Source: a virus
Lineage: Duplodnaviria; Caudoviricetes
Virus record (IMG/VR): IMGVR_UViG_3300032233_000294
Span: 1 to 62,194 of that record
Reading direction: 5' to 3' (one strand)
DNA length: 62,194 nt
Position 1 is the first letter of the stretch. Each line of letters starts with the position of its first letter. Positions 1 to 62,194 of the stretch are shown here, piece after piece. The position numbers were made by a program, and so were the translations under genes. Under the pieces are notes generated by a model. That model was not told where the DNA came from. It was given only the letters and a program-made list of their open reading frames with translations, and ran no database searches.

Positions 1-123
1 TAGTTTCACAGTCAACCCGCAAGCCTTGGTAGATTGGTATCGCGCCTCGTGTTCTGTCGTTTCTGAATTTGCCTCCCTGCGCCCCCATCCATATCGTCCC
101 ACCCCTGCGTGAGTCAGTAGATA
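1..123. repeat. Terminal overlap, identical to 62072-62194 (circular assembly)
   Basis: Exact 123-bp identity of the two ends; a minus-strand ORF continues in frame through it. Confidence 0.95.
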
Positions 124-517
124 AACAGCCACTCCCATAGTCAGACAAGATGCCTCGGTCACCCTGTCCGTAACCTGTGCTTGTGAACTCAAATGTATTG
201 TCAGGACGCACAAGCCCGAGGACATTTGGTATCTTGTCGTAACGCCGACATGTCCATGTCCCATCACTGTTCTGATGCGCGTGAAGTCTAGACACGCCAT
301 CTTTCAGTTGCTTGTCATGCTCCTGCTTTGTCAAGGACACATATGTGTAGCGATCACCATGCACGATAGAGAACACACTCTCTCCGTTCTCCTCTCCAAC
401 AAGAAAGTACTTGGTGTTCTGTCTGCGGTTACCAATAGGAAATCTATTTAGCGACCCACGAAAGGGTGAGACGCTATGTGCGATGTTGTTCAGTCTTTTG
501 TAGTTCAGTGCTTGCAT
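1..517 (-). CDS. 5' half of a junction-spanning hypothetical protein (about 345 aa, continues 62071-61551)
   Basis: ATG at 517 overlaps the upstream stop (TAATG); MQALNYKRLNNI... reads without stops into MGAQGGKFRNDRTRG of ORF 61551-62159. Confidence 0.85.
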   Translation of the reverse strand, partial: MQALNYKRLNNIAHSVSPFRGSLNRFPIGNRRQNTKYFLVGEENGESVFSIVHGDRYTYVSLTKQEHDKQLKDGVSRLHAHQNSDGTWTCRRYDKIPNVLGLVRPDNTFEFTSTGYGQGDRGILSDYGSGCLSTDSRRGGTIWMGAQGGKFRNDRTRGAIPIYQGLRVDCET

Positions 518-855
518 TACTTTTCTCCTTTAGCTTTTGCTTCTGCTCTTTCTTTTCTATGCCACCACAACCATGTGGTCTCATCTTTATCCTCAAGGGC
601 TTCTTCAAACGCATACTGCACGTTCCTTTGTAGGTCTTGCAGTTGGTCATGGCGTATCACTTCAAACGCCTCATTGGGGCGACATTTCTCTGCCGCCGCC
701 CACACTTTCTTCCAACCTTTATCCCAATCGGTCATGTCGAACCACCCAAGGTATCCATGTACACCTTCTTCAAAACCCACAAGGTAGAACCGCACTGAGC
801 CGTTCTTGTGTGGGATACCACCTTCTTCACTCATCCAGTCGTTGCTTGCAGTCAT
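517..855 (-). CDS. Hypothetical protein
   Basis: 112-aa ORF with AAGGAG RBS in a coupled operon. Confidence 0.7.
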   Translation of the reverse strand: MTASNDWMSEEGGIPHKNGSVRFYLVGFEEGVHGYLGWFDMTDWDKGWKKVWAAAEKCRPNEAFEVIRHDQLQDLQRNVQYAFEEALEDKDETTWLWWHRKERAEAKAKGEK

Positions 856-1084
856 TGCTTTCTCCTTGTAGTCTGTCTAGTTCAATTAATACTTGTCGCC
901 ACATGTTGGGGATTTGCCCCTCTTGTAATTTCTCCAACGCATACAGATGCGCAGAGTCAGGTCTTGTCTCCAAAAGGTTTTCTGCTATCTCTGTAATGAA
1001 GCGGTACTTCATACGCTCTTGTCCTTTCGAGTCAGCGACTGCGTATGCAGTTGTAGTTACCTGCATCCACAGTGAATCAGTCAT
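827..1084 (-). CDS. Hypothetical protein
   Basis: ORF overlapping the VWA gene stop, same strand as the operon. Confidence 0.6.
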   Translation of the reverse strand: MTDSLWMQVTTTAYAVADSKGQERMKYRFITEIAENLLETRPDSAHLYALEKLQEGQIPNMWRQVLIELDRLQGESNDCKQRLDE

Positions 1085-2360
1085 CACCAAACATTACCTT
1101 CTTGCCCACAGGCGGCACAAAGTCTTTGTGTTGGGTAACCATCCACAGGGTTGGGTCAGTAATCTTCCAGTCGATGTCACTCTCTACATACCCGTCAGTG
1201 AACACCAATACACACTCGGCCTTGACCTTGTTCTTAACGATGTAGTCGCTGACGCATGAGACATGAGTTCCCCCGCCGCCCATTGGCTTGAGCAACTTGG
1301 CAATGTCGGAGTAGTTGTCCTTAAAGACTTGCTCACCATGCACCTCGGTATCCCACCAAAGAACACGAACGACCTCGGGCTGACACAGGTCGCAAATTGA
1401 GACCAGTTCGGTAGCGAACTCGGTTATCTGTTCACTGCCTATCGAGCCTGATGTATCGATAGCTACAACAATCTCGCCGATGCTCTCGTTCTCCACGCTT
1501 GGCAAGTAGATGTCATTAGCCATGTGCCGCTTGTTCATGCGCCGCCATGTGAACTCATCGTTACCCTTGGTTGTTGAGGACACGAACTCACGCAACGCCT
1601 CACGCCAATCGATCTTGGGTTCTAGCAACTCAGAGATTGCTCTAGGAATCTTTGCACCCATGCGACCCGCAAGCATCCCGCCTTCACGCAACGCTTTGTC
1701 GATGCCATCGATTACTTCCTTGGCTTGCTCGGCAGTTAGCTCACCCATGAAGTCATGCTCATCTAGCTGAGAGATGTCATAGGTCTTGCCGTTGACTGTT
1801 ACTGTGTCTCCGTCACCATCACCGTCATCGTTAGATTGTGTCCCACCCGATGGTGGGGGATTACCTTGGCCCTTACCGCCTTCACCCTTACCACCCTTGC
1901 CACCCTTGCAGTTCTTCTTGAGATAGTTGTATACCTCACGCATAGACCAATCGTGAAACATCTCATCGTATACAGCGCCATCAGGCAACTCGACAATGCG
2001 CTCTTGCGTACCCGCCACTACGCCATCGATACAGGTGATGATGTCGTTGACAACAAAGTCAGCCGCTAGGTTAGCCATCTTGTGGTTCTCCAAGAACATG
2101 GCTCGGCCGAACACGACTTGCTTCAAGGCTACATGGAGATTCTCATGGAGGATGAGACCTCGTACCTTGGGTTCGCTGACGATGCTCTCCAAGAACTTAC
2201 GCCCATACTTCTTGTTCACCCCATCGGTGTAGGCAGTAGGCACATGTTCCTCAACAGCAGATGTTCCCATCAACATCACGCCTGAGTACAGTGCGGTTTG
2301 TGGGTGCTTCATAAGCGTGACATGTCCACGCTTGATTCGGGTTTCTTGCTTGCTCATCAT
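1077..2360 (-). CDS. HExxH metallopeptidase-like plus VWA-domain protein (DUF2201-type architecture)
   Basis: ILHENLH zinc motif; NLAADFVVND; Gly/Lys/Asp linker; MIDAS DTSGS...GGT...TDG; start reassigned to ATG 2360 behind GGAG. Confidence 0.85.
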   Translation of the reverse strand: MMSKQETRIKRGHVTLMKHPQTALYSGVMLMGTSAVEEHVPTAYTDGVNKKYGRKFLESIVSEPKVRGLILHENLHVALKQVVFGRAMFLENHKMANLAADFVVNDIITCIDGVVAGTQERIVELPDGAVYDEMFHDWSMREVYNYLKKNCKGGKGGKGEGGKGQGNPPPSGGTQSNDDGDGDGDTVTVNGKTYDISQLDEHDFMGELTAEQAKEVIDGIDKALREGGMLAGRMGAKIPRAISELLEPKIDWREALREFVSSTTKGNDEFTWRRMNKRHMANDIYLPSVENESIGEIVVAIDTSGSIGSEQITEFATELVSICDLCQPEVVRVLWWDTEVHGEQVFKDNYSDIAKLLKPMGGGGTHVSCVSDYIVKNKVKAECVLVFTDGYVESDIDWKITDPTLWMVTQHKDFVPPVGKKVMFGDD

Positions 2361-2449
2361 GGTCTCCAGTAAAAAACATCTAACAGAACTACGATCATCC
2401 CCAACAGCAGGGCGAACGCTCTCGCCAGCTTCTCGTATCGAGTAAACAT
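2357..2449 (-). CDS. 30-aa single-TM peptide MFTRYEKLARAFALLLGMIVVLLDVFYWRP (not in ORF track)
   Basis: GGAG RBS; ATGA-coupled to the VWA gene; hydrophobic core. Confidence 0.65.
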   Translation of the reverse strand: MFTRYEKLARAFALLLGMIVVLLDVFYWRP

Positions 2450-2492
2450 ACAATCTCCTAATTAGTTACCCACGGTATCGTGGGATTAAGTT

Positions 2493-3635
2493 TTAAAACA
2501 ACTCGTGGTTGTTTTTCGCCCACTCAGCGATCTTGGCGTTATTGCGAGCCAAGCGGATGGCCTTTGTGTTACGCATCATCATGGTGAAGAACACGCCTTG
2601 TACCTCGGACGATGGGATACGCTCAACGAACGCCATGAACTTGGTCAACTCATCTTGTGTCGCCAACACATCTACTGCCTGAAACATGATCATCAACTGC
2701 GCGCTAATGTCTTTGGGCATCGCCACATCTTCTGGGTTCTTGATGATCGTAGACACATCGACCAATGATTTCTCCATCGAGATGAACGCCGCCATGTCAG
2801 CCGCAAAGGACGCACCGACAGTACCCGCCAACGCCACCTTCATGCCGTTCTCTGTCATGTTGTCACGGTTACGCACGATCACATCGGCCTTCGCCAACGA
2901 ACGAGGGGACACGAACGATAAGGAACTCATAGATGGTTTGAAGATGTATGGGTTGTCGTTCTGATCTCCTGTGGTGTATGACGCCAAGCAACGAGGGAAC
3001 ATGGACACCGCCGCACGAATGACACGAGACACACGAGCCTGTATCTTGTCGCCAATCGTCACTGTTTGACCCGCCCACTCAAGCCACTCGTTCACATTCG
3101 GCTTTGCCATGCGCATGATGCAGACACGATTACCCGCATGGGCAAGCATCGAGTCACCCACGCCGTCACCCGCATTGTTCGATGTTGCGAAAACTTGCGA
3201 CCCACGGGGCAGTGGCTTGTCACCTACCATTCGCTCAAGAAACAATCTAGTGAAGATAACCTGCAATAGCTTAGGCGACTTCATGAACTCATCAGCCAAG
3301 ATAACCTTAGGCTTGGGGTCGTTCAGATTGAAGAGCGCCGAGACATAGTACTCAAGCGTCTGCGTACTGTGGTTGGGTATGGTCATGCCAATGTCGGACA
3401 TGTCCTTGACAGGGCAGTCGATGTAGATGTAGTCGTACTTGTCACCTGCGATGCCCGTACCATCGGCGGGACTGCGCCACTTGTCGCCGTTGTCTTCAGC
3501 GATCATAGCCAACAGGGATGTCTTGCCACACCCGGGTTCTGACTGTATGACAGGCGTGATTTCTGAAGCTATTAGGGGAATGATCTTGCGCAGTTCGTTG
3601 ATTGAAACTGTATCGACTGTTTGGACTTTAGCCAT
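2493..3635 (-). CDS. MoxR-like AAA+ ATPase
   Basis: Walker A SEPGCGKT, Walker B ILADE, sensor-1 ATSN, Arg finger NR, sensor-2 SPRS; adjacent VWA partner. Confidence 0.85.
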   Translation of the reverse strand: MAKVQTVDTVSINELRKIIPLIASEITPVIQSEPGCGKTSLLAMIAEDNGDKWRSPADGTGIAGDKYDYIYIDCPVKDMSDIGMTIPNHSTQTLEYYVSALFNLNDPKPKVILADEFMKSPKLLQVIFTRLFLERMVGDKPLPRGSQVFATSNNAGDGVGDSMLAHAGNRVCIMRMAKPNVNEWLEWAGQTVTIGDKIQARVSRVIRAAVSMFPRCLASYTTGDQNDNPYIFKPSMSSLSFVSPRSLAKADVIVRNRDNMTENGMKVALAGTVGASFAADMAAFISMEKSLVDVSTIIKNPEDVAMPKDISAQLMIMFQAVDVLATQDELTKFMAFVERIPSSEVQGVFFTMMMRNTKAIRLARNNAKIAEWAKNNHELF

Positions 3636-3680
3636 GATTAATTACTTTCTTTACTGAGGTTAGACTAGGTTAAGATAACT

Positions 3681-4604
3681 TCAGACGCACTGGAATGCGC
3701 CGAACTTGCCGAGGATACTGTCAATATCCTCCTTCACTGCATGGCGCACCGCATCGGACTCTCGAATGTCCTCTGCCGTCACACCACTCAATGCTTTCTC
3801 CAACGATGCTCTGGCTTGCTCCAGCTCGGGATCACCGCTTAGATTGAAGCCTTTGAATGTGTCGCACATCTCCTTGGCTTTCTGAATTGTTGTGTCGTAG
3901 ATTTTGCGTTTCTTGGTCTTGGTTTCTCCAGTGTTATCGTCAACGCCGGTTTCGTCAACCCCACAGCAATGACTGATCGACTTCATAACTTCAATGAACC
4001 TTGTTTGCTGCTCCACCATCACATGGGACACTATTTGCTCGGCTTGCTTGCTGTATGTCGCAAACAAGTCTTCAGCGATGTCTGACGCAATGCCGCAGCG
4101 AAAGTCACTCATCGGCACTTCCGACACGAATAGCTGAACGCCGAACTTAGATACCAGTTGCTCTTTAGCGGGGTAGTCATTGCGGTCGAACATGTCACCC
4201 ATGCCACCTGCATTGAACGCCATGTCAGAGACAATCCCGTCATAGGACGCGATGAAGTCAACAAGCAAGGTACTGAATGCAAGCTGATGTGCGTGGTACT
4301 CCTGCTTGAACTTGGGGATGTCTACGCTCGGCAGTAGGTCTTGCGAGTTGTTCCACCGATAGGTGCGCCGCTTGACCCAGTTGTAGATTGTTTGGCGGTA
4401 GTTGACGATGGCTTTGTGCTTGGGGTGATCGGCTAAGAGATTCTTAACATATCGACCTGCTCTCTTGTCGGCATTCTTCGATGTAGTGACCTCATTGCTG
4501 ATGACACGATCTTGCTTGGTTGCTGACCATACATTGACATCCACGCTCACGAGGACTGCTGATGATGCGAGACTGATGAGGTGCTCGGGTTTGTGTAATT
4601 CCAT
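3681..4604 (-). CDS. Helical hypothetical protein, DUF3150-like
   Basis: Start reassigned to ATG 4604 (AAAGGAG); VNVWSATKQD, DYPAKEQL and F-x-V motifs plus position upstream of AAA/VWA resemble DUF3150 proteins. Confidence 0.6.
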   Translation of the reverse strand: MELHKPEHLISLASSAVLVSVDVNVWSATKQDRVISNEVTTSKNADKRAGRYVKNLLADHPKHKAIVNYRQTIYNWVKRRTYRWNNSQDLLPSVDIPKFKQEYHAHQLAFSTLLVDFIASYDGIVSDMAFNAGGMGDMFDRNDYPAKEQLVSKFGVQLFVSEVPMSDFRCGIASDIAEDLFATYSKQAEQIVSHVMVEQQTRFIEVMKSISHCCGVDETGVDDNTGETKTKKRKIYDTTIQKAKEMCDTFKGFNLSGDPELEQARASLEKALSGVTAEDIRESDAVRHAVKEDIDSILGKFGAFQCV

Positions 4605-4690
4605 AACGCTCTCCTTTGGTTGAAAACAAATTCCACTGATGCGTGGGACACTAAACAGCGGGGAACTCAGAACGTTTCCCAACTATCATA

Positions 4691-4719
4691 AGTATAACAC
4701 AACTTGACTTATGAGTCAA
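4691..4719 (-). promoter_or_regulatory. Sigma70-type promoter
   Basis: TTGACT-17 bp-TATACT on the minus strand. Confidence 0.8.
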
Positions 4720-4728
4720 GGGGTTTGC

Positions 4729-4923
4729 TCAAGTTTTTTCTGTAAGCGGCTTGTATTGATTCTCTAGCCGATACATAGCTTGCAGAACTGCTAACCAGAA
4801 CTTACGCCCTGAGTCATGACTGTCGTAGGCGAACGCATGATCTGTCGCACGCGCATACGGCGTGTAGTTGCTGTGCTTGTACATACTGAGCATGCGTTTA
4901 GCGGTTTCTTCGTGGTCGTTCAT
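4729..4923 (-). CDS. Hypothetical protein (MNDHEETAK...)
   Basis: GGAGG RBS; ATGA-coupled to the upstream ORF. Confidence 0.6.
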   Translation of the reverse strand: MNDHEETAKRMLSMYKHSNYTPYARATDHAFAYDSHDSGRKFWLAVLQAMYRLENQYKPLTEKT

Positions 4924-5144
4924 CTGTGTAGCCCTCCCTTGTTGTTGATACCCTTGAGGTCGCTCATGTCTGTGATGAGCATGTAGTTGCTCTTGTGCAT
5001 GGGCGCAATAGTCCACGATTTCCTTGCTTCCTTGGCGAGCATCTCCCCGCATGGGAGACACCACTTGTAACCAATAGCCCACCTGCCAGTGGGATACTCT
5101 TCGCCGCATTGCCTACACTCTGGTCTATGAATGTTGTCAGTCAT
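4920..5144 (-). CDS. Small zinc-ribbon protein
   Basis: CRQC...CLPC pair. Confidence 0.7.
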   Translation of the reverse strand: MTDNIHRPECRQCGEEYPTGRWAIGYKWCLPCGEMLAKEARKSWTIAPMHKSNYMLITDMSDLKGINNKGGLHR

Positions 5145-5203
5145 GTTGTTCCCTATCTACTCGTTATGTGTTTCACTCAAAGTCAAGTCCTATCGGAACG
5201 AGA

Positions 5204-5443
5204 CTACTTAAAATCTTCCTCTTGCAGTGGGGGCAACTCCATCGCCTCGTTGACCATGAACCACACATCGCGCAGAGACTCCATATCCTCAGAGCCAGTG
5301 CAAGGTGCTCCATAGCCAGTCGGGTTGCCTTTGTTGTCGTAGCAGACTTCTTGTAGACAATACCAATCCTCGCCGCCGTTCTGGCTCTTGGTGTTGACAA
5401 TCCTGTAGTTCCAAGTAAAGCTGCCGTCATCTTCTTCAAACAT
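5204..5443 (-). CDS. Acidic hypothetical protein
   Basis: AGGAG RBS; WNYR...EVCYD motif. Confidence 0.65.
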   Translation of the reverse strand: MFEEDDGSFTWNYRIVNTKSQNGGEDWYCLQEVCYDNKGNPTGYGAPCTGSEDMESLRDVWFMVNEAMELPPLQEEDFK

Positions 5444-5672
5444 AACCATTCTCCTGTAGTGCATGGGCTACGACACCCATAGTTTTGATGCGGTACTTGT
5501 TCTCTTGGCCCTCATGTGCATCACCCTGCATGCAGATGTGCATCTCGTAGTCGGCTGTGTCCCGATGGTCATACAACGCCAAGGGTTTGCCGTTGCACAG
5601 AAGCAAGAACATGGTGCGTCCTGCTTGGTTGGCAATCTCGATGTCGATTGCAATGTCTTTCATGCGTCCCAT
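5436..5672 (-). CDS. Hypothetical protein
   Basis: 78-aa ORF with AGGAG RBS. Confidence 0.65.
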   Translation of the reverse strand: MGRMKDIAIDIEIANQAGRTMFLLLCNGKPLALYDHRDTADYEMHICMQGDAHEGQENKYRIKTMGVVAHALQENGYV

Positions 5673-5727
5673 AATGATCTCCTAGTTAATGACCCACTTA
5701 CCCGTGGGTGCTCAGTTGAATGAATGA

Positions 5728-6054
5728 TTAGAGAATGTCGTAGCCAGTCAAGTACTGGAACGACTCGACCTCGGTCATGGCAGAAGTGATTGTCAGACCC
5801 TCATGCTCATCATCGATGTCATCGAACTCATCGAAGCCGTATGCACGATCGAGGAACTCAAGGTTCTGCAAGAGCCGCGTATCAACACGGCAGTCCGTGG
5901 CTAAGTAGTCATCCACGCCATCGTGGGTATTGACATTGCGCTGACGGGGCGTGGTGAGACGCAGAGTCTTGCGAACTGCGCGGGGCGTGGCTTGCATCCA
6001 TGCCGTAGGGTCTGACTGTCTGTCAGGTAATGCTGTCATAAACGATATCATCAT
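5728..6054 (-). CDS. Acidic hypothetical protein
   Basis: AAGGAG RBS; Asp/Glu-rich C-terminus. Confidence 0.65.
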   Translation of the reverse strand: MMISFMTALPDRQSDPTAWMQATPRAVRKTLRLTTPRQRNVNTHDGVDDYLATDCRVDTRLLQNLEFLDRAYGFDEFDDIDDEHEGLTITSAMTEVESFQYLTGYDIL

Positions 6055-6165
6055 TTCCATCTCCTTGTGGTTCCTGCAAAGGACACCGATTGGTTGAAAC
6101 AAAACCCACGCATGCGTGGGATGCTATTTAGAGTTGGAGCCAAGACGCCTCCCTACTCAGACTCA

Positions 6166-6194
6166 AGTATACCATAACTTTACATTTGAGTCAA
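6166..6194 (-). promoter_or_regulatory. Sigma70-type promoter
   Basis: TTGACT-17 bp-TATACT, same hexamers as 4691-4719. Confidence 0.8.
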
Positions 6195-6215
6195 GCAGTT
6201 AATAAAGAAAGTAAT

Positions 6216-6422
6216 TCAGGATGGTGATCTTGCATAGACCCCGCTTTTCTCGTAAGGCTGTTTTTGCTTGAAGAGTTCGTCACCTTTCAATCCTCTGCGG
6301 TAGCGCATACGCAATGTGTCGTACGGAATTTCTAGGTAGATTGACCATTGACGCAATGTTTTGGATAGGGCGTCATGCGTGATGATGTCTGTGGACTGGG
6401 ACTTGATGGGCTTGAGCAGCAT
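6216..6422 (-). CDS. Small HTH-like DNA-binding protein
   Basis: KTLRQWSIYLEIPYDTLRMRYRRG helix-turn-helix-like pattern; GGAGG RBS. Confidence 0.55.
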   Translation of the reverse strand: MLLKPIKSQSTDIITHDALSKTLRQWSIYLEIPYDTLRMRYRRGLKGDELFKQKQPYEKSGVYARSPS

Positions 6423-6449
6423 AGGGAAAACCTCCGTTTTGATATAGAA

Positions 6450-6840
6450 GTGTTCATTATATTCTAATTGTTCAATGTGTTCAAGGACTATTTTGTTTTT
6501 GTTCTACCGTTCTGGTCTGTTCTACTTTTGATACTATGCTTATAGAACGGAAAATGGGGGGTCAAAACGCTGTAAGTTGTTGATTTCATTACTTATTTAT
6601 TTATTTAAAATATGTTTGTACTGTTGTTCTACAGAAAAGAGGTATATGCTCCTCTTTTTTGATGTTTTTTCTGCATTGGCTGGGCAGCCTCCGTCCTTTG
6701 CACTTTTCTCAAAAACTGGGCATACTCCGCAAAATCGTAGTACAAATAGAACAAAACCTCTGCAACCCGCATGGATGCTCAGTTTTCTTGTTCTATTGCG
6801 GTACACTAAAAGGTGTTTTGTTCTACTAAAAAATAGAACA
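6450..6840. repeat. Iteron-like TGTTCTA array with AT-rich core; candidate replication origin
   Basis: TGTTCTA at 6500, 6518, 6625, 6789, 6819; TAGAACA at 6747, 6834; variants at 6451, 6469, 6478, 6543; AT tract about 6585-6615. Confidence 0.6.
6573..6585 (-). promoter_or_regulatory. IHF consensus site
   Basis: AATCAACAACTTA matches WATCAANNNNTTR exactly. Confidence 0.55.
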
Positions 6841-6854
6841 AGCCGCTCAGCCTA

Positions 6855-6926
6855 TCAGTTCTGAAAACGGTAGGCGATGCAACACTCATTTTTGACCCTG
6901 TCAGTTCTGAGAACGGTAAGCGATGC
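6855..6926. repeat. 26-bp direct repeat (6855-6880, 6901-6926)
   Basis: TCAGTTCTGARAACGGTARGCGATGC, 24/26 identical. Confidence 0.85.
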
Positions 6927-7030
6927 GATGAATTCCACGCATGCGTGGGACGCTAATTAAGCTCCTTGTCCATGCTTTGCGCGCCCTCTCGCGCGCGTCG
7001 AAAAATAACTGGTCTCAAAATGGCGGGACG

Positions 7031-7063
7031 AAAAAAAGCCCCTGACCATTTCTGATCAGGGGC
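7031..7063 (-). terminator. Intrinsic terminator
   Basis: GCCCCTGA/TCAGGGGC stem plus T7 on the minus strand. Confidence 0.85.
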
Positions 7064-7079
7064 GTCATGTACAACAGTT

Positions 7080-7676
7080 TTATTTGTTGTATGTCATCCA
7101 AAAGGATTTCACAGCAAGGGTGAACTTGGCGCTGTTGGCGGTGGTGTCACCCTTTGCTTGTTTCACTTTCACCGATTTTTCCTGTGCTTCAAAGGCCTTG
7201 AGCATAGACTGTGCGAAATCTAGAGTAGTCCTAGATGACCCGTCCGATTTATTGATCAGGCGTTTTGCCGATCGTTTGAGATCACCTAATCGGTTAGAAC
7301 AATAATCCGCCACATCATCCCGAATGACCTTGATGATGCTGTGCAGGGCAGGGTTTGTGTTTTTCATTTTGCCGAATTCCTGCGATGAATAGGCAAAGGC
7401 ATAAGCCACACCAACATCGATCTTTTCGATCTTTTTATTCTGCACTTGTTCAGGCGTTGCTAACACATAGTGATCATTGATCACAGCGTACATTGTGGCG
7501 GGTTTACGCTCGCTGTAACGCATACGATACCCGTCATACAAGGCGTCCTTTGCTTCGCTTGGCACATCCTCGGGAAACCCTGTGATGTTGTCCAATGCGA
7601 ACTGTGCTTGGGTTTCTAAGGTGTCACCCGTTTTAGCTTGTTGATAACCTAGATCCTTGAGCGATGAAATTGTCAT
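7080..7676 (-). CDS. Early hypothetical protein, paralog 1
   Basis: Shares EAKDALY.GYRM, YAVIN.HYVLA, YSSQEFGK..NTNPALH and YCSNRL.DLKR with 7903-8592; start reassigned to ATG 7676. Confidence 0.85.
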   Translation of the reverse strand: MTISSLKDLGYQQAKTGDTLETQAQFALDNITGFPEDVPSEAKDALYDGYRMRYSERKPATMYAVINDHYVLATPEQVQNKKIEKIDVGVAYAFAYSSQEFGKMKNTNPALHSIIKVIRDDVADYCSNRLGDLKRSAKRLINKSDGSSRTTLDFAQSMLKAFEAQEKSVKVKQAKGDTTANSAKFTLAVKSFWMTYNK

Positions 7677-7733
7677 GATGTTGTCCTCTAAAGTTGATGA
7701 AATATCGCCTAGTTGTTTTCTAAGCGATGATGT

Positions 7734-7763
7734 ATAGTGGCACAATCTAGGGGCTTAAGTAAA
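7734..7763 (-). promoter_or_regulatory. Probable sigma70 promoter abutting a palindrome
   Basis: TTTACT-18 bp-CACTAT; homologous to 8663-8692 and 9635-9664. Confidence 0.5.
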
Positions 7764-7860
7764 GTTCCACGGGGGGATGGGACGCTATTCAATGGCCTTG
7801 CCAGCCACGCACGCACTCCCGCGCGCGTCGAAAAATAACTGGTCTCAAAAAGCACAGGCG

Positions 7861-7894
7861 AAAAAAAACCCCACAGACCTTTCGATCTGTGGGG
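7861..7894 (-). terminator. Intrinsic terminator
   Basis: CCCCACAGA/TCTGTGGGG stem plus T8. Confidence 0.85.
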
Positions 7895-7902
7895 CTAGCT
7901 AA

Positions 7903-8592
7903 TTACTTAGCGTCTGAGTGTTTCCACTTCACCATGAAGGCTACCTTCGCCTCATTGAATCTCTTAGAGTCAGCCGTAGCGTCATTTCGGCTCTTGGCTG
8001 TCTTCAGCCTAGTTGGAGCTGACTCTTTAAACCACTCTTCAACAAACTCAGCAAAGTCCTTGTTAGCGGTACGCTGACGCTCTTTACCCTCATTGAGAAG
8101 CTTCGTAGCCGCTCTTTTCAAGTCACTCAGCCGATTCGAGCAGTAGGTAGAGCATAGCTTCCTAATCTCCCTTATCAAAGCGTGGAGGGCTGGGTTAGTG
8201 TTAGCTAACTTCCCAAACTCTTGTGATGAGTAACTGTAGGCGTAGGGCACTCCAATGTTGATTTTCTCAACATTGTCGGTCTTCTTATGCTCTTCGCTAG
8301 CGAGTACATAGTGACCGTTTATCACTGCATAGCAGACTGAGGGTTGAAGCGTGTCAAACTTCATGCGATAGCCTTCGTAGAGCGCATCTTTTGCCTCAGT
8401 GGGCACTTCTTTTGGGAAGTCCTTAATCTGGGCTAAGGCGTAACGAGCTACTGACTCCAAGGTCTGGTATGCACCGGCTTGCTGAAAGGCTGAGTCCTTC
8501 AGTGAAGTGAAGGTCTTAGCGGTTGCTGATAATGCCATACCAGCGTCTAACAATGCTACCGTAGTAGCTTCTAACTTTGACTTTGTAGCCAT
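7903..8592 (-). CDS. Early hypothetical protein, paralog 2
   Basis: Roughly half identical to 7080-7676 by eye; GGAG RBS. Confidence 0.85.
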   Translation of the reverse strand: MATKSKLEATTVALLDAGMALSATAKTFTSLKDSAFQQAGAYQTLESVARYALAQIKDFPKEVPTEAKDALYEGYRMKFDTLQPSVCYAVINGHYVLASEEHKKTDNVEKINIGVPYAYSYSSQEFGKLANTNPALHALIREIRKLCSTYCSNRLSDLKRAATKLLNEGKERQRTANKDFAEFVEEWFKESAPTRLKTAKSRNDATADSKRFNEAKVAFMVKWKHSDAK

Positions 8593-8662
8593 GTTCAAAT
8601 CTCCATAAAATGAACGGTTTGATAAAACACTGAATCAGCGGAACTGCTGAATCAGTGAGGTA

Positions 8663-8692
8663 ATAATGCCATAGTGGAGGGTCTTAAGTAAA
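8663..8692 (-). promoter_or_regulatory. Probable sigma70 promoter abutting a palindrome
   Basis: TTTACT-18 bp-CATTAT with a TG extension. Confidence 0.55.
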
Positions 8693-8773
8693 GTTTCACG
8701 AGGGGATGGGACTCTACTTAGCGGCCTTGTGACTCGCACGCACTCATACGCGCGACGGAAAATAACTGGTATC

Positions 8774-8801
8774 AATAGGAGAGGCCGAAGCCCCTCCTAT
8801 T
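8774..8801 (-). terminator. 12-bp cUUCGg hairpin after ORF 8803
   Basis: AATAGGAGGGGC-TTCG-GCCTCTCCTATT; weak U tract. Confidence 0.6.
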
Positions 8802-8802
8802 A

Positions 8803-8997
8803 CTAACTGCGCATTGCCCTAGCTAGAGACCTACCAATCATGGCCCGAACGTGGAGCACATCAGCGTGCTTGTCTGGGTCTTCCTCCTTTAGCTTGGCCA
8901 AGTCCTCGGGGTATAAACCCATACAGTACATGATGTGCTCGATGCCATACTTAGAGTATGTATCGCCGGTGAAAGGGGCCGAAGCCCCGTCCTTCAT
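8803..8997 (-). CDS. Hypothetical protein (64 aa)
   Basis: AAGGAGG RBS; ATGA-coupled start MKDGASAP. Confidence 0.6.
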   Translation of the reverse strand: MKDGASAPFTGDTYSKYGIEHIMYCMGLYPEDLAKLKEEDPDKHADVLHVRAMIGRSLARAMRS

Positions 8998-9158
8998 GCT
9001 GCCTCCTTCAGCGCTAGTATTGACCATGTGACTACTACTGTTCCCCACATGGTAGCGCCGAGGTACAACCACATGCCTTGTGGGATCAGACCATAGAGGC
9101 CAACACCTAGTGTCACTGTACCGATGATGGCCGTGAGGCCGAGGTATACATTATTCAT
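8994..9158 (-). CDS. 54-aa two-TM membrane protein (not in ORF track)
   Basis: AAGGAG RBS; MNNVYLGLTAIIGTVTLGVGLYGLIPQGMWLYLGATMWGTVVVTWSILALKEAA. Confidence 0.7.
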   Translation of the reverse strand: MNNVYLGLTAIIGTVTLGVGLYGLIPQGMWLYLGATMWGTVVVTWSILALKEAA

Positions 9159-9159
9159 A

Positions 9160-9324
9160 TCAAGCTCCTTGGATTAGTTTCGCAGTTACTAAAGAGTAAC
9201 CATCTATTGCTAGCGTTGCCCTGATACATGCTATGGCGTGTTCAGTATCTCTGACTAGACGTACACTCATTACGCCGCCCCATTGATGTCCATCAGAGTC
9301 TTTAAAGGTGATGGTAAAAGACAT
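9160..9324 (-). CDS. 54-aa hypothetical protein (not in ORF track)
   Basis: AGGAG RBS; MSFTITFKDSDGHQWGG...; stop lies 1 nt from the next start. Confidence 0.65.
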   Translation of the reverse strand: MSFTITFKDSDGHQWGGVMSVRLVRDTEHAIACIRATLAIDGYSLVTAKLIQGA

Positions 9325-9341
9325 ATCAATCTCCTAGAGTT

Positions 9342-9365
9342 AAAGAAGAGGGGCCGAAGCCCCTC
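9342..9365 (-). terminator. cUUCGg hairpin terminator
   Basis: GAGGGGC-TTCG-GCCCCTC followed by TTCTTT. Confidence 0.7.
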
Positions 9366-9370
9366 GATGG

Positions 9371-9589
9371 TTAGCGGTAGTAACGTACCGCGATGCGTTG
9401 ACCAAACACGTTGGTGACCTTGCTGAACTGCTGTCTTGCTACAGCCAGCTTGCGACTATGCAACCACACCCACTCCAGTGCGCCAGACTTAGTCCATGTC
9501 TTATGCACTGATGCACCAGACGGAAGGTACACCGAGGCGGTGTAGATACCATGGGTACGAATCCACTTACGTACTGCTTGCATGATCAT
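9371..9589 (-). CDS. First gene of the leftward arm, basic hypothetical protein
   Basis: GGAG RBS; follows promoter 9635-9664. Confidence 0.65.
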   Translation of the reverse strand: MIMQAVRKWIRTHGIYTASVYLPSGASVHKTWTKSGALEWVWLHSRKLAVARQQFSKVTNVFGQRIAVRYYR

Positions 9590-9634
9590 GTCAATCTCCA
9601 TATCTGCATTGCACTATTGCCCTGCATTGAATAC

Positions 9635-9664
9635 AGATTACCGTAAACAGGGGGCATAAGTAAA
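9635..9664 (-). promoter_or_regulatory. Probable sigma70 promoter
   Basis: TTTACT-18 bp-TAATCT. Confidence 0.55.
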
Positions 9665-9674
9665 GTTTGGCAAG

Positions 9675-10175
9675 GGGACGCCCCCCCCACCCCCCACCCC
9701 CCAAGCCCTGCAATGGGTCCCCCCGCATACCCCATACCCCCTAACACGCACAAATAACTCTATATTTTTTCCAAACTCCACCCGAATTACACAGGACCTT
9801 TTATTCAAACAGGTGTCATCCCTGACTAATTACACAGCACCTACACGCAAACGATTACCCCAAAACGCCATACATCCTGTCCAACCTGTCCAATTACACA
9901 GAACCTTTATCCAAAACAGGTGGCAAGCCCGGCAAGCCCCCCTCCAATTACACACCCCGGTCCTTCCGAAAATATATTTTATGTAAAGTAAAACACGGAC
10001 CGACTGCTGGGTGTAATTCGCAAGAACCTAGCATCCATGCGGGTTTTCAGCCGATTAGGTGTGGCTAGCCGCTGCACCTTATTGCCATTTCAATCCCTTT
10101 CTAAAGTACCCCCACCCCCTGTCCAAATTACACACGACCGTCGATCCTTGGACTTCTTGGACACCCCCCCCGGGT
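9675..10175. repeat. Non-coding divergence region with C-tracts and six AATTACAC repeats; candidate packaging site or genome end
   Basis: AATTACAC at 9785, 9828, 9892, 9946, 10126 and inverted at 10011; about 30-bp imperfect repeat at 9785 and 9892; poly-C runs 9681-9741. Confidence 0.6.
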
Positions 10176-10193
10176 AGGATTCCTAACCTCCCC

Positions 10194-10223
10194 TTGCGCA
10201 AAGATATATTTTTCTGTTACATT
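10194..10223 (+). promoter_or_regulatory. Probable promoter of the virion operon
   Basis: TTGCGC-18 bp-TACATT with a TGn extended -10. Confidence 0.5.
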
Positions 10224-10254
10224 TAAACTAACTGCCGAAGGAGCCTTCGCTGAC

Positions 10255-10827
10255 ATGGACCAGATAATGCCGCATATCGAGGAGAACATTCCTCTGCCAC
10301 AGAACGCAAAAGAGGCGTTCCCCGATCTATCACCTGCCGAAGAGTTGCAGATGCGGGCCAATGTCATCAAGCTAATGTCTGACCTTACAGGTCAGCAGAT
10401 ATCCCCTACTAAAGACAACGCAGATCAAGCTACAGAACTAGCTCGTAAGATGGCGCAAGACCCCAAACATAGACCAGAGTTTGCTAAATATCCCAACGAA
10501 ACATTAGCGTTTCTTGCGGGTATGGTTGCGCAGATGAACGTGTCTATTGTTGAAGAGCTGTCCGACTTCAAGCTGTACGTGGTCAACAAGCTCGTGCATG
10601 AGATTGAGCATGCACGTGACCCCAAAGCACGCCTTACTGCCATAAGAAACTTAGGTGAAGTAGATGGTGTAGACGCATTCAAGAAACGCACAGAGATTAC
10701 ACACAAGATCATGACTGCCGAAGAGGTAGAAAAAGAACTTCTAGAGACTTTAGAAAGTCTAGAAAGTAAGGTCATCGACGTTGAAGCTCGTGAAGTGATA
10801 AAGAATGAGTCAAACACTGACACCTGA
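10255..10827 (+). CDS. Probable terminase small subunit
   Basis: Directly upstream of and overlapping TerL; helical; RLTAIRNLGEV...VDAF and VIDVE tail. Confidence 0.6.
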   Translation: MDQIMPHIEENIPLPQNAKEAFPDLSPAEELQMRANVIKLMSDLTGQQISPTKDNADQATELARKMAQDPKHRPEFAKYPNETLAFLAGMVAQMNVSIVEELSDFKLYVVNKLVHEIEHARDPKARLTAIRNLGEVDGVDAFKKRTEITHKIMTAEEVEKELLETLESLESKVIDVEAREVIKNESNTDT

Positions 10828-12322
10828 AGCTATTTTTAAGCTGCGACAAGCCTTGCCGGGCATGCCTGACAAGCAGAAAAGACGCACGCTTGATCTGTTA
10901 AAACAGTACGACGCTGGCATGACCCAGAGCATGGGTAAGGAGAGCTTCCTTGACTTCATTAACCACGTCTACCCGGGCTATAAAGTTGGACCTCACCATC
11001 TCAAACTTATTCAAATCTTTGAGGATATTGCTGCTGGCAAGAAAAAACGAGTCATTGTTAATATTGCTCCACGACATGGTAAGTCTGAGCTCATATCCTA
11101 TCTTGCGCCCGCATGGTTTCTCGGTAAGTATCCTCAGAAAAAAATTATCATGGGGTCTCACACGGCAGATCTGGCTGTTAACTTTGGCCGTCGCGTGCGT
11201 AACCTCGTTGGATCGGAAGCGTATAAGGGAATATTTCCGCAAGTAGAGTTGCAGTCCGACTCTAAATCTGCTTCACGATGGGGGACAAACTTCAATGGCG
11301 AATATTTTGCTATCGGTGTTGGAGGCGCTCTTGCTGGTAGGGGTGCTGACTTGTTTATCATTGATGATCCTCACTCTGAGCAAGAAGCTAAAACAGGTAG
11401 GCCAGATGTTTTCCTACCTGCTTGGGAATGGTTCCAGTCTGGCCCTTTGCAGCGTCTTATGCCGGGAGGCGCAATCATTATTGTGATGACTCGTTGGTCC
11501 AAATTGGACCTGACGGGCATGATAGTGCAGCAAACTGAGCGAAATGAAGACGTCGATGCGTGGGAAGTGGTTGAGTTCCCAGCAATTAAAGAGGATGGAG
11601 AGGCGCTTTGGCCTGAGTTTTGGCCCGTAGAGGAATTACTTTCTAAAAAAGCTGCATTGGATGTGCGTTATTGGAATGCGCAGTACATGCAGCAGCCCAC
11701 TTCTGAGGAAGGGGCGCTAATTAAGAGGGAATGGTGGAAAATTTGGGAGAAAGAAGACCCTCCCGAGTGCGATTTCATCATTATGTCGCTCGATGCCGCA
11801 CAAGAAGCTAACAACAGGGCTGATTACAACGCTCTGACCACTTGGGGCGTGTTTTTTAACGAAGAAACGAACAACTTCGCCATTATTTTGTTGAATGCGA
11901 TTAAAAAGCGGATGGAATACCCAGAACTTAAGAAGATGGTGCTTGAGGAGTACAAGGAGTGGGAGCCGGATGCGTTCATGGTGGAGAAGAAATCCAACGG
12001 ATCGGCGCTATATCAAGAGTTTAGGCGCATGGGCGTGCCTGTAGGAGAGTTTACGCCGGGCAAAGGGCAGGACAAAATAGCAAGGGTAAACGCGGTGTCC
12101 GACTTATTTGCGTCAGGCATCGTGTACGCGCCCGATCGGCGGTGGGCTAAGGAAGTAATAGAAGAGTGCAATGACTTCCCAGCTGGTACTAACGACGATT
12201 TGGTGGACTCTACAACCCTTGCACTGTTAAGATTCCGGCAAGGTGGGTTTCTACGCCTTCCGACAGATGAACCGGAAGATAATTTTTTAAAGCCATATCG
12301 CAAAAAAGCCGCATACTATTAA
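10805..12322 (+). CDS. terL: Terminase large subunit
   Basis: Walker A APRHGKS, GRGADLFIIDDPH, VMTRW; nuclease acidic residues SLDAA, VEKK, DDLVD. Confidence 0.95.
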   Translation: MSQTLTPEAIFKLRQALPGMPDKQKRRTLDLLKQYDAGMTQSMGKESFLDFINHVYPGYKVGPHHLKLIQIFEDIAAGKKKRVIVNIAPRHGKSELISYLAPAWFLGKYPQKKIIMGSHTADLAVNFGRRVRNLVGSEAYKGIFPQVELQSDSKSASRWGTNFNGEYFAIGVGGALAGRGADLFIIDDPHSEQEAKTGRPDVFLPAWEWFQSGPLQRLMPGGAIIIVMTRWSKLDLTGMIVQQTERNEDVDAWEVVEFPAIKEDGEALWPEFWPVEELLSKKAALDVRYWNAQYMQQPTSEEGALIKREWWKIWEKEDPPECDFIIMSLDAAQEANNRADYNALTTWGVFFNEETNNFAIILLNAIKKRMEYPELKKMVLEEYKEWEPDAFMVEKKSNGSALYQEFRRMGVPVGEFTPGKGQDKIARVNAVSDLFASGIVYAPDRRWAKEVIEECNDFPAGTNDDLVDSTTLALLRFRQGGFLRLPTDEPEDNFLKPYRKKAAYY

Positions 12323-12330
12323 GAACTTGT

Positions 12331-12594
12331 ATGACTACACAAAAGTTTATGGGACGTAATCAGTTAGTTGACCGCCTTGCGGCGCAGGTCGGCAACAAAG
12401 ACACGGCGATTGCCATACTTAAAAAACGTGGGCACATGACCGAAAGCGGGGCACTAACAGTAGCAGGACAAAAACGAAACATGATGACCGCTGAAGAACG
12501 AGCAAAAGATCGCGCAGCAAAAAGTAGCGGACACCCCGCAAAAGATTTTAAATATTTAGCCCAGACAAACAGGGCAACTTTAAAGGGTAAATGA
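12331..12594 (+). CDS. Basic hypothetical protein
   Basis: 87-aa ORF between TerL and portal, ATGA-coupled. Confidence 0.7.
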   Translation: MTTQKFMGRNQLVDRLAAQVGNKDTAIAILKKRGHMTESGALTVAGQKRNMMTAEERAKDRAAKSSGHPAKDFKYLAQTNRATLKGK

Positions 12595-15119
12595 TGGCTA
12601 CAAATATGGATAAATCTCTGTATCAAGCACCGCAAGGACTCGACCAATTGGGGCAAGATGCGGAGCCAATTGAGATTGAGATTGAAGACCCTGAAGCGGT
12701 ACGCATTAAAGCAGGGGATGTGGAAATTGAGATCGAGCCAACAGAAGACGATGACGAGTTCAGTAAGAACTTGGCCGAGGATATGCCCGACAGTGTTCTT
12801 GCCACCCTTGCCAGTGAGTTAATTGCAGACTATGAGGCTGACGTGTCTGCACGTAAAGACTGGGTGCAGACCTATGTGGATGGCCTAGAACTATTAGGCT
12901 TGAAGATTGAAGAAAGAACAGAGCCTTGGCCCGGCGCTTGCGGCGTATACCACCCGCTATTGACTGAAGCAGTTGTGAAGTTCCAAGCTGAGACCATGAT
13001 GGAGACGTTCCCTGCGTCTGGCCCTGTCAAGAGCAAGATTATTGGCAAAGAAACTATTGAGAAAAAAGAAGCAGCGGAGCGGGTTCAGGAAGACATGAAC
13101 TACCAGCTTACTGACGTGATGAAAGAGTACAGGCCTGAGCATGAGCGCATGCTCTGGGGTCTGGGCCTTGCTGGTAATGCGTTCAAGAAGGTGTACTACG
13201 ACCCAGCATTCGGTCGGCAAGTATCTATGTATGCGCCAGCAGAAGATGTGGTCGTGCCTTACGGTGCTTCAAGTCTTGCCGATGCAGAACGTATCACGCA
13301 CGTCATGCGCAAGAACCCAAACGACTTGAAACGCTTGCAGCATGAAGGCTTCTACCGCGATATTGATCTGGGTGAACCTACTCAGACAATGGATGAAGTA
13401 GAGAAGCGTATTGCGGAGAAAATGGGCTTTCGCGCAACACAAGATGATCGGTTTAAATTACTGGAGATGCAGGTTGATCTAGACCTTAAAGGCTATGAAC
13501 ACAAAGATGAAGATAGCGGCGAAGAGACAGGTATTGCCCTTCCATACATCGTTACGATTGAGAAGGGTACAACAAACATCCTTGCGATCCGCCGCAACTG
13601 GGAACCGGATGACAAACTTAACCAGAAACGCACGCACTTCGTTCACTACGGTTACATTCCCGGCTTCGGTTTTTATAATTTTGGCCTTGTCCACCTTATT
13701 GGTGCTTTTGCTAAATCTGGTACTTCTATTCTTCGTCAGTTGGTTGACGCTGGAACTCTATCTAACCTCCCCGGAGGTTTTAAGACTCGAGGACTACGTA
13801 CCAAAGGTGACGACACCCCAATCTCCCCGGGCGAGTTCCGTGATGTAGACGTTCCTAGCGGCTCGATGCGTGACAACATCATGCCCTTGCCGTACAAGGA
13901 ACCATCACAGGTCTTGGCGGCGCTGCTCAACCAGATCATTGAAGAAGGCCGCAAGTTTGCTGGTGCTGTGGAGTTGCAGACATCGGACATGTCCGCACAG
14001 GCTCCCGTGGGCACGACTCTGGCCATCCTTGAGCGTCAGCTCAAAACGATGAGTGCTGTTCAGGCTCGCATTCACTACTCAATGAAACAAGAGTTCAGGC
14101 TCTTGAAAGTAATCATCCGCGACTATACGCCGCCTACGTACAGTTACGAGCCGATTGATGGCGGGCGGCGTGCGAAGCAGTCTGACTATGACATGGTCGA
14201 TATCATCCCAGTGAGTGATCCGAACGCTGCGACGATGGCTCAGAAAGTTGTTCAGTATCAGGCTGCGTTGCAGCTTGCGCAGACGGCTCCACAGTTGTAC
14301 GACTTGCCGCTTTTGCATCGTCAGATGCTCGATGTGCTAGGTATCAAGAACTACCAGAAGCTTGTTCCGATGAACGATGACATGAAGCCTCGTGACCCTG
14401 TTACAGAGAACCAGAACATGCTCAATAACAAGCCTGTTAAAGCGTTCCTGTATCAAGATCATCAAGCCCACATTGCTGTTCACATGGCTATGGCTCAAGA
14501 CCCTCGTATCCAACAGATGCTGGGACAGAATCCTCAATTGGCGCAGCAGCTTATGGCTGCGGGTTCGGCGCACGTTGCTGAGCATTTGGGTATGGAGATG
14601 CGTAAGCAGATGGAGCAGGCTATGGGCCAGACGCTTCCTCCGTACAACGAAGATGCGGACGAAGTTGAGATGTCTCCAGAGATGGAGGTTCGGGTGTCTC
14701 AGATGGCTGCGCAGGCTGCACAACAGCTCTTACAGCAGGCTCAGCAACAGGCTCAGCAGCAGAAGAACAAGCAGATGCAAGAAGATCCGCTTATCCAGTT
14801 GCAACAAGCTGAGCTTCAGCTTAAAGGGCAAGATTTGCAACGCAAGGCAGCTAAAGATCAAAGCGATGCGGCTATCAAGGCAGCGCAGTTGCAGGTCGAG
14901 CGGGATCGCATCAATGCGCAGCAAGAGACTGAAGGCGCAAAAATGGCAATGAAGATGCAAGCTGATAAACAGCAGCAGGATCACACGCATGAGCAAGCTG
15001 GCTTCTCGACGGGTATGGACATGCGCAAGCACCAGATGATGCTGGAGAACCAGCGAGAGGTGGCGCGGATGCAGGCTGAAGTTAGGGCCAAACAACAGAG
15101 ACCGAATAAGGAAGACTGA
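12591..15119 (+). CDS. Portal protein (P22-like, long Gln-rich C-terminal barrel)
   Basis: Position after TerL; HPLLTEAVVKFQA, GNAFKKVYYD, LRQLVDAGTLSNLPGG; coiled-coil tail. Confidence 0.85.
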   Translation: MMATNMDKSLYQAPQGLDQLGQDAEPIEIEIEDPEAVRIKAGDVEIEIEPTEDDDEFSKNLAEDMPDSVLATLASELIADYEADVSARKDWVQTYVDGLELLGLKIEERTEPWPGACGVYHPLLTEAVVKFQAETMMETFPASGPVKSKIIGKETIEKKEAAERVQEDMNYQLTDVMKEYRPEHERMLWGLGLAGNAFKKVYYDPAFGRQVSMYAPAEDVVVPYGASSLADAERITHVMRKNPNDLKRLQHEGFYRDIDLGEPTQTMDEVEKRIAEKMGFRATQDDRFKLLEMQVDLDLKGYEHKDEDSGEETGIALPYIVTIEKGTTNILAIRRNWEPDDKLNQKRTHFVHYGYIPGFGFYNFGLVHLIGAFAKSGTSILRQLVDAGTLSNLPGGFKTRGLRTKGDDTPISPGEFRDVDVPSGSMRDNIMPLPYKEPSQVLAALLNQIIEEGRKFAGAVELQTSDMSAQAPVGTTLAILERQLKTMSAVQARIHYSMKQEFRLLKVIIRDYTPPTYSYEPIDGGRRAKQSDYDMVDIIPVSDPNAATMAQKVVQYQAALQLAQTAPQLYDLPLLHRQMLDVLGIKNYQKLVPMNDDMKPRDPVTENQNMLNNKPVKAFLYQDHQAHIAVHMAMAQDPRIQQMLGQNPQLAQQLMAAGSAHVAEHLGMEMRKQMEQAMGQTLPPYNEDADEVEMSPEMEVRVSQMAAQAAQQLLQQAQQQAQQQKNKQMQEDPLIQLQQAELQLKGQDLQRKAAKDQSDAAIKAAQLQVERDRINAQQETEGAKMAMKMQADKQQQDHTHEQAGFSTGMDMRKHQMMLENQREVARMQAEVRAKQQRPNKED

Positions 15120-15319
15120 TGTACCAGACTAAACAAGCTTTAGACCTTCTGGTCAAACAAATTGACGCAAACGTCAGACAAATCGAGGATGACTTAGGAG
15201 CCAAATCTGCTAAGTCTTACGAAGAGTACTGCGAAAAATGTGGGGTTATTACAGGTCTACTCACAGTCCGCAGGAACATTGCAGACCTGACAAAAAACAT
15301 GGAGAACTCGGATGAGTGA
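15119..15319 (+). CDS. Small hypothetical protein
   Basis: Coupled between portal and GroES; YEEY...G...GL pattern. Confidence 0.65.
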   Translation: MYQTKQALDLLVKQIDANVRQIEDDLGAKSAKSYEEYCEKCGVITGLLTVRRNIADLTKNMENSDE

Positions 15320-15731
15320 AACGCCAACGTTGGACTTGAATCAAGCAATCGATCTATCGGCCTTGATGTACAAGAAAGCAGAGGAGAAAGCAAAGCAGTT
15401 ACCAAAGCCAGCAGGCTATCGGATTCTTTGCGCAATTCCGGAAGCGGAAAAGCAATTTGAAGATAGCGAAGTTGGTTTGATTAAAGCAGACGAAACTATG
15501 CGCAACGAAGAGACCCTCACAACGGTCTTGTTTGTAGTTGCGCTTGGACCAGACTGTTACAAAGATACAACAAAGTTCCCGACAGGACCTTGGTGTAAAG
15601 AAGGCGACTTTATTTTAATCCGGCCTTATGCTGGCTCACGATTGGTCATCCACGGTAAAGAGTTCCGCATCATCAACGACGATACTGTAGAAGGTATTGT
15701 TGACGATCCACGCGGCATAAAACGCAAATAA
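15312..15731 (+). CDS. groES: GroES-like co-chaperonin
   Basis: PAGYRIL, VVALGPDCY, KEGDFI, YAGSRL..HGKEFRIINDDTVEGIV match the Cpn10 pattern. Confidence 0.85.
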   Translation: MSETPTLDLNQAIDLSALMYKKAEEKAKQLPKPAGYRILCAIPEAEKQFEDSEVGLIKADETMRNEETLTTVLFVVALGPDCYKDTTKFPTGPWCKEGDFILIRPYAGSRLVIHGKEFRIINDDTVEGIVDDPRGIKRK

Positions 15732-15740
15732 GGAGCGCAC

Positions 15741-16721
15741 ATGCCTAAATTCAGCGACACCTATAAGTTTCCCGACGAGCAAGACGATAAGGGTAAACCC
15801 GAAGATACCCTTGATATCTCGGTTGAGGGCGACGAAATTGAGATTAAAGTAGACATAAAAGACGATACTCCCCCCGAAGATCGGTTCGTAGAACCCCTTC
15901 CCAACAGCATCAAAGAGGACTTGGAGCAAGCCGACGACTCTGAGGACTACTCCCATAACGTAAAGCTTAAATTTAAGCAATACAAGAAGGCTTGGCACGA
16001 CGAGCGCAGGGAAAAAGAGGCTGCAATACGTGAGCAACAGGAGTCTTTAGCTGTTGCACAGCGTATTCTTGATGAGAACCGTAAGCTCAAAAACGTCCTG
16101 CAATCGGGCGAAAAAGAGCTTATTTCTACATATCAGAACTCCGCTGAAATGGAAGTTGATAAGGCTAATCGCAACTACAAAGAAGCCTACGATTCGGGTG
16201 ATTCCGATAAGCTACTTGAAGCCCAGCAGGAAATGATCCGTGCCCAGCTTAAGTTAGATAAAGCAAAAAATTTCAGGCCCACTGTACAAACTCAAGAAAA
16301 TGATGTACAAATCACCCCACAGAGGTCTCAAAACCCTCAGATGGACCCGAAAGTTGCGTCATGGGTGTCAAAAAACCCATGGTTCGTTGACCAGAATAAA
16401 CGATCTATGCGCAGATATGCTGAAGGTGTCCACGAGGATTTGGAGTCTAAGTATGGTCGTGGTTTCATCGGTACAGATGAGTACTATGAAGCGATCAATA
16501 AAGAAGTACAACGCAGATTCCCAGAAGAATTTAGCGGCTCTTCTACCAACGATGAGGAAGAAAAACCTCAACGTACAAAACCAAGCACGGTAGTCGCGCC
16601 AGCGAAACGGAGCACCGCACCCAAAAAAGTGGTTCTCTCTAAGACGCAGGTGGGCTTGGCGAAGAAATTTGGATTAACCAACGAGCAATATGCTCGTGAA
16701 CTCATGAAATTGGAGGCCTAA
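15741..16721 (+). CDS. Probable capsid scaffolding protein
   Basis: Acidic N-terminus, long coiled coil, C-terminal LSKTQVGLAKKFGLTNEQYA; upstream of capsid genes. Confidence 0.65.
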   Translation: MPKFSDTYKFPDEQDDKGKPEDTLDISVEGDEIEIKVDIKDDTPPEDRFVEPLPNSIKEDLEQADDSEDYSHNVKLKFKQYKKAWHDERREKEAAIREQQESLAVAQRILDENRKLKNVLQSGEKELISTYQNSAEMEVDKANRNYKEAYDSGDSDKLLEAQQEMIRAQLKLDKAKNFRPTVQTQENDVQITPQRSQNPQMDPKVASWVSKNPWFVDQNKRSMRRYAEGVHEDLESKYGRGFIGTDEYYEAINKEVQRRFPEEFSGSSTNDEEEKPQRTKPSTVVAPAKRSTAPKKVVLSKTQVGLAKKFGLTNEQYARELMKLEA

Positions 16722-16722
16722 G

Positions 16723-17172
16723 ATGGCTGAAAGCAGATTACAACGCGAGATTACAAGTAGAACTTCTCAAGAGCGCCCTAAGCAGTGGCAGCAGGCGGAA
16801 CTTCTACCGGAGCCTGATAAGACTCCGGGCTATGCGTACAGATGGATTCGGGTTTCTACTTTAGACAAGGCTGATAATCGCAACGTTTCCGCTAAATTGC
16901 GTGAAGGTTGGGAAGTGGTGAGTGTAGAAGAGCAACCTAAGTTTCAACTGCTAATCGATCCCAATAGCCGTTTTAAGAACAGCATTGAGATTGGTGGATT
17001 GTTACTTTGCAAAACTCCTTCTGAGTTTATTGGTCAGCGAGCTAGACACTTTGCTGATATAACGCAGGCACAGGCGGATGCTGTAGATAACAATTTAATG
17101 CGTCAAAGCGATGCGCGGATGCCGATCTTTAATGAACGGAAATCTTCGACTAGCTTTGGTAAAGGTACTTAA
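16723..17172 (+). CDS. Conserved head-module protein
   Basis: GYAYRWIR...REGWE...GGLLLCK; located between scaffold and capsid. Confidence 0.7.
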   Translation: MAESRLQREITSRTSQERPKQWQQAELLPEPDKTPGYAYRWIRVSTLDKADNRNVSAKLREGWEVVSVEEQPKFQLLIDPNSRFKNSIEIGGLLLCKTPSEFIGQRARHFADITQAQADAVDNNLMRQSDARMPIFNERKSSTSFGKGT

Positions 17173-17191
17173 ATTTTTATAGGAGTCTTAA

Positions 17192-18031
17192 ATGGCTTAT
17201 CCCGTCGTCTCGGCCCCCTACGGCCTAAAGCCGATCAACTTGATCGGTGGTCAGGTATTTGCAGGTTCTACCCGCAGCTTACCTATCCAGTATGGTTACG
17301 CCTCGAACATCTTTTATGGTGACTTGGTGAACATCGTGCGTGGAACTATTGTTAAGAACACTGACACTACTGACTCTACTGGCAACGGTTTGGTTGGTGT
17401 TTTCTTGGGTTGTTCTTACACAAACCCCACAACTAAGCAAAAGCAATTTGCACAATACTGGCCCGCTAGTACTGCGGCAGGTGATTGTATGGCTATCATT
17501 TGCGATGATCCTGACACAGTGTTTAAAGTGGTAATGTGCTCTGCAACTACAGTTATTGCCTCGGCTTCTGTTGCTATGGTTGGTCAAAACTTTGGTTTGA
17601 TCCAGAATGCTGGTAGTGCAAACACAGGTAACTCTGCTGTTGCCGCCCTGTATGCTGCTTCTACAACTGGTGCTGACTTGGCTTTGCGTGTAGTTGGTTT
17701 GGTTGAAGAAACTGCAATTGTTACTTCTGCAACTGGTTCATCTTCTTCGACGACCATTACCTTGACTGGTACTGGCTTGCCCAGCGCGTTGGTTGTTGGT
17801 ACCGATGTGGCTTATGTAGCCGCTAACGGTCAACTGATTGAGACTGGTTCGTTTGTATCTGTGGCTGCAAATGCTGGTGCAACAACAGTGACCATCAATG
17901 CTGCAATCGCAGTTCCCGGCAGTGTTACCGCTATCCCTAGCGCATCCACTATTGTTTTCACCCAGTATCCAGAAATGAAAGTCAAATTAAACTTTGGCAC
18001 TCATTCCTACTACACTGCCACTGCGGTATAA
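17192..18031 (+). CDS. Probable capsid cement/decoration protein
   Basis: PYGLKP, IFYGDLV, GVFLGCSYT, DDPDTVF; directly upstream of MCP. Confidence 0.6.
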   Translation: MAYPVVSAPYGLKPINLIGGQVFAGSTRSLPIQYGYASNIFYGDLVNIVRGTIVKNTDTTDSTGNGLVGVFLGCSYTNPTTKQKQFAQYWPASTAAGDCMAIICDDPDTVFKVVMCSATTVIASASVAMVGQNFGLIQNAGSANTGNSAVAALYAASTTGADLALRVVGLVEETAIVTSATGSSSSTTITLTGTGLPSALVVGTDVAYVAANGQLIETGSFVSVAANAGATTVTINAAIAVPGSVTAIPSASTIVFTQYPEMKVKLNFGTHSYYTATAV

Positions 18032-18042
18032 GGAGCTAAATC

Positions 18043-18951
18043 ATGGCTATTTCACGCGCACAACTACTTAAAGAACTCCTTCCCGGCCTAAACGCTTTGT
18101 TTGGTTTGGAGTACGCTACTTACGGCGAAGAGCATAAAGAGATCTACGAAACAGAGACATCTGAGCGTAGCTTTGAAGAAGAGACGAAACTATCCGGTTT
18201 CTCTGCTGCTCCTGTCAAAAACGAGGGTTCTGCTATTGCTTATGACAATGCGCAGGAAGCGTTTACGGCTCGCTATAACCACGAAACCATTGCTTTGGGT
18301 TTCTCACTGACCGAAGAGGCCATTGAGGATAACTTGTACGACAGCTTGTCTGCTCGTTACACCAAAGGTCTGGCTCGTGCTATGGCTTACACCAAGCAAG
18401 TTAAGGCTGCTGCCGTTCTAAACAACGGTTTTAGTTCTGCTTTCCCCGGTGGTGACGGTGTGGCTTTGTTCTCTACGTCTCACCCCTTGGTCTCCGGCGG
18501 TACAAACAGCAACACTCCATCTACCCCTGCTGACTTGAATGAAACATCGTTGGAAAACGCTGTTATTCAGATCGCCGCTTGGACAGATGAGCGTGGTTTG
18601 CTGATTGCTTCTAAACCTAGCAAATTGATTGTTCCTCCTGCATTGCAGTTCACAGCAACTCGTTTGCTTGAGACTGAACTCCGCGTTAGCACTGCTGACA
18701 ACGACATCAATGCGTTGAAGAACAATGGTTCAATCCCCGGTGGTTACACAATTAACCACTACCTGACTGATACCAATGCTTGGTTCTTATGCACTGATGT
18801 GCCTAACGGCATGAAGCACTTCATCCGTACACCGCTGTCTAACAGCATGGACGGTGACTTCGATACAGGTAACGTCCGTTACAAGTCTCGTGAGCGTTAC
18901 AGCTTTGGCTTCTCAGACCCTCTGGGTATGTTTGGCTCACCGGGCGCTTAA
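18043..18951 (+). CDS. Major capsid protein (Mu gpT-like)
   Basis: MAISRAQLLKELLPGLNALFG, EEAIEDNLY, GGDGVALFSTSHP, PSKLIVP, DFDTGNVRYKSRERY; followed by a terminator. Confidence 0.88.
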   Translation: MAISRAQLLKELLPGLNALFGLEYATYGEEHKEIYETETSERSFEEETKLSGFSAAPVKNEGSAIAYDNAQEAFTARYNHETIALGFSLTEEAIEDNLYDSLSARYTKGLARAMAYTKQVKAAAVLNNGFSSAFPGGDGVALFSTSHPLVSGGTNSNTPSTPADLNETSLENAVIQIAAWTDERGLLIASKPSKLIVPPALQFTATRLLETELRVSTADNDINALKNNGSIPGGYTINHYLTDTNAWFLCTDVPNGMKHFIRTPLSNSMDGDFDTGNVRYKSRERYSFGFSDPLGMFGSPGA

Positions 18952-18972
18952 TATTTCTTAGGAAATATATGG

Positions 18973-19010
18973 AAAGGGGGCTTGCGCCCCCTTTTCTTTT
19001 GTTGTATATT
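18973..19010 (+). terminator. Intrinsic terminator overlapping a sigma70-like promoter
   Basis: AAAGGGGGC-TTGC-GCCCCCTTTT; TTGCGC(18982)-17 bp-TATATT(19005). Confidence 0.75.
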
Positions 19011-19031
19011 GACTTTAATCCGGGCTTTCCG

Positions 19032-19092
19032 GTGCATTAGACAGTCCCGGCTGACGACATACAGACTAATGCACTTAACTTGTATGTAAGGA
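19032..19092 (+). ncRNA. Structured pseudoknotted leader downstream of the capsid gene (possibly the Mu-gpT-DE RNA motif)
   Basis: 9-bp stem 19032-40/19066-74; loop ACATACA 19057-63 complementary to TGTATGT 19081-87 next to SD AAGGA. Confidence 0.6.
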
Positions 19093-19098
19093 CACATC

Positions 19099-19572
19099 AT
19101 GGCATCGACCACCTTCTCCGGCCCAGTAACGTCCACAAATGGCTTTATTGGCGCTTTGACCGGCAATGTGACCGGTAACGTAACAGGCAATATTGCAGGA
19201 ACTGGCCGCGTAACGCATGCCACAACCGCTGCAATCAACGCTACAGCCACAGCCACCGCTGCTGAAGTTGCAACAGGCTACATCACTTCCACCTCCGCCT
19301 CTGCAACCGCCATCACGCTGCCTACGGGCACTTTGCTTGGAGCGGCACTGGGAGCGGCTAAAGGCACAGTTTTTGACTTGTATATTGACAACACCGCTGG
19401 CGCAAGCACAGTGACTATCGTCGTTGCTACAAACGGTATCTTGTCTACTGCCGCCGCAGACACTCCCGGCTCATTTGGTGATTTGACAATTGCCTCTGGT
19501 GTAACAGGTTTAGCCCGTTTCACCATCATGTTCTCTAGCGCAACAGCTTACGTGTTTACTCGTACAGCTTAA
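19099..19572 (+). CDS. Ala/Thr/Gly-rich virion protein (head fibre or decoration-like)
   Basis: MASTTFSGPV start; GNVT repeats. Confidence 0.6.
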   Translation: MASTTFSGPVTSTNGFIGALTGNVTGNVTGNIAGTGRVTHATTAAINATATATAAEVATGYITSTSASATAITLPTGTLLGAALGAAKGTVFDLYIDNTAGASTVTIVVATNGILSTAAADTPGSFGDLTIASGVTGLARFTIMFSSATAYVFTRTA

Positions 19573-19580
19573 TCAACCCA

Positions 19581-19601
19581 AGGGGCTTCGGCCCCTTTTT
19601 T
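19581..19601 (+). terminator. Intrinsic terminator
   Basis: AGGGGC-TTCG-GCCCCT plus T tract. Confidence 0.85.
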
Positions 19602-19615
19602 AAAGGAGATTGATT

Positions 19616-19909
19616 ATGATGCAAACAGACGTAAAGGCGGCGCATTTAACTTCCGCTGGTTCTTTTATGACGGGGCGTACACGCCTTAAAGGTATTGTAG
19701 TTAGCCCTAAAGCAAGTACAGCAGCAACATTTGAGATCCGCGATGGCGGTTCTGGCGCTGCGGTGCTATTTACAATGGATATTGCCAGTGTTACCACCCC
19801 GGTAAACTTTAACATCACAATACCCGGCGAAGGTATTTTGGCGACTACAGGGCTGTACCTAACAACTAGCGTAGGCACGGTTGTAGGTATTGAAGTCTTT
19901 TATGGCTAA
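19616..19909 (+). CDS. Small beta-rich virion protein
   Basis: AAAGGAG RBS; IPGEGIL...VFYG ending. Confidence 0.65.
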   Translation: MMQTDVKAAHLTSAGSFMTGRTRLKGIVVSPKASTAATFEIRDGGSGAAVLFTMDIASVTTPVNFNITIPGEGILATTGLYLTTSVGTVVGIEVFYG

Positions 19910-20147
19910 GTCTCCAGCATGGACTCGCAAAGAAGGCAAGAATCCCGAGGGCGGCTTGAACGCCAAGGGACGGGCCTCCGCGAAAGCGCAAGGCATGAAT
20001 TTGAAACGTCCCCAGCCAGAAGGCGGCTCCCGGCGCGACTCTTTCTGTGCGAGGATGAGTGGCATGAAAAAGAAGCTAACCAGCGAGAAGACGGCGAACG
20101 ATCCGAACTCGCGCATCAACAAAAGCCTACGGGCTTGGAATTGCTGA
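19902..20147 (+). CDS. Small basic protein (DUF6321-like)
   Basis: PAWTRKEGKNPEGGLNAKGR...SFCARM...DPNSRINKSLRAWNC. Confidence 0.7.
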   Translation: MAKSPAWTRKEGKNPEGGLNAKGRASAKAQGMNLKRPQPEGGSRRDSFCARMSGMKKKLTSEKTANDPNSRINKSLRAWNC

Positions 20148-20148
20148 C

Positions 20149-20397
20149 ATGACCGAAGACGCTATCCAAACAGCTCGTGAACTGGCTACACATGCGTCTG
20201 ACATTCGGCATTTGCAGGATGATATGGACAAGATGCTGGAGAACATGAAGGCCATGCAGGCAACGCTAACCGCGATTGACAAAACGCTGTCCGAGGCCCG
20301 TGGTGGCTGGAAGGTTTTGATGCTGGTTGGCGGCGCTAGTAGCGTCGTAGGCGCGGGTTTAGTTCAACTTGTTAATTGGTACGCAGGGGGCAAGTGA
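20149..20397 (+). CDS. Coiled-coil protein with a C-terminal TM helix
   Basis: Heptad N-terminus followed by WKVLMLVGGASSVVGAGLVQLV. Confidence 0.7.
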   Translation: MTEDAIQTARELATHASDIRHLQDDMDKMLENMKAMQATLTAIDKTLSEARGGWKVLMLVGGASSVVGAGLVQLVNWYAGGK

Positions 20398-20795
20398 TGC
20401 CAAGCGTAAGCAAGAAACAACATAATTTCATGGCAGCGGTGGCCAACAATCCATCATTTGCTAAGAAAGCAGGCGTCCCACAGTCCGTGGGCAAAGAGTT
20501 CAACGATGCCGATAAAGGCAAATCTTTTAAAAGAGGTGGTGATATGGCTTCAAGTATGGGTAAACCTGTGATGAAAAAAGGTATGAGCATGGCTAAGGAT
20601 GGCATGAAGAAGCCTACTCCTATGGCTGATACTTCCATGATGGGCGGTATGGGCATGAAAAAAGGCGGCATGCCTATGAAAATGAAAGACGGCAAGAAAG
20701 TGCCTATTTTCATGGCTAAAGGCGGCGGCATCGAGGCTAAGGGTAAAACCAAAGGCAAAATGATCACCATGAAAAGCGGCGGCAAAGCCTGCTAA
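20397..20795 (+). CDS. Lys/Met/Gly-rich basic protein with four xxxGG motifs
   Basis: FKRGG, MKKGG, MAKGG, MKSGG; TGATG coupling. Confidence 0.75.
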   Translation: MPSVSKKQHNFMAAVANNPSFAKKAGVPQSVGKEFNDADKGKSFKRGGDMASSMGKPVMKKGMSMAKDGMKKPTPMADTSMMGGMGMKKGGMPMKMKDGKKVPIFMAKGGGIEAKGKTKGKMITMKSGGKAC

Positions 20796-20804
20796 GGAGC
20801 TGGC

Positions 20805-21125
20805 ATGCCAAAGAAAACCCAAGCAGAGATTGCTGCCGATAATCTGGCCGCACAAGCTCGCGCAGAGGCGCAATCGGGCGGTACTGATGCACCGCCTACG
20901 GATGCTATGAAGCAGACTATGGCTGACCGCAGAGCTGAAATAGAAGCGGAAAGAGCGCAGACAACCAGATCATCTATGGGCGACAGCATGCTGAAGTTTG
21001 GTTCAGAGATGATGAAAAATTCAAAGCCAATAGAGAAAAAAGCCAAAGGCGGGTCTGTGTCCTCGGCTTCTTCGCGTGCTGATGGTTGCGCCGTAAAAGG
21101 CAAAACTCGTGGAAAGATGGTGTAA
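20805..21125 (+). CDS. Small protein with a KAKGG...RADGCAVKGKTRG C-terminus
   Basis: AAGGAG RBS; in operon. Confidence 0.75.
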   Translation: MPKKTQAEIAADNLAAQARAEAQSGGTDAPPTDAMKQTMADRRAEIEAERAQTTRSSMGDSMLKFGSEMMKNSKPIEKKAKGGSVSSASSRADGCAVKGKTRGKMV

Positions 21126-21127
21126 CT

Positions 21128-21415
21128 ATGCTAGCAAGTCGTGGTATGGGCGATATTAGCCCTTCTAAAATGCCTAAGGGCGTCAAGAAAGCCCGACGGG
21201 ATGACACCGACTTTACTAAGTACAAAGAGGGCGGTAAGGTGAAGTCTAAGGTGAATGCTGCTGGCAACTACACCAAGCCTGAGTTACGCAAGCGTATTTT
21301 TAACGCCGTAAAAGCAGAAGCTACAGCAGGCACGGGCGCGGGTCAGTGGAGCGCCAGAAAAGCGCAGATGGTGGCACAACGATATAAAAAAGCAGGCGGC
21401 GGGTATCGTGACTAA
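21128..21415 (+). CDS. Basic protein (DUF5872-like N-terminal half)
   Basis: YKEGGKV then NYTKPELR...GQWSARKAQ...YKKAGGGY. Confidence 0.7.
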   Translation: MLASRGMGDISPSKMPKGVKKARRDDTDFTKYKEGGKVKSKVNAAGNYTKPELRKRIFNAVKAEATAGTGAGQWSARKAQMVAQRYKKAGGGYRD

Positions 21416-21746
21416 ATGGTCTGACAAACGCAAAAAGTCTATAGACTGCGACGCCCCAAAAGGCTTTTCAGAAAAAGCACATTGCGCAAGTAAGAAAATG
21501 GCCGGTGGTGGTTTAGCTAAACCGCAACAGTCTCTCAAGGATTGGGGCAAACAAGATTGGACGACTAAAAGTGGTAAAAAATCTTCTGACACTGGTGAAC
21601 GATACCTTCCAAAAGCTGCGATCAAAAGTCTCAGCCCTGCTGAGTACGCTGCGACAACACGTGCGAAACGTGCTGGCAAAGCTAAAGGGAAACAGTTCGT
21701 AGCCCAACCTAAAACAATTGCAAAGAAAACAGCAGGCTTTAGATAA
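21408..21746 (+). CDS. Basic protein (DUF5872-like C-terminal half)
   Basis: MAGGGL then QQSLKDWGKQDW.TKSGK..TGERYLP. Confidence 0.7.
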   Translation: MTKWSDKRKKSIDCDAPKGFSEKAHCASKKMAGGGLAKPQQSLKDWGKQDWTTKSGKKSSDTGERYLPKAAIKSLSPAEYAATTRAKRAGKAKGKQFVAQPKTIAKKTAGFR

Positions 21747-22684
21747 TGGCTTCTACCTCAGGACTCTCCACCTTTAACCTAGACTTCAACGATATCGTTG
21801 AGGAGGCGTATGAGCGGGCGGGTATTGAAGTTCGTACTGGCTATGAGTTTCGTACCGCACGTCGGTCCTTCAATATGCTTACGATTGAATGGGCTAACCG
21901 TGGCATCAATTTATGGACTATTGAGCAAGGCCAATTCGTAATGAACACTGGGCAGGGCGTCTATGCGCTGCCTAGCACCACGATTGATCTCTTGGATCAG
22001 GTGATCCGCACACAGGCGACTACGCCTAATCAGATTGACATCAACATCAGCCGCATCTCTGAGTCAACGTACTCAACGCTGCCAAACAAGCTATCTCAAG
22101 GCCGTCCTATCCAAGTGTGGGTTAACCGCCAGTCTAATCAAAGCTATTTGTCCACAGCGACTGTTGCAGCAACGGTTCTCTCTACAGACACGACTATCAC
22201 CCTTAGCTCAACAGTGAGCTTGCCAGCGACCGGATTTATCACAATTGACTCAGAAACAATCTTCTACGCAAACGTCAGCGGTAATCAGCTACTTAATTGT
22301 TATCGCGGTCAGTACAACGGCGTCACTAATACAACTGCTGCTGGGCATGCAATAAGCGCAACCGTAACGGTTAACAACCTCACGTGTGTAAACGTGTGGC
22401 CCACTCCCAACTCTCCCGGCGATCAATACGTGTTTGTCTACTGGCGCATGCGCCGCATGCAAGACGCAGGTAACGGCGTCAATATCCAAGACATCCCTTT
22501 CCGTTTGATCCCGTGCGTAGTGGCTGGTCTGGCTTATTACGTTGGCTCCAAGCGGCCTGACATACCTATGGAGCGTATTGTGATGCTCAAAGCCGCCTAC
22601 GAAGAACAATGGACGTTAGCGTCGCAGGAGGACCGCGAGAAGGCTCCTGATCGTTATGTCCCAAGACAGTCGTTCTATAGGTGA
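21746..22684 (+). CDS. Head-tail adaptor/connector protein with an inserted Thr-rich domain
   Basis: IVEEAYER.G, ARRS.N...EWANRG.NLW, VWPTP, GLAYY. Confidence 0.7.
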   Translation: MASTSGLSTFNLDFNDIVEEAYERAGIEVRTGYEFRTARRSFNMLTIEWANRGINLWTIEQGQFVMNTGQGVYALPSTTIDLLDQVIRTQATTPNQIDINISRISESTYSTLPNKLSQGRPIQVWVNRQSNQSYLSTATVAATVLSTDTTITLSSTVSLPATGFITIDSETIFYANVSGNQLLNCYRGQYNGVTNTTAAGHAISATVTVNNLTCVNVWPTPNSPGDQYVFVYWRMRRMQDAGNGVNIQDIPFRLIPCVVAGLAYYVGSKRPDIPMERIVMLKAAYEEQWTLASQEDREKAPDRYVPRQSFYR

Positions 22685-22687
22685 TGT

Positions 22688-23116
22688 ATGCCGAGTAGAT
22701 ACGCTTCAGGCAAGTATGCAATTGCTCAGTGTGATCGCTGTGATGAGCGCTACATGCTTAAAGACCTGAAGAAAGAAATTATTAAGACGCGCTTGTTCAA
22801 TTTGAAAGTGTGTCCTGAGTGTTGGGACCCTGATCAGCCTCAGTTGCAGTTGGGTATGTACCCCGTGGATGACCCACAAGCTGTACGAGAGCCACGTCCT
22901 GATGTAAGCTATCAAGCTTCTGGTACTAGCGGTTTACAAATTTTGTCAACTAACAGTACTGCGCCAGATGGTTTTGGCTATCCAAATCAGGGTAGCAGGG
23001 ACATCCAGTGGGGTTGGAACCCTGTAGGGGGTTCTAGAAGTTTTGATGATCCTTTGACACCAAATTACTTGGTGTTAAACATAGAAATTGGTACAGTTAC
23101 GGTTACAACAACATAA
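22688..23116 (+). CDS. Zinc-binding virion-module protein
   Basis: CDRC...CPECWD.DQPQ...PRPD. Confidence 0.7.
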   Translation: MPSRYASGKYAIAQCDRCDERYMLKDLKKEIIKTRLFNLKVCPECWDPDQPQLQLGMYPVDDPQAVREPRPDVSYQASGTSGLQILSTNSTAPDGFGYPNQGSRDIQWGWNPVGGSRSFDDPLTPNYLVLNIEIGTVTVTTT

Positions 23117-23126
23117 GGAGTTGATC

Positions 23127-23360
23127 ATGGCTAAAAGTGATAGCAAAGAAGATATGAAAATGGACAAAGAGCAGGATAAGGCGATGATTAAAAAAGCCTT
23201 TAAACAGCATGATGCCCAAGAACATAAAGGCGGAAAAGGCACTGCTTTGAAGCTAGCCAAAGGCGGCAAGACAAATGCTCAGATGAAAGCTCTGGGTCGT
23301 GGTTTAGCTAAAGTAGCTAATCAGAAAAAATCTTCCTTTACCTACAAAAAAGGCGGTTGA
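23127..23360 (+). CDS. Small Lys-rich protein ending in GG
   Basis: AAGGAG RBS; LAKGG and C-terminal YKKGG-stop. Confidence 0.7.
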   Translation: MAKSDSKEDMKMDKEQDKAMIKKAFKQHDAQEHKGGKGTALKLAKGGKTNAQMKALGRGLAKVANQKKSSFTYKKGG

Positions 23361-23361
23361 T

Positions 23362-23619
23362 ATGGCTACGTTCAGCAAAAAAGTAATGGGCAAAGAAGTT
23401 GGTGATGCCAGCGTCTACGCAGAGCCACACACTATGGCGGGTAAGCCGGTTAAAGTTGCTACTAGTCTTCGGCCTAACCGAAGCGATGCGGCTACAGTCG
23501 ACATGTCTGTTGCAGGCATTAACCGCAGGTCAGCACCGGAAGCTAAGACAACTGGTATCGTCACCCGTGGTAACGGCGCGGCTACTAAAGGCAGAATTGC
23601 TAGGGGCCCAATGGCATGA
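23362..23619 (+). CDS. Small basic protein
   Basis: C-terminal RGNGAATKG..ARGPMA. Confidence 0.7.
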   Translation: MATFSKKVMGKEVGDASVYAEPHTMAGKPVKVATSLRPNRSDAATVDMSVAGINRRSAPEAKTTGIVTRGNGAATKGRIARGPMA

Positions 23620-24542
23620 CCTACACCGAACTCAGTAACGCTATTCAAGCGTATACAGAGAACACGGAGACTAACTTCGTGGCGGAAATTCCTGTCTTTG
23701 TTAGACAGGCTGAGCAGCGTATCTATAACTCATTGCAGTTCCCCTCAATTCGTAAGAACGTGACAAGCACTGTCGCAATAAACACAAAGTACTTGGACTG
23801 CCCTCTTGACTTCTTAGCTGTGTATTCTATGGCGGTCGTTGACAGTAACGGCAACTACGAATACCTGCTTAACAAAGACGTTAACTTTATTCGTCAAGCG
23901 TATCCAAACCCTACAACAGATGTTGGGATTCCTAAATACTACGCACTGTTTGGCCCAACGGTATTAAATTCTGTAGTCTATGACGAGCTCTCGTTCATAC
24001 TAGGACCAACAGCCGATGCGAGTTACAGCGTTGAGCTGCACTATTACCACTACCCCGAGTCAATTGTGCAAAGCCCCGTTGCTACTCTTGGTGCAATTAC
24101 TGGCGGCAGCGCATACACAACAGGCACTTATTTTAACGTGCCCCTGACTGGCGGTACGGGTAGCGGGGCGTTGGCAACGGTTACTGTTTCTGGCGGTGCG
24201 GTAACAGCCGTGACCCTTACAGATGGTGGCCTGCAATATACGGCTGGTGGGTCTTTGTCAGCTTCCGCTACAAACATTGGCAGCACAGGCTCTGGCTTTT
24301 CAGTGTTAATTAGTACTGTAACTAACTCTGATGGGCGGTCATGGTTAGGTGACAACTTTGACACCGTGCTGTTGTATGGCTCGTTACTTGAAGCTTACAC
24401 CTACATGAAAGGTGAGCAAGACATGATGGCGCTGTACAACCAGAAGTTTATGGAAGCTCTTGCGTTGGCCAAACGTCTTGGTGATGGTATGGAGCGTCAA
24501 GACGCTTACCGTTCTGGCCAATTTAGACAGGCGGTGACCTGA
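23616..24542 (+). CDS. Second adaptor / tail tubular protein with an inserted Gly/Thr domain
   Basis: MTYTEL...AEQRI, PKYYA, LGPT, LLYGSL.EAY.YMKG. Confidence 0.7.
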   Translation: MTYTELSNAIQAYTENTETNFVAEIPVFVRQAEQRIYNSLQFPSIRKNVTSTVAINTKYLDCPLDFLAVYSMAVVDSNGNYEYLLNKDVNFIRQAYPNPTTDVGIPKYYALFGPTVLNSVVYDELSFILGPTADASYSVELHYYHYPESIVQSPVATLGAITGGSAYTTGTYFNVPLTGGTGSGALATVTVSGGAVTAVTLTDGGLQYTAGGSLSASATNIGSTGSGFSVLISTVTNSDGRSWLGDNFDTVLLYGSLLEAYTYMKGEQDMMALYNQKFMEALALAKRLGDGMERQDAYRSGQFRQAVT

Positions 24543-24958
24543 TGGCTATCCAACAAGGCGGAACCAATACGTTCTCAACTGGGCTGATGAATGGAGTGTA
24601 TAACTTCACGACTGGCTCATTTAAGATTGCGCTATACACTGGCTCAGCTTCATTAGGACCTGATACACCGGCCTATACATCAGCTAATGAGGTTGTAGCT
24701 ACAGGATATACGGCGGGCGGTAACGCTCTAACGGTATCTGTTACGCCTACATCAGCTAATGATGTATCTTATATTTCGTTCTCTAACGTTACTTGGACTT
24801 CGGCATTGACGGCTCGGGGGGCTTTGATCTATCAAGTAGGTGGATCAAACCCGACTGTTTGCGTACTAGATTTTGGCTCGGATAAAATTTCCACAGCTAC
24901 GTTTGTCGTGCAGTTCCCCACCGCCAATAGCACTGACGCGATTATTCGCATAACTTAA
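24542..24958 (+). CDS. Tail-associated structural protein (paralog of 25172-25657)
   Basis: FKIALYT...AYTSANEV..TGYTAGG, ALIY, DFGSD. Confidence 0.7.
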   Translation: MAIQQGGTNTFSTGLMNGVYNFTTGSFKIALYTGSASLGPDTPAYTSANEVVATGYTAGGNALTVSVTPTSANDVSYISFSNVTWTSALTARGALIYQVGGSNPTVCVLDFGSDKISTATFVVQFPTANSTDAIIRIT

Positions 24959-24967
24959 GGAAACCAA

Positions 24968-25162
24968 ATGGCACTTGTAACTACAACCAAAGGCGAGATG
25001 GATGAATCTTTGCTTGAGAAAAAAGAAGGTTCATTGGATAATGACAACGAAACAACCACATGGGTGGAGTATTGGTTAGAGGGTGAGTTGGTGCATCGAT
25101 CAGCCCATGTCGCCCTAAAGCAAGCGCCCCCCATCGCTGCTGAAGCAGCATCTCTTACATAA
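24968..25162 (+). CDS. Small acidic hypothetical protein
   Basis: AAGGA RBS; WVEYWLEGELVHRS. Confidence 0.7.
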   Translation: MALVTTTKGEMDESLLEKKEGSLDNDNETTTWVEYWLEGELVHRSAHVALKQAPPIAAEAASLT

Positions 25163-25171
25163 GGAAACATC

Positions 25172-25657
25172 ATGGCAAATACCCAAGCAATGTGTACTTC
25201 GTTTTTAGGCGAAATTCTCACTGCCACACACAATTTTGGAACTGCTCCTCTTCGCGCGGTTACAACCCCCGACGTTTTTAAAGCGGCTTTGTATTTAACT
25301 TCTGCTACGGTAAACGCGAGTACTACAGCGTACAGCGCTTCTAATGAAGTGTCGGGTACAGGCTATACCGCTGGCGGCGTAACGATTACAGGCTCCCCTG
25401 CATGGAATGCGCCAACTGCTACTAATACCTCTACAACCGCTGGCACTGCATTTACGACACCTACGGCTTCGATTACGTACACAACCGTAACTTTGACAAC
25501 GGCGTTTGACTCAGTGTTGATCTATAACTCTACTCAGAGCAATAAGTCTGTCAGCGTACACACCTTCGGTTCTCAAACAATTACCGCTGGTACATTTACA
25601 TTGACTATGCCTGCTAATACTACTGCTGCTGCGTTGTTGCGTATTGCTACAACTTAA
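25172..25657 (+). CDS. Tail-associated structural protein (paralog of 24542-24958)
   Basis: FKAALY...AYSASNEVSGTGYTAGG, VLIYN, TFGSQ. Confidence 0.7.
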   Translation: MANTQAMCTSFLGEILTATHNFGTAPLRAVTTPDVFKAALYLTSATVNASTTAYSASNEVSGTGYTAGGVTITGSPAWNAPTATNTSTTAGTAFTTPTASITYTTVTLTTAFDSVLIYNSTQSNKSVSVHTFGSQTITAGTFTLTMPANTTAAALLRIATT

Positions 25658-25666
25658 AGATAGTGT

Positions 25667-26302
25667 ATGGCTAACGCATGGGGTTCCGAAGCATGGGGCG
25701 ACGGCAGATGGGGCACCAATGACTTTGATTTGGCGCTCACGGGTGTCAGCGCAACAGGTTTAGTTGGCTTCGGCTGGGGCCAAGGGGCTTGGGGCGATAA
25801 CCCGTGGGGCGGCTCTAGTTTAGGATTTATTGAAGAATACAGTGGTGCGGGCGTTAGCGCTACTGGTGCTGTAGGTAGTGTCACTGTTGCTGATCGTCTT
25901 ATTGCCATAACAGGTGTTAGCGCTTCTGGCGCAGTGGGCACAGTAGTTAGCATAAATGTTATGGCGCTGACAGGCGTTGGGAGTGTGGGCAGTGTAGGTA
26001 CGGCTGCGGTTACAAGTACTCTTGGTTTAACGGGCAATCAGGCTTTTGGGCAAGCAAGCCAAGTTATTGTGCCGCTAAATTCCAACCAAGCTTTGGCTTC
26101 TGTTGGGACCGTAGTTCATGTAATAACTGTAGGGTTGACCGGCATATCCGCTTCAGGCGCTTTAGGGACTATGGGGTTGATCAGGACACATAGCGCAACA
26201 GGTAATTTAGCAAGAGGCAGTGCTGGAAATGTAGTAGCTGTTTACTGGAAATTAATTGATGACAACCAGTCAACAATTTGGCAAAATATAAACACTTCGT
26301 AA
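25667..26302 (+). CDS. Tail-associated protein with WG and TGVSA.G.VG repeats
   Basis: WGxxxWG repeats; repeated LTGVSATGAVG units. Confidence 0.65.
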   Translation: MANAWGSEAWGDGRWGTNDFDLALTGVSATGLVGFGWGQGAWGDNPWGGSSLGFIEEYSGAGVSATGAVGSVTVADRLIAITGVSASGAVGTVVSINVMALTGVGSVGSVGTAAVTSTLGLTGNQAFGQASQVIVPLNSNQALASVGTVVHVITVGLTGISASGALGTMGLIRTHSATGNLARGSAGNVVAVYWKLIDDNQSTIWQNINTS

Positions 26303-26311
26303 GGAACGGAC

Positions 26312-27430
26312 ATGGCAGCAACAACAACTCTTTTGAGCTTGGTCACCCCCACACAGGGCACGCTCTCTGGTACGTGGGGCGACACAGTCAACTACGGTAT
26401 TACCGATTACCTTGACATTGCCATTGCGGGCACATTGTCTTTTGCGGGTGACGGCGCTATTACATTAGCAAACACCACAGGTAGCGCGTCAGGAAACGCA
26501 ATAACTACTACAACAGCCCAGTACATGGTGATCCGCATCACTGGCACGCAAACTGTTACCAAGGTTATTACAGGACCAAGCTACAGCAAGCTGTACATGG
26601 TGGATCACGCAGGCGCTACTAGCGCGGTAACTTTTAAAGCTGCTGGTCAGACAGGTGTCTCTATTGCTGTGGGCGAGAAATGTTTTGTTTACTACAACGG
26701 CACTGACTATGTAAAAGTAGCCACTAGCGCGGCTGGCACAGTGACGAGCGCAAGCGTAGTGTCTGCCAATGGCTTTGCGGGCACAGTTGCAACCGCAACG
26801 ACAACGCCTGCTATCACTGTTACAACATCCATTACTGGTGTTTTGAAAGGCAATGGCACTGCAATCTCCGCCGCTACAGCGGGTACTGACTATGTGACTC
26901 CAACAGGCACAGAAACGCTGACCAACAAGACCATTGCTTTTGGTAGCAACACCTTGTCTGATGTGGCAAGTCTATCTACAGCCCAGACTTTTACAGGCAC
27001 AAAGACTCTTGCTGGCACATCATCAGCACTTGCGATGATCTTAACTGACACGGCGGAGATCGCTACAGTATCAGCTACAGCGGCTACTGGCACGATTAAC
27101 TACGATGTAACTACCCAATCTGTTATTTACTACACGACTGCCGCATCAGCAAACTGGACAGTTAATTTCAGAGCTTCTAGCGGCACTTCTTTGAACACTG
27201 CTATGACAACGGGTCAGTCTGTAACGGCTGCTTTTCTTGTTACTCAGGGTGCAACTGCTTATTACAACTCTGTGGTTCAAGTGGATGGCTCAACCGTTAC
27301 TCCTAAGTATCAAGGCGGTACAGCACCAGCGGCTGGTAATGCTTCAAGCGTGGATGTGTACATGTACACCATCGTCAAGACGGGCAGTGCGGCATTTACT
27401 GTATTTGCTTCACAAACCAAATTTGCTTAA
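26312..27430 (+). CDS. Tail fibre, proximal part
   Basis: SGTWGDTVN N-terminus; TETLTNKT and AQTFTG fibre motifs. Confidence 0.7.
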   Translation: MAATTTLLSLVTPTQGTLSGTWGDTVNYGITDYLDIAIAGTLSFAGDGAITLANTTGSASGNAITTTTAQYMVIRITGTQTVTKVITGPSYSKLYMVDHAGATSAVTFKAAGQTGVSIAVGEKCFVYYNGTDYVKVATSAAGTVTSASVVSANGFAGTVATATTTPAITVTTSITGVLKGNGTAISAATAGTDYVTPTGTETLTNKTIAFGSNTLSDVASLSTAQTFTGTKTLAGTSSALAMILTDTAEIATVSATAATGTINYDVTTQSVIYYTTAASANWTVNFRASSGTSLNTAMTTGQSVTAAFLVTQGATAYYNSVVQVDGSTVTPKYQGGTAPAAGNASSVDVYMYTIVKTGSAAFTVFASQTKFA

Positions 27431-27439
27431 AGGACAACC

Positions 27440-29428
27440 ATGCCATTAGTTCAAACTAGAGGTGCGGCATCGGCTCAAGGCTTTGGTGAGTTTGCACAGG
27501 TAACTACTGCCAACTACATTGAGGATGTGTTTTCTACGTATCTTTATACGGGTCAAGGCGCTGGTATAACCATTGCAAACGGCATTGATTTGTCTACAAA
27601 TGGTGGGATGGTTTGGGTTAAAAACCGATCACAATCACAAGATCATTTTATACAAGATACTGCTAGAACTAATTCTTATTATTTGGCTTCAAATTTAACT
27701 AACCCTGCAATCAACGGGGGCGTTACTGCAACATACAACACCACGGGTTTTAGTTTTTCTGGAGGAACAACTGCCTATGCAAACTCAGGGGATAATTACT
27801 GCTCATGGACATTCCGCGAACAGCCTAAGTTTTTTGATATTGTGACTTATACGGGGGATGGTGTTGCTGGTAGAAATATTGCACATAATCTTGGTAGCGT
27901 TCCCGGTTGCATCATTGTAAAGGCAACAAATAATACTAGGTCTTGGGCCGTATATCACCGTTCTTTAGGGGCCACAAAATACATATATCTTAATTCAACA
28001 GGTGGCAGTGGCACAACTAATGCTTTTTGGAATGACACAGAACCAACAAGCACAGTATTTACCGTTCGTAACGATGGCGATGTTAACGGTCCTAGCACAA
28101 CCTACGTAGCCTACCTATTCGCCCATGACGCAGGAGGCTTTGGCCTGACGGGTACGGACAATGTGATTAGCTGTGGGTCGTACACAGGTAATGGTTCTGC
28201 GACAGGGCCTATTGTTAATCTTGGATACGAGCCACAATGGATTTTGGTAAAACGAGCTTCTGGTGGAACATCTAATTGGCAGATAATAGATGTTATGCGT
28301 GGAGTAACTGCGGCTCCCGGTGCTGTTGTTTCAAGTCTTTTCCCAAATTTGTCTGATGCAGAAAATCCTGCGGCGTCAGCCTTGGGTTTAAATTCAACGG
28401 GATTTCAAATTACTAACGGTGGGACGGGCGTAAACGCTTCAGGTTCCACCTACATCTACATAGCCATACGCCGTGGCCCTATGAAAGTGCCTACTGATGG
28501 GACTAAGGTGTTTGCTCCTATAACTTATTCTGGAAATAGTACTGCAAGAACAATTACAACAAATTTTGTTACTGATTTAACTATTACAAGAAGCAGAACA
28601 GAGGCATTAAATACAACTGGTTCAAATTGGGTAGATAGATTAAGAGGAAAAAATTTATTTCTTGATTCAAGCAGCACATCTGCAGAACAGTCTGCATCTG
28701 ATACTATTACTGGATTTGACATAAATACAGGATATTATCTAGGAACTGATAGCGGTACTTGGGGATTTAATAAAACTGGTGAAAACTATGTTTCTTGGGA
28801 TTTCCAACGCGCCCCCAGTTTCTTTGATGAGGTTTGCTACACGGGGACGGGAAGTGCTACAACCCAAACCCATAACTTGGGCGTAGTGCCTGAGATGATG
28901 ATTGTTAAACGCAGAGATACCGCAGGATATAACTGGAATGTGTATTTAAGTACATTGGGCGCATCAAGTGGTTTATGGCTTAATAATACAACTGGAGAAT
29001 TAACTGGTGTTGTATATTGGAATAGTACATCGCCAACTTCATCGGTGTTTAGTATTGGCTCTAATGTTCAAGTCAATGCTTCAGGCGGCACTTATGTCGC
29101 CTATCTATTTGCAACCTGCGCTGGTGTTTCCAAAGTAGGCTCTTACACAGGCAACGGTACAACCCAGACCATCAACTGCGGTTTTACTGCGGGTGCAAGG
29201 TTCGTCCTCATCAAGCGCACCGATACTACTGGCGATTGGTACGTCTACGATACAGCCCGTGGCATGACGGTATTGACAGACCCGTACCTGTGGTTAAACA
29301 GCACAAACGCTGAAGTGGCTACGCTAGGCTCTGTAACTACAGTATCAACAGGCTTTGCGCTGAACTCAGCAATTGTGGCGGCAATCAATGTAAGCGCTGG
29401 AACCTACATCTTCTTGGCAATCGCATAA
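27440..29428 (+). CDS. Tail fibre / receptor-binding protein with repeated YTGNG domains
   Basis: About six repeats of YTG[N/D]G...P.....K.R....W; followed by a chaperone. Confidence 0.75.
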   Translation: MPLVQTRGAASAQGFGEFAQVTTANYIEDVFSTYLYTGQGAGITIANGIDLSTNGGMVWVKNRSQSQDHFIQDTARTNSYYLASNLTNPAINGGVTATYNTTGFSFSGGTTAYANSGDNYCSWTFREQPKFFDIVTYTGDGVAGRNIAHNLGSVPGCIIVKATNNTRSWAVYHRSLGATKYIYLNSTGGSGTTNAFWNDTEPTSTVFTVRNDGDVNGPSTTYVAYLFAHDAGGFGLTGTDNVISCGSYTGNGSATGPIVNLGYEPQWILVKRASGGTSNWQIIDVMRGVTAAPGAVVSSLFPNLSDAENPAASALGLNSTGFQITNGGTGVNASGSTYIYIAIRRGPMKVPTDGTKVFAPITYSGNSTARTITTNFVTDLTITRSRTEALNTTGSNWVDRLRGKNLFLDSSSTSAEQSASDTITGFDINTGYYLGTDSGTWGFNKTGENYVSWDFQRAPSFFDEVCYTGTGSATTQTHNLGVVPEMMIVKRRDTAGYNWNVYLSTLGASSGLWLNNTTGELTGVVYWNSTSPTSSVFSIGSNVQVNASGGTYVAYLFATCAGVSKVGSYTGNGTTQTINCGFTAGARFVLIKRTDTTGDWYVYDTARGMTVLTDPYLWLNSTNAEVATLGSVTTVSTGFALNSAIVAAINVSAGTYIFLAIA

Positions 29429-29437
29429 GGAAACATC

Positions 29438-29941
29438 ATGCAAATCAGAATCAGAACATCAGGCGCAGTAATGTACGAGGCAGAGTTTCGTGCATATCAA
29501 AAAGCCAATGGTGGCCCTACATGGGATACAACAACAGATGAAGTCTTAGACAGCTTGGGTGCTGACGTTGTCTTTGAAGGCCCACAAGCATCTGGTGGCA
29601 CTGTCTATCAGACTTCAGTCTACGGTGGCGTGGAGCAGCTTGACGGCAAGTGGTACACCAAGTACATCCTCGGCCCAGTGTTCACAGACACCCCCGCAAC
29701 GGACACAACCCCTGCCAAGACTGCGGCTGAGAACGAAGCTGCATACAAGGCCATGAAGGACGCAGAGCAAGCCACATCTGTACGCAACTCGCGTACAGAA
29801 AAGCTCAAAGACAGCGACTGGACACAACTTGCCGACAGCACTGCTGACAAGGCTGCATGGGCTACATACCGTACTGCCCTGCGCAACGTGCCTGCACAAG
29901 CGGGCTTTCCTTGGACTATTGTTTGGCCTGACGCTCCTTAA
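29438..29941 (+). CDS. Tail fibre assembly chaperone
   Basis: R..R...L..SDWTQL.D...WATYR.ALR.VP.Q.GFP..I.WP..P. Confidence 0.85.
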   Translation: MQIRIRTSGAVMYEAEFRAYQKANGGPTWDTTTDEVLDSLGADVVFEGPQASGGTVYQTSVYGGVEQLDGKWYTKYILGPVFTDTPATDTTPAKTAAENEAAYKAMKDAEQATSVRNSRTEKLKDSDWTQLADSTADKAAWATYRTALRNVPAQAGFPWTIVWPDAP

Positions 29942-29947
29942 TCATGT

Positions 29948-30103
29948 ATGCGCTGGCTGTTGGTGCTCTTTTTGGTGTTTCTACCGGGAGCAGCCAGCCA
30001 AGATAAAAAGACCGAATACCGCTGTGTGCGGTGGACGTGGACGGGAGATGTCTATAACCGCAGAGTTGTTTGCCTACAGTGGGAAAAGGTTGAACGAAAA
30101 TGA
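29948..30103 (+). CDS. 51-aa exported peptide with two Cys (not in ORF track)
   Basis: MRWLLVLFLVFLPGAAS signal-like N-terminus; YRCVRWTWTGDVYNRRVVCLQW; ATGA-coupled. Confidence 0.6.
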   Translation: MRWLLVLFLVFLPGAASQDKKTEYRCVRWTWTGDVYNRRVVCLQWEKVERK

Positions 30104-30594
30104 TTGATCCGCTCACAGCCCTAGCGGGGATACAGGCGGCGGTTGCGCTAATCAAAAAGGTCAGCAAGACCGTCGATGATGTGTCTTCACTTGGCCCTGT
30201 TTTGGGCAAGTACTTTGATGCAAAGTCCACGGCAACTAAGGCTGTTTCTCAGGCCAAAAAGTCCAAGTCCAGCATGGGAGTTGCCATCCAAATTGAGATG
30301 GCGCTTGACCAAGCAAAAAGGTTTGAGGCCGAGTTGCAGTTGCTGTTTATGCAGGCTGGTAAGGTAGATGTCTGGAACAAGATAAAAGAACGAGCGGCAG
30401 CAATGGATGTTGAAGCGGCCCACGATGCTAGGCGAGAAAAAGAAGCATTGGCAAAGCACAAAAAAGAAGTTGAAGAAGCTATTGAGATTGTGTTACTGGC
30501 CTTGGTCTTCTTTGCTTTGATAGGGTTTGTTGTCTATCTGTCTTTTACGATTCTTGAACAATGCGCTGGCAAATGTGACTTTCAAAGGAGATAA
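30100..30594 (+). CDS. Coiled-coil membrane protein in the lysis region
   Basis: C-terminal TM IVLLALVFFALIGFVVYL. Confidence 0.7.
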   Translation: MIDPLTALAGIQAAVALIKKVSKTVDDVSSLGPVLGKYFDAKSTATKAVSQAKKSKSSMGVAIQIEMALDQAKRFEAELQLLFMQAGKVDVWNKIKERAAAMDVEAAHDARREKEALAKHKKEVEEAIEIVLLALVFFALIGFVVYLSFTILEQCAGKCDFQRR

Positions 30595-30596
30595 AC

Positions 30597-30914
30597 ATGG
30601 CTGAAGAACAGAAAGAAAGCGCAAAAGGCGCACTGATTGAAAAACTCACCTTTGCCGTCCTCCCACTGCTGTTCAGCTGCGTGGTGTACCTGATGTCGGC
30701 GCTGTCAAATCTGGCGCATGAGGTCACTATTCTCAACAGTAAGATAAGTCTAGTGGTCACATCAGACAACAAGCAAGCATCAAATACAGGCGCTGAACTG
30801 GCGCGTGAAAAACTGCGTCAGGACTTGGAAAAAGAAATCCAAAAGAACAGGGATGACATCATGCACAACCGCCAAAGTATTGCAGTCATTGAAACTAAAA
30901 TGGAGAGAAAATAA
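30597..30914 (+). CDS. N-terminal TM plus coiled-coil protein
   Basis: TFAVLPLLFSCVVYLM; AAAGGAG RBS. Confidence 0.7.
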   Translation: MAEEQKESAKGALIEKLTFAVLPLLFSCVVYLMSALSNLAHEVTILNSKISLVVTSDNKQASNTGAELAREKLRQDLEKEIQKNRDDIMHNRQSIAVIETKMERK

Positions 30915-31411
30915 TGGACTGGCTAAAACAAATTGCGCCAACAATTGCTACGGCAATGGGTGGCCCCTTGGCAGGCATGGCTGTGTCTGCTATCTCCAAA
31001 GCAATCGGTGTTGACCCCGACAAGGTGGGTGACCTGATCTCCAACAACAAGTTGTCAGCAGAGCAAATAGCTCAAGTCAAAATTGCTGAGATCGAGTTGC
31101 AGAAACAAGCGCAGGAGCTTGGCCTGAACTTTGAAAAACTGGAGGTTGAGGACAGGAAATCCGCACGGGAGATGCAGGCTACCACCCGCAGCTTGATGCC
31201 GCCAATACTCGCTGCTACGGTCACCGTGGGATTTTTTGGCATTATGGTGATGATGTTTATTGGCAAAGTAGACAGCGCCAACCCTGCTATTTTGATGATG
31301 TTGGGGAGCCTTGGTACGGCGTGGACGGGAATAATCGCGTATTATTTTGGTTCTAGCGCAGGCTCTCAAGCCAAGACCGATTTACTCTCCAAGGCAGGGC
31401 CAGTTAAATGA
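30914..31411 (+). CDS. Probable holin (3TM type)
   Basis: DRKSAREMQ, two C-terminal TMs, YYFGSSAGS; precedes the endolysin. Confidence 0.7.
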   Translation: MDWLKQIAPTIATAMGGPLAGMAVSAISKAIGVDPDKVGDLISNNKLSAEQIAQVKIAEIELQKQAQELGLNFEKLEVEDRKSAREMQATTRSLMPPILAATVTVGFFGIMVMMFIGKVDSANPAILMMLGSLGTAWTGIIAYYFGSSAGSQAKTDLLSKAGPVK

Positions 31412-31836
31412 ACCTTACCGAACACTTTACGCTGGAAGAACTGACTGCTACTAGCCATCGTCAGTTTGACAATACACCCAACGACTCAGAGTTGGCAAGC
31501 CTTCTGCGGCTGGCTGAGTTTTTGGAGCAGGTAAAGACGGCGCTGGATGGCAAGCCGATCATGATTAACTCTGGGTTTCGGTCAAAGCAGGTTAACGACA
31601 GCGTAGGCTCCAAGGACACGAGCCAGCACCGTATTGGTTGTGCAGCAGACCTACGTGTCCCGGGCATGACGCCTGATGCTGTGGTCAAGGCTGTGATTGC
31701 TGCGGGTTTACCTTTTGACCAAATCATCCGTGAGTTTGATTCATGGACGCATATTAGTGTGACGAACACCCCAGACGGCACTCCCCGTAAACAAGCGCTT
31801 ATCATTGACAAAGCGGGCACTCGACCTTTCGCCTGA
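31408..31836 (+). CDS. Endolysin, peptidase M15 family
   Basis: HFTLEEL, INSGFRS, SQH..GCAAD, WTHIS zinc ligands. Confidence 0.88.
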   Translation: MNLTEHFTLEELTATSHRQFDNTPNDSELASLLRLAEFLEQVKTALDGKPIMINSGFRSKQVNDSVGSKDTSQHRIGCAADLRVPGMTPDAVVKAVIAAGLPFDQIIREFDSWTHISVTNTPDGTPRKQALIIDKAGTRPFA

Positions 31837-31854
31837 TTCATGGGAAAATGAGAC

Positions 31855-33978
31855 ATGCCACTACAAAAAATTCTGTTCAAGCCGGGGGTAAATAAAGAAA
31901 ACACCCGCTACACCACCGAAGGGGGGTGGTATGAGGCCGACAAGGTGCGGTTTCGTCAAGGCAGTCCGGAAGTTATTGGTGGCTGGCAACCTTTCTCCGC
32001 TGCCACGTTCCAAGGCGTATGCCGGTCTTTGTGGAACTGGGTAACGCTTGGTGGCAATAATCTACTTGGCGTTGGCACAAACCTCAAGTTCTACCTCAAT
32101 CAAGGTGGTCTCTACTACGACATCACGCCAATCCGTGCGTCTTCTACGATCAACAACAACCCGTTTGCCTTAACCGCTTCGACAACCGTTACTGTGACAG
32201 ATACAAATCATGGCGCGTTGACAGGAGATTTTGTAACTTTTAGCGGTGCTGTAGCTATTGGCAGTGGCGGCACAAATGTTACGGCTACAGTACTTAACCA
32301 ACAGTTTCAAGTCACCGTATTGACGGCTAACACGTACACAATTGTAATTTCTGTAACGCCAAATGCCACGGCTATTGCTGGTTCTCCCGGCGGCGGTGCT
32401 TCTGTTGTAGCTACATACCAAATCGGTGTTGGCCCTGCCATTCCTACCCCCCTTGTAGGTTGGGGCGCTGGTAGTTGGGGTGAGTCGGGTACAACATGGG
32501 GCAATGGCGGGACATCTACGTCAGCACTTCGTTTGTGGAACCAAATTAATTACGGTCAAGATTTAGTTTACGGCCCCCGTAACGGTGCTATTTACTACTG
32601 GAATGCAGCTAACACTGTAAGCACTCGGGGCGTGTTGCTCAATTCTTTAGGCGGTACAGTTACTTTTACCAATGCTTCACCAACTGTGGTGACTTCAACC
32701 ATTCTATATACAGAGGGCGCGGCGCTTCAGTTTGCGGCCACTACATCTTTACCCACGGGCATCTCTGCGGCAACTACGTATTATGTATTTGAAGTTAATG
32801 GGTTGACGTTTAAGCTTTTGGACGGCGCAGGTAATGCGGTCAATACATCAAGTACGGGTACAGGTGTGTACATTTCTTTAATTGTAGATGTGCCTACAGT
32901 GCAGAACAATCTTACAGCGTCCGACAGTTCGCGTTTTATAATTACGTTTGGCTGTAACGACTACGGCTCAAACGTGCTAGACCCCATGTTAATTCGCTGG
33001 TCAGCACAAGACGATATCTACAACTGGACACCGTCAATTACAAACCAAGCGGGTAGCATTCGTATATCTCATGGCTCAGAAATTGTAGGTATCGTACAAA
33101 CTCGTCAAGAGATCGTGGTGTTTACCGACTCGGCTATATATTCACTTCAGTATCTTGGCCCTCCTTACGTTTGGGTGCCGCAGCTTCTTGGCGACAACAT
33201 TTCTATCATGAGTCCTAACGCAGCTGTGATTGCTTCGGGCGTTGTGTACTGGATGGGAGTGGATAAGTTTTACCAATACGATGGCCGCGTGCAAACGCTT
33301 AACTGTGATCTGCGCCGCCATGTGTTTGGTGACCTTAACCAAGAGCAAGCACTGCAAGTGTTTGCGGGAACAAGTGAAGGTTTCAATGAGGTCTGGTGGT
33401 TCTACTGCTCGGCTAACAGTACTGTAGTAGACAAGTACGTTATCTACAATTATCTTGAAAATGTCTGGTACTACGGAACTATGTCACGTACAGCTTGGCT
33501 TGACTCTGGGTTACAGGATGTTCCTATTGCGGCAAACTACGTCACTGCCACGCTCACAGGTAACTTGATTAACCATGAGACGGGCTTGAACGACAACACA
33601 ACCGGCACCGCTACTGCAATTAATGCTTACATCAGCTCGTCTGAGTTTGATATTGGCGACGGTCATAACTTTGGTTTTGTGTGGCGCGTCTTACCTGATT
33701 TAACTTTTGGGAATGCCACTAACAGCCCTGCTGCCGTTGCTCCACAGGTAACTATGACGTTGTACGGTCTAACCAATTCGGGCTCTGGAACCACAAGCAG
33801 CGCTGACGGCATCGTTGCAAAGGGCAGTACCTATGTCATTACCGAAGAGTTTACGGGGCAAATCTTTACCCGTATGCGCGGTCGCCAGATGATCCTTAAG
33901 ATTGGCTCTAACCAAGTTAATACAACATGGCAACTGGGCGCTCCTAGAATTGACATTAGAGCGGACGGTAGACGCTAA
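31855..33978 (+). CDS. Tail hub / DNA stabilisation protein (P22 gp10-like)
   Basis: KPGVNKE, KVRFRQG, IRWSAQDD...W.P...NQAG, NEVWWFY, RTAW.D, DGRR end. Confidence 0.75.
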   Translation: MPLQKILFKPGVNKENTRYTTEGGWYEADKVRFRQGSPEVIGGWQPFSAATFQGVCRSLWNWVTLGGNNLLGVGTNLKFYLNQGGLYYDITPIRASSTINNNPFALTASTTVTVTDTNHGALTGDFVTFSGAVAIGSGGTNVTATVLNQQFQVTVLTANTYTIVISVTPNATAIAGSPGGGASVVATYQIGVGPAIPTPLVGWGAGSWGESGTTWGNGGTSTSALRLWNQINYGQDLVYGPRNGAIYYWNAANTVSTRGVLLNSLGGTVTFTNASPTVVTSTILYTEGAALQFAATTSLPTGISAATTYYVFEVNGLTFKLLDGAGNAVNTSSTGTGVYISLIVDVPTVQNNLTASDSSRFIITFGCNDYGSNVLDPMLIRWSAQDDIYNWTPSITNQAGSIRISHGSEIVGIVQTRQEIVVFTDSAIYSLQYLGPPYVWVPQLLGDNISIMSPNAAVIASGVVYWMGVDKFYQYDGRVQTLNCDLRRHVFGDLNQEQALQVFAGTSEGFNEVWWFYCSANSTVVDKYVIYNYLENVWYYGTMSRTAWLDSGLQDVPIAANYVTATLTGNLINHETGLNDNTTGTATAINAYISSSEFDIGDGHNFGFVWRVLPDLTFGNATNSPAAVAPQVTMTLYGLTNSGSGTTSSADGIVAKGSTYVITEEFTGQIFTRMRGRQMILKIGSNQVNTTWQLGAPRIDIRADGRR

Positions 33979-34250
33979 TGGCTGAACTAAGCGCAACCCC
34001 ACCAAGCCTACCGTTGCCCCCTGACGCGTATGAGAGCCGCTATTTCAGTCAGCTGAACAACATTTTACGTCTGTACTTTAATCAGCTAAACAACCCCGGC
34101 AACATGGGCGGGGCTACGCTTAACTTAAATCTTGACACCCTGCCAACTGAAGCCGACTTTGCTAATTTAAGGCTGGGTGATGTTTACAGAGACACACAAG
34201 ACGGCGTACAAGATGGCAGTCAAATGCTTCGCATAAAGACATCGACGTGA
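33978..34250 (+). CDS. Small tail-associated protein
   Basis: LP.PP..Y...Y..QLNNILRLYFNQL; coupled to the hub gene. Confidence 0.65.
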   Translation: MAELSATPPSLPLPPDAYESRYFSQLNNILRLYFNQLNNPGNMGGATLNLNLDTLPTEADFANLRLGDVYRDTQDGVQDGSQMLRIKTST

Positions 34251-34282
34251 TATTATTAACTAGCCTTAACTAGAGCAAAAAC

Positions 34283-34633
34283 ATGGACATTGACGCTATT
34301 AGTAAAAACCCCAAGTACAAGAAGACTGATCTTGATTATGTGGAGTTTGTTGAGGTAGACGACATCTGGGTCCGCTCCTATACGATTCCAAAGTCTAAGA
34401 CTGTTTTAGCTCAGCATGTTCACACCCATCCTCATGTGACGTTGATCTCGCATGGCGCTGTGGAAGCTTGGCAAGATGACGAGACCATGGGGCGCTTTGA
34501 CGCCCCTGCTGTTATTACGATTCCTGCGGGCAAGAAGCACGCATTCATGGCGCTGACCGACGATGTAGTGCTGTGCTGTTTACATAACCTTCGCGGCACG
34601 GGGCTAGAGTCGCCAGAAATCAAGGAGTTTTAA
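34283..34633 (+). CDS. Cupin-fold protein
   Basis: QHVHTHPH.T....G and IPAGKKHAF motifs. Confidence 0.8.
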   Translation: MDIDAISKNPKYKKTDLDYVEFVEVDDIWVRSYTIPKSKTVLAQHVHTHPHVTLISHGAVEAWQDDETMGRFDAPAVITIPAGKKHAFMALTDDVVLCCLHNLRGTGLESPEIKEF

Positions 34634-34634
34634 C

Positions 34635-36440
34635 ATGCCAATTTTTGCCGCCTTTTTTGCCGTTGCTCCTGAGATGCTTGCGATTGAAGCCGCTGGCGCT
34701 ACCGCTGCCGAGATTGCCGCTGCCGAAGCCGCCGCTGCCGCCGCTGCTGAAACTGCCGCCGCTACCGCCGCCGCTGAAACCGCCGCTGCGCAAGTTGGTC
34801 TTACCGCCGCTGAGCAAGCCGCGCAGGCAGGCATTATGGAAGTTGGTGGGGCTACTGCAAATACCGCCGCCACTGCTCCTCTTACTACGGCAGAAGCAGT
34901 TCAGACTGCCGCGCAGCAAGCAGGTCAAAATCTTGCTCCCGAAACTCTTACTAGAGGAATTCAAGGCGTTCCTGAAGTTATTCCTGAAGTCGCCAATCCG
35001 GGGATTCAGAACGTTCCTTATGAGTTCTCGCAAGCCGAACTTGATGCTATGACTCGTGGCCAAGAAATAGCCAGAGCAAGCTCTGCTGCTCCTCCTACGG
35101 AAGTAACAGCCGGTTTCAATCTTAAAGGCACGATGCTAGAGAACACTCCTTTTAATAGTCCTGCCTCTGTAACAAATGAAATGTTGCGTTCTGGGTATGG
35201 TCCTGCTGCCCCTGCCCCCGTTGCACCCCCCGTTACGCCCGTTGCGCCCCCTGCTAACCCGGGAGTAGTCACTTCTCCTGTATCTGGCTTTGAACCAAAT
35301 CCAAGTTTTGAAGGCTTTACATCTGGCCCTCAAGGAGCTGACCCCAACTATTTTAAATCTACAGTAGCCCCCGGTCCGGAACGGATGACACCGCTTGAGT
35401 ATCAATTAAACGCGCCTCCAAACACTGCGCAAAGTCTGCGTTTTGGGACTAACACGTCAGGCATGACTGTACCGAATACGCAAATTACTTCAGTCTCTCA
35501 AACTCCTATGGCGCAACCCCAGTCTTCTTTAATGAGGGGCCTAGACTCAGCTATAGATTGGGTAAAAGCACATCCATTTCAAGCAGCGTCAGGCGCGTAC
35601 TCGGCGGCTAGCCTGCTAGGTCTTAATAAACCTACCGGCAATGGAGGTAGCAAAGAAGAATACGACGGGCCTCTGTCAAGATACAAGCTGTCTCCTGACT
35701 TTAAAGGTTCTACTGCTAACCCTTTAGATTTTCAATACAAACCTCGCTATGCAGAGGGCGGGGGCATCATGGGGCCCGGCTCATACAACATTCCTGTAGG
35801 CTACGATGAAGGTGGCGATGTACCTGAGTACGCTAAAGGCGGTAACCTTTCTGACTCTATTGAGCAGTATCAAAAAATGCTGGACGGTAAACCGCGAGCA
35901 GCCCTTCCTGCGTCTCGTGATGTAGGTATCTACTACGACCAAGATCCCGACACCCGCTATCAAGATGCGTTGACCGCTGCGCAGATTCGCCAAGCCAAAG
36001 TTAACAAACGTGCAAACGTGGATTTGCCCGGGATGAAACGTCCAACCCCTATGGGTCAATTAAATCTTCGCCCACCCGGAGTAGCGGCTGGGGCTAGCGG
36101 CTCTTCTCTTGATCCTGAAACCGCAGCAAGTGGCGGCATCATGCACTCTAGTCTGGGTGGTTATGCTGCTGGCGGAAATCCACGACTACTTAGAGGCCCC
36201 GGTGACGGCATGTCGGACAACATTCCCGCAACTATTAGCGGACGCCAACCTGCTCGACTTGCTGATGGTGAGTTTGTTATTCCTGCTGATGTGGTGTCAC
36301 ATCTGGGCAACGGCTCTACGGAGGCTGGCGCTAAGCAACTTCATGCGATGATGGACAAAGTACGCAGAGCGCGCACTGGCAACCCTAAACAGGGCAAGAA
36401 CATTAACCCCCAAAAATACATGCCTAAAACACGCGCCTAA
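34635..36440 (+). CDS. Probable internal/ejection protein with five xxxGG motifs and a GPGDG.SD.IPA...L.DGEFV domain
   Basis: Ala-rich N-terminus; YAEGG, YDEGG, YAKGG, AASGG, YAAGG. Confidence 0.65.
   Translation: MPIFAAFFAVAPEMLAIEAAGATAAEIAAAEAAAAAAAETAAATAAAETAAAQVGLTAAEQAAQAGIMEVGGATANTAATAPLTTAEAVQTAAQQAGQNLAPETLTRGIQGVPEVIPEVANPGIQNVPYEFSQAELDAMTRGQEIARASSAAPPTEVTAGFNLKGTMLENTPFNSPASVTNEMLRSGYGPAAPAPVAPPVTPVAPPANPGVVTSPVSGFEPNPSFEGFTSGPQGADPNYFKSTVAPGPERMTPLEYQLNAPPNTAQSLRFGTNTSGMTVPNTQITSVSQTPMAQPQSSLMRGLDSAIDWVKAHPFQAASGAYSAASLLGLNKPTGNGGSKEEYDGPLSRYKLSPDFKGSTANPLDFQYKPRYAEGGGIMGPGSYNIPVGYDEGGDVPEYAKGGNLSDSIEQYQKMLDGKPRAALPASRDVGIYYDQDPDTRYQDALTAAQIRQAKVNKRANVDLPGMKRPTPMGQLNLRPPGVAAGASGSSLDPETAASGGIMHSSLGGYAAGGNPRLLRGPGDGMSDNIPATISGRQPARLADGEFVIPADVVSHLGNGSTEAGAKQLHAMMDKVRRARTGNPKQGKNINPQKYMPKTRA
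34692..34790 (+). repeat. GCC/GCT low-complexity tract encoding poly-Ala
   Basis: Repeated GCCGCCGCT units in frame. Confidence 0.7.
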
Positions 36441-36442
36441 AT

Positions 36443-36850
36443 ATGCCCTTCTACCAAATTAGCCCTAATCAGTTACCAGAAGTGTGGCCTACTGTTGCGC
36501 CTCTTTTGCAAAAAGCAATTGATCTTGACCCTAATGAGATAACTATAGAGCAGGTTGAATATGCGGTGCGTACAGGCAAAACTTATTTGGTGGTGTGGGA
36601 AGAGCCGGGAGAAGGCATAACAGGCGCGGCAGCGGTAGACTTCATTGACTACCCACGAGAAAGAATTGGGCACGGTAATTTAATGGGCGGCAAAGGGATC
36701 ATGCGCCCACACGTTATTGCAGAAATGTACAAATGGATGAAACTTCATGGGGCCACACAAGCACAAGTGTGGGCTAGAGGTTCTCTAGTTAATATGTATG
36801 AAAAGTTTGGGCTGGAAGTCACCCACCAAGTAATGAGGATAAAGCTATGA
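36443..36850 (+). CDS. GNAT-like protein (positional analogue of P22 gp14)
   Basis: LVVW....ITGAA, MGGKG, HGATQ...WAR...YEKFG; precedes an ejection protein. Confidence 0.55.
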   Translation: MPFYQISPNQLPEVWPTVAPLLQKAIDLDPNEITIEQVEYAVRTGKTYLVVWEEPGEGITGAAAVDFIDYPRERIGHGNLMGGKGIMRPHVIAEMYKWMKLHGATQAQVWARGSLVNMYEKFGLEVTHQVMRIKL

Positions 36851-39800
36851 AAACTACCTTTTCTCGCCGCGAGTTATACGCATTTGGCGAGCCAATTGGA
36901 AATAGCGCAACTGTCAAGAAAATTGGTGGTGGGCGTATCTACGGTATGGGTGGTGGTGGCAGCAGTGCGCCGACTCAAACAACTGTTCAGAATACAAACG
37001 TCCCCGAGTACGCAAGGCCGTATGTAGAGACTATGTTGGGCGCGACCCAAGAGCAGCTATTCACAGGTGCGCGGAACCCAGACATAATAGATCCAGAGAC
37101 GGGCCAAGCTACACAAGGTACTTTTAATATTACCGGCTTTAAGCCGTATCAAGCATACGGCGGCACATACGACGCCGCAGGCAAGCAACTTACTTACGAT
37201 CCTAGTAAGGCTGTAGCAGGGTTTTCTGATATGCAGAAAGCCGCCCAGCAAGGTATTGCTGGCATGCAGATGCCCGGCGGCTTTGCTAACGCATCCAGTA
37301 TGGCTGGTGCAGCAGGTCAAGGAGGTATGGACAGCGCTGCTAAAGCTTACGGGTATGGCGCACAAGGTCAAGCATCGGGATTAATGGGTCAAAGTCTTGG
37401 TATTGCTGGCGGTCAAAAGTATGGCGAAATGGGTGCTGGCTACGGTGCTCAAGGCGCTGGCTACGGCGCACAAGCCGCAGGTTTAGCTTCTCCCGCTTTA
37501 GCTTATGGCGCTAAAGGCGCAGGTTATGGTGATACAGGAGCTGGTTACGGCGCTCAAGCTGCTCAGTTAGCTAACACCGCTTTAGGCTACGGAAAAGACT
37601 CTTCTAATATTGGGCAAATGGGTTTACGTACTGAACAGTACGGTCGTCAAGTTTCTGGCCAAGCAGAAGACTATGCACGGCAAGCTGCTGGCGCTGGAGC
37701 GCAATATGCGCAAATGGCGACTGACCCCCGAGTAACGCAAGCGCTAATGAACCCATACACACAAAATGTATTGGATGTTCAGAACAGAGAATTAGATCGC
37801 CAAGCTAGTATTGCTGGTACACAACGCGGGGCGCAAGCCGCTCGTTCGGGCGCGTTTGGTGGATCACGTCAGGCTATTGAAAATGCCGAAGCTAATCGTA
37901 ATTTGGCGGGTATGAAGACCGCTAATACGGCGCAAGCTCTTAATCAAGCTTATCAGCAGGCGCAACAGGCCCAGCAGTTCGGTGCTAACCTTAATCTTCA
38001 AGGTCTTCAAGGTGCTCAGCAGGGTCTGGGCACTGCGTTATCTGGCGGCCAGTTAGGTTTATCTGGTATTGGCACTGCGTTGCAAGGTCAGCAAGGTGCG
38101 CTGTCTGGTGTTGGCCAAGCTGGTGCTATGTACGGCCTTGGTATGCAAGGTTCTCAGACGGGCATACAAGGAACCCAAGCCGGGTTGGCTGGCGTTAATG
38201 CGGCCAATCAAGCCTATCAAGCAGGTATTCAAGGGTCTCAAGCTGGTATGCAGGGCGCGAGTATAGGGCTGCAAGGTGTAGATCGTCAACTTGCCGGTAC
38301 GGCTCAAGGTATGCAGGGCGCTCAAGTTGGCCTGCAAGGTGTGTCTGGTGCTCAAGCAGGCTATGGTCTGGCTAATCAAGCGGCATCTAATATGTCAAAT
38401 ATTGCTGGCCAGCAGCAACAAGGGCAGCTTGCTATGCTCAATGCTCAAAACACTATTGGCGCACAGCAGCAAGCTCTGGAGCAGCAGAAAATTAATCAGG
38501 CTATGCAGGACTATGCAAATGCACAGCAGTACCCTCTTATGCAGTTGGGCACTATGTCTAACATGCTCCGTGGACTGCCAATGCAAGCGTCTTCAACTCA
38601 GCAGTATCAAGCTCAGCCTAGCGCAGCGTCTCAACTTGTTGGTGCGGCTGGTGCTGGTGCGTCTCTTTATAACGCATTGAAAGCAGAAGGCGGTGTAATT
38701 AAAGGCTACGCTGGAGGCGGCATCATGTCTTACGACATGGGCGGTGAAGTTGAAGGTCAACTTGAGAACATGGACGAGAAAGGTTTGGCAACGCAAGCTA
38801 GAGAATCTACTAGTCCATCTATCCGCAGAATGGCGCAACGTATTTTGCGTGAGCGTCAAATGGGCAATAAGCCACAAGGCACAGGTCCTATGGGCGTTCA
38901 GTACCAAGCTCCTCAAGCTCAAATGCCCGCCATGCGTGGCGGTGGCATCATTGCGTTTGCTAAACCAACCGATGCAAATAATCAGAGTCTTGTTATGGAC
39001 CCTGAAAAAGGCGAAGGCGATGCTACTGGACTTGATCCATTGGGAAGAACCATGGAGCAACGCCTCGCAATGGAGCCTGCTGGCATCATGAGTGGTACGG
39101 CGGCTCCAGCAGTGCCTGCTTCTCCTAAACCTTTAGCCGATGTTGTAAAAGAAGCTACACGCCAGCGTGATATTTACTCGACTCAAGCAAACAGGTCAAC
39201 TGAGGATGTTATAAAAGAAATTCAAGCTGAACGTACTGCTTCTGGAATTGGTGATAACAAAGCGCGTGAAGATTATCGTGCTCAACAAATGGCTGAGCGC
39301 GCTAACACAAAAGACGAACAAGAACGTCAACGTTACATGCGTATGGCGGAGTTTTTTGCTTCGTGGGGATCAACTCCGGGCCCAACGCTTGTTGCTGGTA
39401 TGAACGCATTAAAGCAATCAATACCCGGAATTATTTCTGACGAAAAAGAAGCTAAGAAAGCTCGTAAAGAAGCAGACAAAATTATCTACGACATTGACGA
39501 GGCCACTCGTCTTGATAAGCTTGGCATGCACACCGAAGCTACGGCACGTAGAGAAAAAGCTGCGGGCCACGCTCAAGACTTTAATAAACAACTGCTTACA
39601 TTTCAGGCTCAAATTGAGAGTAACAAAAAAGCGCTTGAAGTTGCAGAGATTCAAGCTAAAGGGCAGCTTGATGCCGCTAATGTACGCGCAAAATCTGATT
39701 CAGCTTATAGAACGCAGACGGAGTCAAATAGAAATGAAGACCGTATATACGGTAGATATCTAGCCGCGACTAAAGAGTTTAATGATGTGGTTACCGATGT

Positions 39801-40116
39801 TGCTAGACAAGAGTCGCAAGATGCGCATAAAAACGACTTGAAGAAGTTAGAGCAATACACTATGGGGGCCAAAGACAAAAAGACTGGCGAAATTAACCCA
39901 GATAAAATTAACAAAGAATACAAAGCTCCGTATGCTGAAACTTTAAAGCGCGTTAACGACCGTAAAGAAGGATGGGCGACTGCAATTTCAAACGCCAAAA
40001 AAGAAAAAGATACTGCTTATACCCGGTATACAAATTTAGGCGGGCCAGCGGCAGCAAACAAACCAAAAGGCGCTCCTAAAGTATCATTGGACGATCCAAG
40101 TTTGCAAAAACAATAA
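36847..40116 (+). CDS. Probable DNA ejection protein, Gly/Ala/Gln-rich
   Basis: Leader plus GGGGSS; MNPYTQNV, GAFGGSR; heptad Gly repeats; four xxxGG motifs. Confidence 0.7.
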   Translation: MKTTFSRRELYAFGEPIGNSATVKKIGGGRIYGMGGGGSSAPTQTTVQNTNVPEYARPYVETMLGATQEQLFTGARNPDIIDPETGQATQGTFNITGFKPYQAYGGTYDAAGKQLTYDPSKAVAGFSDMQKAAQQGIAGMQMPGGFANASSMAGAAGQGGMDSAAKAYGYGAQGQASGLMGQSLGIAGGQKYGEMGAGYGAQGAGYGAQAAGLASPALAYGAKGAGYGDTGAGYGAQAAQLANTALGYGKDSSNIGQMGLRTEQYGRQVSGQAEDYARQAAGAGAQYAQMATDPRVTQALMNPYTQNVLDVQNRELDRQASIAGTQRGAQAARSGAFGGSRQAIENAEANRNLAGMKTANTAQALNQAYQQAQQAQQFGANLNLQGLQGAQQGLGTALSGGQLGLSGIGTALQGQQGALSGVGQAGAMYGLGMQGSQTGIQGTQAGLAGVNAANQAYQAGIQGSQAGMQGASIGLQGVDRQLAGTAQGMQGAQVGLQGVSGAQAGYGLANQAASNMSNIAGQQQQGQLAMLNAQNTIGAQQQALEQQKINQAMQDYANAQQYPLMQLGTMSNMLRGLPMQASSTQQYQAQPSAASQLVGAAGAGASLYNALKAEGGVIKGYAGGGIMSYDMGGEVEGQLENMDEKGLATQARESTSPSIRRMAQRILRERQMGNKPQGTGPMGVQYQAPQAQMPAMRGGGIIAFAKPTDANNQSLVMDPEKGEGDATGLDPLGRTMEQRLAMEPAGIMSGTAAPAVPASPKPLADVVKEATRQRDIYSTQANRSTEDVIKEIQAERTASGIGDNKAREDYRAQQMAERANTKDEQERQRYMRMAEFFASWGSTPGPTLVAGMNALKQSIPGIISDEKEAKKARKEADKIIYDIDEATRLDKLGMHTEATARREKAAGHAQDFNKQLLTFQAQIESNKKALEVAEIQAKGQLDAANVRAKSDSAYRTQTESNRNEDRIYGRYLAATKEFNDVVTDVARQESQDAHKNDLKKLEQYTMGAKDKKTGEINPDKINKEYKAPYAETLKRVNDRKEGWATAISNAKKEKDTAYTRYTNLGGPAAANKPKGAPKVSLDDPSLQKQ

Positions 40117-40125
40117 GGAGCAGTC

Positions 40126-43100
40126 ATGGCGCTAGACATTGAAAAAGCACGGGCGGCTGGCTACTCCGAGGCTGAAATTGTTGACTATTTAGGCAAAGAC
40201 TCAACCTTAGATATTGGCAAAGCTAGGGCTGCGGGGTATGACAACGCAGCTCTTATTAAGCACTTAAGCGCTCCTAAACAGGAAACGCCTAAACCTGCTG
40301 CCCCTGCTGCGCCCCCTGTGGCTACAGGTCCAAAGGGTAAAGACACCACGCAATTGTCAGACGACGATGAGACTGGCAACTTTATGCGCGGCATCTATAA
40401 CTACCTGCCACAGCTTCAAGAAACCTATGGCGGTGCAAAAGTATTTGCGGGTATGGGGTTGAAGAAGCTAGGCGCTACAGAAACTGGACAGGAGTTGATT
40501 GAAAGCGGCAAAGAGTCAATGGATGTTGGCGAGTCTAAGCAGTTGACCCGTGAGTCTGATTCTTTAACAAAAGCATTTGAAAAAGGTATTGGTACTGTTG
40601 TTACTGATTGGCTTCCATACAACATTGGTTCTGGTATTGCAAACATTGGTGAAACCCTTGCTTTTATGGGTATTGGCGCTGGCGTAGGAGCAGTGACAGG
40701 TGCGGGTGTGGGCGCGATTCCCGGCGCAATTAGCGGCGCAATATCTAAAACTCTTGTTAAAAAAGGTATTAAAGAAGCTGCTGAAACCATAATTGAGGCC
40801 GAGGCTAAAAAAGCCGTTGCCGCAGGCGCTACTAAACAAGCAGCCAAAGCTGCTGGTGAGGTTGCTGGTACTAAATTTATTGAAGCGCAAAGTAAAAACG
40901 TCCTGCTTGAAGCGAGCGAGATGGCGGCTAAAGCCTATGGAAAAGCGGGCGCTAAGTCATATGGCGCAACTGCCGCCATGGTGGGGCAAGCTGGGTTACA
41001 CGGTACGGGCGAGACTACAAGCCGTGCGGTAAATGAAGCCGAAAGAGCGGGCATGGACGTAGAAGATATTGACTACGGACGCCTTGCTACAGCAGCTGCG
41101 GTTCATAGCGTGGCCGACTTCTTCATAAACAAAATTGGCGTAAACGCGTTGAAGATTGGTGAACAAGCTACGCAGTCTTTAATTCTGGATATTGGTAAGC
41201 GTATTGCTGTAACTGGTCTCAAAGAAATCCCCGCCGAAGAAATCCAAACAATGGCTGAGCGCTATGGCGCAAACTTGTCGTTGACTGATGCAGAAGCTTT
41301 GCGTGAGTACGTTGATACCGCTGGCGCTGCGTTTGCTATGTCAGTTGGCCCCGGAACAGTAGGTGGCGCTAAAACTCATTACGTAAACAAACTTAAAAAA
41401 GCTGGCGCTGAAGCTGAAACTGCGGGGCAAACATATAAAGGAGACCTCACAGTCAACAAAGATGTTGTACCCCCAACAGCTAAAGGTTTTGATAAAGAAA
41501 GTGCTGACCTACTCATGCCTGCTTCCGATGCAGCGGGTAAGCCTATTGTTGCTAATGTCGCGGCTGCTGAAGTTACTGAGGCTACACCCGCACCTAAAAA
41601 ACCTAGAACGTCAGGTGTAGCTTTAGATTCAATTGAAGCGGCTACTGACTACGTGCAAGCACTAGATGCGGGCACTAAAAAGCCAAACACAATGCAAGTA
41701 AATGCATTGATGAAAACTTTAGGTATTGCTCCTCCAGAAAAAGGAGAAGGTTATTTGGGCCGCTCAGTTGCGGCAGTTAAAGCGCGTCTTGCAGAACAAG
41801 GAGCACCCGATGCTACAGGAACTAACATCGAAGCAGGTGGAGGAGGCCCTGATGTGGCTGCACTCACCGATACAGAGCAGGCCGCCGCAGGAGATGCTGG
41901 ATCTCAATCCCGTGGAATGGTATCTACTAGAGCAGATGCTGGGCCAAATTTGGCTAGAACAGGCCCACAGCCCCCTCCATTAATAAGCCCCGTATCGCAG
42001 CGAATCATTACGGATGAATACAACGCTGGAGCAACTCCTGCTGAACTTATTACTAAATATGGTGGTACACCAGAAGCAGCCGCCAATATTGATACGTTTA
42101 TTAAATCTCTCCCACCTCAAGGAACCACAGATGGCACTGCGACCTCTCAAGCCAAGCAAACAAAAGCGCAAGGACAAGCATCAGCAACCAGACCAGCAGC
42201 CGGATCAGTAAGCCTCGGTAGTCTTGCGCCAGAAATTCAAGAAGATATTCAGTCTCGTAGAGACACTGTCTATGAAATGGTCAGTGAAGGCGCAGGCGCA
42301 AATAAAATTGCCAATGCCTACAAAGCTTTAAACGCTTTGGAAGAGCGCCTCGGCCTAGATATTACTAAGCCTACTACGCTTAGCGCTAAACGCGATAAAC
42401 AAGGCCGCTTAAAAACTCAAGACCTCGTTGATGAGGGCGGTCAGGCAACAGCTACTGAGCAGGATAGAACGCCGGGGTATCAAGGTGATGACTTGCAAGA
42501 GGCAATGAATCTTGCGGATAAGTACGACAAACAGGAAGAGCAAGAAAAACAGAAAGCGTATGAAGAGTCTCTGGGTAAGGGTGAGTCACGTTATGACCAA
42601 GATAATTTGCCTAGTAACGCTGAAGAAAACTACGACGCCGTAGCTGAAGAGCTTAACGCGAAGGCTGAGACCGCCAACGAAACACGCAAAGGTCTTGCAG
42701 CCAAAGTAGCGGGCTTAACGCAACAGCACAGGGACGCTGTAAATGAAGTTGAGCGGCTTGAAGATGCTATTGATGCTGCTGAGCGTAACAACGACCAGAA
42801 AAAATTAGCAACTCTGCGTGAACAAGAAAGCGAAGCCAACAGCCGCGAGAGCAACTTGCTCGGCGATTTGATTGACTCGCAAACAGCACTGCAAGGACAC
42901 GGCGTTGTACAAAACCAGCTTAAACCTTGGCGCAAGCTTGACTCTACCGATAAAGACATCTACTTCGGGTACATCCGTAAAAACACGCCTGCTGAACACC
43001 GCCAAGCTGCCGCTGCACTGCTAGACGCAAAGAACAAAGCTGGCGTTAAATCTCGTGAGGGTGAGGGCAAGATGGACGCAGCGGAGCGCCGCGCTGCCCA

Positions 43101-46100
43101 AAACTACGAAGACAACCGTGCGCAGATGAGCAAGCTGCTCGGCGTTCAGTTCCCTGCATGGGAGAAGTTGTCGCCTGCCGCAAAGGCTGTGTATCTTAGA
43201 GAGATTGTTAACAACGCTGGGCAGCAGCAAGATGTGGCGTTTGCCAAACTTGGCGTTAAGCTGGTCCAAGACAACAAAGCGTTAAGCGAGCAAGAGAAAA
43301 AGCGCGATCAGAAAAACATCACTGACCGGCAAGAAGAAGTGCGCCGCAAGTCAGAAGAGCAAAACGAAAAAGACCGCAAGACCCGCGAAGCTTACGAGCG
43401 CAACAAACCGTCTGCTAGTTCCCTGCCTAACAGCGTAATTCAAATGATCATGAACAGCGACCTGCAAGGTGTGCTGGACTACATGAGCAACGCTAAGCTG
43501 GACTCTAAATCAGCGCCTACTAAGCGGATCATGAAAGCAGTGGCGCAGGCTCTTGCCGCTATGAAGCTCAACACCAAAATACAAATTGTTGAGGCCTCAA
43601 AGATTGAAGGTGACTTGGCGCAGTACGACCCAGTCAAAGACGTTATCTACATCACCAGAGAAGGCCTGAGTAGCAACACTATCCTGCACGAGATTATCCA
43701 CGCAGGTACGGTCAAGGTCATCAACGAGTACTTGTACGGTAACAAGGGCTCTCTGTCTCAGTTGCAGTTAGCTGGCGTCAGGCAGTTAGAGCGGATCATG
43801 GAAGAGACTCGTGGGTCACTTGCTGTAGATCATCCTGAGGCATACAGAAAAATTAAAGTAGACGGAAAAGAAAAACTTAACCTGTTTGAGTTTGTGTCTT
43901 ATGCTTTGACTAGCGCTCAACTGCAACAAGACTTGCATGATGAGTCTGTCGCGGGTGCTGGCGCAGAACGCTTGCTTAAAGGTGTTTACGGCAAAGAAAA
44001 CACTATCACAGAAACTATTGGCAAAATTCTGCCTACGGACAAGTCTCAGTGGTCTAAGTTCAAACTAGCTATTGCGCGTATTCTTAAAGTGCGTGATGAG
44101 TATTTGACTAAAGGCAAGTTGGACAGAACTGCTGACACCAACTACTTAATGGAGATTGCGGCGGCGTTTGAAGACATCCTTGTCAAACCAACTGAGCCAA
44201 TCTATCTTCCAGTGCTACCGGCTAAGAAAGCTGCCGCCCCTGCTAAAGCGCCTAAGCAAGCGCCTAAATTTCAAACGTCTGGGTTGTATGAAAAAGACAA
44301 GTCCTACAAATTAAGTAACAAAGAGAAGCATGGCCTAGACGTTGAAGGTGACCTATCAACAATAGGCCGCGTTAAACGCGCTTTTAGCCGTCATGGCTGG
44401 AGAGACTTTGTTACTAAAGTGCAGAGTCGGCGTCATCACATTCGCGCCTATGAAAATGAATTAGCTATGGCGGGGTTGCTTGTGCGCGATCCAACCTTGG
44501 CATTTAATAACGTCAGTGAAAAACAAGACTTAGCTATAAATCAAGGCGTCCGATACGCTATTGATTATTTGCAGCAGCCCCTGCAAAAACTGCATGAGAG
44601 TTTTAGCGACTGGTTAACATCAACTAATCAAAATACCGAAGCGGGTCTTGAGCAGTTTCATAAATTAGGGGAGATGTTTGGGGCAACTGAAAAGCGTTTT
44701 ACTAAGTGGTTAATGTTTGTGCCGTTAAGTAAAATACAAAATTTAATTCACAATGGTAAACCAATCAGCGCCGCTGAGCGCCGCATTGCTCTTGTGGGCG
44801 ACCCACGTACAGGAGTAGATGGATTAATTCATAGAGTTAAATTAAATGCTCAACAAATGGCAGCTATTAATAAAGAGCTAGAGTACCTCGCTACTAATCA
44901 TAATGATCCATTTGGTGATAGTCCTCGCATCAGCGAAAAAATGCGTATACGATTTGCTAAACCCGGCTCAAAACACAAGGGCTTAGATGTTGATATGGAC
45001 AAGCCAATCTTCAACGCTCTTGGTATTGAAAAAGTTACGGTAGATAAACGCATGGCTGAATTTCTAGCAAAAAGTCCAGAAGAACAAGCGTTAATTAAAG
45101 AAATATTTGCTCAAGTAAAAATTGTTACTGACGCCACCGCCAAGCTTAATGAAATTGGAAACTACTGGTCAATGCCTGTATCCAACATTGTAGGCATCTA
45201 CAACTACCAATACTACATGCCATTTAAAGGTCTGTCTAAGCATAGCAAAGCGGATGACATGATTGACCCCAACAGCAAAATGAATGGCGCTGAATTGCAG
45301 GATGAAATTCATTCAGCAGAAGGGCGTTTCTCTACGTCAGATAACCCGCTGTTACAGACTATCTACGACGGCTATAGAGCGGCTAGCCGTGCTGGGCGTA
45401 AAGACTTTACGCAGGCTGTTGAGAATGCTGTTGAGCCAACTACTAAAAAAGACGCATACAACCCAACAGGTACGGGCATTATTGTCGGTAGGGTTGTTAA
45501 AACAGTTCCATTTTGGGAACGCGATACTACGGACCTTTCTAAATACAAAGGGGCCAATAGCAAGTACATGTTTAACTACAAAGCCGATGGTTCTATGAAT
45601 ATCATCGCTATCGACAACCCTAAGTTGTTGCAAGCTATTCGTTACCCATTCCAAGAAAAAACTCCGCTGTGGGACGCCGCTAATCGGATAACAGGATTTT
45701 TTGGATCAATGCATACGCGATTTAACTACAACTTTGCGCCAAAAGACTTTGTAGTAAATACATTGACCAATGCTTGGGTTGGGGCTACAAATGAAATAGT
45801 TGGCCCATTAGGTTCTGTTGCGTATTTAAAAGATGTAGCTATGTCGGTTGCTAGAAACGGTCTTAGCAAAGCAATGAATATTGCTGTGTTGCATGAGATT
45901 GGAAACGCTGGCAGTAAAAAAATTATGAGTGATATGGCGGCAAAAGATTCGTTTGTCCGCGACATGCTTGAGATGATTAGGTACGGCGGCAAGAGTACTT
46001 ACATGGAAAGCTTCTCTTTAAAGTCAAATCTTGAGAACCTCAGTCAGAATTCTTTTGGTAAAAACAACATCATCACTGACCCTATTAGCGCAACTAAATT

Positions 46101-47562
46101 ACTAGATAGCTGGAACAACATGTTTGAGTTTACAAGCCGTACAGCCATGTACTCTTTGTACAAAGAACGAGTACTTAAACAAAACATTGCTAAAGGCATG
46201 TCAGACAAGAAGGGGCCAAATGGTGAGCTATCTCCTGCCGAACGCGCTGCGGCTGAAGAATCCGCTGCGTTTACATTGAACCTTGCTAACTTTTCGCAAC
46301 AAGGCGAATGGGGCAAGATCATGGGTGGTTTGTATATGTTTATTAAGCCGTCATCTACCGGCGCTGTGCGCGCCCTTGAAGCGGTAATGCCCGCTTTCAC
46401 TACAGTAAAACGCGCAATGCAAGACTTGCCTCCTGTAATTGAAAACAATCCTACGGCAAAGGCTAAGTACCAAGAAACTTTTGAGCAGCGCCAATTTAAC
46501 GCTCGTGTAATGACAACAACATTGATTGCCGCTGGCATGGGTCTATTTGAGCTGTCCATGATGGGCGCTCCTGACGATGAATGGGAGCGTAACGCAGCGC
46601 GAACAGATAACATGGAGCAGTGGACGCGCTACGCTCGTTTTCATATTCCAAACGAAGTATCAGAAAGAATTGGGCTTGGTAAAGACATCGTGTTCCAAAT
46701 TCCGTGGGGTTTTGGCCCGGGCGCTTTTGCTGCTGCGGGTGCGCAATTTGCAGCTATGTTAGCAGGAACAATTTCTCCATGGGAAGCTTTCAGTAATACC
46801 ACGTTTACTGTTATGACCGATGCGTTTTTGCCGTTACCAATGTCTAAAATCCCAATTACAGATGCAAAGACTGCTGTTATGTGGTCATTAGACTCAGTAG
46901 CTCCTTCTACGATTCGCCCTTTTGTTGAGTGGATTGCAAACGTAAATGGTATTGGTCAAGCAATTAATAGCGCGTCTCAACGCCGTATGGGCGACGCCTA
47001 TACCGGCGGGGATCGTATCCCGGAAATTTACAAAGATGTAGCCGATGGTTTATTTGAGGCAACTGAAGGCTATATAGACTGGTCTCCCAACACAATGTAT
47101 TTCTTTACTAATAGCTATCTTGATGGCGTAGCTAAAATTGCAGAGTTAGGATACTCATGGACTAACCTTGGTAAAGGCGAAAAAGAATTTAATGCTAAAA
47201 CAGACTTGCCGTTGTTTGGTTCTTTCTTTGGCGCTAAGACCAACGTTGATTCTCGTGAGTACGGCAAAATAGAACAAAAAATTAAAGATATAGATAAACG
47301 TCTGTACACACTGGATAAACGTAATCCCGTGCTTTATGCAGAATTTGTAGCTAAAAATCCTTTATACCCAAGTATTGTTGAGCAGTACCAATCAGCGCAA
47401 GGTGAACTTAATGAAATACGTAAACGAGCTTTTGAAATTCGCAATAATAAATATTTGGCAATTAAAGACCGTGATGCGCTTTTAAAACTTGTTACCCTTG
47501 AACAAAACATGCTCAAGCACCGCCTCGTAGAAGACTTCAAAGCGATGGGTCTAGAGCGTTAA
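40126..47562 (+). CDS. Large polyvalent ejection protein (2478 aa) with a zincin motif and LPD38-like C-terminus
   Basis: N-terminal KARAAGY repeats; YDP....IYI...TILHEIIH...FEFVS; C-terminal IPWGFG...P.TIRPFVE...N.N..G. Confidence 0.7.
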   Translation: MALDIEKARAAGYSEAEIVDYLGKDSTLDIGKARAAGYDNAALIKHLSAPKQETPKPAAPAAPPVATGPKGKDTTQLSDDDETGNFMRGIYNYLPQLQETYGGAKVFAGMGLKKLGATETGQELIESGKESMDVGESKQLTRESDSLTKAFEKGIGTVVTDWLPYNIGSGIANIGETLAFMGIGAGVGAVTGAGVGAIPGAISGAISKTLVKKGIKEAAETIIEAEAKKAVAAGATKQAAKAAGEVAGTKFIEAQSKNVLLEASEMAAKAYGKAGAKSYGATAAMVGQAGLHGTGETTSRAVNEAERAGMDVEDIDYGRLATAAAVHSVADFFINKIGVNALKIGEQATQSLILDIGKRIAVTGLKEIPAEEIQTMAERYGANLSLTDAEALREYVDTAGAAFAMSVGPGTVGGAKTHYVNKLKKAGAEAETAGQTYKGDLTVNKDVVPPTAKGFDKESADLLMPASDAAGKPIVANVAAAEVTEATPAPKKPRTSGVALDSIEAATDYVQALDAGTKKPNTMQVNALMKTLGIAPPEKGEGYLGRSVAAVKARLAEQGAPDATGTNIEAGGGGPDVAALTDTEQAAAGDAGSQSRGMVSTRADAGPNLARTGPQPPPLISPVSQRIITDEYNAGATPAELITKYGGTPEAAANIDTFIKSLPPQGTTDGTATSQAKQTKAQGQASATRPAAGSVSLGSLAPEIQEDIQSRRDTVYEMVSEGAGANKIANAYKALNALEERLGLDITKPTTLSAKRDKQGRLKTQDLVDEGGQATATEQDRTPGYQGDDLQEAMNLADKYDKQEEQEKQKAYEESLGKGESRYDQDNLPSNAEENYDAVAEELNAKAETANETRKGLAAKVAGLTQQHRDAVNEVERLEDAIDAAERNNDQKKLATLREQESEANSRESNLLGDLIDSQTALQGHGVVQNQLKPWRKLDSTDKDIYFGYIRKNTPAEHRQAAAALLDAKNKAGVKSREGEGKMDAAERRAAQNYEDNRAQMSKLLGVQFPAWEKLSPAAKAVYLREIVNNAGQQQDVAFAKLGVKLVQDNKALSEQEKKRDQKNITDRQEEVRRKSEEQNEKDRKTREAYERNKPSASSLPNSVIQMIMNSDLQGVLDYMSNAKLDSKSAPTKRIMKAVAQALAAMKLNTKIQIVEASKIEGDLAQYDPVKDVIYITREGLSSNTILHEIIHAGTVKVINEYLYGNKGSLSQLQLAGVRQLERIMEETRGSLAVDHPEAYRKIKVDGKEKLNLFEFVSYALTSAQLQQDLHDESVAGAGAERLLKGVYGKENTITETIGKILPTDKSQWSKFKLAIARILKVRDEYLTKGKLDRTADTNYLMEIAAAFEDILVKPTEPIYLPVLPAKKAAAPAKAPKQAPKFQTSGLYEKDKSYKLSNKEKHGLDVEGDLSTIGRVKRAFSRHGWRDFVTKVQSRRHHIRAYENELAMAGLLVRDPTLAFNNVSEKQDLAINQGVRYAIDYLQQPLQKLHESFSDWLTSTNQNTEAGLEQFHKLGEMFGATEKRFTKWLMFVPLSKIQNLIHNGKPISAAERRIALVGDPRTGVDGLIHRVKLNAQQMAAINKELEYLATNHNDPFGDSPRISEKMRIRFAKPGSKHKGLDVDMDKPIFNALGIEKVTVDKRMAEFLAKSPEEQALIKEIFAQVKIVTDATAKLNEIGNYWSMPVSNIVGIYNYQYYMPFKGLSKHSKADDMIDPNSKMNGAELQDEIHSAEGRFSTSDNPLLQTIYDGYRAASRAGRKDFTQAVENAVEPTTKKDAYNPTGTGIIVGRVVKTVPFWERDTTDLSKYKGANSKYMFNYKADGSMNIIAIDNPKLLQAIRYPFQEKTPLWDAANRITGFFGSMHTRFNYNFAPKDFVVNTLTNAWVGATNEIVGPLGSVAYLKDVAMSVARNGLSKAMNIAVLHEIGNAGSKKIMSDMAAKDSFVRDMLEMIRYGGKSTYMESFSLKSNLENLSQNSFGKNNIITDPISATKLLDSWNNMFEFTSRTAMYSLYKERVLKQNIAKGMSDKKGPNGELSPAERAAAEESAAFTLNLANFSQQGEWGKIMGGLYMFIKPSSTGAVRALEAVMPAFTTVKRAMQDLPPVIENNPTAKAKYQETFEQRQFNARVMTTTLIAAGMGLFELSMMGAPDDEWERNAARTDNMEQWTRYARFHIPNEVSERIGLGKDIVFQIPWGFGPGAFAAAGAQFAAMLAGTISPWEAFSNTTFTVMTDAFLPLPMSKIPITDAKTAVMWSLDSVAPSTIRPFVEWIANVNGIGQAINSASQRRMGDAYTGGDRIPEIYKDVADGLFEATEGYIDWSPNTMYFFTNSYLDGVAKIAELGYSWTNLGKGEKEFNAKTDLPLFGSFFGAKTNVDSREYGKIEQKIKDIDKRLYTLDKRNPVLYAEFVAKNPLYPSIVEQYQSAQGELNEIRKRAFEIRNNKYLAIKDRDALLKLVTLEQNMLKHRLVEDFKAMGLER

Positions 47563-47765
47563 CGGACGCGCCAAGCGCGGACTCCAATGTGATTGTCTTT
47601 GTGCGTGACATAGCACTTGACTCTCACATCGGCGCGCTTGGCTCCGCTTTCTAAGACGTAGATCATCTCAGCAGGGCGCAAGGTGGGGATGAAAAAACTC
47701 TCCCCCACCTCCATTGCATCAAACGGGAATATCCACTCTGGTTCTTTGATGTCACTGGGATTCAT
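47559..47765 (-). CDS. Small probable DNA-binding protein
   Basis: FPFDAMEVGESFFIP...GVRAWR; start reassigned to ATG 47765. Confidence 0.6.
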   Translation of the reverse strand: MNPSDIKEPEWIFPFDAMEVGESFFIPTLRPAEMIYVLESGAKRADVRVKCYVTHKDNHIGVRAWRVR

Positions 47766-50607
47766 TAAACAAGTCGCTTGGAATCTCAGTTTTGAACCAA
47801 TAGAGATATGCAGGATCAACGCTGATCGCTGACTTCCAGCCAGTAGTGAGGCGTCCCTTCTTGTCGTCTACGAGAATCTTCTTCTCCCGCATGTCAAACT
47901 CAAACTCACGCAAACTCACTTGACGCTCCGCGAGGAACTTCTTGAACTCAGTCTTAGACACTTGCAAGAGACCTTCTTCACTGACGATGCGCCCTACGAG
48001 TTGGCCCCGGGGTTCCATAGTGACCTTGCCATCCTTGAGTACAAGTATGTTGCCCATGTTCTTGTTGATAAAGTCGCCAAGCAGAGACGGGTAGTCGGTG
48101 CGGTTAACCTTCACAACCTTGTCCCTGATCTCAATCATTGCCAGCACAGTCTGGTGGTAGATGCGTTCAAGGTCGTAGCCCGTGATGTTGTGTTCGTTAG
48201 CGATGGAGCCGCCGCCAAACGTTGAGCCGATCAAGTTCTGATAGAAGCGGTACTCAGCGTAGATGCCAAAGTCTTTCTCAAACCTCTCGTCCCATCTGGC
48301 GATGTGATCCAGCACATAGTTGTCGCCGCCTTTCAGAATCTCCTTGATGTACATCGGCCCTGCATGCCCGTAGTTGAAACGGAACGCATCAAAGATGTAC
48401 TTTCCCATCTTGCCGTCTTGATTGAGCAAGCTAGGTCTGTGGATTAAAAACTCAATCACACGAGCCGCCTCGCCATCGGGGCTAGCCTTCAGAGAGTCAA
48501 GCTTACCGTAGACAGAGTGATTGTTAGTTAGCATAGCAATCAGTGACGCGGACATCTCATACTCACGCTCAGCGTTGACCGAACCCTGCATACGAATCTT
48601 GGCCTTGCCATGAGACACGTTGTGAATCAAATTGCTCAAGTCCTCAGGCTTCTTGTCGCCCACCTCATCAAGCCCAAACATCAAGCTGTGCAGTCCAAGG
48701 TAGCGCCCAGTCAAGCCGTTGTCTGTGGCCTTCACCACGCTCAAATCCTTGGGATGCCCAAAGATACTTAGCCCACCGTACATTGCGCCGGTCTTGGCAT
48801 TGCCAGAGCGCCCAGTAAGGCTCACAGTCACTCCGGAAGTTGACGTATAAGGCATTAATGGGGAGCCAAACCCGCACATAGACGCAAAGGCATGCAGTTC
48901 AAACTCTGGCTTGTTTAGATAGTCCATCGACTCACGCCAACGCGCAAACGTGCCAGCTTGTGTCAGGTGTTTGGCTAAGCCACGAACAAAGGGCGACGAT
49001 GGCGCATCAAGAACTTCACCTGATAGCGTGTACTCCTTCTTGCCAATAACGAAGCTACGCTTGTCCCAGTTGGAGTTATCAGAGGTGCGCTCTTCTGTCC
49101 ACCCCATCTGCATGCGCATCTGCAACGCCTTGTCAGTTGTCTGGAGGTACTGCCCCCATTTGATGATGTAGTTCATAAGATGTTGGTCATTTACTGATGC
49201 AAACAATACGCCGTTGCTGGTCGTGATTGCTTTGAACGCTTCCTTGGCGTAGACGCTTTTCATAGGAAGCAAGAAGTCACGGAACCCGTCGTGCGGCAAC
49301 TCGTAGCGCATCTGCAAGCACTCGCCGTCATGTGGGCTGATCATGCGCGTTAGCGGGTACAGATCGCTAGAGAGAATCAGTACAGGGTCATCCTGATGCT
49401 TGACGCCCTTCTTGTCAACTTTGGCGGGGGGAACAAAGTAAATGCCTCCGTTCACTCCTCGGACGTAGGGGTAGAGGTACTCGGGGAAATCAGGAACCTT
49501 TTGGGTATGCGGGACTTCCCAAACTGCGTCCTCTTTATTTGTCGCGGGGGCTGGTTTGAATTGTTTACCCAAAACAATTGGGCTTGTGATCCTACCTCTG
49601 TGCTGACATCCATCGCATCGACTGGGGTAGTTGTCAATGAACCACTCACAGGTTCGTGGAGCAGGAATGGCATCTGCCTTTTCTTCTGTTTTTGCATGGT
49701 CGTATCTTGGGTCTGGGTTGGATAACTCATGGATAGCAGTCGCGCCATCATCACAAAACTTAGCGATGGATAGGCCTGCCCGCCACAACGGCTCTTCTAA
49801 AGAGGCGGCGTTCTCACAGATGTATTTAATCTGAGCGCAGCCACCTTCCTCGTCAACACTTTTTTGCGCCAACACCTCAAACGTTTTCGCAAAGTTGTCT
49901 AGCTTCAGAATTGCTTTGGTGTCCTCGTCAACGCCCTTGGGTATGCTTGCAAGGATGTCTTCCGCATTAAGCTCCTCTTGTGTCTGTGGGACTGCCGGTG
50001 CGGTTGGCGCTACACCAAAAAAGTCTTTAAACTCGTTCCAGTTGTAGACATGAATCTCGTCACTAACAACGGACGTTGGCTCTGGCGGGTCAAACTTGTA
50101 GTTGAGCGTCTCAGGTGCGCGCATGATACGGGCGGCATCTGCTGTAACCACTGGGTCAATAGATATATGCTGGAGACATAACGCTTTGAATTTCTCAGCG
50201 ACCGGCTTCCACTCATCTCGTGGGATGTCCTCATCCATGATCCAGTAGGCGTGTATGCCGCCACCTGAGTCAATCACCACTGGGTCAGGTAACCCAGTCT
50301 CCCCAACCAGTTTGTAAAGCGCTGTGTGTGCATCGCCCTTTGATTGGTAGTCTTTTCCCGCACCGACATCTAAGTCAATGAAGAACGATCGCACGAAGAG
50401 GCAGTCGTCTGCTTTCCTGCTGTAACCCTCAAACGTTCCAAGCGCAACGAAAGTGTTGGCTCCCTTTTTCTTGAACGTCTCTATCTGTGCAAATACGTCA
50501 TCAAGTGTCTCTGCGAATTTATTGGAAACCTTTTTGTCAGTCCCAATGCTTGTTATGCAATAGACACCCTGCGTAGGCAATGCTTTCTCGTAGAATTGTT
50601 TTAACAT
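47752..50607 (-). CDS. AEP-type primase fused to a DUF927 helicase
   Basis: FIDLD, SGGGIHAYW, ARIMRAP; Cys cluster TC...CDGC.H; Walker A-like GRSGNAKT; Walker B GLDE. Confidence 0.85.
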   Translation of the reverse strand: MLKQFYEKALPTQGVYCITSIGTDKKVSNKFAETLDDVFAQIETFKKKGANTFVALGTFEGYSRKADDCLFVRSFFIDLDVGAGKDYQSKGDAHTALYKLVGETGLPDPVVIDSGGGIHAYWIMDEDIPRDEWKPVAEKFKALCLQHISIDPVVTADAARIMRAPETLNYKFDPPEPTSVVSDEIHVYNWNEFKDFFGVAPTAPAVPQTQEELNAEDILASIPKGVDEDTKAILKLDNFAKTFEVLAQKSVDEEGGCAQIKYICENAASLEEPLWRAGLSIAKFCDDGATAIHELSNPDPRYDHAKTEEKADAIPAPRTCEWFIDNYPSRCDGCQHRGRITSPIVLGKQFKPAPATNKEDAVWEVPHTQKVPDFPEYLYPYVRGVNGGIYFVPPAKVDKKGVKHQDDPVLILSSDLYPLTRMISPHDGECLQMRYELPHDGFRDFLLPMKSVYAKEAFKAITTSNGVLFASVNDQHLMNYIIKWGQYLQTTDKALQMRMQMGWTEERTSDNSNWDKRSFVIGKKEYTLSGEVLDAPSSPFVRGLAKHLTQAGTFARWRESMDYLNKPEFELHAFASMCGFGSPLMPYTSTSGVTVSLTGRSGNAKTGAMYGGLSIFGHPKDLSVVKATDNGLTGRYLGLHSLMFGLDEVGDKKPEDLSNLIHNVSHGKAKIRMQGSVNAEREYEMSASLIAMLTNNHSVYGKLDSLKASPDGEAARVIEFLIHRPSLLNQDGKMGKYIFDAFRFNYGHAGPMYIKEILKGGDNYVLDHIARWDERFEKDFGIYAEYRFYQNLIGSTFGGGSIANEHNITGYDLERIYHQTVLAMIEIRDKVVKVNRTDYPSLLGDFINKNMGNILVLKDGKVTMEPRGQLVGRIVSEEGLLQVSKTEFKKFLAERQVSLREFEFDMREKKILVDDKKGRLTTGWKSAISVDPAYLYWFKTEIPSDLFNESQ

Positions 50608-50692
50608 GTCTCGCCAGAGTTGAAAAGAGCGGAACTATGCCCGCTCGGTAAATGGGTGGGGGTACTAGCACAGCGTTCCCCCCGATTTCTAT

Positions 50693-51007
50693 TTAGTCAA
50701 ATTTCCTCCCGACCATATCTTCAAGGTACGCTTTAGCCAGTGCGGTGTTCTTTGCTGGAAGAAGACCTTTGGCAGTGTCACTCTCAATCAAGTCAGTCAG
50801 TGTCTCAACCTTAATAAGGTTGTTATGGCGCAAAGGTTTGCCACGGAACCAACTGAAGACCGTCATGCGAGTTACCTCTAACGCACTGGCTACGTACTTT
50901 GCAGGGAGATTCGCATTCACGCAAGCAAGCGCCAGTGCAATGCCAGCCCTATTGGGATTGGCCTTGTGCAACTCAATCAAAAAAGCTTCGCTGTATGTCC
51001 GTGACAT
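50693..51007 (-). CDS. Cro/XRE-like HTH regulator
   Basis: AKYVASALEVTRMTVFSWFRG. Confidence 0.75.
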   Translation of the reverse strand: MSRTYSEAFLIELHKANPNRAGIALALACVNANLPAKYVASALEVTRMTVFSWFRGKPLRHNNLIKVETLTDLIESDTAKGLLPAKNTALAKAYLEDMVGRKFD

Positions 51008-51016
51008 CCCTACTCC

Positions 51017-51871
51017 TTATTTTTTAGACCACTTTTTCACCACGTCTGAGATGTCTTTCTCTTCGACTGCGGCGGCTTTTTTAGACTCAACCTTGACGGG
51101 AGGAGCTTCGTCTTCAACGATTTCGTTGCGGTGGCTAGGTACTTCAACTTCGCCTGTGCTGTCCGCTTGGAACACGTTCATCTTGATAGCGGCTTCAGCC
51201 ACTGGGCTCTTGGCTTGATTCGCAATGGTCTGCAAATCTTCGTCGGGAACCTTACCAGCTGGCGAGAACATAACCTTTGGCGTAGGAGATTTTGTATCGA
51301 AGGCCATCTTAGTGATTACGCGGCCGGCGCTTACATTGTGTGAGGCCAAGTGCTGGATGTACGGACGAAACGGGAATCGACCATTGTCTTCCTTGCCAAA
51401 CGCTGAAGTAGCTGGCAGCACCAACTGCATCACATCACCTGACGGATCGTTAGGCAAGACCACGGCTGTGCGCCATGACAAGCGGCAGGCTGTACCTGTG
51501 CCGCCCTGACCAGAACCTTTGACAGACTTGGTGCAGTCAAGGCAGGTAGAAGCGCAGGGAGTCTTGACATCTGCGTCAGGCTTCTCTGAGTCAGTAGACC
51601 AGCACACTGGGCTGACCTTCTGACCTTCTACATACGTGGCATCGTAGAACATGCGGGAGGCTTTGTGGGCCATCTTGACGAAGATCACGTTCATGTGACG
51701 GTCTTCAATAGCGCCAATTTCTTTGCCACCAGAGTACTTGCGGAACACGCCACCCTTGATAGAGATGCGTTTGTTTCCGCGAGCGCCACCTGCTACGGCA
51801 AGTGTGTCTTCATCCAAACCAGCGATAGGTGTTAATGCACCGCTGAACATTGCTGCGAGATCGTTACTCAT
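51017..51871 (-). CDS. Probable ssDNA-binding protein
   Basis: RISIKGGVFR, CWS..C..C...GS...ACR, LPATS; acidic tail; located in the replication module. Confidence 0.6.
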   Translation of the reverse strand: MSNDLAAMFSGALTPIAGLDEDTLAVAGGARGNKRISIKGGVFRKYSGGKEIGAIEDRHMNVIFVKMAHKASRMFYDATYVEGQKVSPVCWSTDSEKPDADVKTPCASTCLDCTKSVKGSGQGGTGTACRLSWRTAVVLPNDPSGDVMQLVLPATSAFGKEDNGRFPFRPYIQHLASHNVSAGRVITKMAFDTKSPTPKVMFSPAGKVPDEDLQTIANQAKSPVAEAAIKMNVFQADSTGEVEVPSHRNEIVEDEAPPVKVESKKAAAVEEKDISDVVKKWSKK

Positions 51872-51898
51872 GATAATTTTCCTGTTACTAGATTGAAC

Positions 51899-52309
51899 TT
51901 AATTGGAGGGTTTGCGCACGACAATCGTGAACTCCCTCATCACATTCACGCCGGGCGGGAGACCTTCTCCTTGATGCTCAGCCATGAACTCTTTGAAATT
52001 GCCCTGATGGATACGACGTTCCAGCAAGTCAATCGCCTCGTTGTCCAGAACGAACTTCTTGAAGTTGTCCCAGTCATTTGTAGTGAACCGCTCCTTGAGG
52101 GAACGAATCACTGTGCCGCTTTCGGTGCGGATACTGCTTGCGTTTGTATCGTTGCACACTGTCAGCATGGACTGCTCAAGCAGTTTCATCTCCTGCTCTA
52201 GCTCACCATCTTTTACTTCCCAACTCGATTTGAGTCTCTCACGCTCATTTCGTATTGTCAAGTAAATCTTGACTAATTCATCAAGATTTGTCTCAGTAGT
52301 TTCACTCAT
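51899..52309 (-). CDS. Conserved replication-module protein
   Basis: Coiled coil then SIRT..GT, DWD.F..F, LLERRI, PPG. Confidence 0.7.
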   Translation of the reverse strand: MSETTETNLDELVKIYLTIRNERERLKSSWEVKDGELEQEMKLLEQSMLTVCNDTNASSIRTESGTVIRSLKERFTTNDWDNFKKFVLDNEAIDLLERRIHQGNFKEFMAEHQGEGLPPGVNVMREFTIVVRKPSN

Positions 52310-53862
52310 ATCCCTAGCTCCTCTTTGTACAGATCGACCAGTCTTTCGTGCGTGTCAACCTTGCCTTGCAACATCTGATAGACCTTACGCTCAGCCTCTG
52401 AGCCTTGCAGATGGACAACTGTCATGCTGTTCTTCTGCCCGACTCGGTCGATACGCGCCACGCATTGCAGGTAAGTCTCTACGCTCATAACGGGAGACCA
52501 GAACACAACTGTGTCTGCGGCGGTCAGCGTAACGCCATGCGATGCTGCCTGTGGTTGAATCACTAGAACTCGTGGATCTGTTTGTGTTTGAAATCGATTG
52601 ATGATTTCGGACCGCTCTCTAGCGGGTACGTCTCCGTTAATTATTTCGTTGGCTACTCCTTGCGTGGTTAAATGACGTGCAACTAAAACGATGGTGTGCC
52701 GGAACGGGACAAACACAACGACCTTGTGCTGTGTCTCATCTAGCACCTCCATCAGTGCATTCAGGCGTGGTGACACGTCAAACTCCACCACCTCTTTGTT
52801 GTCGGTATAGATTGCTCCTCCCGACAACTGCAACAACTTACTCAGCTTCGCTGCCGCATTGACAGCGCTGATCTGTTCACCCGCTGCCTCTATCAGCAGC
52901 TGGTTCTTTAGCTCACGGTAGTACCTGTTAACTTGCGGCGTTAACGGCACTTCACGGGTCTGGTACACCAACTCAGGCAAGTCAAGACAATCAGCCTTCT
53001 CAAAGCGTATGGCAGGTTGCAGGGCGGTGAACACTTCTTGCTGTGCGATAGCTCGGGGAACCCACTTGAACTTGCTGATAGGTTGCATCACGCGATCACG
53101 CCAAGCTGTGAAGTACTTGGGTACGCCAGCAGGGTTGACCAGCTTTGCTAGCCCGAACGCATCCAGCGGGGACTGCGAGGCAGGTGTGCCTGTCATCATC
53201 CAGAGGCGGGTCGAAGGGGTGATCAATTTAGCCAAGGTCTTCCAACGTTTTGTCGATACTGTTTTATATGCGTTGGCCTCATCAATAACAATTAGGTCAA
53301 ACCCTACTTTACTAATATCTTCTTGAACAATGTTGACCCCATCGAAGTTGATGACAACAAATTCGTACTCTCCTTTAATAATCTTTTTGCGCTTGGATGC
53401 GTCTCCGTAAGCAACACCAACTGTTCTGTGCATGGCGGTCTTGAAGATATCTGCTTGCCACGCTGAGTACATGATGGACAAGGGGCAGACGATCAAGACT
53501 CGTCTGACTATCCCCAACTGCATGAGGTAGTCTGCCGCCCAAATGACTGAGGAGGTCTTGCCTGTGCCAGCTTCGTTGAAACAGAAGCAGCGGTCTCTCA
53601 AGGATAGGAACGATGAAGTAACTTTTTGGTGAGCGAACGGCTGGTACATGCCGGGCCAGTCGTACTCCTTGAGCATTGGGTTAGGAGCATCTCCATAGAT
53701 GCGTACAAGGCGTTGCATCTCGGGTACGCCCCAGTACACCGCTACCTCTGCGTTTGTGCCATCGTCTTTGAGCACCTCGCACCTGTCTATGTGTCCAACG
53801 AGAAATTGCAACTCGCCGGACGGAATTACCATGTGGACAACTGTGTCCTGCACTACATTCAT
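52306..53862 (-). CDS. SNF2-family helicase
   Basis: EAGTGKT, IDEAN, MTGTP, HGVTLTAA, Q..ARIDRVGQ. Confidence 0.9.
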   Translation of the reverse strand: MNVVQDTVVHMVIPSGELQFLVGHIDRCEVLKDDGTNAEVAVYWGVPEMQRLVRIYGDAPNPMLKEYDWPGMYQPFAHQKVTSSFLSLRDRCFCFNEAGTGKTSSVIWAADYLMQLGIVRRVLIVCPLSIMYSAWQADIFKTAMHRTVGVAYGDASKRKKIIKGEYEFVVINFDGVNIVQEDISKVGFDLIVIDEANAYKTVSTKRWKTLAKLITPSTRLWMMTGTPASQSPLDAFGLAKLVNPAGVPKYFTAWRDRVMQPISKFKWVPRAIAQQEVFTALQPAIRFEKADCLDLPELVYQTREVPLTPQVNRYYRELKNQLLIEAAGEQISAVNAAAKLSKLLQLSGGAIYTDNKEVVEFDVSPRLNALMEVLDETQHKVVVFVPFRHTIVLVARHLTTQGVANEIINGDVPARERSEIINRFQTQTDPRVLVIQPQAASHGVTLTAADTVVFWSPVMSVETYLQCVARIDRVGQKNSMTVVHLQGSEAERKVYQMLQGKVDTHERLVDLYKEELGI

Positions 53863-53886
53863 ACTGTTCCTTACTGTGTTAAAACG

Positions 53887-54016
53887 TGGCCCCTTACGGG
53901 GGCTAGTCGGTTAAGCCTGTCGTGCAGAAAGGAGATGGAGTACTCTGTCACCGCTTAACTGACATGGTTACAAAAGGGGTAGGCAACTGCAAGAATGTCA
54001 ACCCCCCAGCCTACTC
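53887..54016. ncRNA. Intergenic multi-hairpin element
   Basis: Stems at 53887-53905, 53906-16/53953-63 and 53977-84/54009-16. Confidence 0.4.
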
Positions 54017-54037
54017 ACTCATGCCTAACAGTAGAGA

Positions 54038-54349
54038 TTACTTCTTGCGCTCTTTCTTGCTTGTCTCTGACACCAAGTTTCCCTTAGTGTCTCGTTTGAA
54101 TGAACGGTTCTTTGCCGCGCTTTGAATGCGCAGCCCGTCCTTGTTAGAGCCGCCTTTGTCAAGGGCTTTAACGTGGGACACATCCTTGCCTTCACGCTTG
54201 TCAGCTTTGCCGTTGCCGTTGGCATCAGACCCTGTCTTGTCGATTGCTCGACGCCCCTTCTGACGCTCCATGCGGCGCTCATGCTCACCGCGAGTCTTTT
54301 GCTGTTGATACTCTTTGTCGTAGGGGCGAGGTTTGTTGACGTAGGCCAT
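54038..54349 (-). CDS. HNH-like basic protein
   Basis: KDVSHVKALDKGGSN...NRS; start reassigned to ATG 54349. Confidence 0.65.
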   Translation of the reverse strand: MAYVNKPRPYDKEYQQQKTRGEHERRMERQKGRRAIDKTGSDANGNGKADKREGKDVSHVKALDKGGSNKDGLRIQSAAKNRSFKRDTKGNLVSETSKKERKK

Positions 54350-55002
54350 TATCTTTCCTTGTGATGAGTGCAAGTGTTTACGGGACACCAGCCGCAGAGG
54401 GGTGTTGGATTGGGACTCCAGACATCCTTTATATACGATGTATCGAGACGATTCAAGTCGGGGTAAAAGGCGTCCCAAAGCTCTGAAATGTCTTCTCTAG
54501 AATATTCTTCAGTCATAAAACTGTTCTGCACTACGAAGAGTAAACCCGCTTTGATCCGGTTGATCTCAGGATAGTGGGCGAACGCCATGAGCGCCATCAG
54601 CTTTAACTGTTTTGGCTCAGGGTACTTGTTGCTTCCGGTCTTGTAGTCGATGATGAACGCTGTATCGCCGTCAATGATCATCAAGTCCACGATGCCCCGC
54701 ACCCAGTAGCCCTTGCCGTACTCACATGCCTTACCTTCGGCGTCAAGCGCCATCCTCTGCTCGGGGTGTCGAGTTCCCTCAATCTCCATGAGCGTATCAA
54801 GCACAGGTTTGAACTGTTGATAGTTCTTGGCAAGAGGCTTGCCTTCAGCGACGTAATCTTCACAGGCCTTGTGTACCTCATTGCCATACGTCATCTGCGC
54901 GGTCGGCTTGATGTAGAAGCGCTTAAGTACCTTGATTTCTTGGTACTGCTTGGGGCAGTTGACGTACTGCTTTAAGGACGAGAAAGACCATGTGAAATTC
55001 AT
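54349..55002 (-). CDS. PD-(D/E)XK Cas4-like exonuclease
   Basis: SFSSL....CP, GIVDL, IDYKTG, QL, C-terminal CGWC....C. Confidence 0.88.
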   Translation of the reverse strand: MNFTWSFSSLKQYVNCPKQYQEIKVLKRFYIKPTAQMTYGNEVHKACEDYVAEGKPLAKNYQQFKPVLDTLMEIEGTRHPEQRMALDAEGKACEYGKGYWVRGIVDLMIIDGDTAFIIDYKTGSNKYPEPKQLKLMALMAFAHYPEINRIKAGLLFVVQNSFMTEEYSREDISELWDAFYPDLNRLDTSYIKDVWSPNPTPLCGWCPVNTCTHHKER

Positions 55003-55229
55003 GTGTTCTCCTCCACGTTTAGCAAGCGCAGTTTCATGCGCTCAAGTAACCACAGAACATCCCCACCATCGGTGTAGGTCGAGGCAAAATACTCCTCACC
55101 TTCCTTGTCGTAACCGATCAGGATTACATCCTCCAGTTTTCCCTTAGTATTCTCAAGCACCATGTCAGGGTCAAGGTCAAGTTTGGTAATGCCGTTAAAT
55201 AGAATGACGTTGCTCATTTTTTCAGTCAT
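54999..55229 (-). CDS. Acidic hypothetical protein
   Basis: ATGA-coupled on both sides. Confidence 0.7.
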   Translation of the reverse strand: MTEKMSNVILFNGITKLDLDPDMVLENTKGKLEDVILIGYDKEGEEYFASTYTDGGDVLWLLERMKLRLLNVEENT

Positions 55230-55423
55230 GCGTTTTTCTCCTTGAGTCTGTCTTCCGTCATTTGCAAAGCCTGATACCGAGTGTTTGCTTTATCCAAGAT
55301 TTCAAAAAGCTCCTTATTCGTCAGCCCTACCCACTCTCGCTTGTAGATTTCAGCCTCGGGTCTGCCAGCATTGATTTCTTTAAGTTGCGCTTTGGCTTGC
55401 TCAAACTGTTCTTGTAGTGTCAT
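55226..55423 (-). CDS. WVGLT-motif mini-protein C (65 aa)
   Basis: YKREWVGLT...LKEKNA; AAGGAG RBS. Confidence 0.7.
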   Translation of the reverse strand: MTLQEQFEQAKAQLKEINAGRPEAEIYKREWVGLTNKELFEILDKANTRYQALQMTEDRLKEKNA

Positions 55424-55599
55424 GCGTTCAACTCCTTCAACATGGCTTGCACCGCTTTTGCAAACACTACTTGTCCCCAAGGCATAGGCGCACCTCGGTG
55501 TTCCGCTACCACCTCGTAGTAGATGGCTTCTATCTGTGAATCACTCAGGTCTACCCACGGCTTCTTGTAGACCTGTGTATCATCGTCTTCGTCAGTCAT
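55420..55599 (-). CDS. WVGLT-motif mini-protein B (59 aa, not in ORF track)
   Basis: MTDEDDDTQVYKKPWVDLS...LKELNA. Confidence 0.75.
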   Translation of the reverse strand: MTDEDDDTQVYKKPWVDLSDSQIEAIYYEVVAEHRGAPMPWGQVVFAKAVQAMLKELNA

Positions 55600-55757
55600 G
55601 TGTTCTTCTCCCTAAGGCGTTGTTCAATGTATTCAATGACTGCCTCCATGTAAGTAGTCTTCCAATCACTCAGATAAAGCGCATGCTGCTTCTCTTCAAA
55701 AGTCAGCCCTACCCACGGCTTTTTGTAGACCTGTGTGTCATCGTCTTCTTCGGTCAT
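55596..55757 (-). CDS. WVGLT-motif mini-protein A (53 aa, not in ORF track)
   Basis: MTEEDDDTQVYKKPWVGLT...LREKNT; first 49 bp are 45/49 identical to B. Confidence 0.75.
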   Translation of the reverse strand: MTEEDDDTQVYKKPWVGLTFEEKQHALYLSDWKTTYMEAVIEYIEQRLREKNT

Positions 55758-56188
55758 TTCTTCTCCTTTACTTTAGCCGTACCAAGCGCGAGGAACCAAT
55801 CTTTAAACACATCAGCAGGGCGGCATGCTAGGTATATCCCCCTGCCATCACGCACCTTGGATATTGCGGCAACTACGTCCTTCCAATCGTCTTGGTTCAT
55901 GCCATAAAGTGCTTCCTGTGGCGATGTGCATGTGTGAATCGTGGTCAGGTCAGCAGTGCGCTTGCCGCAGCGTTCGCAGAAGTTGCGCTCCTCTGGCTGT
56001 GCTGCGGGTGGGTAGTTGTTGCTGCTACAAGCCACACACTCGTAAAGTACCTTTGCCTTGCACTCGGGACAGGTTGGCTCCTGCACTTGCTGTGCTTCGT
56101 CTTCTTCTAACATCTTTGCTAATACTTTTCTTGCTGTTGGCGTGTCCGGCATCTTTGCTTCGTCCAACATTTCTTTTGTGATTTTCAT
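55754..56188 (-). CDS. Protein with two zinc-ribbon modules
   Basis: CPEC...CVAC and CERC...HTC; start reassigned to ATG 56188. Confidence 0.65.
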   Translation of the reverse strand: MKITKEMLDEAKMPDTPTARKVLAKMLEEDEAQQVQEPTCPECKAKVLYECVACSSNNYPPAAQPEERNFCERCGKRTADLTTIHTCTSPQEALYGMNQDDWKDVVAAISKVRDGRGIYLACRPADVFKDWFLALGTAKVKEKK

Positions 56189-56364
56189 ATTAGTAGACTC
56201 CAGATGTAAAGCCCCGTAAAGAAAAACAAAGCGGCTATCACTACCAGCGCCACCAAAACAAACCCAACTAAAACGCTGCCGACTATCTGCCACGATTGCG
56301 GCACTGGCTCAATGTCTTCGGGAACAATTGGGTACGGCTTGACCTTGCGGACTTCTTCGTTCAT
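56185..56364 (-). CDS. 59-aa membrane protein (not in ORF track)
   Basis: AAGGAG RBS; IVGSVLVGFVLVALVVIAALFFFTGLYIWSLLI. Confidence 0.7.
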   Translation of the reverse strand: MNEEVRKVKPYPIVPEDIEPVPQSWQIVGSVLVGFVLVALVVIAALFFFTGLYIWSLLI

Positions 56365-56399
56365 GTTGTCTCCTTAAGTATCGTTGTATTTGACATATA

Positions 56400-58268
56400 T
56401 TAACACTCTCCATAGGTCTGTGCGTACTTCGCTTCGCAAGTCACGGGTAAACCCCTAGCCCACTCGGGTGGCGTAGACATGCACTCGACGATATATGCAA
56501 GAGCCTCATCTTTCTCCGCCTCGGGAACCACGATCACCGCCGCATCATGGACAGTCAGGGCAACGCGATAACGCTCGTTGATCTTGATCATCTGCTCCCC
56601 CACGATGATTCGCGCCAAAGCTTGAACTACGTTTTCAACTAGCGACCCGCCCCACAGAGACACGGGGCCCTTGCGCGACTTGTAGACATACTGACTCTTA
56701 GACTCCGACGTATCCAGCTTCAGTTCAGGGTATCGGATAGAAAGCCCATTAGGGAGACCAACCCCGTCTTTAGTGATTTTCAAGCACTTGTGTTTGCCGT
56801 AGTAGTACGGCTTGCCTTCCCAGTTGGCAAGATCTTTGATCACCTTGTCGCCGTCTTTCCAAAGCTTGATCACCTTGTCGTTGGCTTCGCGGTATGTATC
56901 AACATAGTTCTTAGCCTCGGTTTCGGTAACGATTGCTCCCGGTGGCTGAGTCTTCAGCGTGTGCTGAAGCTTTAACGCGCCAGTCCCGTAGCCTAAACCC
57001 AAGATGCAGGTCTTGCCCACGAAACGCTCCACAGGGTTGGCCTTGGTTATGGGGCGCTCATATATCTTGGACGCAAAGACCGAGTAGACATCCTCCCCGT
57101 TGCTGAACTGCTTGACCACATCCTCTTGCCCCGCCAGCCAGACAAGAACACGCGCCTCAATCTGAGAAGAGTCACAGTTGATGACGATGTGATCGTCGGG
57201 CGCTACGACTGCGTTCTTCAGAGCTTTCTTTTTCTTATCTCTACTTGGTAGATTTTGGAAGTTAACCTTATCACTGCCAGCCCAGCGTCCAGTATGCGCA
57301 CCGTAGTATTTGAGTGGGATGGGCAGGCGGCCCCTGTTGCGCTTGCCAACGTCAATGAATCTCTCAATCCTTGATTCTTCGATGGTGGATTTTGTGCCGA
57401 GTCGCACAGCGCATAGCTGTTGGATAAATGGGTCATCATGTTCAGTGAGTTTAAGGAAAGCTTCGTCGTTCTTCGCCAACGCATAGGTCATCTTGCCTGT
57501 TGTCTTGCTCTCCTTCATCGGAGCCTCAACCCCGCGCTCGACTAACAATTCAGCAAACTGTTTATTACTGGCGAGTCGTTTGCGCACCGCCTCTGCGGTC
57601 TCACATTTTAACTTCTCCATCAAGCCCTCAAGCAACAACTGCTTCTCTTCTTTGAGTTCCTCGTAGCGCTCTTGTAGTAGCGCATCATCAACAAAGAACA
57701 CAGGATGCGTGAACATGCGCAGGGTCATGTCAATCAACGCCAACTCGTTCTCGGGGAAGTCGCTCAACAATATTCTAAACAACTCATGCGTGAGGTCTAC
57801 GTCGTTCTTACAGTACTCGCCGTATCGCGCAAGCTCTTCTTTGTTGAAGTCGAGTCGAGCCTTGCCTTCAGCGGCGATCACTTCATCGCCTTTGACGCCG
57901 ATCTTGTAGCGTTCAGCCAATGCCTTGAGTGAGCCACCTGCCTCAACGCCATGAATCGCTCTCGCCATACACAAAGTGTCAAGCATGAACGCGGGCGTGA
58001 TGCCATAGTGCCAGCTAAGAATAGCGCCATCGAAGAGCGTGTTGTGGCACAGAAGCGGACTGCTGCCCCAGTCTAGCGATGTTAGATATTCTTTTATCTT
58101 ATCCCTACCGCCTGATACCCAGACAGTCGGCTGCTCATCCACCTTCACGCCCACGCCGATAACTTCAAAGCGTTTATCGCGTATGTATTCCTCAGTGGTC
58201 TGATGCTTGAAGCCCAGCTTGATCTTGCTATCGTAGTAAGTCTCAAAGTCAATCGTTATTAGTCGCAT
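56400..58268 (-). CDS. polA: Family A DNA polymerase with 3'-5' exonuclease
   Basis: ExoI DFET, ExoII HN..FD, ExoIII YCKND; HTGRW, NFQNLP; motif A DSSQIEAR, B R...K...LG..YG, C VHD. Confidence 0.93.
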   Translation of the reverse strand: MRLITIDFETYYDSKIKLGFKHQTTEEYIRDKRFEVIGVGVKVDEQPTVWVSGGRDKIKEYLTSLDWGSSPLLCHNTLFDGAILSWHYGITPAFMLDTLCMARAIHGVEAGGSLKALAERYKIGVKGDEVIAAEGKARLDFNKEELARYGEYCKNDVDLTHELFRILLSDFPENELALIDMTLRMFTHPVFFVDDALLQERYEELKEEKQLLLEGLMEKLKCETAEAVRKRLASNKQFAELLVERGVEAPMKESKTTGKMTYALAKNDEAFLKLTEHDDPFIQQLCAVRLGTKSTIEESRIERFIDVGKRNRGRLPIPLKYYGAHTGRWAGSDKVNFQNLPSRDKKKKALKNAVVAPDDHIVINCDSSQIEARVLVWLAGQEDVVKQFSNGEDVYSVFASKIYERPITKANPVERFVGKTCILGLGYGTGALKLQHTLKTQPPGAIVTETEAKNYVDTYREANDKVIKLWKDGDKVIKDLANWEGKPYYYGKHKCLKITKDGVGLPNGLSIRYPELKLDTSESKSQYVYKSRKGPVSLWGGSLVENVVQALARIIVGEQMIKINERYRVALTVHDAAVIVVPEAEKDEALAYIVECMSTPPEWARGLPVTCEAKYAQTYGEC

Positions 58269-58437
58269 CTGTTTTTCCAAAGATTTTCTCGTAGTACTGT
58301 GCGGGGAACGGCGCTTTCTTCTCTAAGAGTGTTCGCAACCATTCCGCACCGCCAAGCTGACCAAGTATCAAGAACTGCTTGTCGGTCAGTCGGATTTGTC
58401 TTCCTATGAGGGGCGAGGGGGGTTTGGGTCTAGGCAT
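58249..58437 (-). CDS. Ribbon-helix-helix-like small protein
   Basis: MPRPKP...RQIRLTDKQ...LGGAEWLR. Confidence 0.6.
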   Translation of the reverse strand: MPRPKPPSPLIGRQIRLTDKQFLILGQLGGAEWLRTLLEKKAPFPAQYYEKIFGKTDATNND

Positions 58438-58942
58438 TTCCTCTCCCGATACCGAGTTTTCTCCAAAAGCCAGCACTCCCTGCCCCCGCTTCCTTAGCAG
58501 CGTACCGCGCATGCATCTCCGCTGTCGCTTGTGAGTCGGCGTACTGCTTCTGCATCATCTCTTGCTGGGCCTGCATCATCTCTTGCTGGCCTCTTGGGTC
58601 TGTCCAACCTTGACCGTACTGTTGAGAACTACTGGTTACGCCGCCAGTGAACGGGGTGCGTATGGCGTTCGTAAGGTACGCCCGTTTTAACGGGTCAAGC
58701 TCTGTGTCTGTGTTCTCGCCAGCCAATGTCTTGAGAACTTGCTCGTTAAACCTATCAAGCATATGTTGCCTTCTAGATTCCTCCATCGCCTTATTGATTG
58801 CGTCAGCCTCTTCTCTCGGTAAGCATTCTCTGGCGGCATTGAGGACTCTAGACCACCTGCCTATGCCGTGTATGTCATGATCTGCGAACTCTTCGGGGCA
58901 ATCTTTTATCCGCTTCAGCAAAATCTCTGTTCCGATTTCCAT
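58430..58942 (-). CDS. Hypothetical protein
   Basis: AGGAG RBS; duplicated QQEMMQ. Confidence 0.7.
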   Translation of the reverse strand: MEIGTEILLKRIKDCPEEFADHDIHGIGRWSRVLNAARECLPREEADAINKAMEESRRQHMLDRFNEQVLKTLAGENTDTELDPLKRAYLTNAIRTPFTGGVTSSSQQYGQGWTDPRGQQEMMQAQQEMMQKQYADSQATAEMHARYAAKEAGAGSAGFWRKLGIGRGNA

Positions 58943-58978
58943 GTCTAATCTCCTAAATTAAAACAACTGGTATCAAAA

Positions 58979-59006
58979 TAGCGTCCCACTGAGGCATGGG
59001 AGGCTA
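58979..59006. promoter_or_regulatory. Near-complete copy of the 28-bp palindrome TAGCGTCCCAC-N6-GTGGGACGCTA
   Basis: TAGCGTCCCAC TGAGGC ATGGGAGGCTA; another near-complete copy at 449-476. Confidence 0.7.
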
Positions 59007-59027
59007 TCTAAGAAAAAGTATGGCTAC

Positions 59028-59053
59028 AAAAAAAGGCATGGCGAACCATGCCC
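59028..59053 (-). terminator. Intrinsic terminator
   Basis: GGGCATGG-TTCG-CCATGCCT plus T tract. Confidence 0.85.
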
Positions 59054-59060
59054 TAAGGGT

Positions 59061-59582
59061 TTAAACTTTGGCGCGCTCGATAGCTCGGGTCAGATACCAC
59101 TGAGCCTTGCGCAAGTCTTCTAGTTTGCTACCCTTGTGGTCTGCCCTAGTGACATACTTGACAACATTGCCCAAGTGAAAGCCTAGACTTTTTGCCTCAA
59201 TAAAGTCAATGGTCTCAATCCCGCCTATTTTGTAGTGGGGCGGATGGTTCACGCTGTCGGCGTTTAGTTCCTCTTCTGTTGGGCCTCCTGCTAGGATTGA
59301 CTGCCCACTACTAGTCACGGCTATGGTCTGCCAATTCTCGGGGCGGCTACCCTGCATGCGAATCTTGGCTTTGCCCTGCGACACCTCGTGAATAAGTTTT
59401 GCGTACCTCTGCTTAACCTCACTCTTCTGCGCATGGTCATCAGCTAGAGCTTTCCTAGCTTTTGACATCAAGACATAGGCGTATGACTTAGCTACGCCAA
59501 GCTTCGCCATCACTTGCTCTGTTTTGATATTCGGGTTAGCTTCCAAAAGCTTACGCACTTTCTCTGTTTTACTGCGGGTCAT
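59061..59582 (-). CDS. N-terminal HTH-like plus C-terminal DUF3310 (T7 gp1.7-like nucleotide kinase family) protein
   Basis: VNHPPHY...IETIDFI...GNVVKYVTRA..KG...EDL.KA.WYL. Confidence 0.8.
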   Translation of the reverse strand: MTRSKTEKVRKLLEANPNIKTEQVMAKLGVAKSYAYVLMSKARKALADDHAQKSEVKQRYAKLIHEVSQGKAKIRMQGSRPENWQTIAVTSSGQSILAGGPTEEELNADSVNHPPHYKIGGIETIDFIEAKSLGFHLGNVVKYVTRADHKGSKLEDLRKAQWYLTRAIERAKV

Positions 59583-59778
59583 TTGCCTTCTCCTTTTTGG
59601 TTTGGCGTTTAATTGATACGATACCGGCACTGTGCCGATCTCGTGCCTTCTGCATAGAATCTGCTATCTCATACGCTATGTCGGCTAGTTCATCTGTAAC
59701 CCCCTTTCTCATAATTAAACCAACTAGTGCAAGACCAGCGTGTAGGTCACGCAGATTGCTACGATCTTCATCATTCAT
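59569..59778 (-). CDS. Hypothetical protein
   Basis: LRDL.AG.A..G...AY..AD.M..AR pattern. Confidence 0.7.
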   Translation of the reverse strand: MNDEDRSNLRDLHAGLALVGLIMRKGVTDELADIAYEIADSMQKARDRHSAGIVSIKRQTKKEKANDPQ

Positions 59779-60059
59779 AATTTCTCCAATAGCTGTGTCA
59801 GGTCATTGATGTTTGTTTCATCAATGACAAGGGTGAGCCCACCCACCCCACGGATGGCTGACATGTGTTTATCTTGTAAGGCAGTCGGCTTGTTGCCGTT
59901 AGCCTTGGCTTCAACGCCTATGAATCTTCCCTTGTAACAAATCACAAAGTCAGGGACGCCCGATGCACCATACCCAGTGCCAATAGGCATGGTGTAGTAA
60001 GCCCCCCTTGTTTGAAGAATGTCCTTGATCTTCTTCTTAACTGCTCCCTCAGGCGTCAT
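59775..60059 (-). CDS. VRR-NUC domain nuclease
   Basis: E..V, GVPD, GVEAK, PTALQ. Confidence 0.85.
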   Translation of the reverse strand: MTPEGAVKKKIKDILQTRGAYYTMPIGTGYGASGVPDFVICYKGRFIGVEAKANGNKPTALQDKHMSAIRGVGGLTLVIDETNINDLTQLLEKL

Positions 60060-60420
60060 TTAGCGTCCCACCCTTCAGTGACTCTAGAGTTGGTCGGTCT
60101 ACAACTAAACAAAAGTAGGTGTCAGATGACCTCCACCCAACCTCATCAAGTTCGGGCGCGTATGTGTTTGTGTAGAGTGACAATCTAAGTACTTTTGAAT
60201 CAGACAAGTACGAACCTCCGTTAGCTAGAATCATTGCAAATTTAGACTTCAATACATCAGGCAGGGTATCGTCCGTATAAATGCGGTGATACCCATCTGC
60301 TACATATACGATGTAGTTATCGTTCACCTTGCGAACAGGGACACGAACCAACTCCCAATTCTTAGGGTGAACCACAGGACTCATTTCCCCAATTAAGTGG
60401 GGCATGGGGTTGCCATCCAT
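60049..60420 (-). CDS. Hypothetical protein
   Basis: ORF in a coupled operon; start uncertain. Confidence 0.65.
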   Translation of the reverse strand: MDGNPMPHLIGEMSPVVHPKNWELVRVPVRKVNDNYIVYVADGYHRIYTDDTLPDVLKSKFAMILANGGSYLSDSKVLRLSLYTNTYAPELDEVGWRSSDTYFCLVVDRPTLESLKGGTLNDA

Positions 60421-61367
60421 GCTTGTTCGTAATTGTTAGGGCTACTGTTATAGAAAAATACTGCATCAAGACCTTCATCGTACTTGTCTTGTAGCGGGAA
60501 GTTCAACACGCCAAGCCGCTTCATTTCCTTAGCTTCGTAAGAGACTTTCATCATCGTCATCAAGGGCAACAACTCGGGGTACTCCTCGATTGTTCTGACC
60601 CGCTTGAAGTCTTCAAGGGCTTCGTACTCAAATTTATTTGTGTCGCTGTGTATCACGGTTATCTTGAACTTTCCTATGAGCAGATGCTTGTACTCGTCTA
60701 TGCCAATGAGATAGAAAGGATTCTTGAAGAACCGCTTGGATTCTTCTTTCTTTATGTCTCTTATCCTATCAGCTTCTTTGTAAATGTCAAGTGTATTTTT
60801 ACATTTATTTAGGTCTAATGGGGCAATAATTCCATCGGTACTTTCCCCTAGTACGGTCAATAACATTGCGTGAATTTCATCAGGGGTGAACTCATTTCTT
60901 TTATCGCTTGTGCCCATCGAATTGCGTAAGACAGTTACGGCATGCTTGACTGTCTTCACCTTGGTATCCCTAAGGTGTTTCATAGGCTTCACAACCTCTT
61001 GGCGTTTGAGCACTGCCATGAGTGAAGAAAGTTTTGTACTGCGAATAGTCTCTCGATCATTGCTATCTTGCCCACGAGACTTTTGGTAGAAAGGTGTGCG
61101 GAAACAGAACTCTAACTGATCGTTGTTAGTCCCGCCCTTATTTGTTGTCCACACCTTACCAACAGCTATCCCATTGGGGTAGCACATCATGTAAGCGTGT
61201 TTATCTATTTCGGGGTAGTTGACATTCACTACTTTGTCCATAACTTTCAAGCCGTACTTGAATTGCATCTCACGCACCAGTGGGAGAACATCTGAGTGAA
61301 GCAACTCGTCCAGTTGTTCCTCTGTGCCGAACCCCTCAAGAAAATATCTGCTGAATGTGTATGTCAT
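60393..61367 (-). CDS. Hypothetical protein (324 aa)
   Basis: Long ORF; AAGGAG RBS; ATGA-coupled. Confidence 0.75.
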   Translation of the reverse strand: MTYTFSRYFLEGFGTEEQLDELLHSDVLPLVREMQFKYGLKVMDKVVNVNYPEIDKHAYMMCYPNGIAVGKVWTTNKGGTNNDQLEFCFRTPFYQKSRGQDSNDRETIRSTKLSSLMAVLKRQEVVKPMKHLRDTKVKTVKHAVTVLRNSMGTSDKRNEFTPDEIHAMLLTVLGESTDGIIAPLDLNKCKNTLDIYKEADRIRDIKKEESKRFFKNPFYLIGIDEYKHLLIGKFKITVIHSDTNKFEYEALEDFKRVRTIEEYPELLPLMTMMKVSYEAKEMKRLGVLNFPLQDKYDEGLDAVFFYNSSPNNYEQAWMATPCPT

Positions 61368-61558
61368 ACGAACTCTCCTTCAATGATTTGTTGTTTCAGC
61401 TTGATCGTCACGCCTAGACTTCTGATCTTCTCCAACGCTTGCGGGGTAAGCGTGACTGTCCCTGCTATCCCTGCAAACAACTTGGCTCTCTCGCACATGG
61501 GGTAATACTTCACCGCCCCATATACATTCCTTACTTCGATCTTAATTTCGTTAGTCAT
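61364..61558 (-). CDS. Small hypothetical protein
   Basis: VYG...YP....AK.FA.IAGT.TLT motif. Confidence 0.7.
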   Translation of the reverse strand: MTNEIKIEVRNVYGAVKYYPMCERAKLFAGIAGTVTLTPQALEKIRSLGVTIKLKQQIIEGEFV

Positions 61559-62071
61559 ACTGTTTCACCTCCACTCCATCGACCATGACTGTGTAACCCC
61601 ACTCACTCGGCGGGTACATCTCGCCGTTGGTGTACTCAACCTTCTTGAACACCTCATCGTTCTGTTTGTATATCTCCTTGTTCAGTCTGCGTTTGAGATT
61701 CAAGAACATCGTGTGTGGCATTTCCTCGTGTGAGCTATACCTACCACTACTTGAATCAATGAACTTGCGTAGGTTCCAACGCATGTTGCCAATGTCCCAC
61801 CCCACCATGTAAAGCATCGCCGCATCAAGCGGTGCGGTGTGAAGCAGTGTCTCGGCCTTCGCTGAATAGTCTGTATGTGATTCAACAATGCCTAGCCCAC
61901 CCATGTGTTCATTGACCACATCATTCATGGTCTTGACGAACGCCTCGTAGTCCATCGCCTTTGTCATCACTTCAGTCGTCAGGTAGAAGTCTTGGTATCG
62001 AGCGAGTAACTCTTTGCCCACCTTGCGATTGACTTTCCTGCCAATGACCGTGATTGGTTTGGTTGGGCGCA
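61551..62071 (-). CDS. 3' half of the junction-spanning hypothetical protein
   Basis: In frame with 517-1 across the overlap. Confidence 0.85.
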
Positions 62072-62194
62072 TAGTTTCACAGTCAACCCGCAAGCCTTGG
62101 TAGATTGGTATCGCGCCTCGTGTTCTGTCGTTTCTGAATTTGCCTCCCTGCGCCCCCATCCATATCGTCCCACCCCTGCGTGAGTCAGTAGATA
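62072..62194. repeat. Terminal overlap, identical to 1-123
   Basis: Exact identity. Confidence 0.95.

Follow-up and report, generated by a model that had tools for sequence, protein, structure and literature searches.

A confined array of palindromic, putative operator sites in the early genes of an uncultured tailed freshwater phage

Results

The window, the whole stretch of DNA analysed here, comprises the 62,194 nucleotides of IMG/VR virus record IMGVR_UViG_3300032233_000294 (Caudoviricetes). Its early genes are read from the minus strand and begin with g5 (7903-8592, minus), which encodes the first early protein of 229 aa, and its paralog g6 (7080-7676, minus; 198 aa, 48% identical to g5). 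The promoters of both genes carry the -35 box TTTACT (8692-8687 for g5 and 7763-7758 for g6), and each gene is followed on the minus strand by an intrinsic terminator with a T run, having a 13-bp stem after g5 (7867-7896) and an 11-bp stem after g6 (7038-7063). Two other early promoters, both TTGACT-17-TATACT with TG, lie at 6166-6194 and 4691-4719 on the minus strand. Copies of an interrupted palindrome, CCCAC-N6-GTGGG, occupy an 11.8-kb arc bounded at one end by the first early promoter (about 8690) and at the other by the terminator 59054-59033 (minus), which follows g23 and closes the arc; the replication genes downstream of this terminator are without any site.

Read in the direction of early transcription and assigned to neither strand, the first copy (8695-8710, intergenic, sense CCCAT-N6-GTGAA; 24.8 bits by the weight matrix described below) ends 2 nt upstream of the g5 -35 box, the second (7766-7781, intergenic, 28.4 bits) lies between the 13-bp-stem terminator and the -35 box of g6, which it adjoins, and the third (6934-6949, intergenic, 26.3 bits) comes directly after the g6 terminator. 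Two copies stand in leaders, a perfect one at 6105-6120, about +40 to +55 of promoter 6194-6166 and followed by TTTTGTTT, and one at 4632-4647, about +38 to +53 of promoter 4719-4691 and followed by ATTTGTTTT; both this pair and the pair at -35 boxes had been described in a sequence-only reading of this DNA. Between the leaders are a copy within g8 (5912-5927; gene 6060-5728), a perfect intergenic copy at 5693-5708, 20 nt downstream of which the ATG at 5672 begins, and a perfect copy at 5078-5093, which is within the longest ORF (5109-4729) and ahead of the GTG at 5016, a start supported by an RBS. Within g12 (4604-3681) there is a copy at 4012-4027 (21.2 bits) and a weak extra one at 4540-4555 (sense TCCTC-N6-GTGGA, 16.9 bits) that was absent from the earlier list. 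The copy at 3201-3216, over codons P-L-P-R-G of the MoxR-like ATPase gene g13, and the perfect copy at 1842-1857, within g14 (DUF2201 VWA/metallopeptidase), keep their positions in relatives, and another perfect copy (2469-2484) is in the g13/g14 gap. Gene g17 (517 across the junction to 61551) contains the copy at 455-470, 16 codons from its start, and that at 98-113, repeated at 62169-62184 through the 123-base terminal overlap of the record. The remaining copies are at 61269-61284 within g19 (61367-60393), at 60067-60082 (weak, 16.1 bits) on the g20/g21 junction, with an ATG 7 nt downstream at 60059, and at 58985-59000, just downstream of the arc-ending terminator. The long palindromes noticed earlier around the copies at 455 and 58985 (449-476 and 58979-59006) are real, with two arm mismatches each.

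All five perfect copies reported by the sequence-only reading are present, against 0.04 expected by chance, and none of 100 shuffles reaches five. At no more than one mismatch there are 13 unique sites (14 rows, because 62169 repeats 98) against 1.35 expected in the whole window, and all 13 fall between 58985 and, across the junction, 6934. The six-base spacer is specific: spacers of 2-5 and 7-10 bases give 0-1 perfect and 1-4 one-mismatch matches, compared with 5 and 13 for N6. With 2-3 mismatches, the level of the copies at 4012, 7766, 8695 and 60067, the background rises to about 20-30 per genome. These weak copies, also proposed earlier, are nevertheless recovered by a 36-column weight matrix trained on 609 sites of relatives, none identical to any site in the window. 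At a cut-off of at least 12 bits this matrix finds 18 matches, the 17 of the sequence-only reading and the one at 4540; all lie in the early arc. The best match in the remaining 50 kb (49645) stays below the cut-off at 10.9 bits, and a shuffled genome yields 0.75 matches. Thus the array is real, has a fixed geometry and is confined to the early arc, as had been claimed, with no similar density in the late arm. By the gene map nine sites are intergenic, one is at a gene junction (60067) and eight are in genes. Seven of the original 17 are coding, in line with the earlier estimate of about half; since the non-coding share of the arc is only 13.9%, the probability of at least 9 of 17 non-coding sites is 1.6e-4.

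The copies inside genes are under selection through codon choice. Six intragenic sites at no more than one mismatch are seen, compared with 0.44 in synonymous-codon shuffles, none of which (0/1000) reaches six. In relatives the ATPase site is kept through the codons chosen for P-L-P-(S/R)-G. All nine CCCAC-type rows in which the site is retained have GGG as the Gly codon; in TCCAC rows this codon is mostly GGA.

An N6-spaced palindrome of this kind is found in all 80 related loci, and its arms differ by lineage, with at least five types (CCCAC, TCCAC, TTCAC, GTCGT and GTAGT), showing that the site co-varies across lineages. When distinct perfect palindromes were counted at spacers 2-10, the N6 share was 62/64 for CCCAC, 130/139 for TCCAC, 10/11 for TTCAC, 9/13 for GTCGT and 15/16 for GTAGT. 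Five complete or near-complete relatives each have 13-16 sites (at most one mismatch) in a single arc of 10.7-13.5 kb and 0-1 stray, and a reversed-pattern control in the same five genomes gives 1, 3, 3, 1 and 9 matches.

A further reading is that the binder comes from the host, as a global regulator or as a restriction-modification specificity of the bipartite kind, the lineage differences then reflecting hosts. CRP-type regulators and interrupted-palindrome restriction enzymes have sites with the same 5-N6-5 layout, and our domain scans tied no phage DNA-binding domain to the site. However, phages L082 (GTCGT arms) and L083 (GTAGT arms) are near-identical, with DNA 78-92% identical and ATPases 94% identical, and yet differ in their arms; on an ATPase tree made by a quick method the label CCCAC or TCCAC must have changed at least 4-6 times; and the sites are enriched, not avoided. 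We give a host binder the slightest chance of all the readings considered.

With its flanks the site extends to 36 bp and forms an imperfect palindrome, TAnnTAGCnT-YCCAC-N6-GTGGR-AnGCTAnnTA, with a half-site of about TAnnTAGCGT-YCCAC and two YCCAC cores 11 bp, or one helical turn, apart. Within each genome the arms are common to all copies and the spacer sequence is free. In a profile of 666 distinct sites both flanks show mirror-symmetric conservation, and spacer positions 7-10 carry only 0.00-0.02 bits. Beyond the 5-bp arms the flanks pair no more often than by chance (for pairs 0/17 to -4/21, 0.35, 0.31, 0.27, 0.24 and 0.37 observed against 0.35, 0.28, 0.28, 0.28 and 0.41 expected). Mismatches of the G-T and A-C kinds, tallied also at positions 1/16, favour neither strand.

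The main alternative to binding of the duplex is that the copies act as hairpins in early transcripts (or in single-stranded DNA), serving as processing or stabilising elements or as leader attenuators, or being bound by a protein that recognises hairpins, as in boxB/N or Csy4. The 5-bp arms can fold, the bare RNA hairpins having -4.8 to -8.9 kcal/mol, and they pair in the sense-strand MFE structure of 14 of 17 copies (five pairs in eight, 3-4 in six). Moreover, 10 of the 18 copies are between genes or at a junction, often 7-30 nt ahead of an RBS-ATG, the leader copies 6105 and 4632 are followed by U-rich runs like weak terminators, and the arm changes between lineages are symmetric, so pairing is also kept. 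However, a fixed stem sequence with a free loop sequence is the opposite of most protein-recognised RNA hairpins, the loop is always six long, the flanks are conserved without pairing, and sense-strand C-A mismatches are as common as G-U. Little RNA would be expected over those copies that come after strong terminators and ahead of -35 boxes, and hairpins within conserved genes would sever or end the transcripts of those very genes. By eye, hairpins nearby in the g5/g6 5'UTRs show compensatory lineage changes, whereas the site does not. A hairpin role is unlikely in our judgement.

Two specific kinds of hairpin were considered. A terminator scan of the transcribed (minus) strand lists the copies at 6105, 5078 and 58985, of which only 6105 has a clean T run; 4632 appears T-rich by eye and is absent from that list, and the true intrinsic terminators, with 9-13-bp stems, are elsewhere. 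Hairpins of the boxB/nut type have a conserved loop and few copies in leaders, unlike the 18 copies here with their nearly information-free loop.

The sequence features instead argue that a symmetric dimer would recognise the sites as duplex DNA, because the spacing is fixed, the arms are uniform per genome, the flanks lack covariation and the mismatches lack strand bias, and also because some copies sit between terminators and -35 boxes and the intragenic ones are kept by codon choice. Inverted half-sites at a helical-turn distance, with fixed spacing and a free spacer, are what a generic operator of a dimeric regulator presents. Of the earlier proposal that a dimeric protein coats or roadblocks the early region, the part that assigns the sites to such a protein and limits them to this region fits every sequence test run.

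Among the proposed binders, the paralogs g5 and g6 are the best candidates. In all, 809 members of their family were found, every g5/g6 homologue is preceded by a site-plus-promoter, and in 33 of the 38 distinct upstream regions listed for such homologues TTTAC follows the right arm within 2-3 nt. Of the other candidates named earlier, the HTH protein 50693-51007 does not change with the site, and the HTH protein 6216-6422 and the RHH protein 58249-58437 occur in only 10 and 15 of the 80 loci, respectively. The g5 product is a predicted homodimer with a fold without known match. Its single-chain model is confident (pLDDT 88), and the two-copy model has an ipSAE of 0.74 compared with 0.01 for the best control, contacts agreeing at least 94% between runs and pLDDT of at least 82. 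Among proteins solved as same-chain pairs, 20 of 30 reach an ipSAE of 0.74, as does 1 of 23 single-chain structures, counts that hold only roughly for g5 because our own alignment was used. The g5 model contains no recognisable DNA-binding fold, a Foldseek search against the PDB gave no match at E <=0.001 (the best VIA Z was 6.0, on a helical hairpin), and searches of Pfam and PHROGs with g5 found nothing.

By sequence comparison, the first early protein is apparently replaced where the arms change between L082 and L083: the genes of about 220 aa after their first sites show no BLAST similarity (E 3.9), and L083 shares its gene with a second GTAGT phage at 75% identity. Homology between the g5 family and these same-position proteins is unsupported (hhalign probability 0.5-2%), only the predicted order of helices and strands being alike. 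In the same three phages g19 also diverges with the arms (49%/47% identity across arm types versus 69% within one), and when CCCAC phages are compared with TCCAC phages, neither column association nor pairwise identity points to any one protein.

Discussion

We think it somewhat probable that the repeats are operators, putative duplex docking sites for a two-fold symmetric phage protein that controls the early genes. Sites at the -35 boxes of the g5 and g6 promoters suggest that the binder, once made, would autoregulate its own promoter. With the two strongest early promoters carrying further sites in their leaders, about +40 to +55, and the rest between and inside early genes, the protein might block or modulate host RNA polymerase across the whole early arc and so bring about a temporal shut-off. 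We infer the protein binding, the identity of the binder and the repressive effect. Since the candidate has no known fold or family, positive binding would establish a class of DNA-binding proteins not described before.

Among the closest known systems are the Cluster A mycobacteriophages, in which specificity of operator/stoperator recognition reportedly differs between related phages. These phages (L5 gp71, TipsytheTRex repressor) have many copies of one short site, more than 20 in L5, in promoters and short intergenic gaps, where one phage protein stops both initiation and elongation (PMC9283540). The present array likewise repeats one short site, some copies being at promoters and intergenic. 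However, the Cluster A sites are 13-bp, asymmetric, oriented with transcription and genome-wide, and are bound by a two-domain monomer with a role in lysogenic immunity, whereas about half of the present sites are intragenic. The earlier comparison with L5 stoperators does not hold as a class assignment, because the site is palindromic and confined to one arc, as in the five relatives. Among the genes scanned there is no integrase or repressor homologue, and the Pfam/PHROGs matches of the early proteins scanned include no gp71-type repressor family (HTH plus stoperator domain). The parS/ParB and KorB operator arrays also repeat a palindromic site over a region, and the parS half, TGTTCCAC, resembles the array half-site GTTCCAC. 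Nevertheless, parS is a 16-bp palindrome whose halves have no spacer, and with a 6-bp spacer here and no ParB found (no ParB-like domain in 40 window proteins scanned with Pfam) the suggested parS reading has to be abandoned.

In T4-like phages, PeSLs (promoter-early stem-loop cassettes) have a short inverted repeat directly upstream of the early promoter TTTACW-N17-TAYWAT and are repeated in plastic early regions (PMC4122927). Copies 8695 and 7766 have this layout, a palindrome followed by a TTTACW-type promoter, and relatives differ greatly in the early genes that they carry between the sites, so the copies could be mobile regulatory cassettes that spread by, and promote, recombination of early modules and have no dedicated binder. 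PeSLs, however, are read as terminator-plus-promoter units and recombination points with variable stems, while the arms here are fixed and the spacing invariant. The stem-loop joined to an intergenic early promoter is limited to these two copies; the 16 others do not have it, and eight are in conserved genes at conserved positions. Separate strong terminators already stand ahead of the promoter-linked copies, and the core is only 16 bp. We regard mobile cassettes as very improbable, and rate the array as a new variant of operator/stoperator arrays. Such an array offers a sequence handle on early-gene timing in a phage group that is abundant but uncultured. It also shows how codon choice lets conserved coding sequence carry regulatory sites, and provides a natural series of re-specified site/protein pairs with at least five arm types.

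The array also overlaps a restriction-site-poor arc, which links gene control to the order in which the DNA meets the host. The stretch that runs from 57800 over the junction to 8848 contains 2 ACGT where about 40 are expected from the density in the rest of the genome (P 4e-15), and 4 CCGG against 40. This lends indirect support to the earlier idea that the array concerns the first-entering DNA. The leading segment of T5, its first-step-transfer (pre-early) DNA of about 10 kb, carries the earliest genes without certain restriction sites, a likeness to the present arc; we know of no site array of such a role described in T5 and of no two-step entry in the present phage family. It is tentatively conceivable, but doubtful, that g5/g6 represent a new symmetric DNA-binding fold co-evolving with the array, that array and restriction-site-free arc mark the first-entering segment, and that one protein governs expression and perhaps completion of entry. 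If so, g5/g6 would be a lytic-phage counterpart of immunity repressors in a large, abundant group of freshwater and marine phages. That the protein-bound array serves entry or protection of this segment and not transcription control, pacing or stopping first-step transfer or giving handles for pulling in the remaining genome, is quite improbable. The record is a circular-type assembly with a 123-base overlap that marks no physical genome ends, four copies stand at promoters or in leaders, which points to transcription, and the ACGT-free zone extends 1.2 kb past the last site. The spacing evenness that would suit entry is not significant in G001, G003 and G004 (P 0.17-0.40), while it exceeds random expectation in the window (CV 0.44, P 0.00075) and also in G002 (P 0.014). 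Another point for an entry role is that the site arcs of relatives are poor in other 4-mers, in G003 AGCT and GTAC and in G004 AGCT.

The palindromic sites form an array confined to the early arc

The palindrome CCCAC-N6-GTGGG is strongly enriched in the window, as the sequence-only reading had proposed, with five perfect copies against 0.04 expected and 13 unique sites at no more than one mismatch against 1.35 expected, and the enrichment is limited to a spacer of 6 among the spacers tested. A 36-column matrix trained on 609 sites of relatives, none identical to any window site, yielded 18 matches at its cut-off of 12 bits, compared with 0.75 per shuffled genome. Every one of these falls in the stretch from 58985 across the junction to 8710, which upholds the early-arc confinement claimed in that reading, and they include all of its 17 copies plus a weak extra one at 4540. 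Since positions 1-123 of the 62,194-b window are an exact copy of 62072-62194, the unique length is 62,071 b and the copies at 62169 and 98 are one and the same site. Of the 18 sites, nine fall between genes, eight within genes and one at a gene junction, in an arc of which 13.9% is non-coding.

Minus-strand genes extend from about 9750 to position 1 and, past the junction, from 62071 to 47752, and plus-strand late genes occupy 10255-47562. The minus arm carries numerous small genes of unknown function ahead of the replication genes, together with a MoxR-like ATPase (2493-3635), a DUF2201 VWA/metallopeptidase (1077-2453) and a VRR-NUC-like protein (59775-60059); beyond its early part are a family A DNA polymerase, a PD-(D/E)XK nuclease, an SNF2 helicase and a DUF927 primase-helicase. 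A phage RNA polymerase was not observed. A megablast of positions 1-9000 against deposited phages gave zero matches; the closest deposited phages are the Pelagibacter phages HTVC027P and HTVC023P and phage DSL-LC04, at about 50% identity in the terminase only. The DNA occurs in freshwater and lake metagenomes.

Arm sequences vary among relatives at a constant spacer

Relatives were gathered through the ATPase as 80 loci of 58-93% identity. Nearly all have a dominant 5-N6-5 palindrome whose arms depend on the lineage: CCCAC in 25 loci, TCCAC in 36, TTCAC in three, GTCGT in one, GTAGT in two and an everted GTGGA...TCCAC in four (L061-L063 and L069), with nine loci having too few copies for the arm type to be called. 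The N6 spacer is constant across all lineages. The everted form, ATGTGGACA-NN-TGTCCACAT, which reads as GTGGA-N6-TCCAC and occurs in about five copies per 21 kb, retains the half-site word with its orientation flipped. In each of five complete or near-complete relatives a single arc of 10.7-13.5 kb holds the 13-16 sites (at most one mismatch), with no more than one copy lying elsewhere. A quick tree of the ATPase requires at least four changes for the CCCAC label and at least six for the TCCAC label, so that either the arms have been re-specified repeatedly or the arcs recombine.

Anatomy of the site

A profile of 666 distinct sites from the window and the 80 related loci, collected as YCCAC-N6-GTGGR at no more than one mismatch with chance matches left in, describes a 36-bp imperfect palindrome, TAnnTAGCnT-YCCAC-N6-GTGGR-AnGCTAnnTA, whose spacer is unconstrained apart from a scarcity of A at the first base and of T at the last. 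In the majority of copies one half is good and extended and the other minimal. Complementarity beyond the five arm pairs stays at the level given by independent columns, and the flanks therefore form no longer stem; among mismatched arm pairs, G-T is about equally frequent on either strand. Judged from these sequences, it is on balance probable that the sites are duplex DNA bound by a protein.

That the copies instead act as RNA or single-strand hairpins seems unlikely to us. The arms can indeed fold, with bare RNA hairpins of -4.8 to -8.9 kcal/mol and, for 14 of 17 copies, arms that pair in the sense-strand MFE structure (completely, with five pairs, in eight), and two copies resemble weak terminators. 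However, the stem is fixed in sequence and the loop free yet invariant in length, the flanks are conserved without pairing, strand bias is absent, and copies are placed past terminators, ahead of -35 boxes and within conserved genes. The site also never shows paired two-side changes within one genome (judged by eye), unlike the hairpin next to it in the 5'UTRs of g5 and g6, the two minus-strand paralogs that open the early region. This 6-10-bp hairpin (7690-7750 and 8600-8660, and in relatives), whose two sides co-change between lineages by eye, looks like a true RNA structure.

A 2478-aa late protein (40126-47562), with LPD38 (large polyvalent protein) as its sole recognised domain, is probably an ejected virion protein. 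We considered whether it might be an N4-type RNA polymerase that uses hairpin promoters and dropped the idea, because it has just this domain and lacks a PDB relative, a further reason being the palindromic, intragenic nature of the sites.

Placement relative to promoters and terminators

We infer the transcription map from consensus scans and our own reading. Both site 8695, at about -45 of the g5 promoter, and site 7766 stop 2 nt short of a TTTACT -35 box; the former is followed by g5 (8592-7903) and a strong terminator (7896-7867), the latter by g6 (7676-7080) and another (7063-7038). This site-promoter-gene layout is repeated in CCCAC- and TCCAC-type relatives, where TTTAC lies within 2-3 nt of the arm in 33 of 38 distinct upstream regions, a set comprising only regions with at least a loose arm match; a TATAWY -10 box usually follows 17-18 nt further. 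Sites 6105 and 4632 are at about +40 to +55 in the leaders of near-consensus promoters with TG, TTGACT-17-TATACT, at 6194-6166 and 4719-4691. The last site, 58985, comes after a terminator at 59054-59033 behind g23. By these positions the array spans from the first early promoter to this terminator, and the replication genes past it contain zero sites.

Other elements were noticed in the same region. At the two strongest early promoters, another palindrome of 5-N6-5 form, TTGAC-N6-GTCAA, overlaps both the -35 box and the spacer (4704-4719 and 6179-6194). The window has 11 matches to it with no more than one mismatch, where 2.4 are expected, and many related loci carry 2-3 copies; this palindrome may serve as a second operator. 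The first three site copies are each preceded by a G+C-rich element that reads GCGCGCG...GAGTGCGTGCG...CAAGGCC on the sense strand (about 8715-8760, 7785-7830 and 6955-7000). About 500 b at 6423-6933 are without a convincing gene and hold a terminator-like hairpin readable from both strands (6632-6661) and a good promoter (6484-6456).

Selection on copies inside genes

Against the codon-shuffled background suggested in the sequence-only reading, intragenic copies are in clear excess: the 19 arc genes contain six sites at no more than one mismatch compared with 0.44 after synonymous-codon shuffling, and none of 1000 shuffles reaches six. Several intragenic copies retain their position in relatives. 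The copy within the ATPase gene (3201-3216) is encoded by M-V-G-D-x-P-L-P-(S/R)-G, with Pro as CCA and Ser as AGT or Arg as CGT. For Gly, 9 of 9 rows from CCCAC-type loci that keep the site use GGG, and TCCAC rows mostly use GGA, with three GGG exceptions, although these rows are related and so represent few independent events. Lineages with a different peptide there lack the site.

Candidate binders

Among the candidate binders named from the sequence, the paralogs g5 and g6 are the best. The HTH protein g38 (50693-51007) was rejected, its helix being essentially unchanged over all five arm types and its aligned stretch the same in a GTCGT phage as in a GTAGT phage, and g7 and g25 (apparently the named HTH and RHH proteins) are too narrowly distributed among relatives. 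The HTH and DUF3310 protein g23 (59061-59582) appears an unlikely binder, since its putative recognition helix is highly variable among TCCAC phages sharing the same site. Residue-column association between CCCAC and TCCAC types gave near-perfect columns in every family and is therefore uninformative on the binder, as were pairwise-identity contrasts between these phages.

The most telling case is that of L082 (GTCGT), L083 (GTAGT) and a second GTAGT phage. L082 and L083 share 78-92% DNA identity and 94% in the ATPase, and the gene of about 220 aa after their first sites, which occupies the position of g5/g6, is without BLAST similarity between them; between L083 and the second GTAGT phage it is 75% identical. 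A 244-aa gene (L082 15256-15987, L083 14805-15539) that has a sub-threshold match (E 0.007) to the MC1 family of chromatin proteins shows just 26% identity between these otherwise 78-92% identical phages; it was rejected because the second GTAGT phage lacks it. Profile comparison of g5 with the L082 and L083 proteins of about 220 aa left homology unproven (probability 0.5-2%); the predicted models of g5 and this protein have helices and strands in the same order. A symmetric g5 homodimer is predicted, the two-copy model having an ipSAE of 0.74 against 0.01 for the best control, contacts agreeing by at least 94% between runs and pLDDT of at least 82; for calibration, 20 of 30 solved one-chain pairs and 1 of 23 single chains attain that ipSAE, counts that are only rough because the g5 prediction used a custom alignment. 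A fold search with the g5 model matched nothing solved, and the profiles of g5 and g20 retrieved no PDB sequence below E 0.08. We tentatively regard the g5/g6 family, 809 unnamed proteins, as a possible binder, at rather less than even odds. The product of g19 (61367-60393), which likewise diverges faster across the arm change, might be the binder as well.

Comparison with known systems

Known systems most like this array are the Cluster A mycobacteriophage operators and stoperators (PMC9283540) and, in T4-like phages, the PeSL cassettes (PMC4122927), the two kinds of system for which the literature was searched. The layout of the former is alike in the window array, which however lacks the asymmetry, orientation and genome-wide spread that define stoperators; the promoter-linked form of PeSL is matched by just two window copies. 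The present array adds a strict 5-N6-5 geometry over five arm types, codon-level upkeep within genes, a candidate binder whose predicted fold is unmatched, and coincidence with an arc poor in restriction sites.

The restriction-site-poor arc

The zone from 57800 to 62071 and from 1 to 8848, which coincides with the site arc, contains two ACGT, where the density in the remainder of the genome predicts about 40, and four CCGG, where base composition predicts 40, and is poor in GGCC too. In the arcs of relatives different words are avoided, AGCT and GTAC in G003 and AGCT in G004. Such word depletion fits a segment that would meet host restriction first, and the coincidence keeps alive the idea that the array may act on the first-entering DNA. 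The four small genes immediately upstream (8803-9589) contain five ACGT. As a separate observation, TCGA occurs 60 times outside the early arc (8800-58900) against 195 expected by composition and 42 times inside it against 46, an avoidance outside but not inside the arc that is common to the window, G002, G003 and G004.

Follow-up and report, generated by a model that had tools for sequence, protein, structure and literature searches.

A helicase-matching peptide with a conserved core in the linker of a phage DUF3310 protein

Genomic setting and organization of the DUF3310 protein

The genome analysed here is the whole virus record IMGVR_UViG_3300032233_000294, and the window is this entire stretch of 62194 bases. 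Among cultured phages, no close DNA relative of the genome was found, and the best match to its primase-helicase, from Pseudomonas phage Rollin, is 25% identical. The replication module runs on the minus strand from 51017 to 62159 and carries, on that strand, genes for an SNF2-type helicase (52306-53862), a PD-(D/E)XK nuclease (54349-55002), a family-A DNA polymerase with a 3'-5' exonuclease (56400-58280), and a small endonuclease-like protein belonging to phrog_93 (59775-60059).

The DUF3310 gene (59061..59582, minus strand) encodes a gp1.7/SaV-like protein of 173 residues, in which a winged helix-turn-helix (wHTH)-like N-terminal part, a linker, and a C-terminal DUF3310 domain follow one another. 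Its ATG lies at 59580-59582 and is preceded by the Shine-Dalgarno-like run AAGGAGAAGG, and the database gene call yields the same 173 residues (homologue P0001); an alternative GTG start at 59630 probably makes the gene too long. In the AlphaFold2 model, which was built with 120 homologues, the N-terminal helix-turn-helix-like domain (aa 1-52; 59427..59582, minus strand) is formed by helices at residues 5-15, 21-28, and 32-52 with a pLDDT of 76-90, and its resemblance to the winged helix of SSV1 F-112 is weak (Pfam, E=0.0035; PDB 2vqc, E=0.011). A further helix spans residues 55-68, pLDDT falls below 50 over residues 74-126, and the helices of the DUF3310 domain follow; this domain (aa 111-164; 59091..59252, minus strand) matches PF11753 with 75.2 bits against a cut-off of 24. 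The N-terminal module was found without DUF3310 in none of the shorter proteins matched, and all 35 matches of near-equal length carry PF11753.

The protein has 6283 database matches, 437 cultured-phage records were matched, and the PHROG families that match it carry the label nucleotide kinase. Judged by similarity, it is a gp1.7-like protein and a putative nucleotide kinase. To our knowledge, no catalytic motif has been defined for the DUF3310 family.

The primase-helicase and its predicted hairpin

The primase-helicase gene (47752..50607, minus strand) encodes 951 residues and is assigned to DUF927 and to the Cch/MCM-like ATPases from Pfam, the Cch structure 5dgk, and Foldseek. The DUF927 match scores 57.9 bits against a cut-off of 22.6, and the C-terminal half of the protein aligns with Cch (5dgk) with E=2.5e-5 in an alignment that runs across the 17-residue segment considered below. 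An AlphaFold2 model covering aa 450-951 (pLDDT 81) retrieves 5dgk (E=2e-16) and SaPIbov1 Rep (8tch, E=1e-11) in Foldseek, followed by MCMs and SV40 LTag. The model passes from a Walker B strand through a helix and a β-hairpin to a strand with LTNN, the hairpin strands lying at model residues 219-226 and 230-237 and the LTNN strand at 241-246. Residues K156, T157, D198, E199, N247, and R267 are invariant in an alignment of 42 helicase sequences; by our reading of this alignment, K156/T157 would belong to Walker A, D198/E199 to Walker B, N247 to sensor-1, and R267 would be the post-sensor-1 arginine.

The hairpin predicted between Walker B and the sensor-1 strand (48550..48606, minus strand) comprises aa 668-675 and 679-686, with a low-confidence tip. 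The segment that recurs in the DUF3310 protein, LIHNVSHGKAKIRMQGS (aa 660-676; 48580..48630, minus strand), covers in the predicted structure the C-terminal part of the post-Walker B helix and the first, ascending strand of this hairpin, and is not a loop. The sequence-only reading had placed it just after Walker B; it is indeed downstream of Walker B, but it begins 12 residues after FGLDE (aa 644-648). According to the available part of PMC9371898, the equivalent hairpin of SaPI Rep helicases binds ssDNA and its mutation abolishes helicase activity; such hairpins are described there as essential elements that line the channel and grip ssDNA as a staircase, with contacts made through Arg, Lys, and Tyr. 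On the model, the helicase 17-mer appears to occupy the same element as the pore hairpin of Cch (5dgk), SaPIbov1 Rep (8tch), MCM, and SF3 enzymes, and because this position in the fold matches the ssDNA-gripping hairpin of related helicases, the helicase copy is taken to be a native functional element.

Two other features of the gene and its surroundings may be recorded here. On the opposite strand, a 2478-aa ORF (40126-47562, plus strand) adjoins the helicase gene end to end; it has N-terminal repeats of the form (D)IxKARAAGY and probably encodes a giant protein of the virion or of ejection. Within the helicase, a second invariant R-M-Q stretch, ALQMRMQMGWTEER, is located at about aa 494-507, upstream of the ATPase core; its residues M48-W54 are invariant in the 42-sequence alignment, it is modelled with low confidence, and nothing in it aligns with the DUF3310 peptide beyond R-M-Q.

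The 17-residue match

The DUF3310 protein carries the 17-mer LIHEVSQGKAKIRMQGS at aa 63-79 (59346..59396, minus strand), where it takes in the end of helix 55-68, a Gly, and a low-confidence extended stretch, and thus lies in the variable linker, for which the AlphaFold2 pLDDT is below 50 from residue 74. The 15/17 identity with the helicase segment that had been reported from the sequence is confirmed. BLASTP of the DUF3310 protein against the primase-helicase gives 15/19 identities with a pairwise E=2e-6, and no alignment was obtained between the two proteins outside the peptide region. At the DNA level, 40/51 bases of the two copies are equal (78%), compared with 88% identity of the peptides, and the likeness breaks off sharply at both edges. 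The earlier codon count was reproduced as well: seven codons differ, five of them synonymously, including AGC against TCG for the last Ser.

The chance level was gauged by shuffling the residues of 74 crude ORF proteins from the whole genome (n=40) and scoring the best 17-mer shared between proteins. The maxima were 9/17 in 13 shuffles, 10/17 in 24, and 11/17 in 3, against 15/17 for the real match, which is far beyond chance. Among the 74 ORF proteins, the only other pairs with a 17-mer of at least 12 identities are two pairs of paralogues, which match over many windows. The adjacent paralogues at 7080-7745 and 7903-8598 (both minus strand) share 49 windows with at least 11/17 identities, the best of them 15/17, and those at 24541-24958 and 25172-25657 (both plus strand) have 7 windows in common.

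Conservation of the core among DUF3310 linkers

The conserved part of the peptide is its core, K73-I-R75-M-Q-G-S79 (59346..59366, minus strand), which follows the family pattern K-x-R-M-Q-[SAG]-[SA]. Among the best 120 of the 6283 homologues, R75 is at least 90% conserved and [KR]xR[ML]Q is present in 69/120 linkers, which show graded forms: LIHEVSQG[KR]xKIRMQ in the closest relatives, and IRQNVAQGNAKIRMQ, INELLQGRKKHRMQ, LVYNMSRPRIRMQ, DGTWKFKIRMQGS, and EALAKPKARMQSS elsewhere. In the other 51/120 linkers this position is taken by a basic helix rich in Arg and Lys, as in MIRLRDMAKRRAIA or KRLHKRLELSR. The extended form is confined, within these 120 homologues, to the closest relatives (P0001-P0010, P0012, and P0020); it does not occur in 80 IMG/VR and 80 metagenome loci, among the matches listed, where the best match to the protein is 53% identical. 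As a conserved island amid variable flanks, located in a segment of low pLDDT, the core has the features of a short linear motif, as far as the model goes.

Across all related loci that were fetched, the strict motif is found in 37/168 unique DUF3310 genes and is missing from the other 131/168, though the phages share the helicase family. In the 37 motif genes, Met is kept in 31/37 and Gln in 33/37; Arg is encoded by CGT (12), CGC (6), AGG (6), AGA (5), CGG (3), and CGA (2), and Gln by CAA (17) and CAG (16). The occurrence of every possible Arg and Gln codon indicates that selection acts at the amino-acid level. The earlier claim that selection keeps the peptide therefore holds for K-x-R-M-Q followed by two small residues, but not for LIHxVSQG, which is seen only in the closest relatives. 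That the segment might be unique to this genome, or be decaying without constraint, is contradicted for the core by its presence in 69/120 homologues and by its varied Arg codons.

These data also bear on the idea that the resemblance is fortuitous, or reflects a nucleotide-level signal common to both genes, such as a site, an RNA structure, or an internal start. The peptide is short, and translation might in principle begin internally at its conserved Met; T7 gp1.7 reportedly occurs in two forms. Shuffled proteins, on the other hand, reach at most 11/17, the whole genome is without any Rfam family match, and the residues are kept while synonymous codons vary, the DNA being less alike than the peptides. 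As for the start, Met is replaced by Leu in 6/37 genes, in one of them as TTA, so that internal initiation at Met76 is unlikely from the codon and residue patterns. Shuffles and codon usage thus largely refute chance or a nucleotide-level signal, and we regard this explanation as extremely improbable.

The specificity of the strict motif was assessed with the pattern K.RMQ[SAG][SA] in six-frame ORFs of the fetched loci (2.35 million residues), which gave 100 occurrences, of which 68 lay in helicase hairpins, 31 in DUF3310 linkers, and a single one in another protein. Neither T7 gp1.7 nor the DUF3310 protein of Staphylococcus phage PH15 contains K-x-R-M-Q; the replicative helicase annotated in PH15 is of the DnaB-like type.

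Beyond the motif, at aa 80-108, the linker takes one of two forms that are each conserved and can replace one another, NWETxxVTTSGQSILAGGPTEAELNA or NNLPEGMTxxEAEEIVADVNQAIAQH. As these combine freely with different motif types, they indicate shuffling of modules within the gene.

The segment in related helicases and its relation to the linker

The segment is near-invariant, down to about 41% identity, in the 77 IMG/VR loci that a search with the helicase retrieved, and over 126 loci it is kept and falls into two clades. Clade A helicases, which include that of this phage, read LIHxVS[HQ]GK[AS]KIRMQ[GSA]S, and clade B helicases, only about 30% identical, read DLAYSISQGRGK[DN][KR]M. The core of clade B helicases is K-[DN]-[KR]-M-[KRN], while the DUF3310 linkers found with them keep K-x-R-M-Q. 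Since clade B helicases bind DNA without M-Q, these residues appear dispensable for the generic function of the hairpin. A scan of viral contigs with the degenerate pattern QG..KIRMQ returned 119 stretches, comprising 114 flagged helicase hairpins, 2 helicase pieces at locus ends, and 3 unrelated ones; 0/119 were in DUF3310 proteins.

When each linker was compared with the segment of its own helicase (2000 shuffles each), P was below 0.01 in 8/51 unique pairs, 4 of them in clade B, and the clade B linker types reached z of 3.4-7.4. In the clade B locus L368, the linker DLAYKAGLGRPKLRMQS and the helicase DLAYSISQGRGKDKMKS have clade-B-specific flank residues in common (DLAY..GR), and in another locus, L372, K-M is present in the linker and the helicase alike. 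In a permutation restricted to the flanks, with the core excluded, the scores of own pairs were barely above those of permuted ones (P=0.045, for 16 linkers without control for relatedness). Over the whole segment, 3/4 clade B linkers score higher against clade A hairpins, the type of this phage, than against their own, because they keep R-M-Q. Within the clade of this phage the helicase hairpin is almost invariant, and many clade A phages with a near-identical hairpin have motif-less linkers (for example, L003, L006, L009, and L014). The co-variation that the sequence-only reading had proposed to look for across relatives is consequently weak and mostly negative: the flanks lean no more than marginally towards the resident helicase, and 3/4 clade B linkers do not follow theirs. 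A complex prediction for the helicase C-terminal domain with aa 1-110 of the DUF3310 protein gave a score of 0.00 and a mark of 0.32, and counts neither way.

Evidence for copying at the DNA level

In this phage, 9/14 identical non-Met residues share their codon between the two copies, against 4.76 expected from the codon usage of the genome (P=0.016), in a test that is weak at 17 codons. In the other helicase/linker pairs, pooled, 26/69 codons are equal against 25.7 expected (P=0.52), with no trace of copying at the DNA level. The excess, which is confined to this phage, makes a fairly recent DNA-level copy likely, and the helicase is the likely source because the segment there belongs to the conserved ATPase fold; the earlier claim that a helicase segment had been copied into the DUF3310 protein is to that extent upheld. 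Taken together, the sequences fit an old capture under protein-level selection and a younger DNA-level re-copy in this lineage, in which gene conversion seeded by the shared core would have lengthened the match to 17 residues.

The same observations can be read without any helicase-related function. A prior, unrelated K-x-R-M-Q in the linker may have shared about 20 bases with the helicase gene, and short-patch recombination may have stretched the identity to 51, leaving the extension as a tolerated by-product, that is, a relic of gene conversion. The excess of identical codons confined to this phage, the sharp edges of the DNA likeness, the limitation of the extended form to the closest relatives, and the independence of the core from the clade of the resident helicase all agree with this account, which accounts well for the extended part, though not for where the core came from or what it does. 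It is also at odds with the graded helicase-like forms that go beyond the core in other linkers (IRQNVAQGNAKIRMQ, INELLQGRKKHRMQ, and the clade B types with their raised z), and with the confinement of the strict motif to helicase and DUF3310 proteins, one neighbouring gene excepted. We consider it unlikely.

Possible roles of the linker peptide

The descriptive part of our preferred explanation, namely, that the linker carries a helicase-matching peptide whose core is under protein-level selection and which was likely copied again in this lineage, is in our judgement very probable. Joined to a docking or mimic mechanism at the helicase or the replication fork, the explanation as a whole is put forward tentatively and falls short of being probable. 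As a short linear motif for docking or mimicry, the peptide would recruit the nucleotide-kinase-like protein, with its DNA-binding type of N-terminal domain, to the ring of the helicase or to wherever the hairpin engages, and recruitment of this kind would place the DUF3310 protein at the fork. Docking or mimicry is favoured because M-Q and the two small residues are kept though clade B helicases do without them, because the motif is almost exclusive to the helicase and DUF3310 families, and because it occurs once in the tail of a neighbouring protein (L132), as a portable motif would. It is further favoured by a pull-down with the helicase GP46 of Lactococcus phage F13, which recovered the DUF3310 protein of the same phage, GP32, according to the available part of PMC8965321.

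Several findings stand against docking. The motif is optional, its strict form being lacking in most related DUF3310 genes, and the core is independent of the clade of the resident helicase; the helicase element lies inside the ring and is partly buried, so that it offers no obvious surface to imitate; and the F13 helicase is from another family. Moreover, the basic helix of the motif-less linkers fits a simple nucleic-acid-binding role. In a second explanation, the peptide is a DNA- or RNA-binding arm beside the wHTH, captured from the hairpin or convergent with it because both contact the nucleic-acid backbone, and makes no contact with the helicase. The peptide is directly C-terminal to the confidently modelled HTH-like domain, it is basic (K71, K73, and R75), and Arg, Lys, and Tyr mediate ssDNA binding by the corresponding hairpin in related helicases (PMC9371898, in its available part); homologues lacking the motif have the Arg/Lys-rich helix instead (MIRLRDMAKRRAIA, KRLHKRLELSR), and the core fails to follow the helicase of its own phage. 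Charge alone, however, does not account for the strict succession of M-Q and two small residues, which divergent-clade helicases do not need to bind DNA; the identities in the helix part, LIHxVS.G in this phage and DLAY in L368, are left unexplained, and the DUF3310 copy has no partner strand with which to form a hairpin. A role as such an arm is only a little less likely than docking, and like docking it falls short of being probable.

A bolder version of the docking reading would make K-x-R-M-Q a portable hairpin-mimic, captured repeatedly from the pore hairpin of the replicative helicase, with which accessory replication proteins, namely, the wHTH-DUF3310 protein of this phage and the small neighbouring protein of L132, would plug into the staircase of the helicase or cap it. 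We hold this to be doubtful; if true, the mimic would load, brake, or feed the helicase, and the source of a replisome docking motif would be an internal catalytic element, not a terminal tail.

The peptide could also imitate or mask a helicase epitope sensed by host defence, as an immune decoy or trigger. T7 gp1.7 activates EfAvs5 (PMC11897194), and SaV sets the sensitivity to AbiV (as summarised in PMC8306868), as far as the available parts of these sources report. This support is circumstantial. In the predicted fold, by contrast, the helicase element points into the channel and away from the outside, and no defence system that recognises a DUF927 hairpin is known to us. We regard this role as very improbable.

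Few early proteins of phages are as widespread as the DUF3310 proteins, which trigger at least two defence systems (Avs5 and AbiV), and beyond the kinase activity of T7 gp1.7 little is clear about what they do or with what they interact. A helicase-derived peptide gives a concrete handle on where such a protein acts, at the helicase or at the fork, and it would be an unusual instance of a phage putting a functional part from inside one replication protein to use as a linear motif in another. Should it bind the ring, it could reveal how the self-loading MCM-like helicases of phages and satellites are regulated.

Comparison with known systems

T7 gp1.7 likewise has a C-terminal DUF3310 domain after a variable N-terminal part (PF11753, 81.5 bits, aa 122-184) and is 37% identical to the present protein over the BLASTP match (28/76, E=7e-7), but its N-terminal part is rich in Cys and contains neither an HTH nor K-x-R-M-Q. 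The helicase of T7 is a member of a different superfamily. In T7, the helicase gp4 and the SSB gp2.5 have similar acidic C-terminal tails, which let both dock at one shared site. In either T7 protein the peptide is an exposed terminus, whereas in the present pair one copy forms part of the internal structure of the ATPase. With respect to the pore hairpins, the DUF3310 copy differs in comprising a helix end and the ascending strand with neither the descending strand nor an ATPase core, and in lying in a segment modelled as disordered.

SaV of lactococcal phages and GP32 of F13 are, like the present protein, early phage DUF3310 proteins (PMC8306868, available part). They are small and without the wHTH-linker architecture, the available text reports no shared peptide for them, and the F13 helicase is described as a RecA-like 5'-3' enzyme, whereas that of this phage is of the DUF927 type. 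A full-text search for the core peptide returned no paper, and the DUF3310 literature, in its available parts, describes no such shared peptide. Short linear motifs and mimicry within the replisome are already known; a helicase-derived or helicase-like peptide in a DUF3310 linker appears to be new.

The motif in a neighbouring protein family

The single strict motif outside helicases and DUF3310 linkers lies in the C-terminal tail of a 99-aa protein of locus L132, beside a DUF3310 gene that is itself motif-less. The 99-aa gene (L132:10996-11295, plus strand) has the tail ...LRKIRMQGSNFAKTLGFK and adjoins L132:10556-10999; the two are tandem paralogues of the protein encoded at 58430-58942 in the present genome, and are located between the DUF3310 and DNA polymerase genes. 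Within this family, the motif is present in 1/69 unique members, namely, the 99-aa copy. The tails of the family (58430-58942, minus strand, in this genome) are rich in Q, M, N, and G and contain R-A-M-Q-like strings, such as QQRAMQGMSG and NRAMQNAAQGSG, the corresponding tail of this genome being QEMMQAQQEMMQ; these strings may have arisen by chance in low-complexity sequence, or may be a degenerate version related to the motif.
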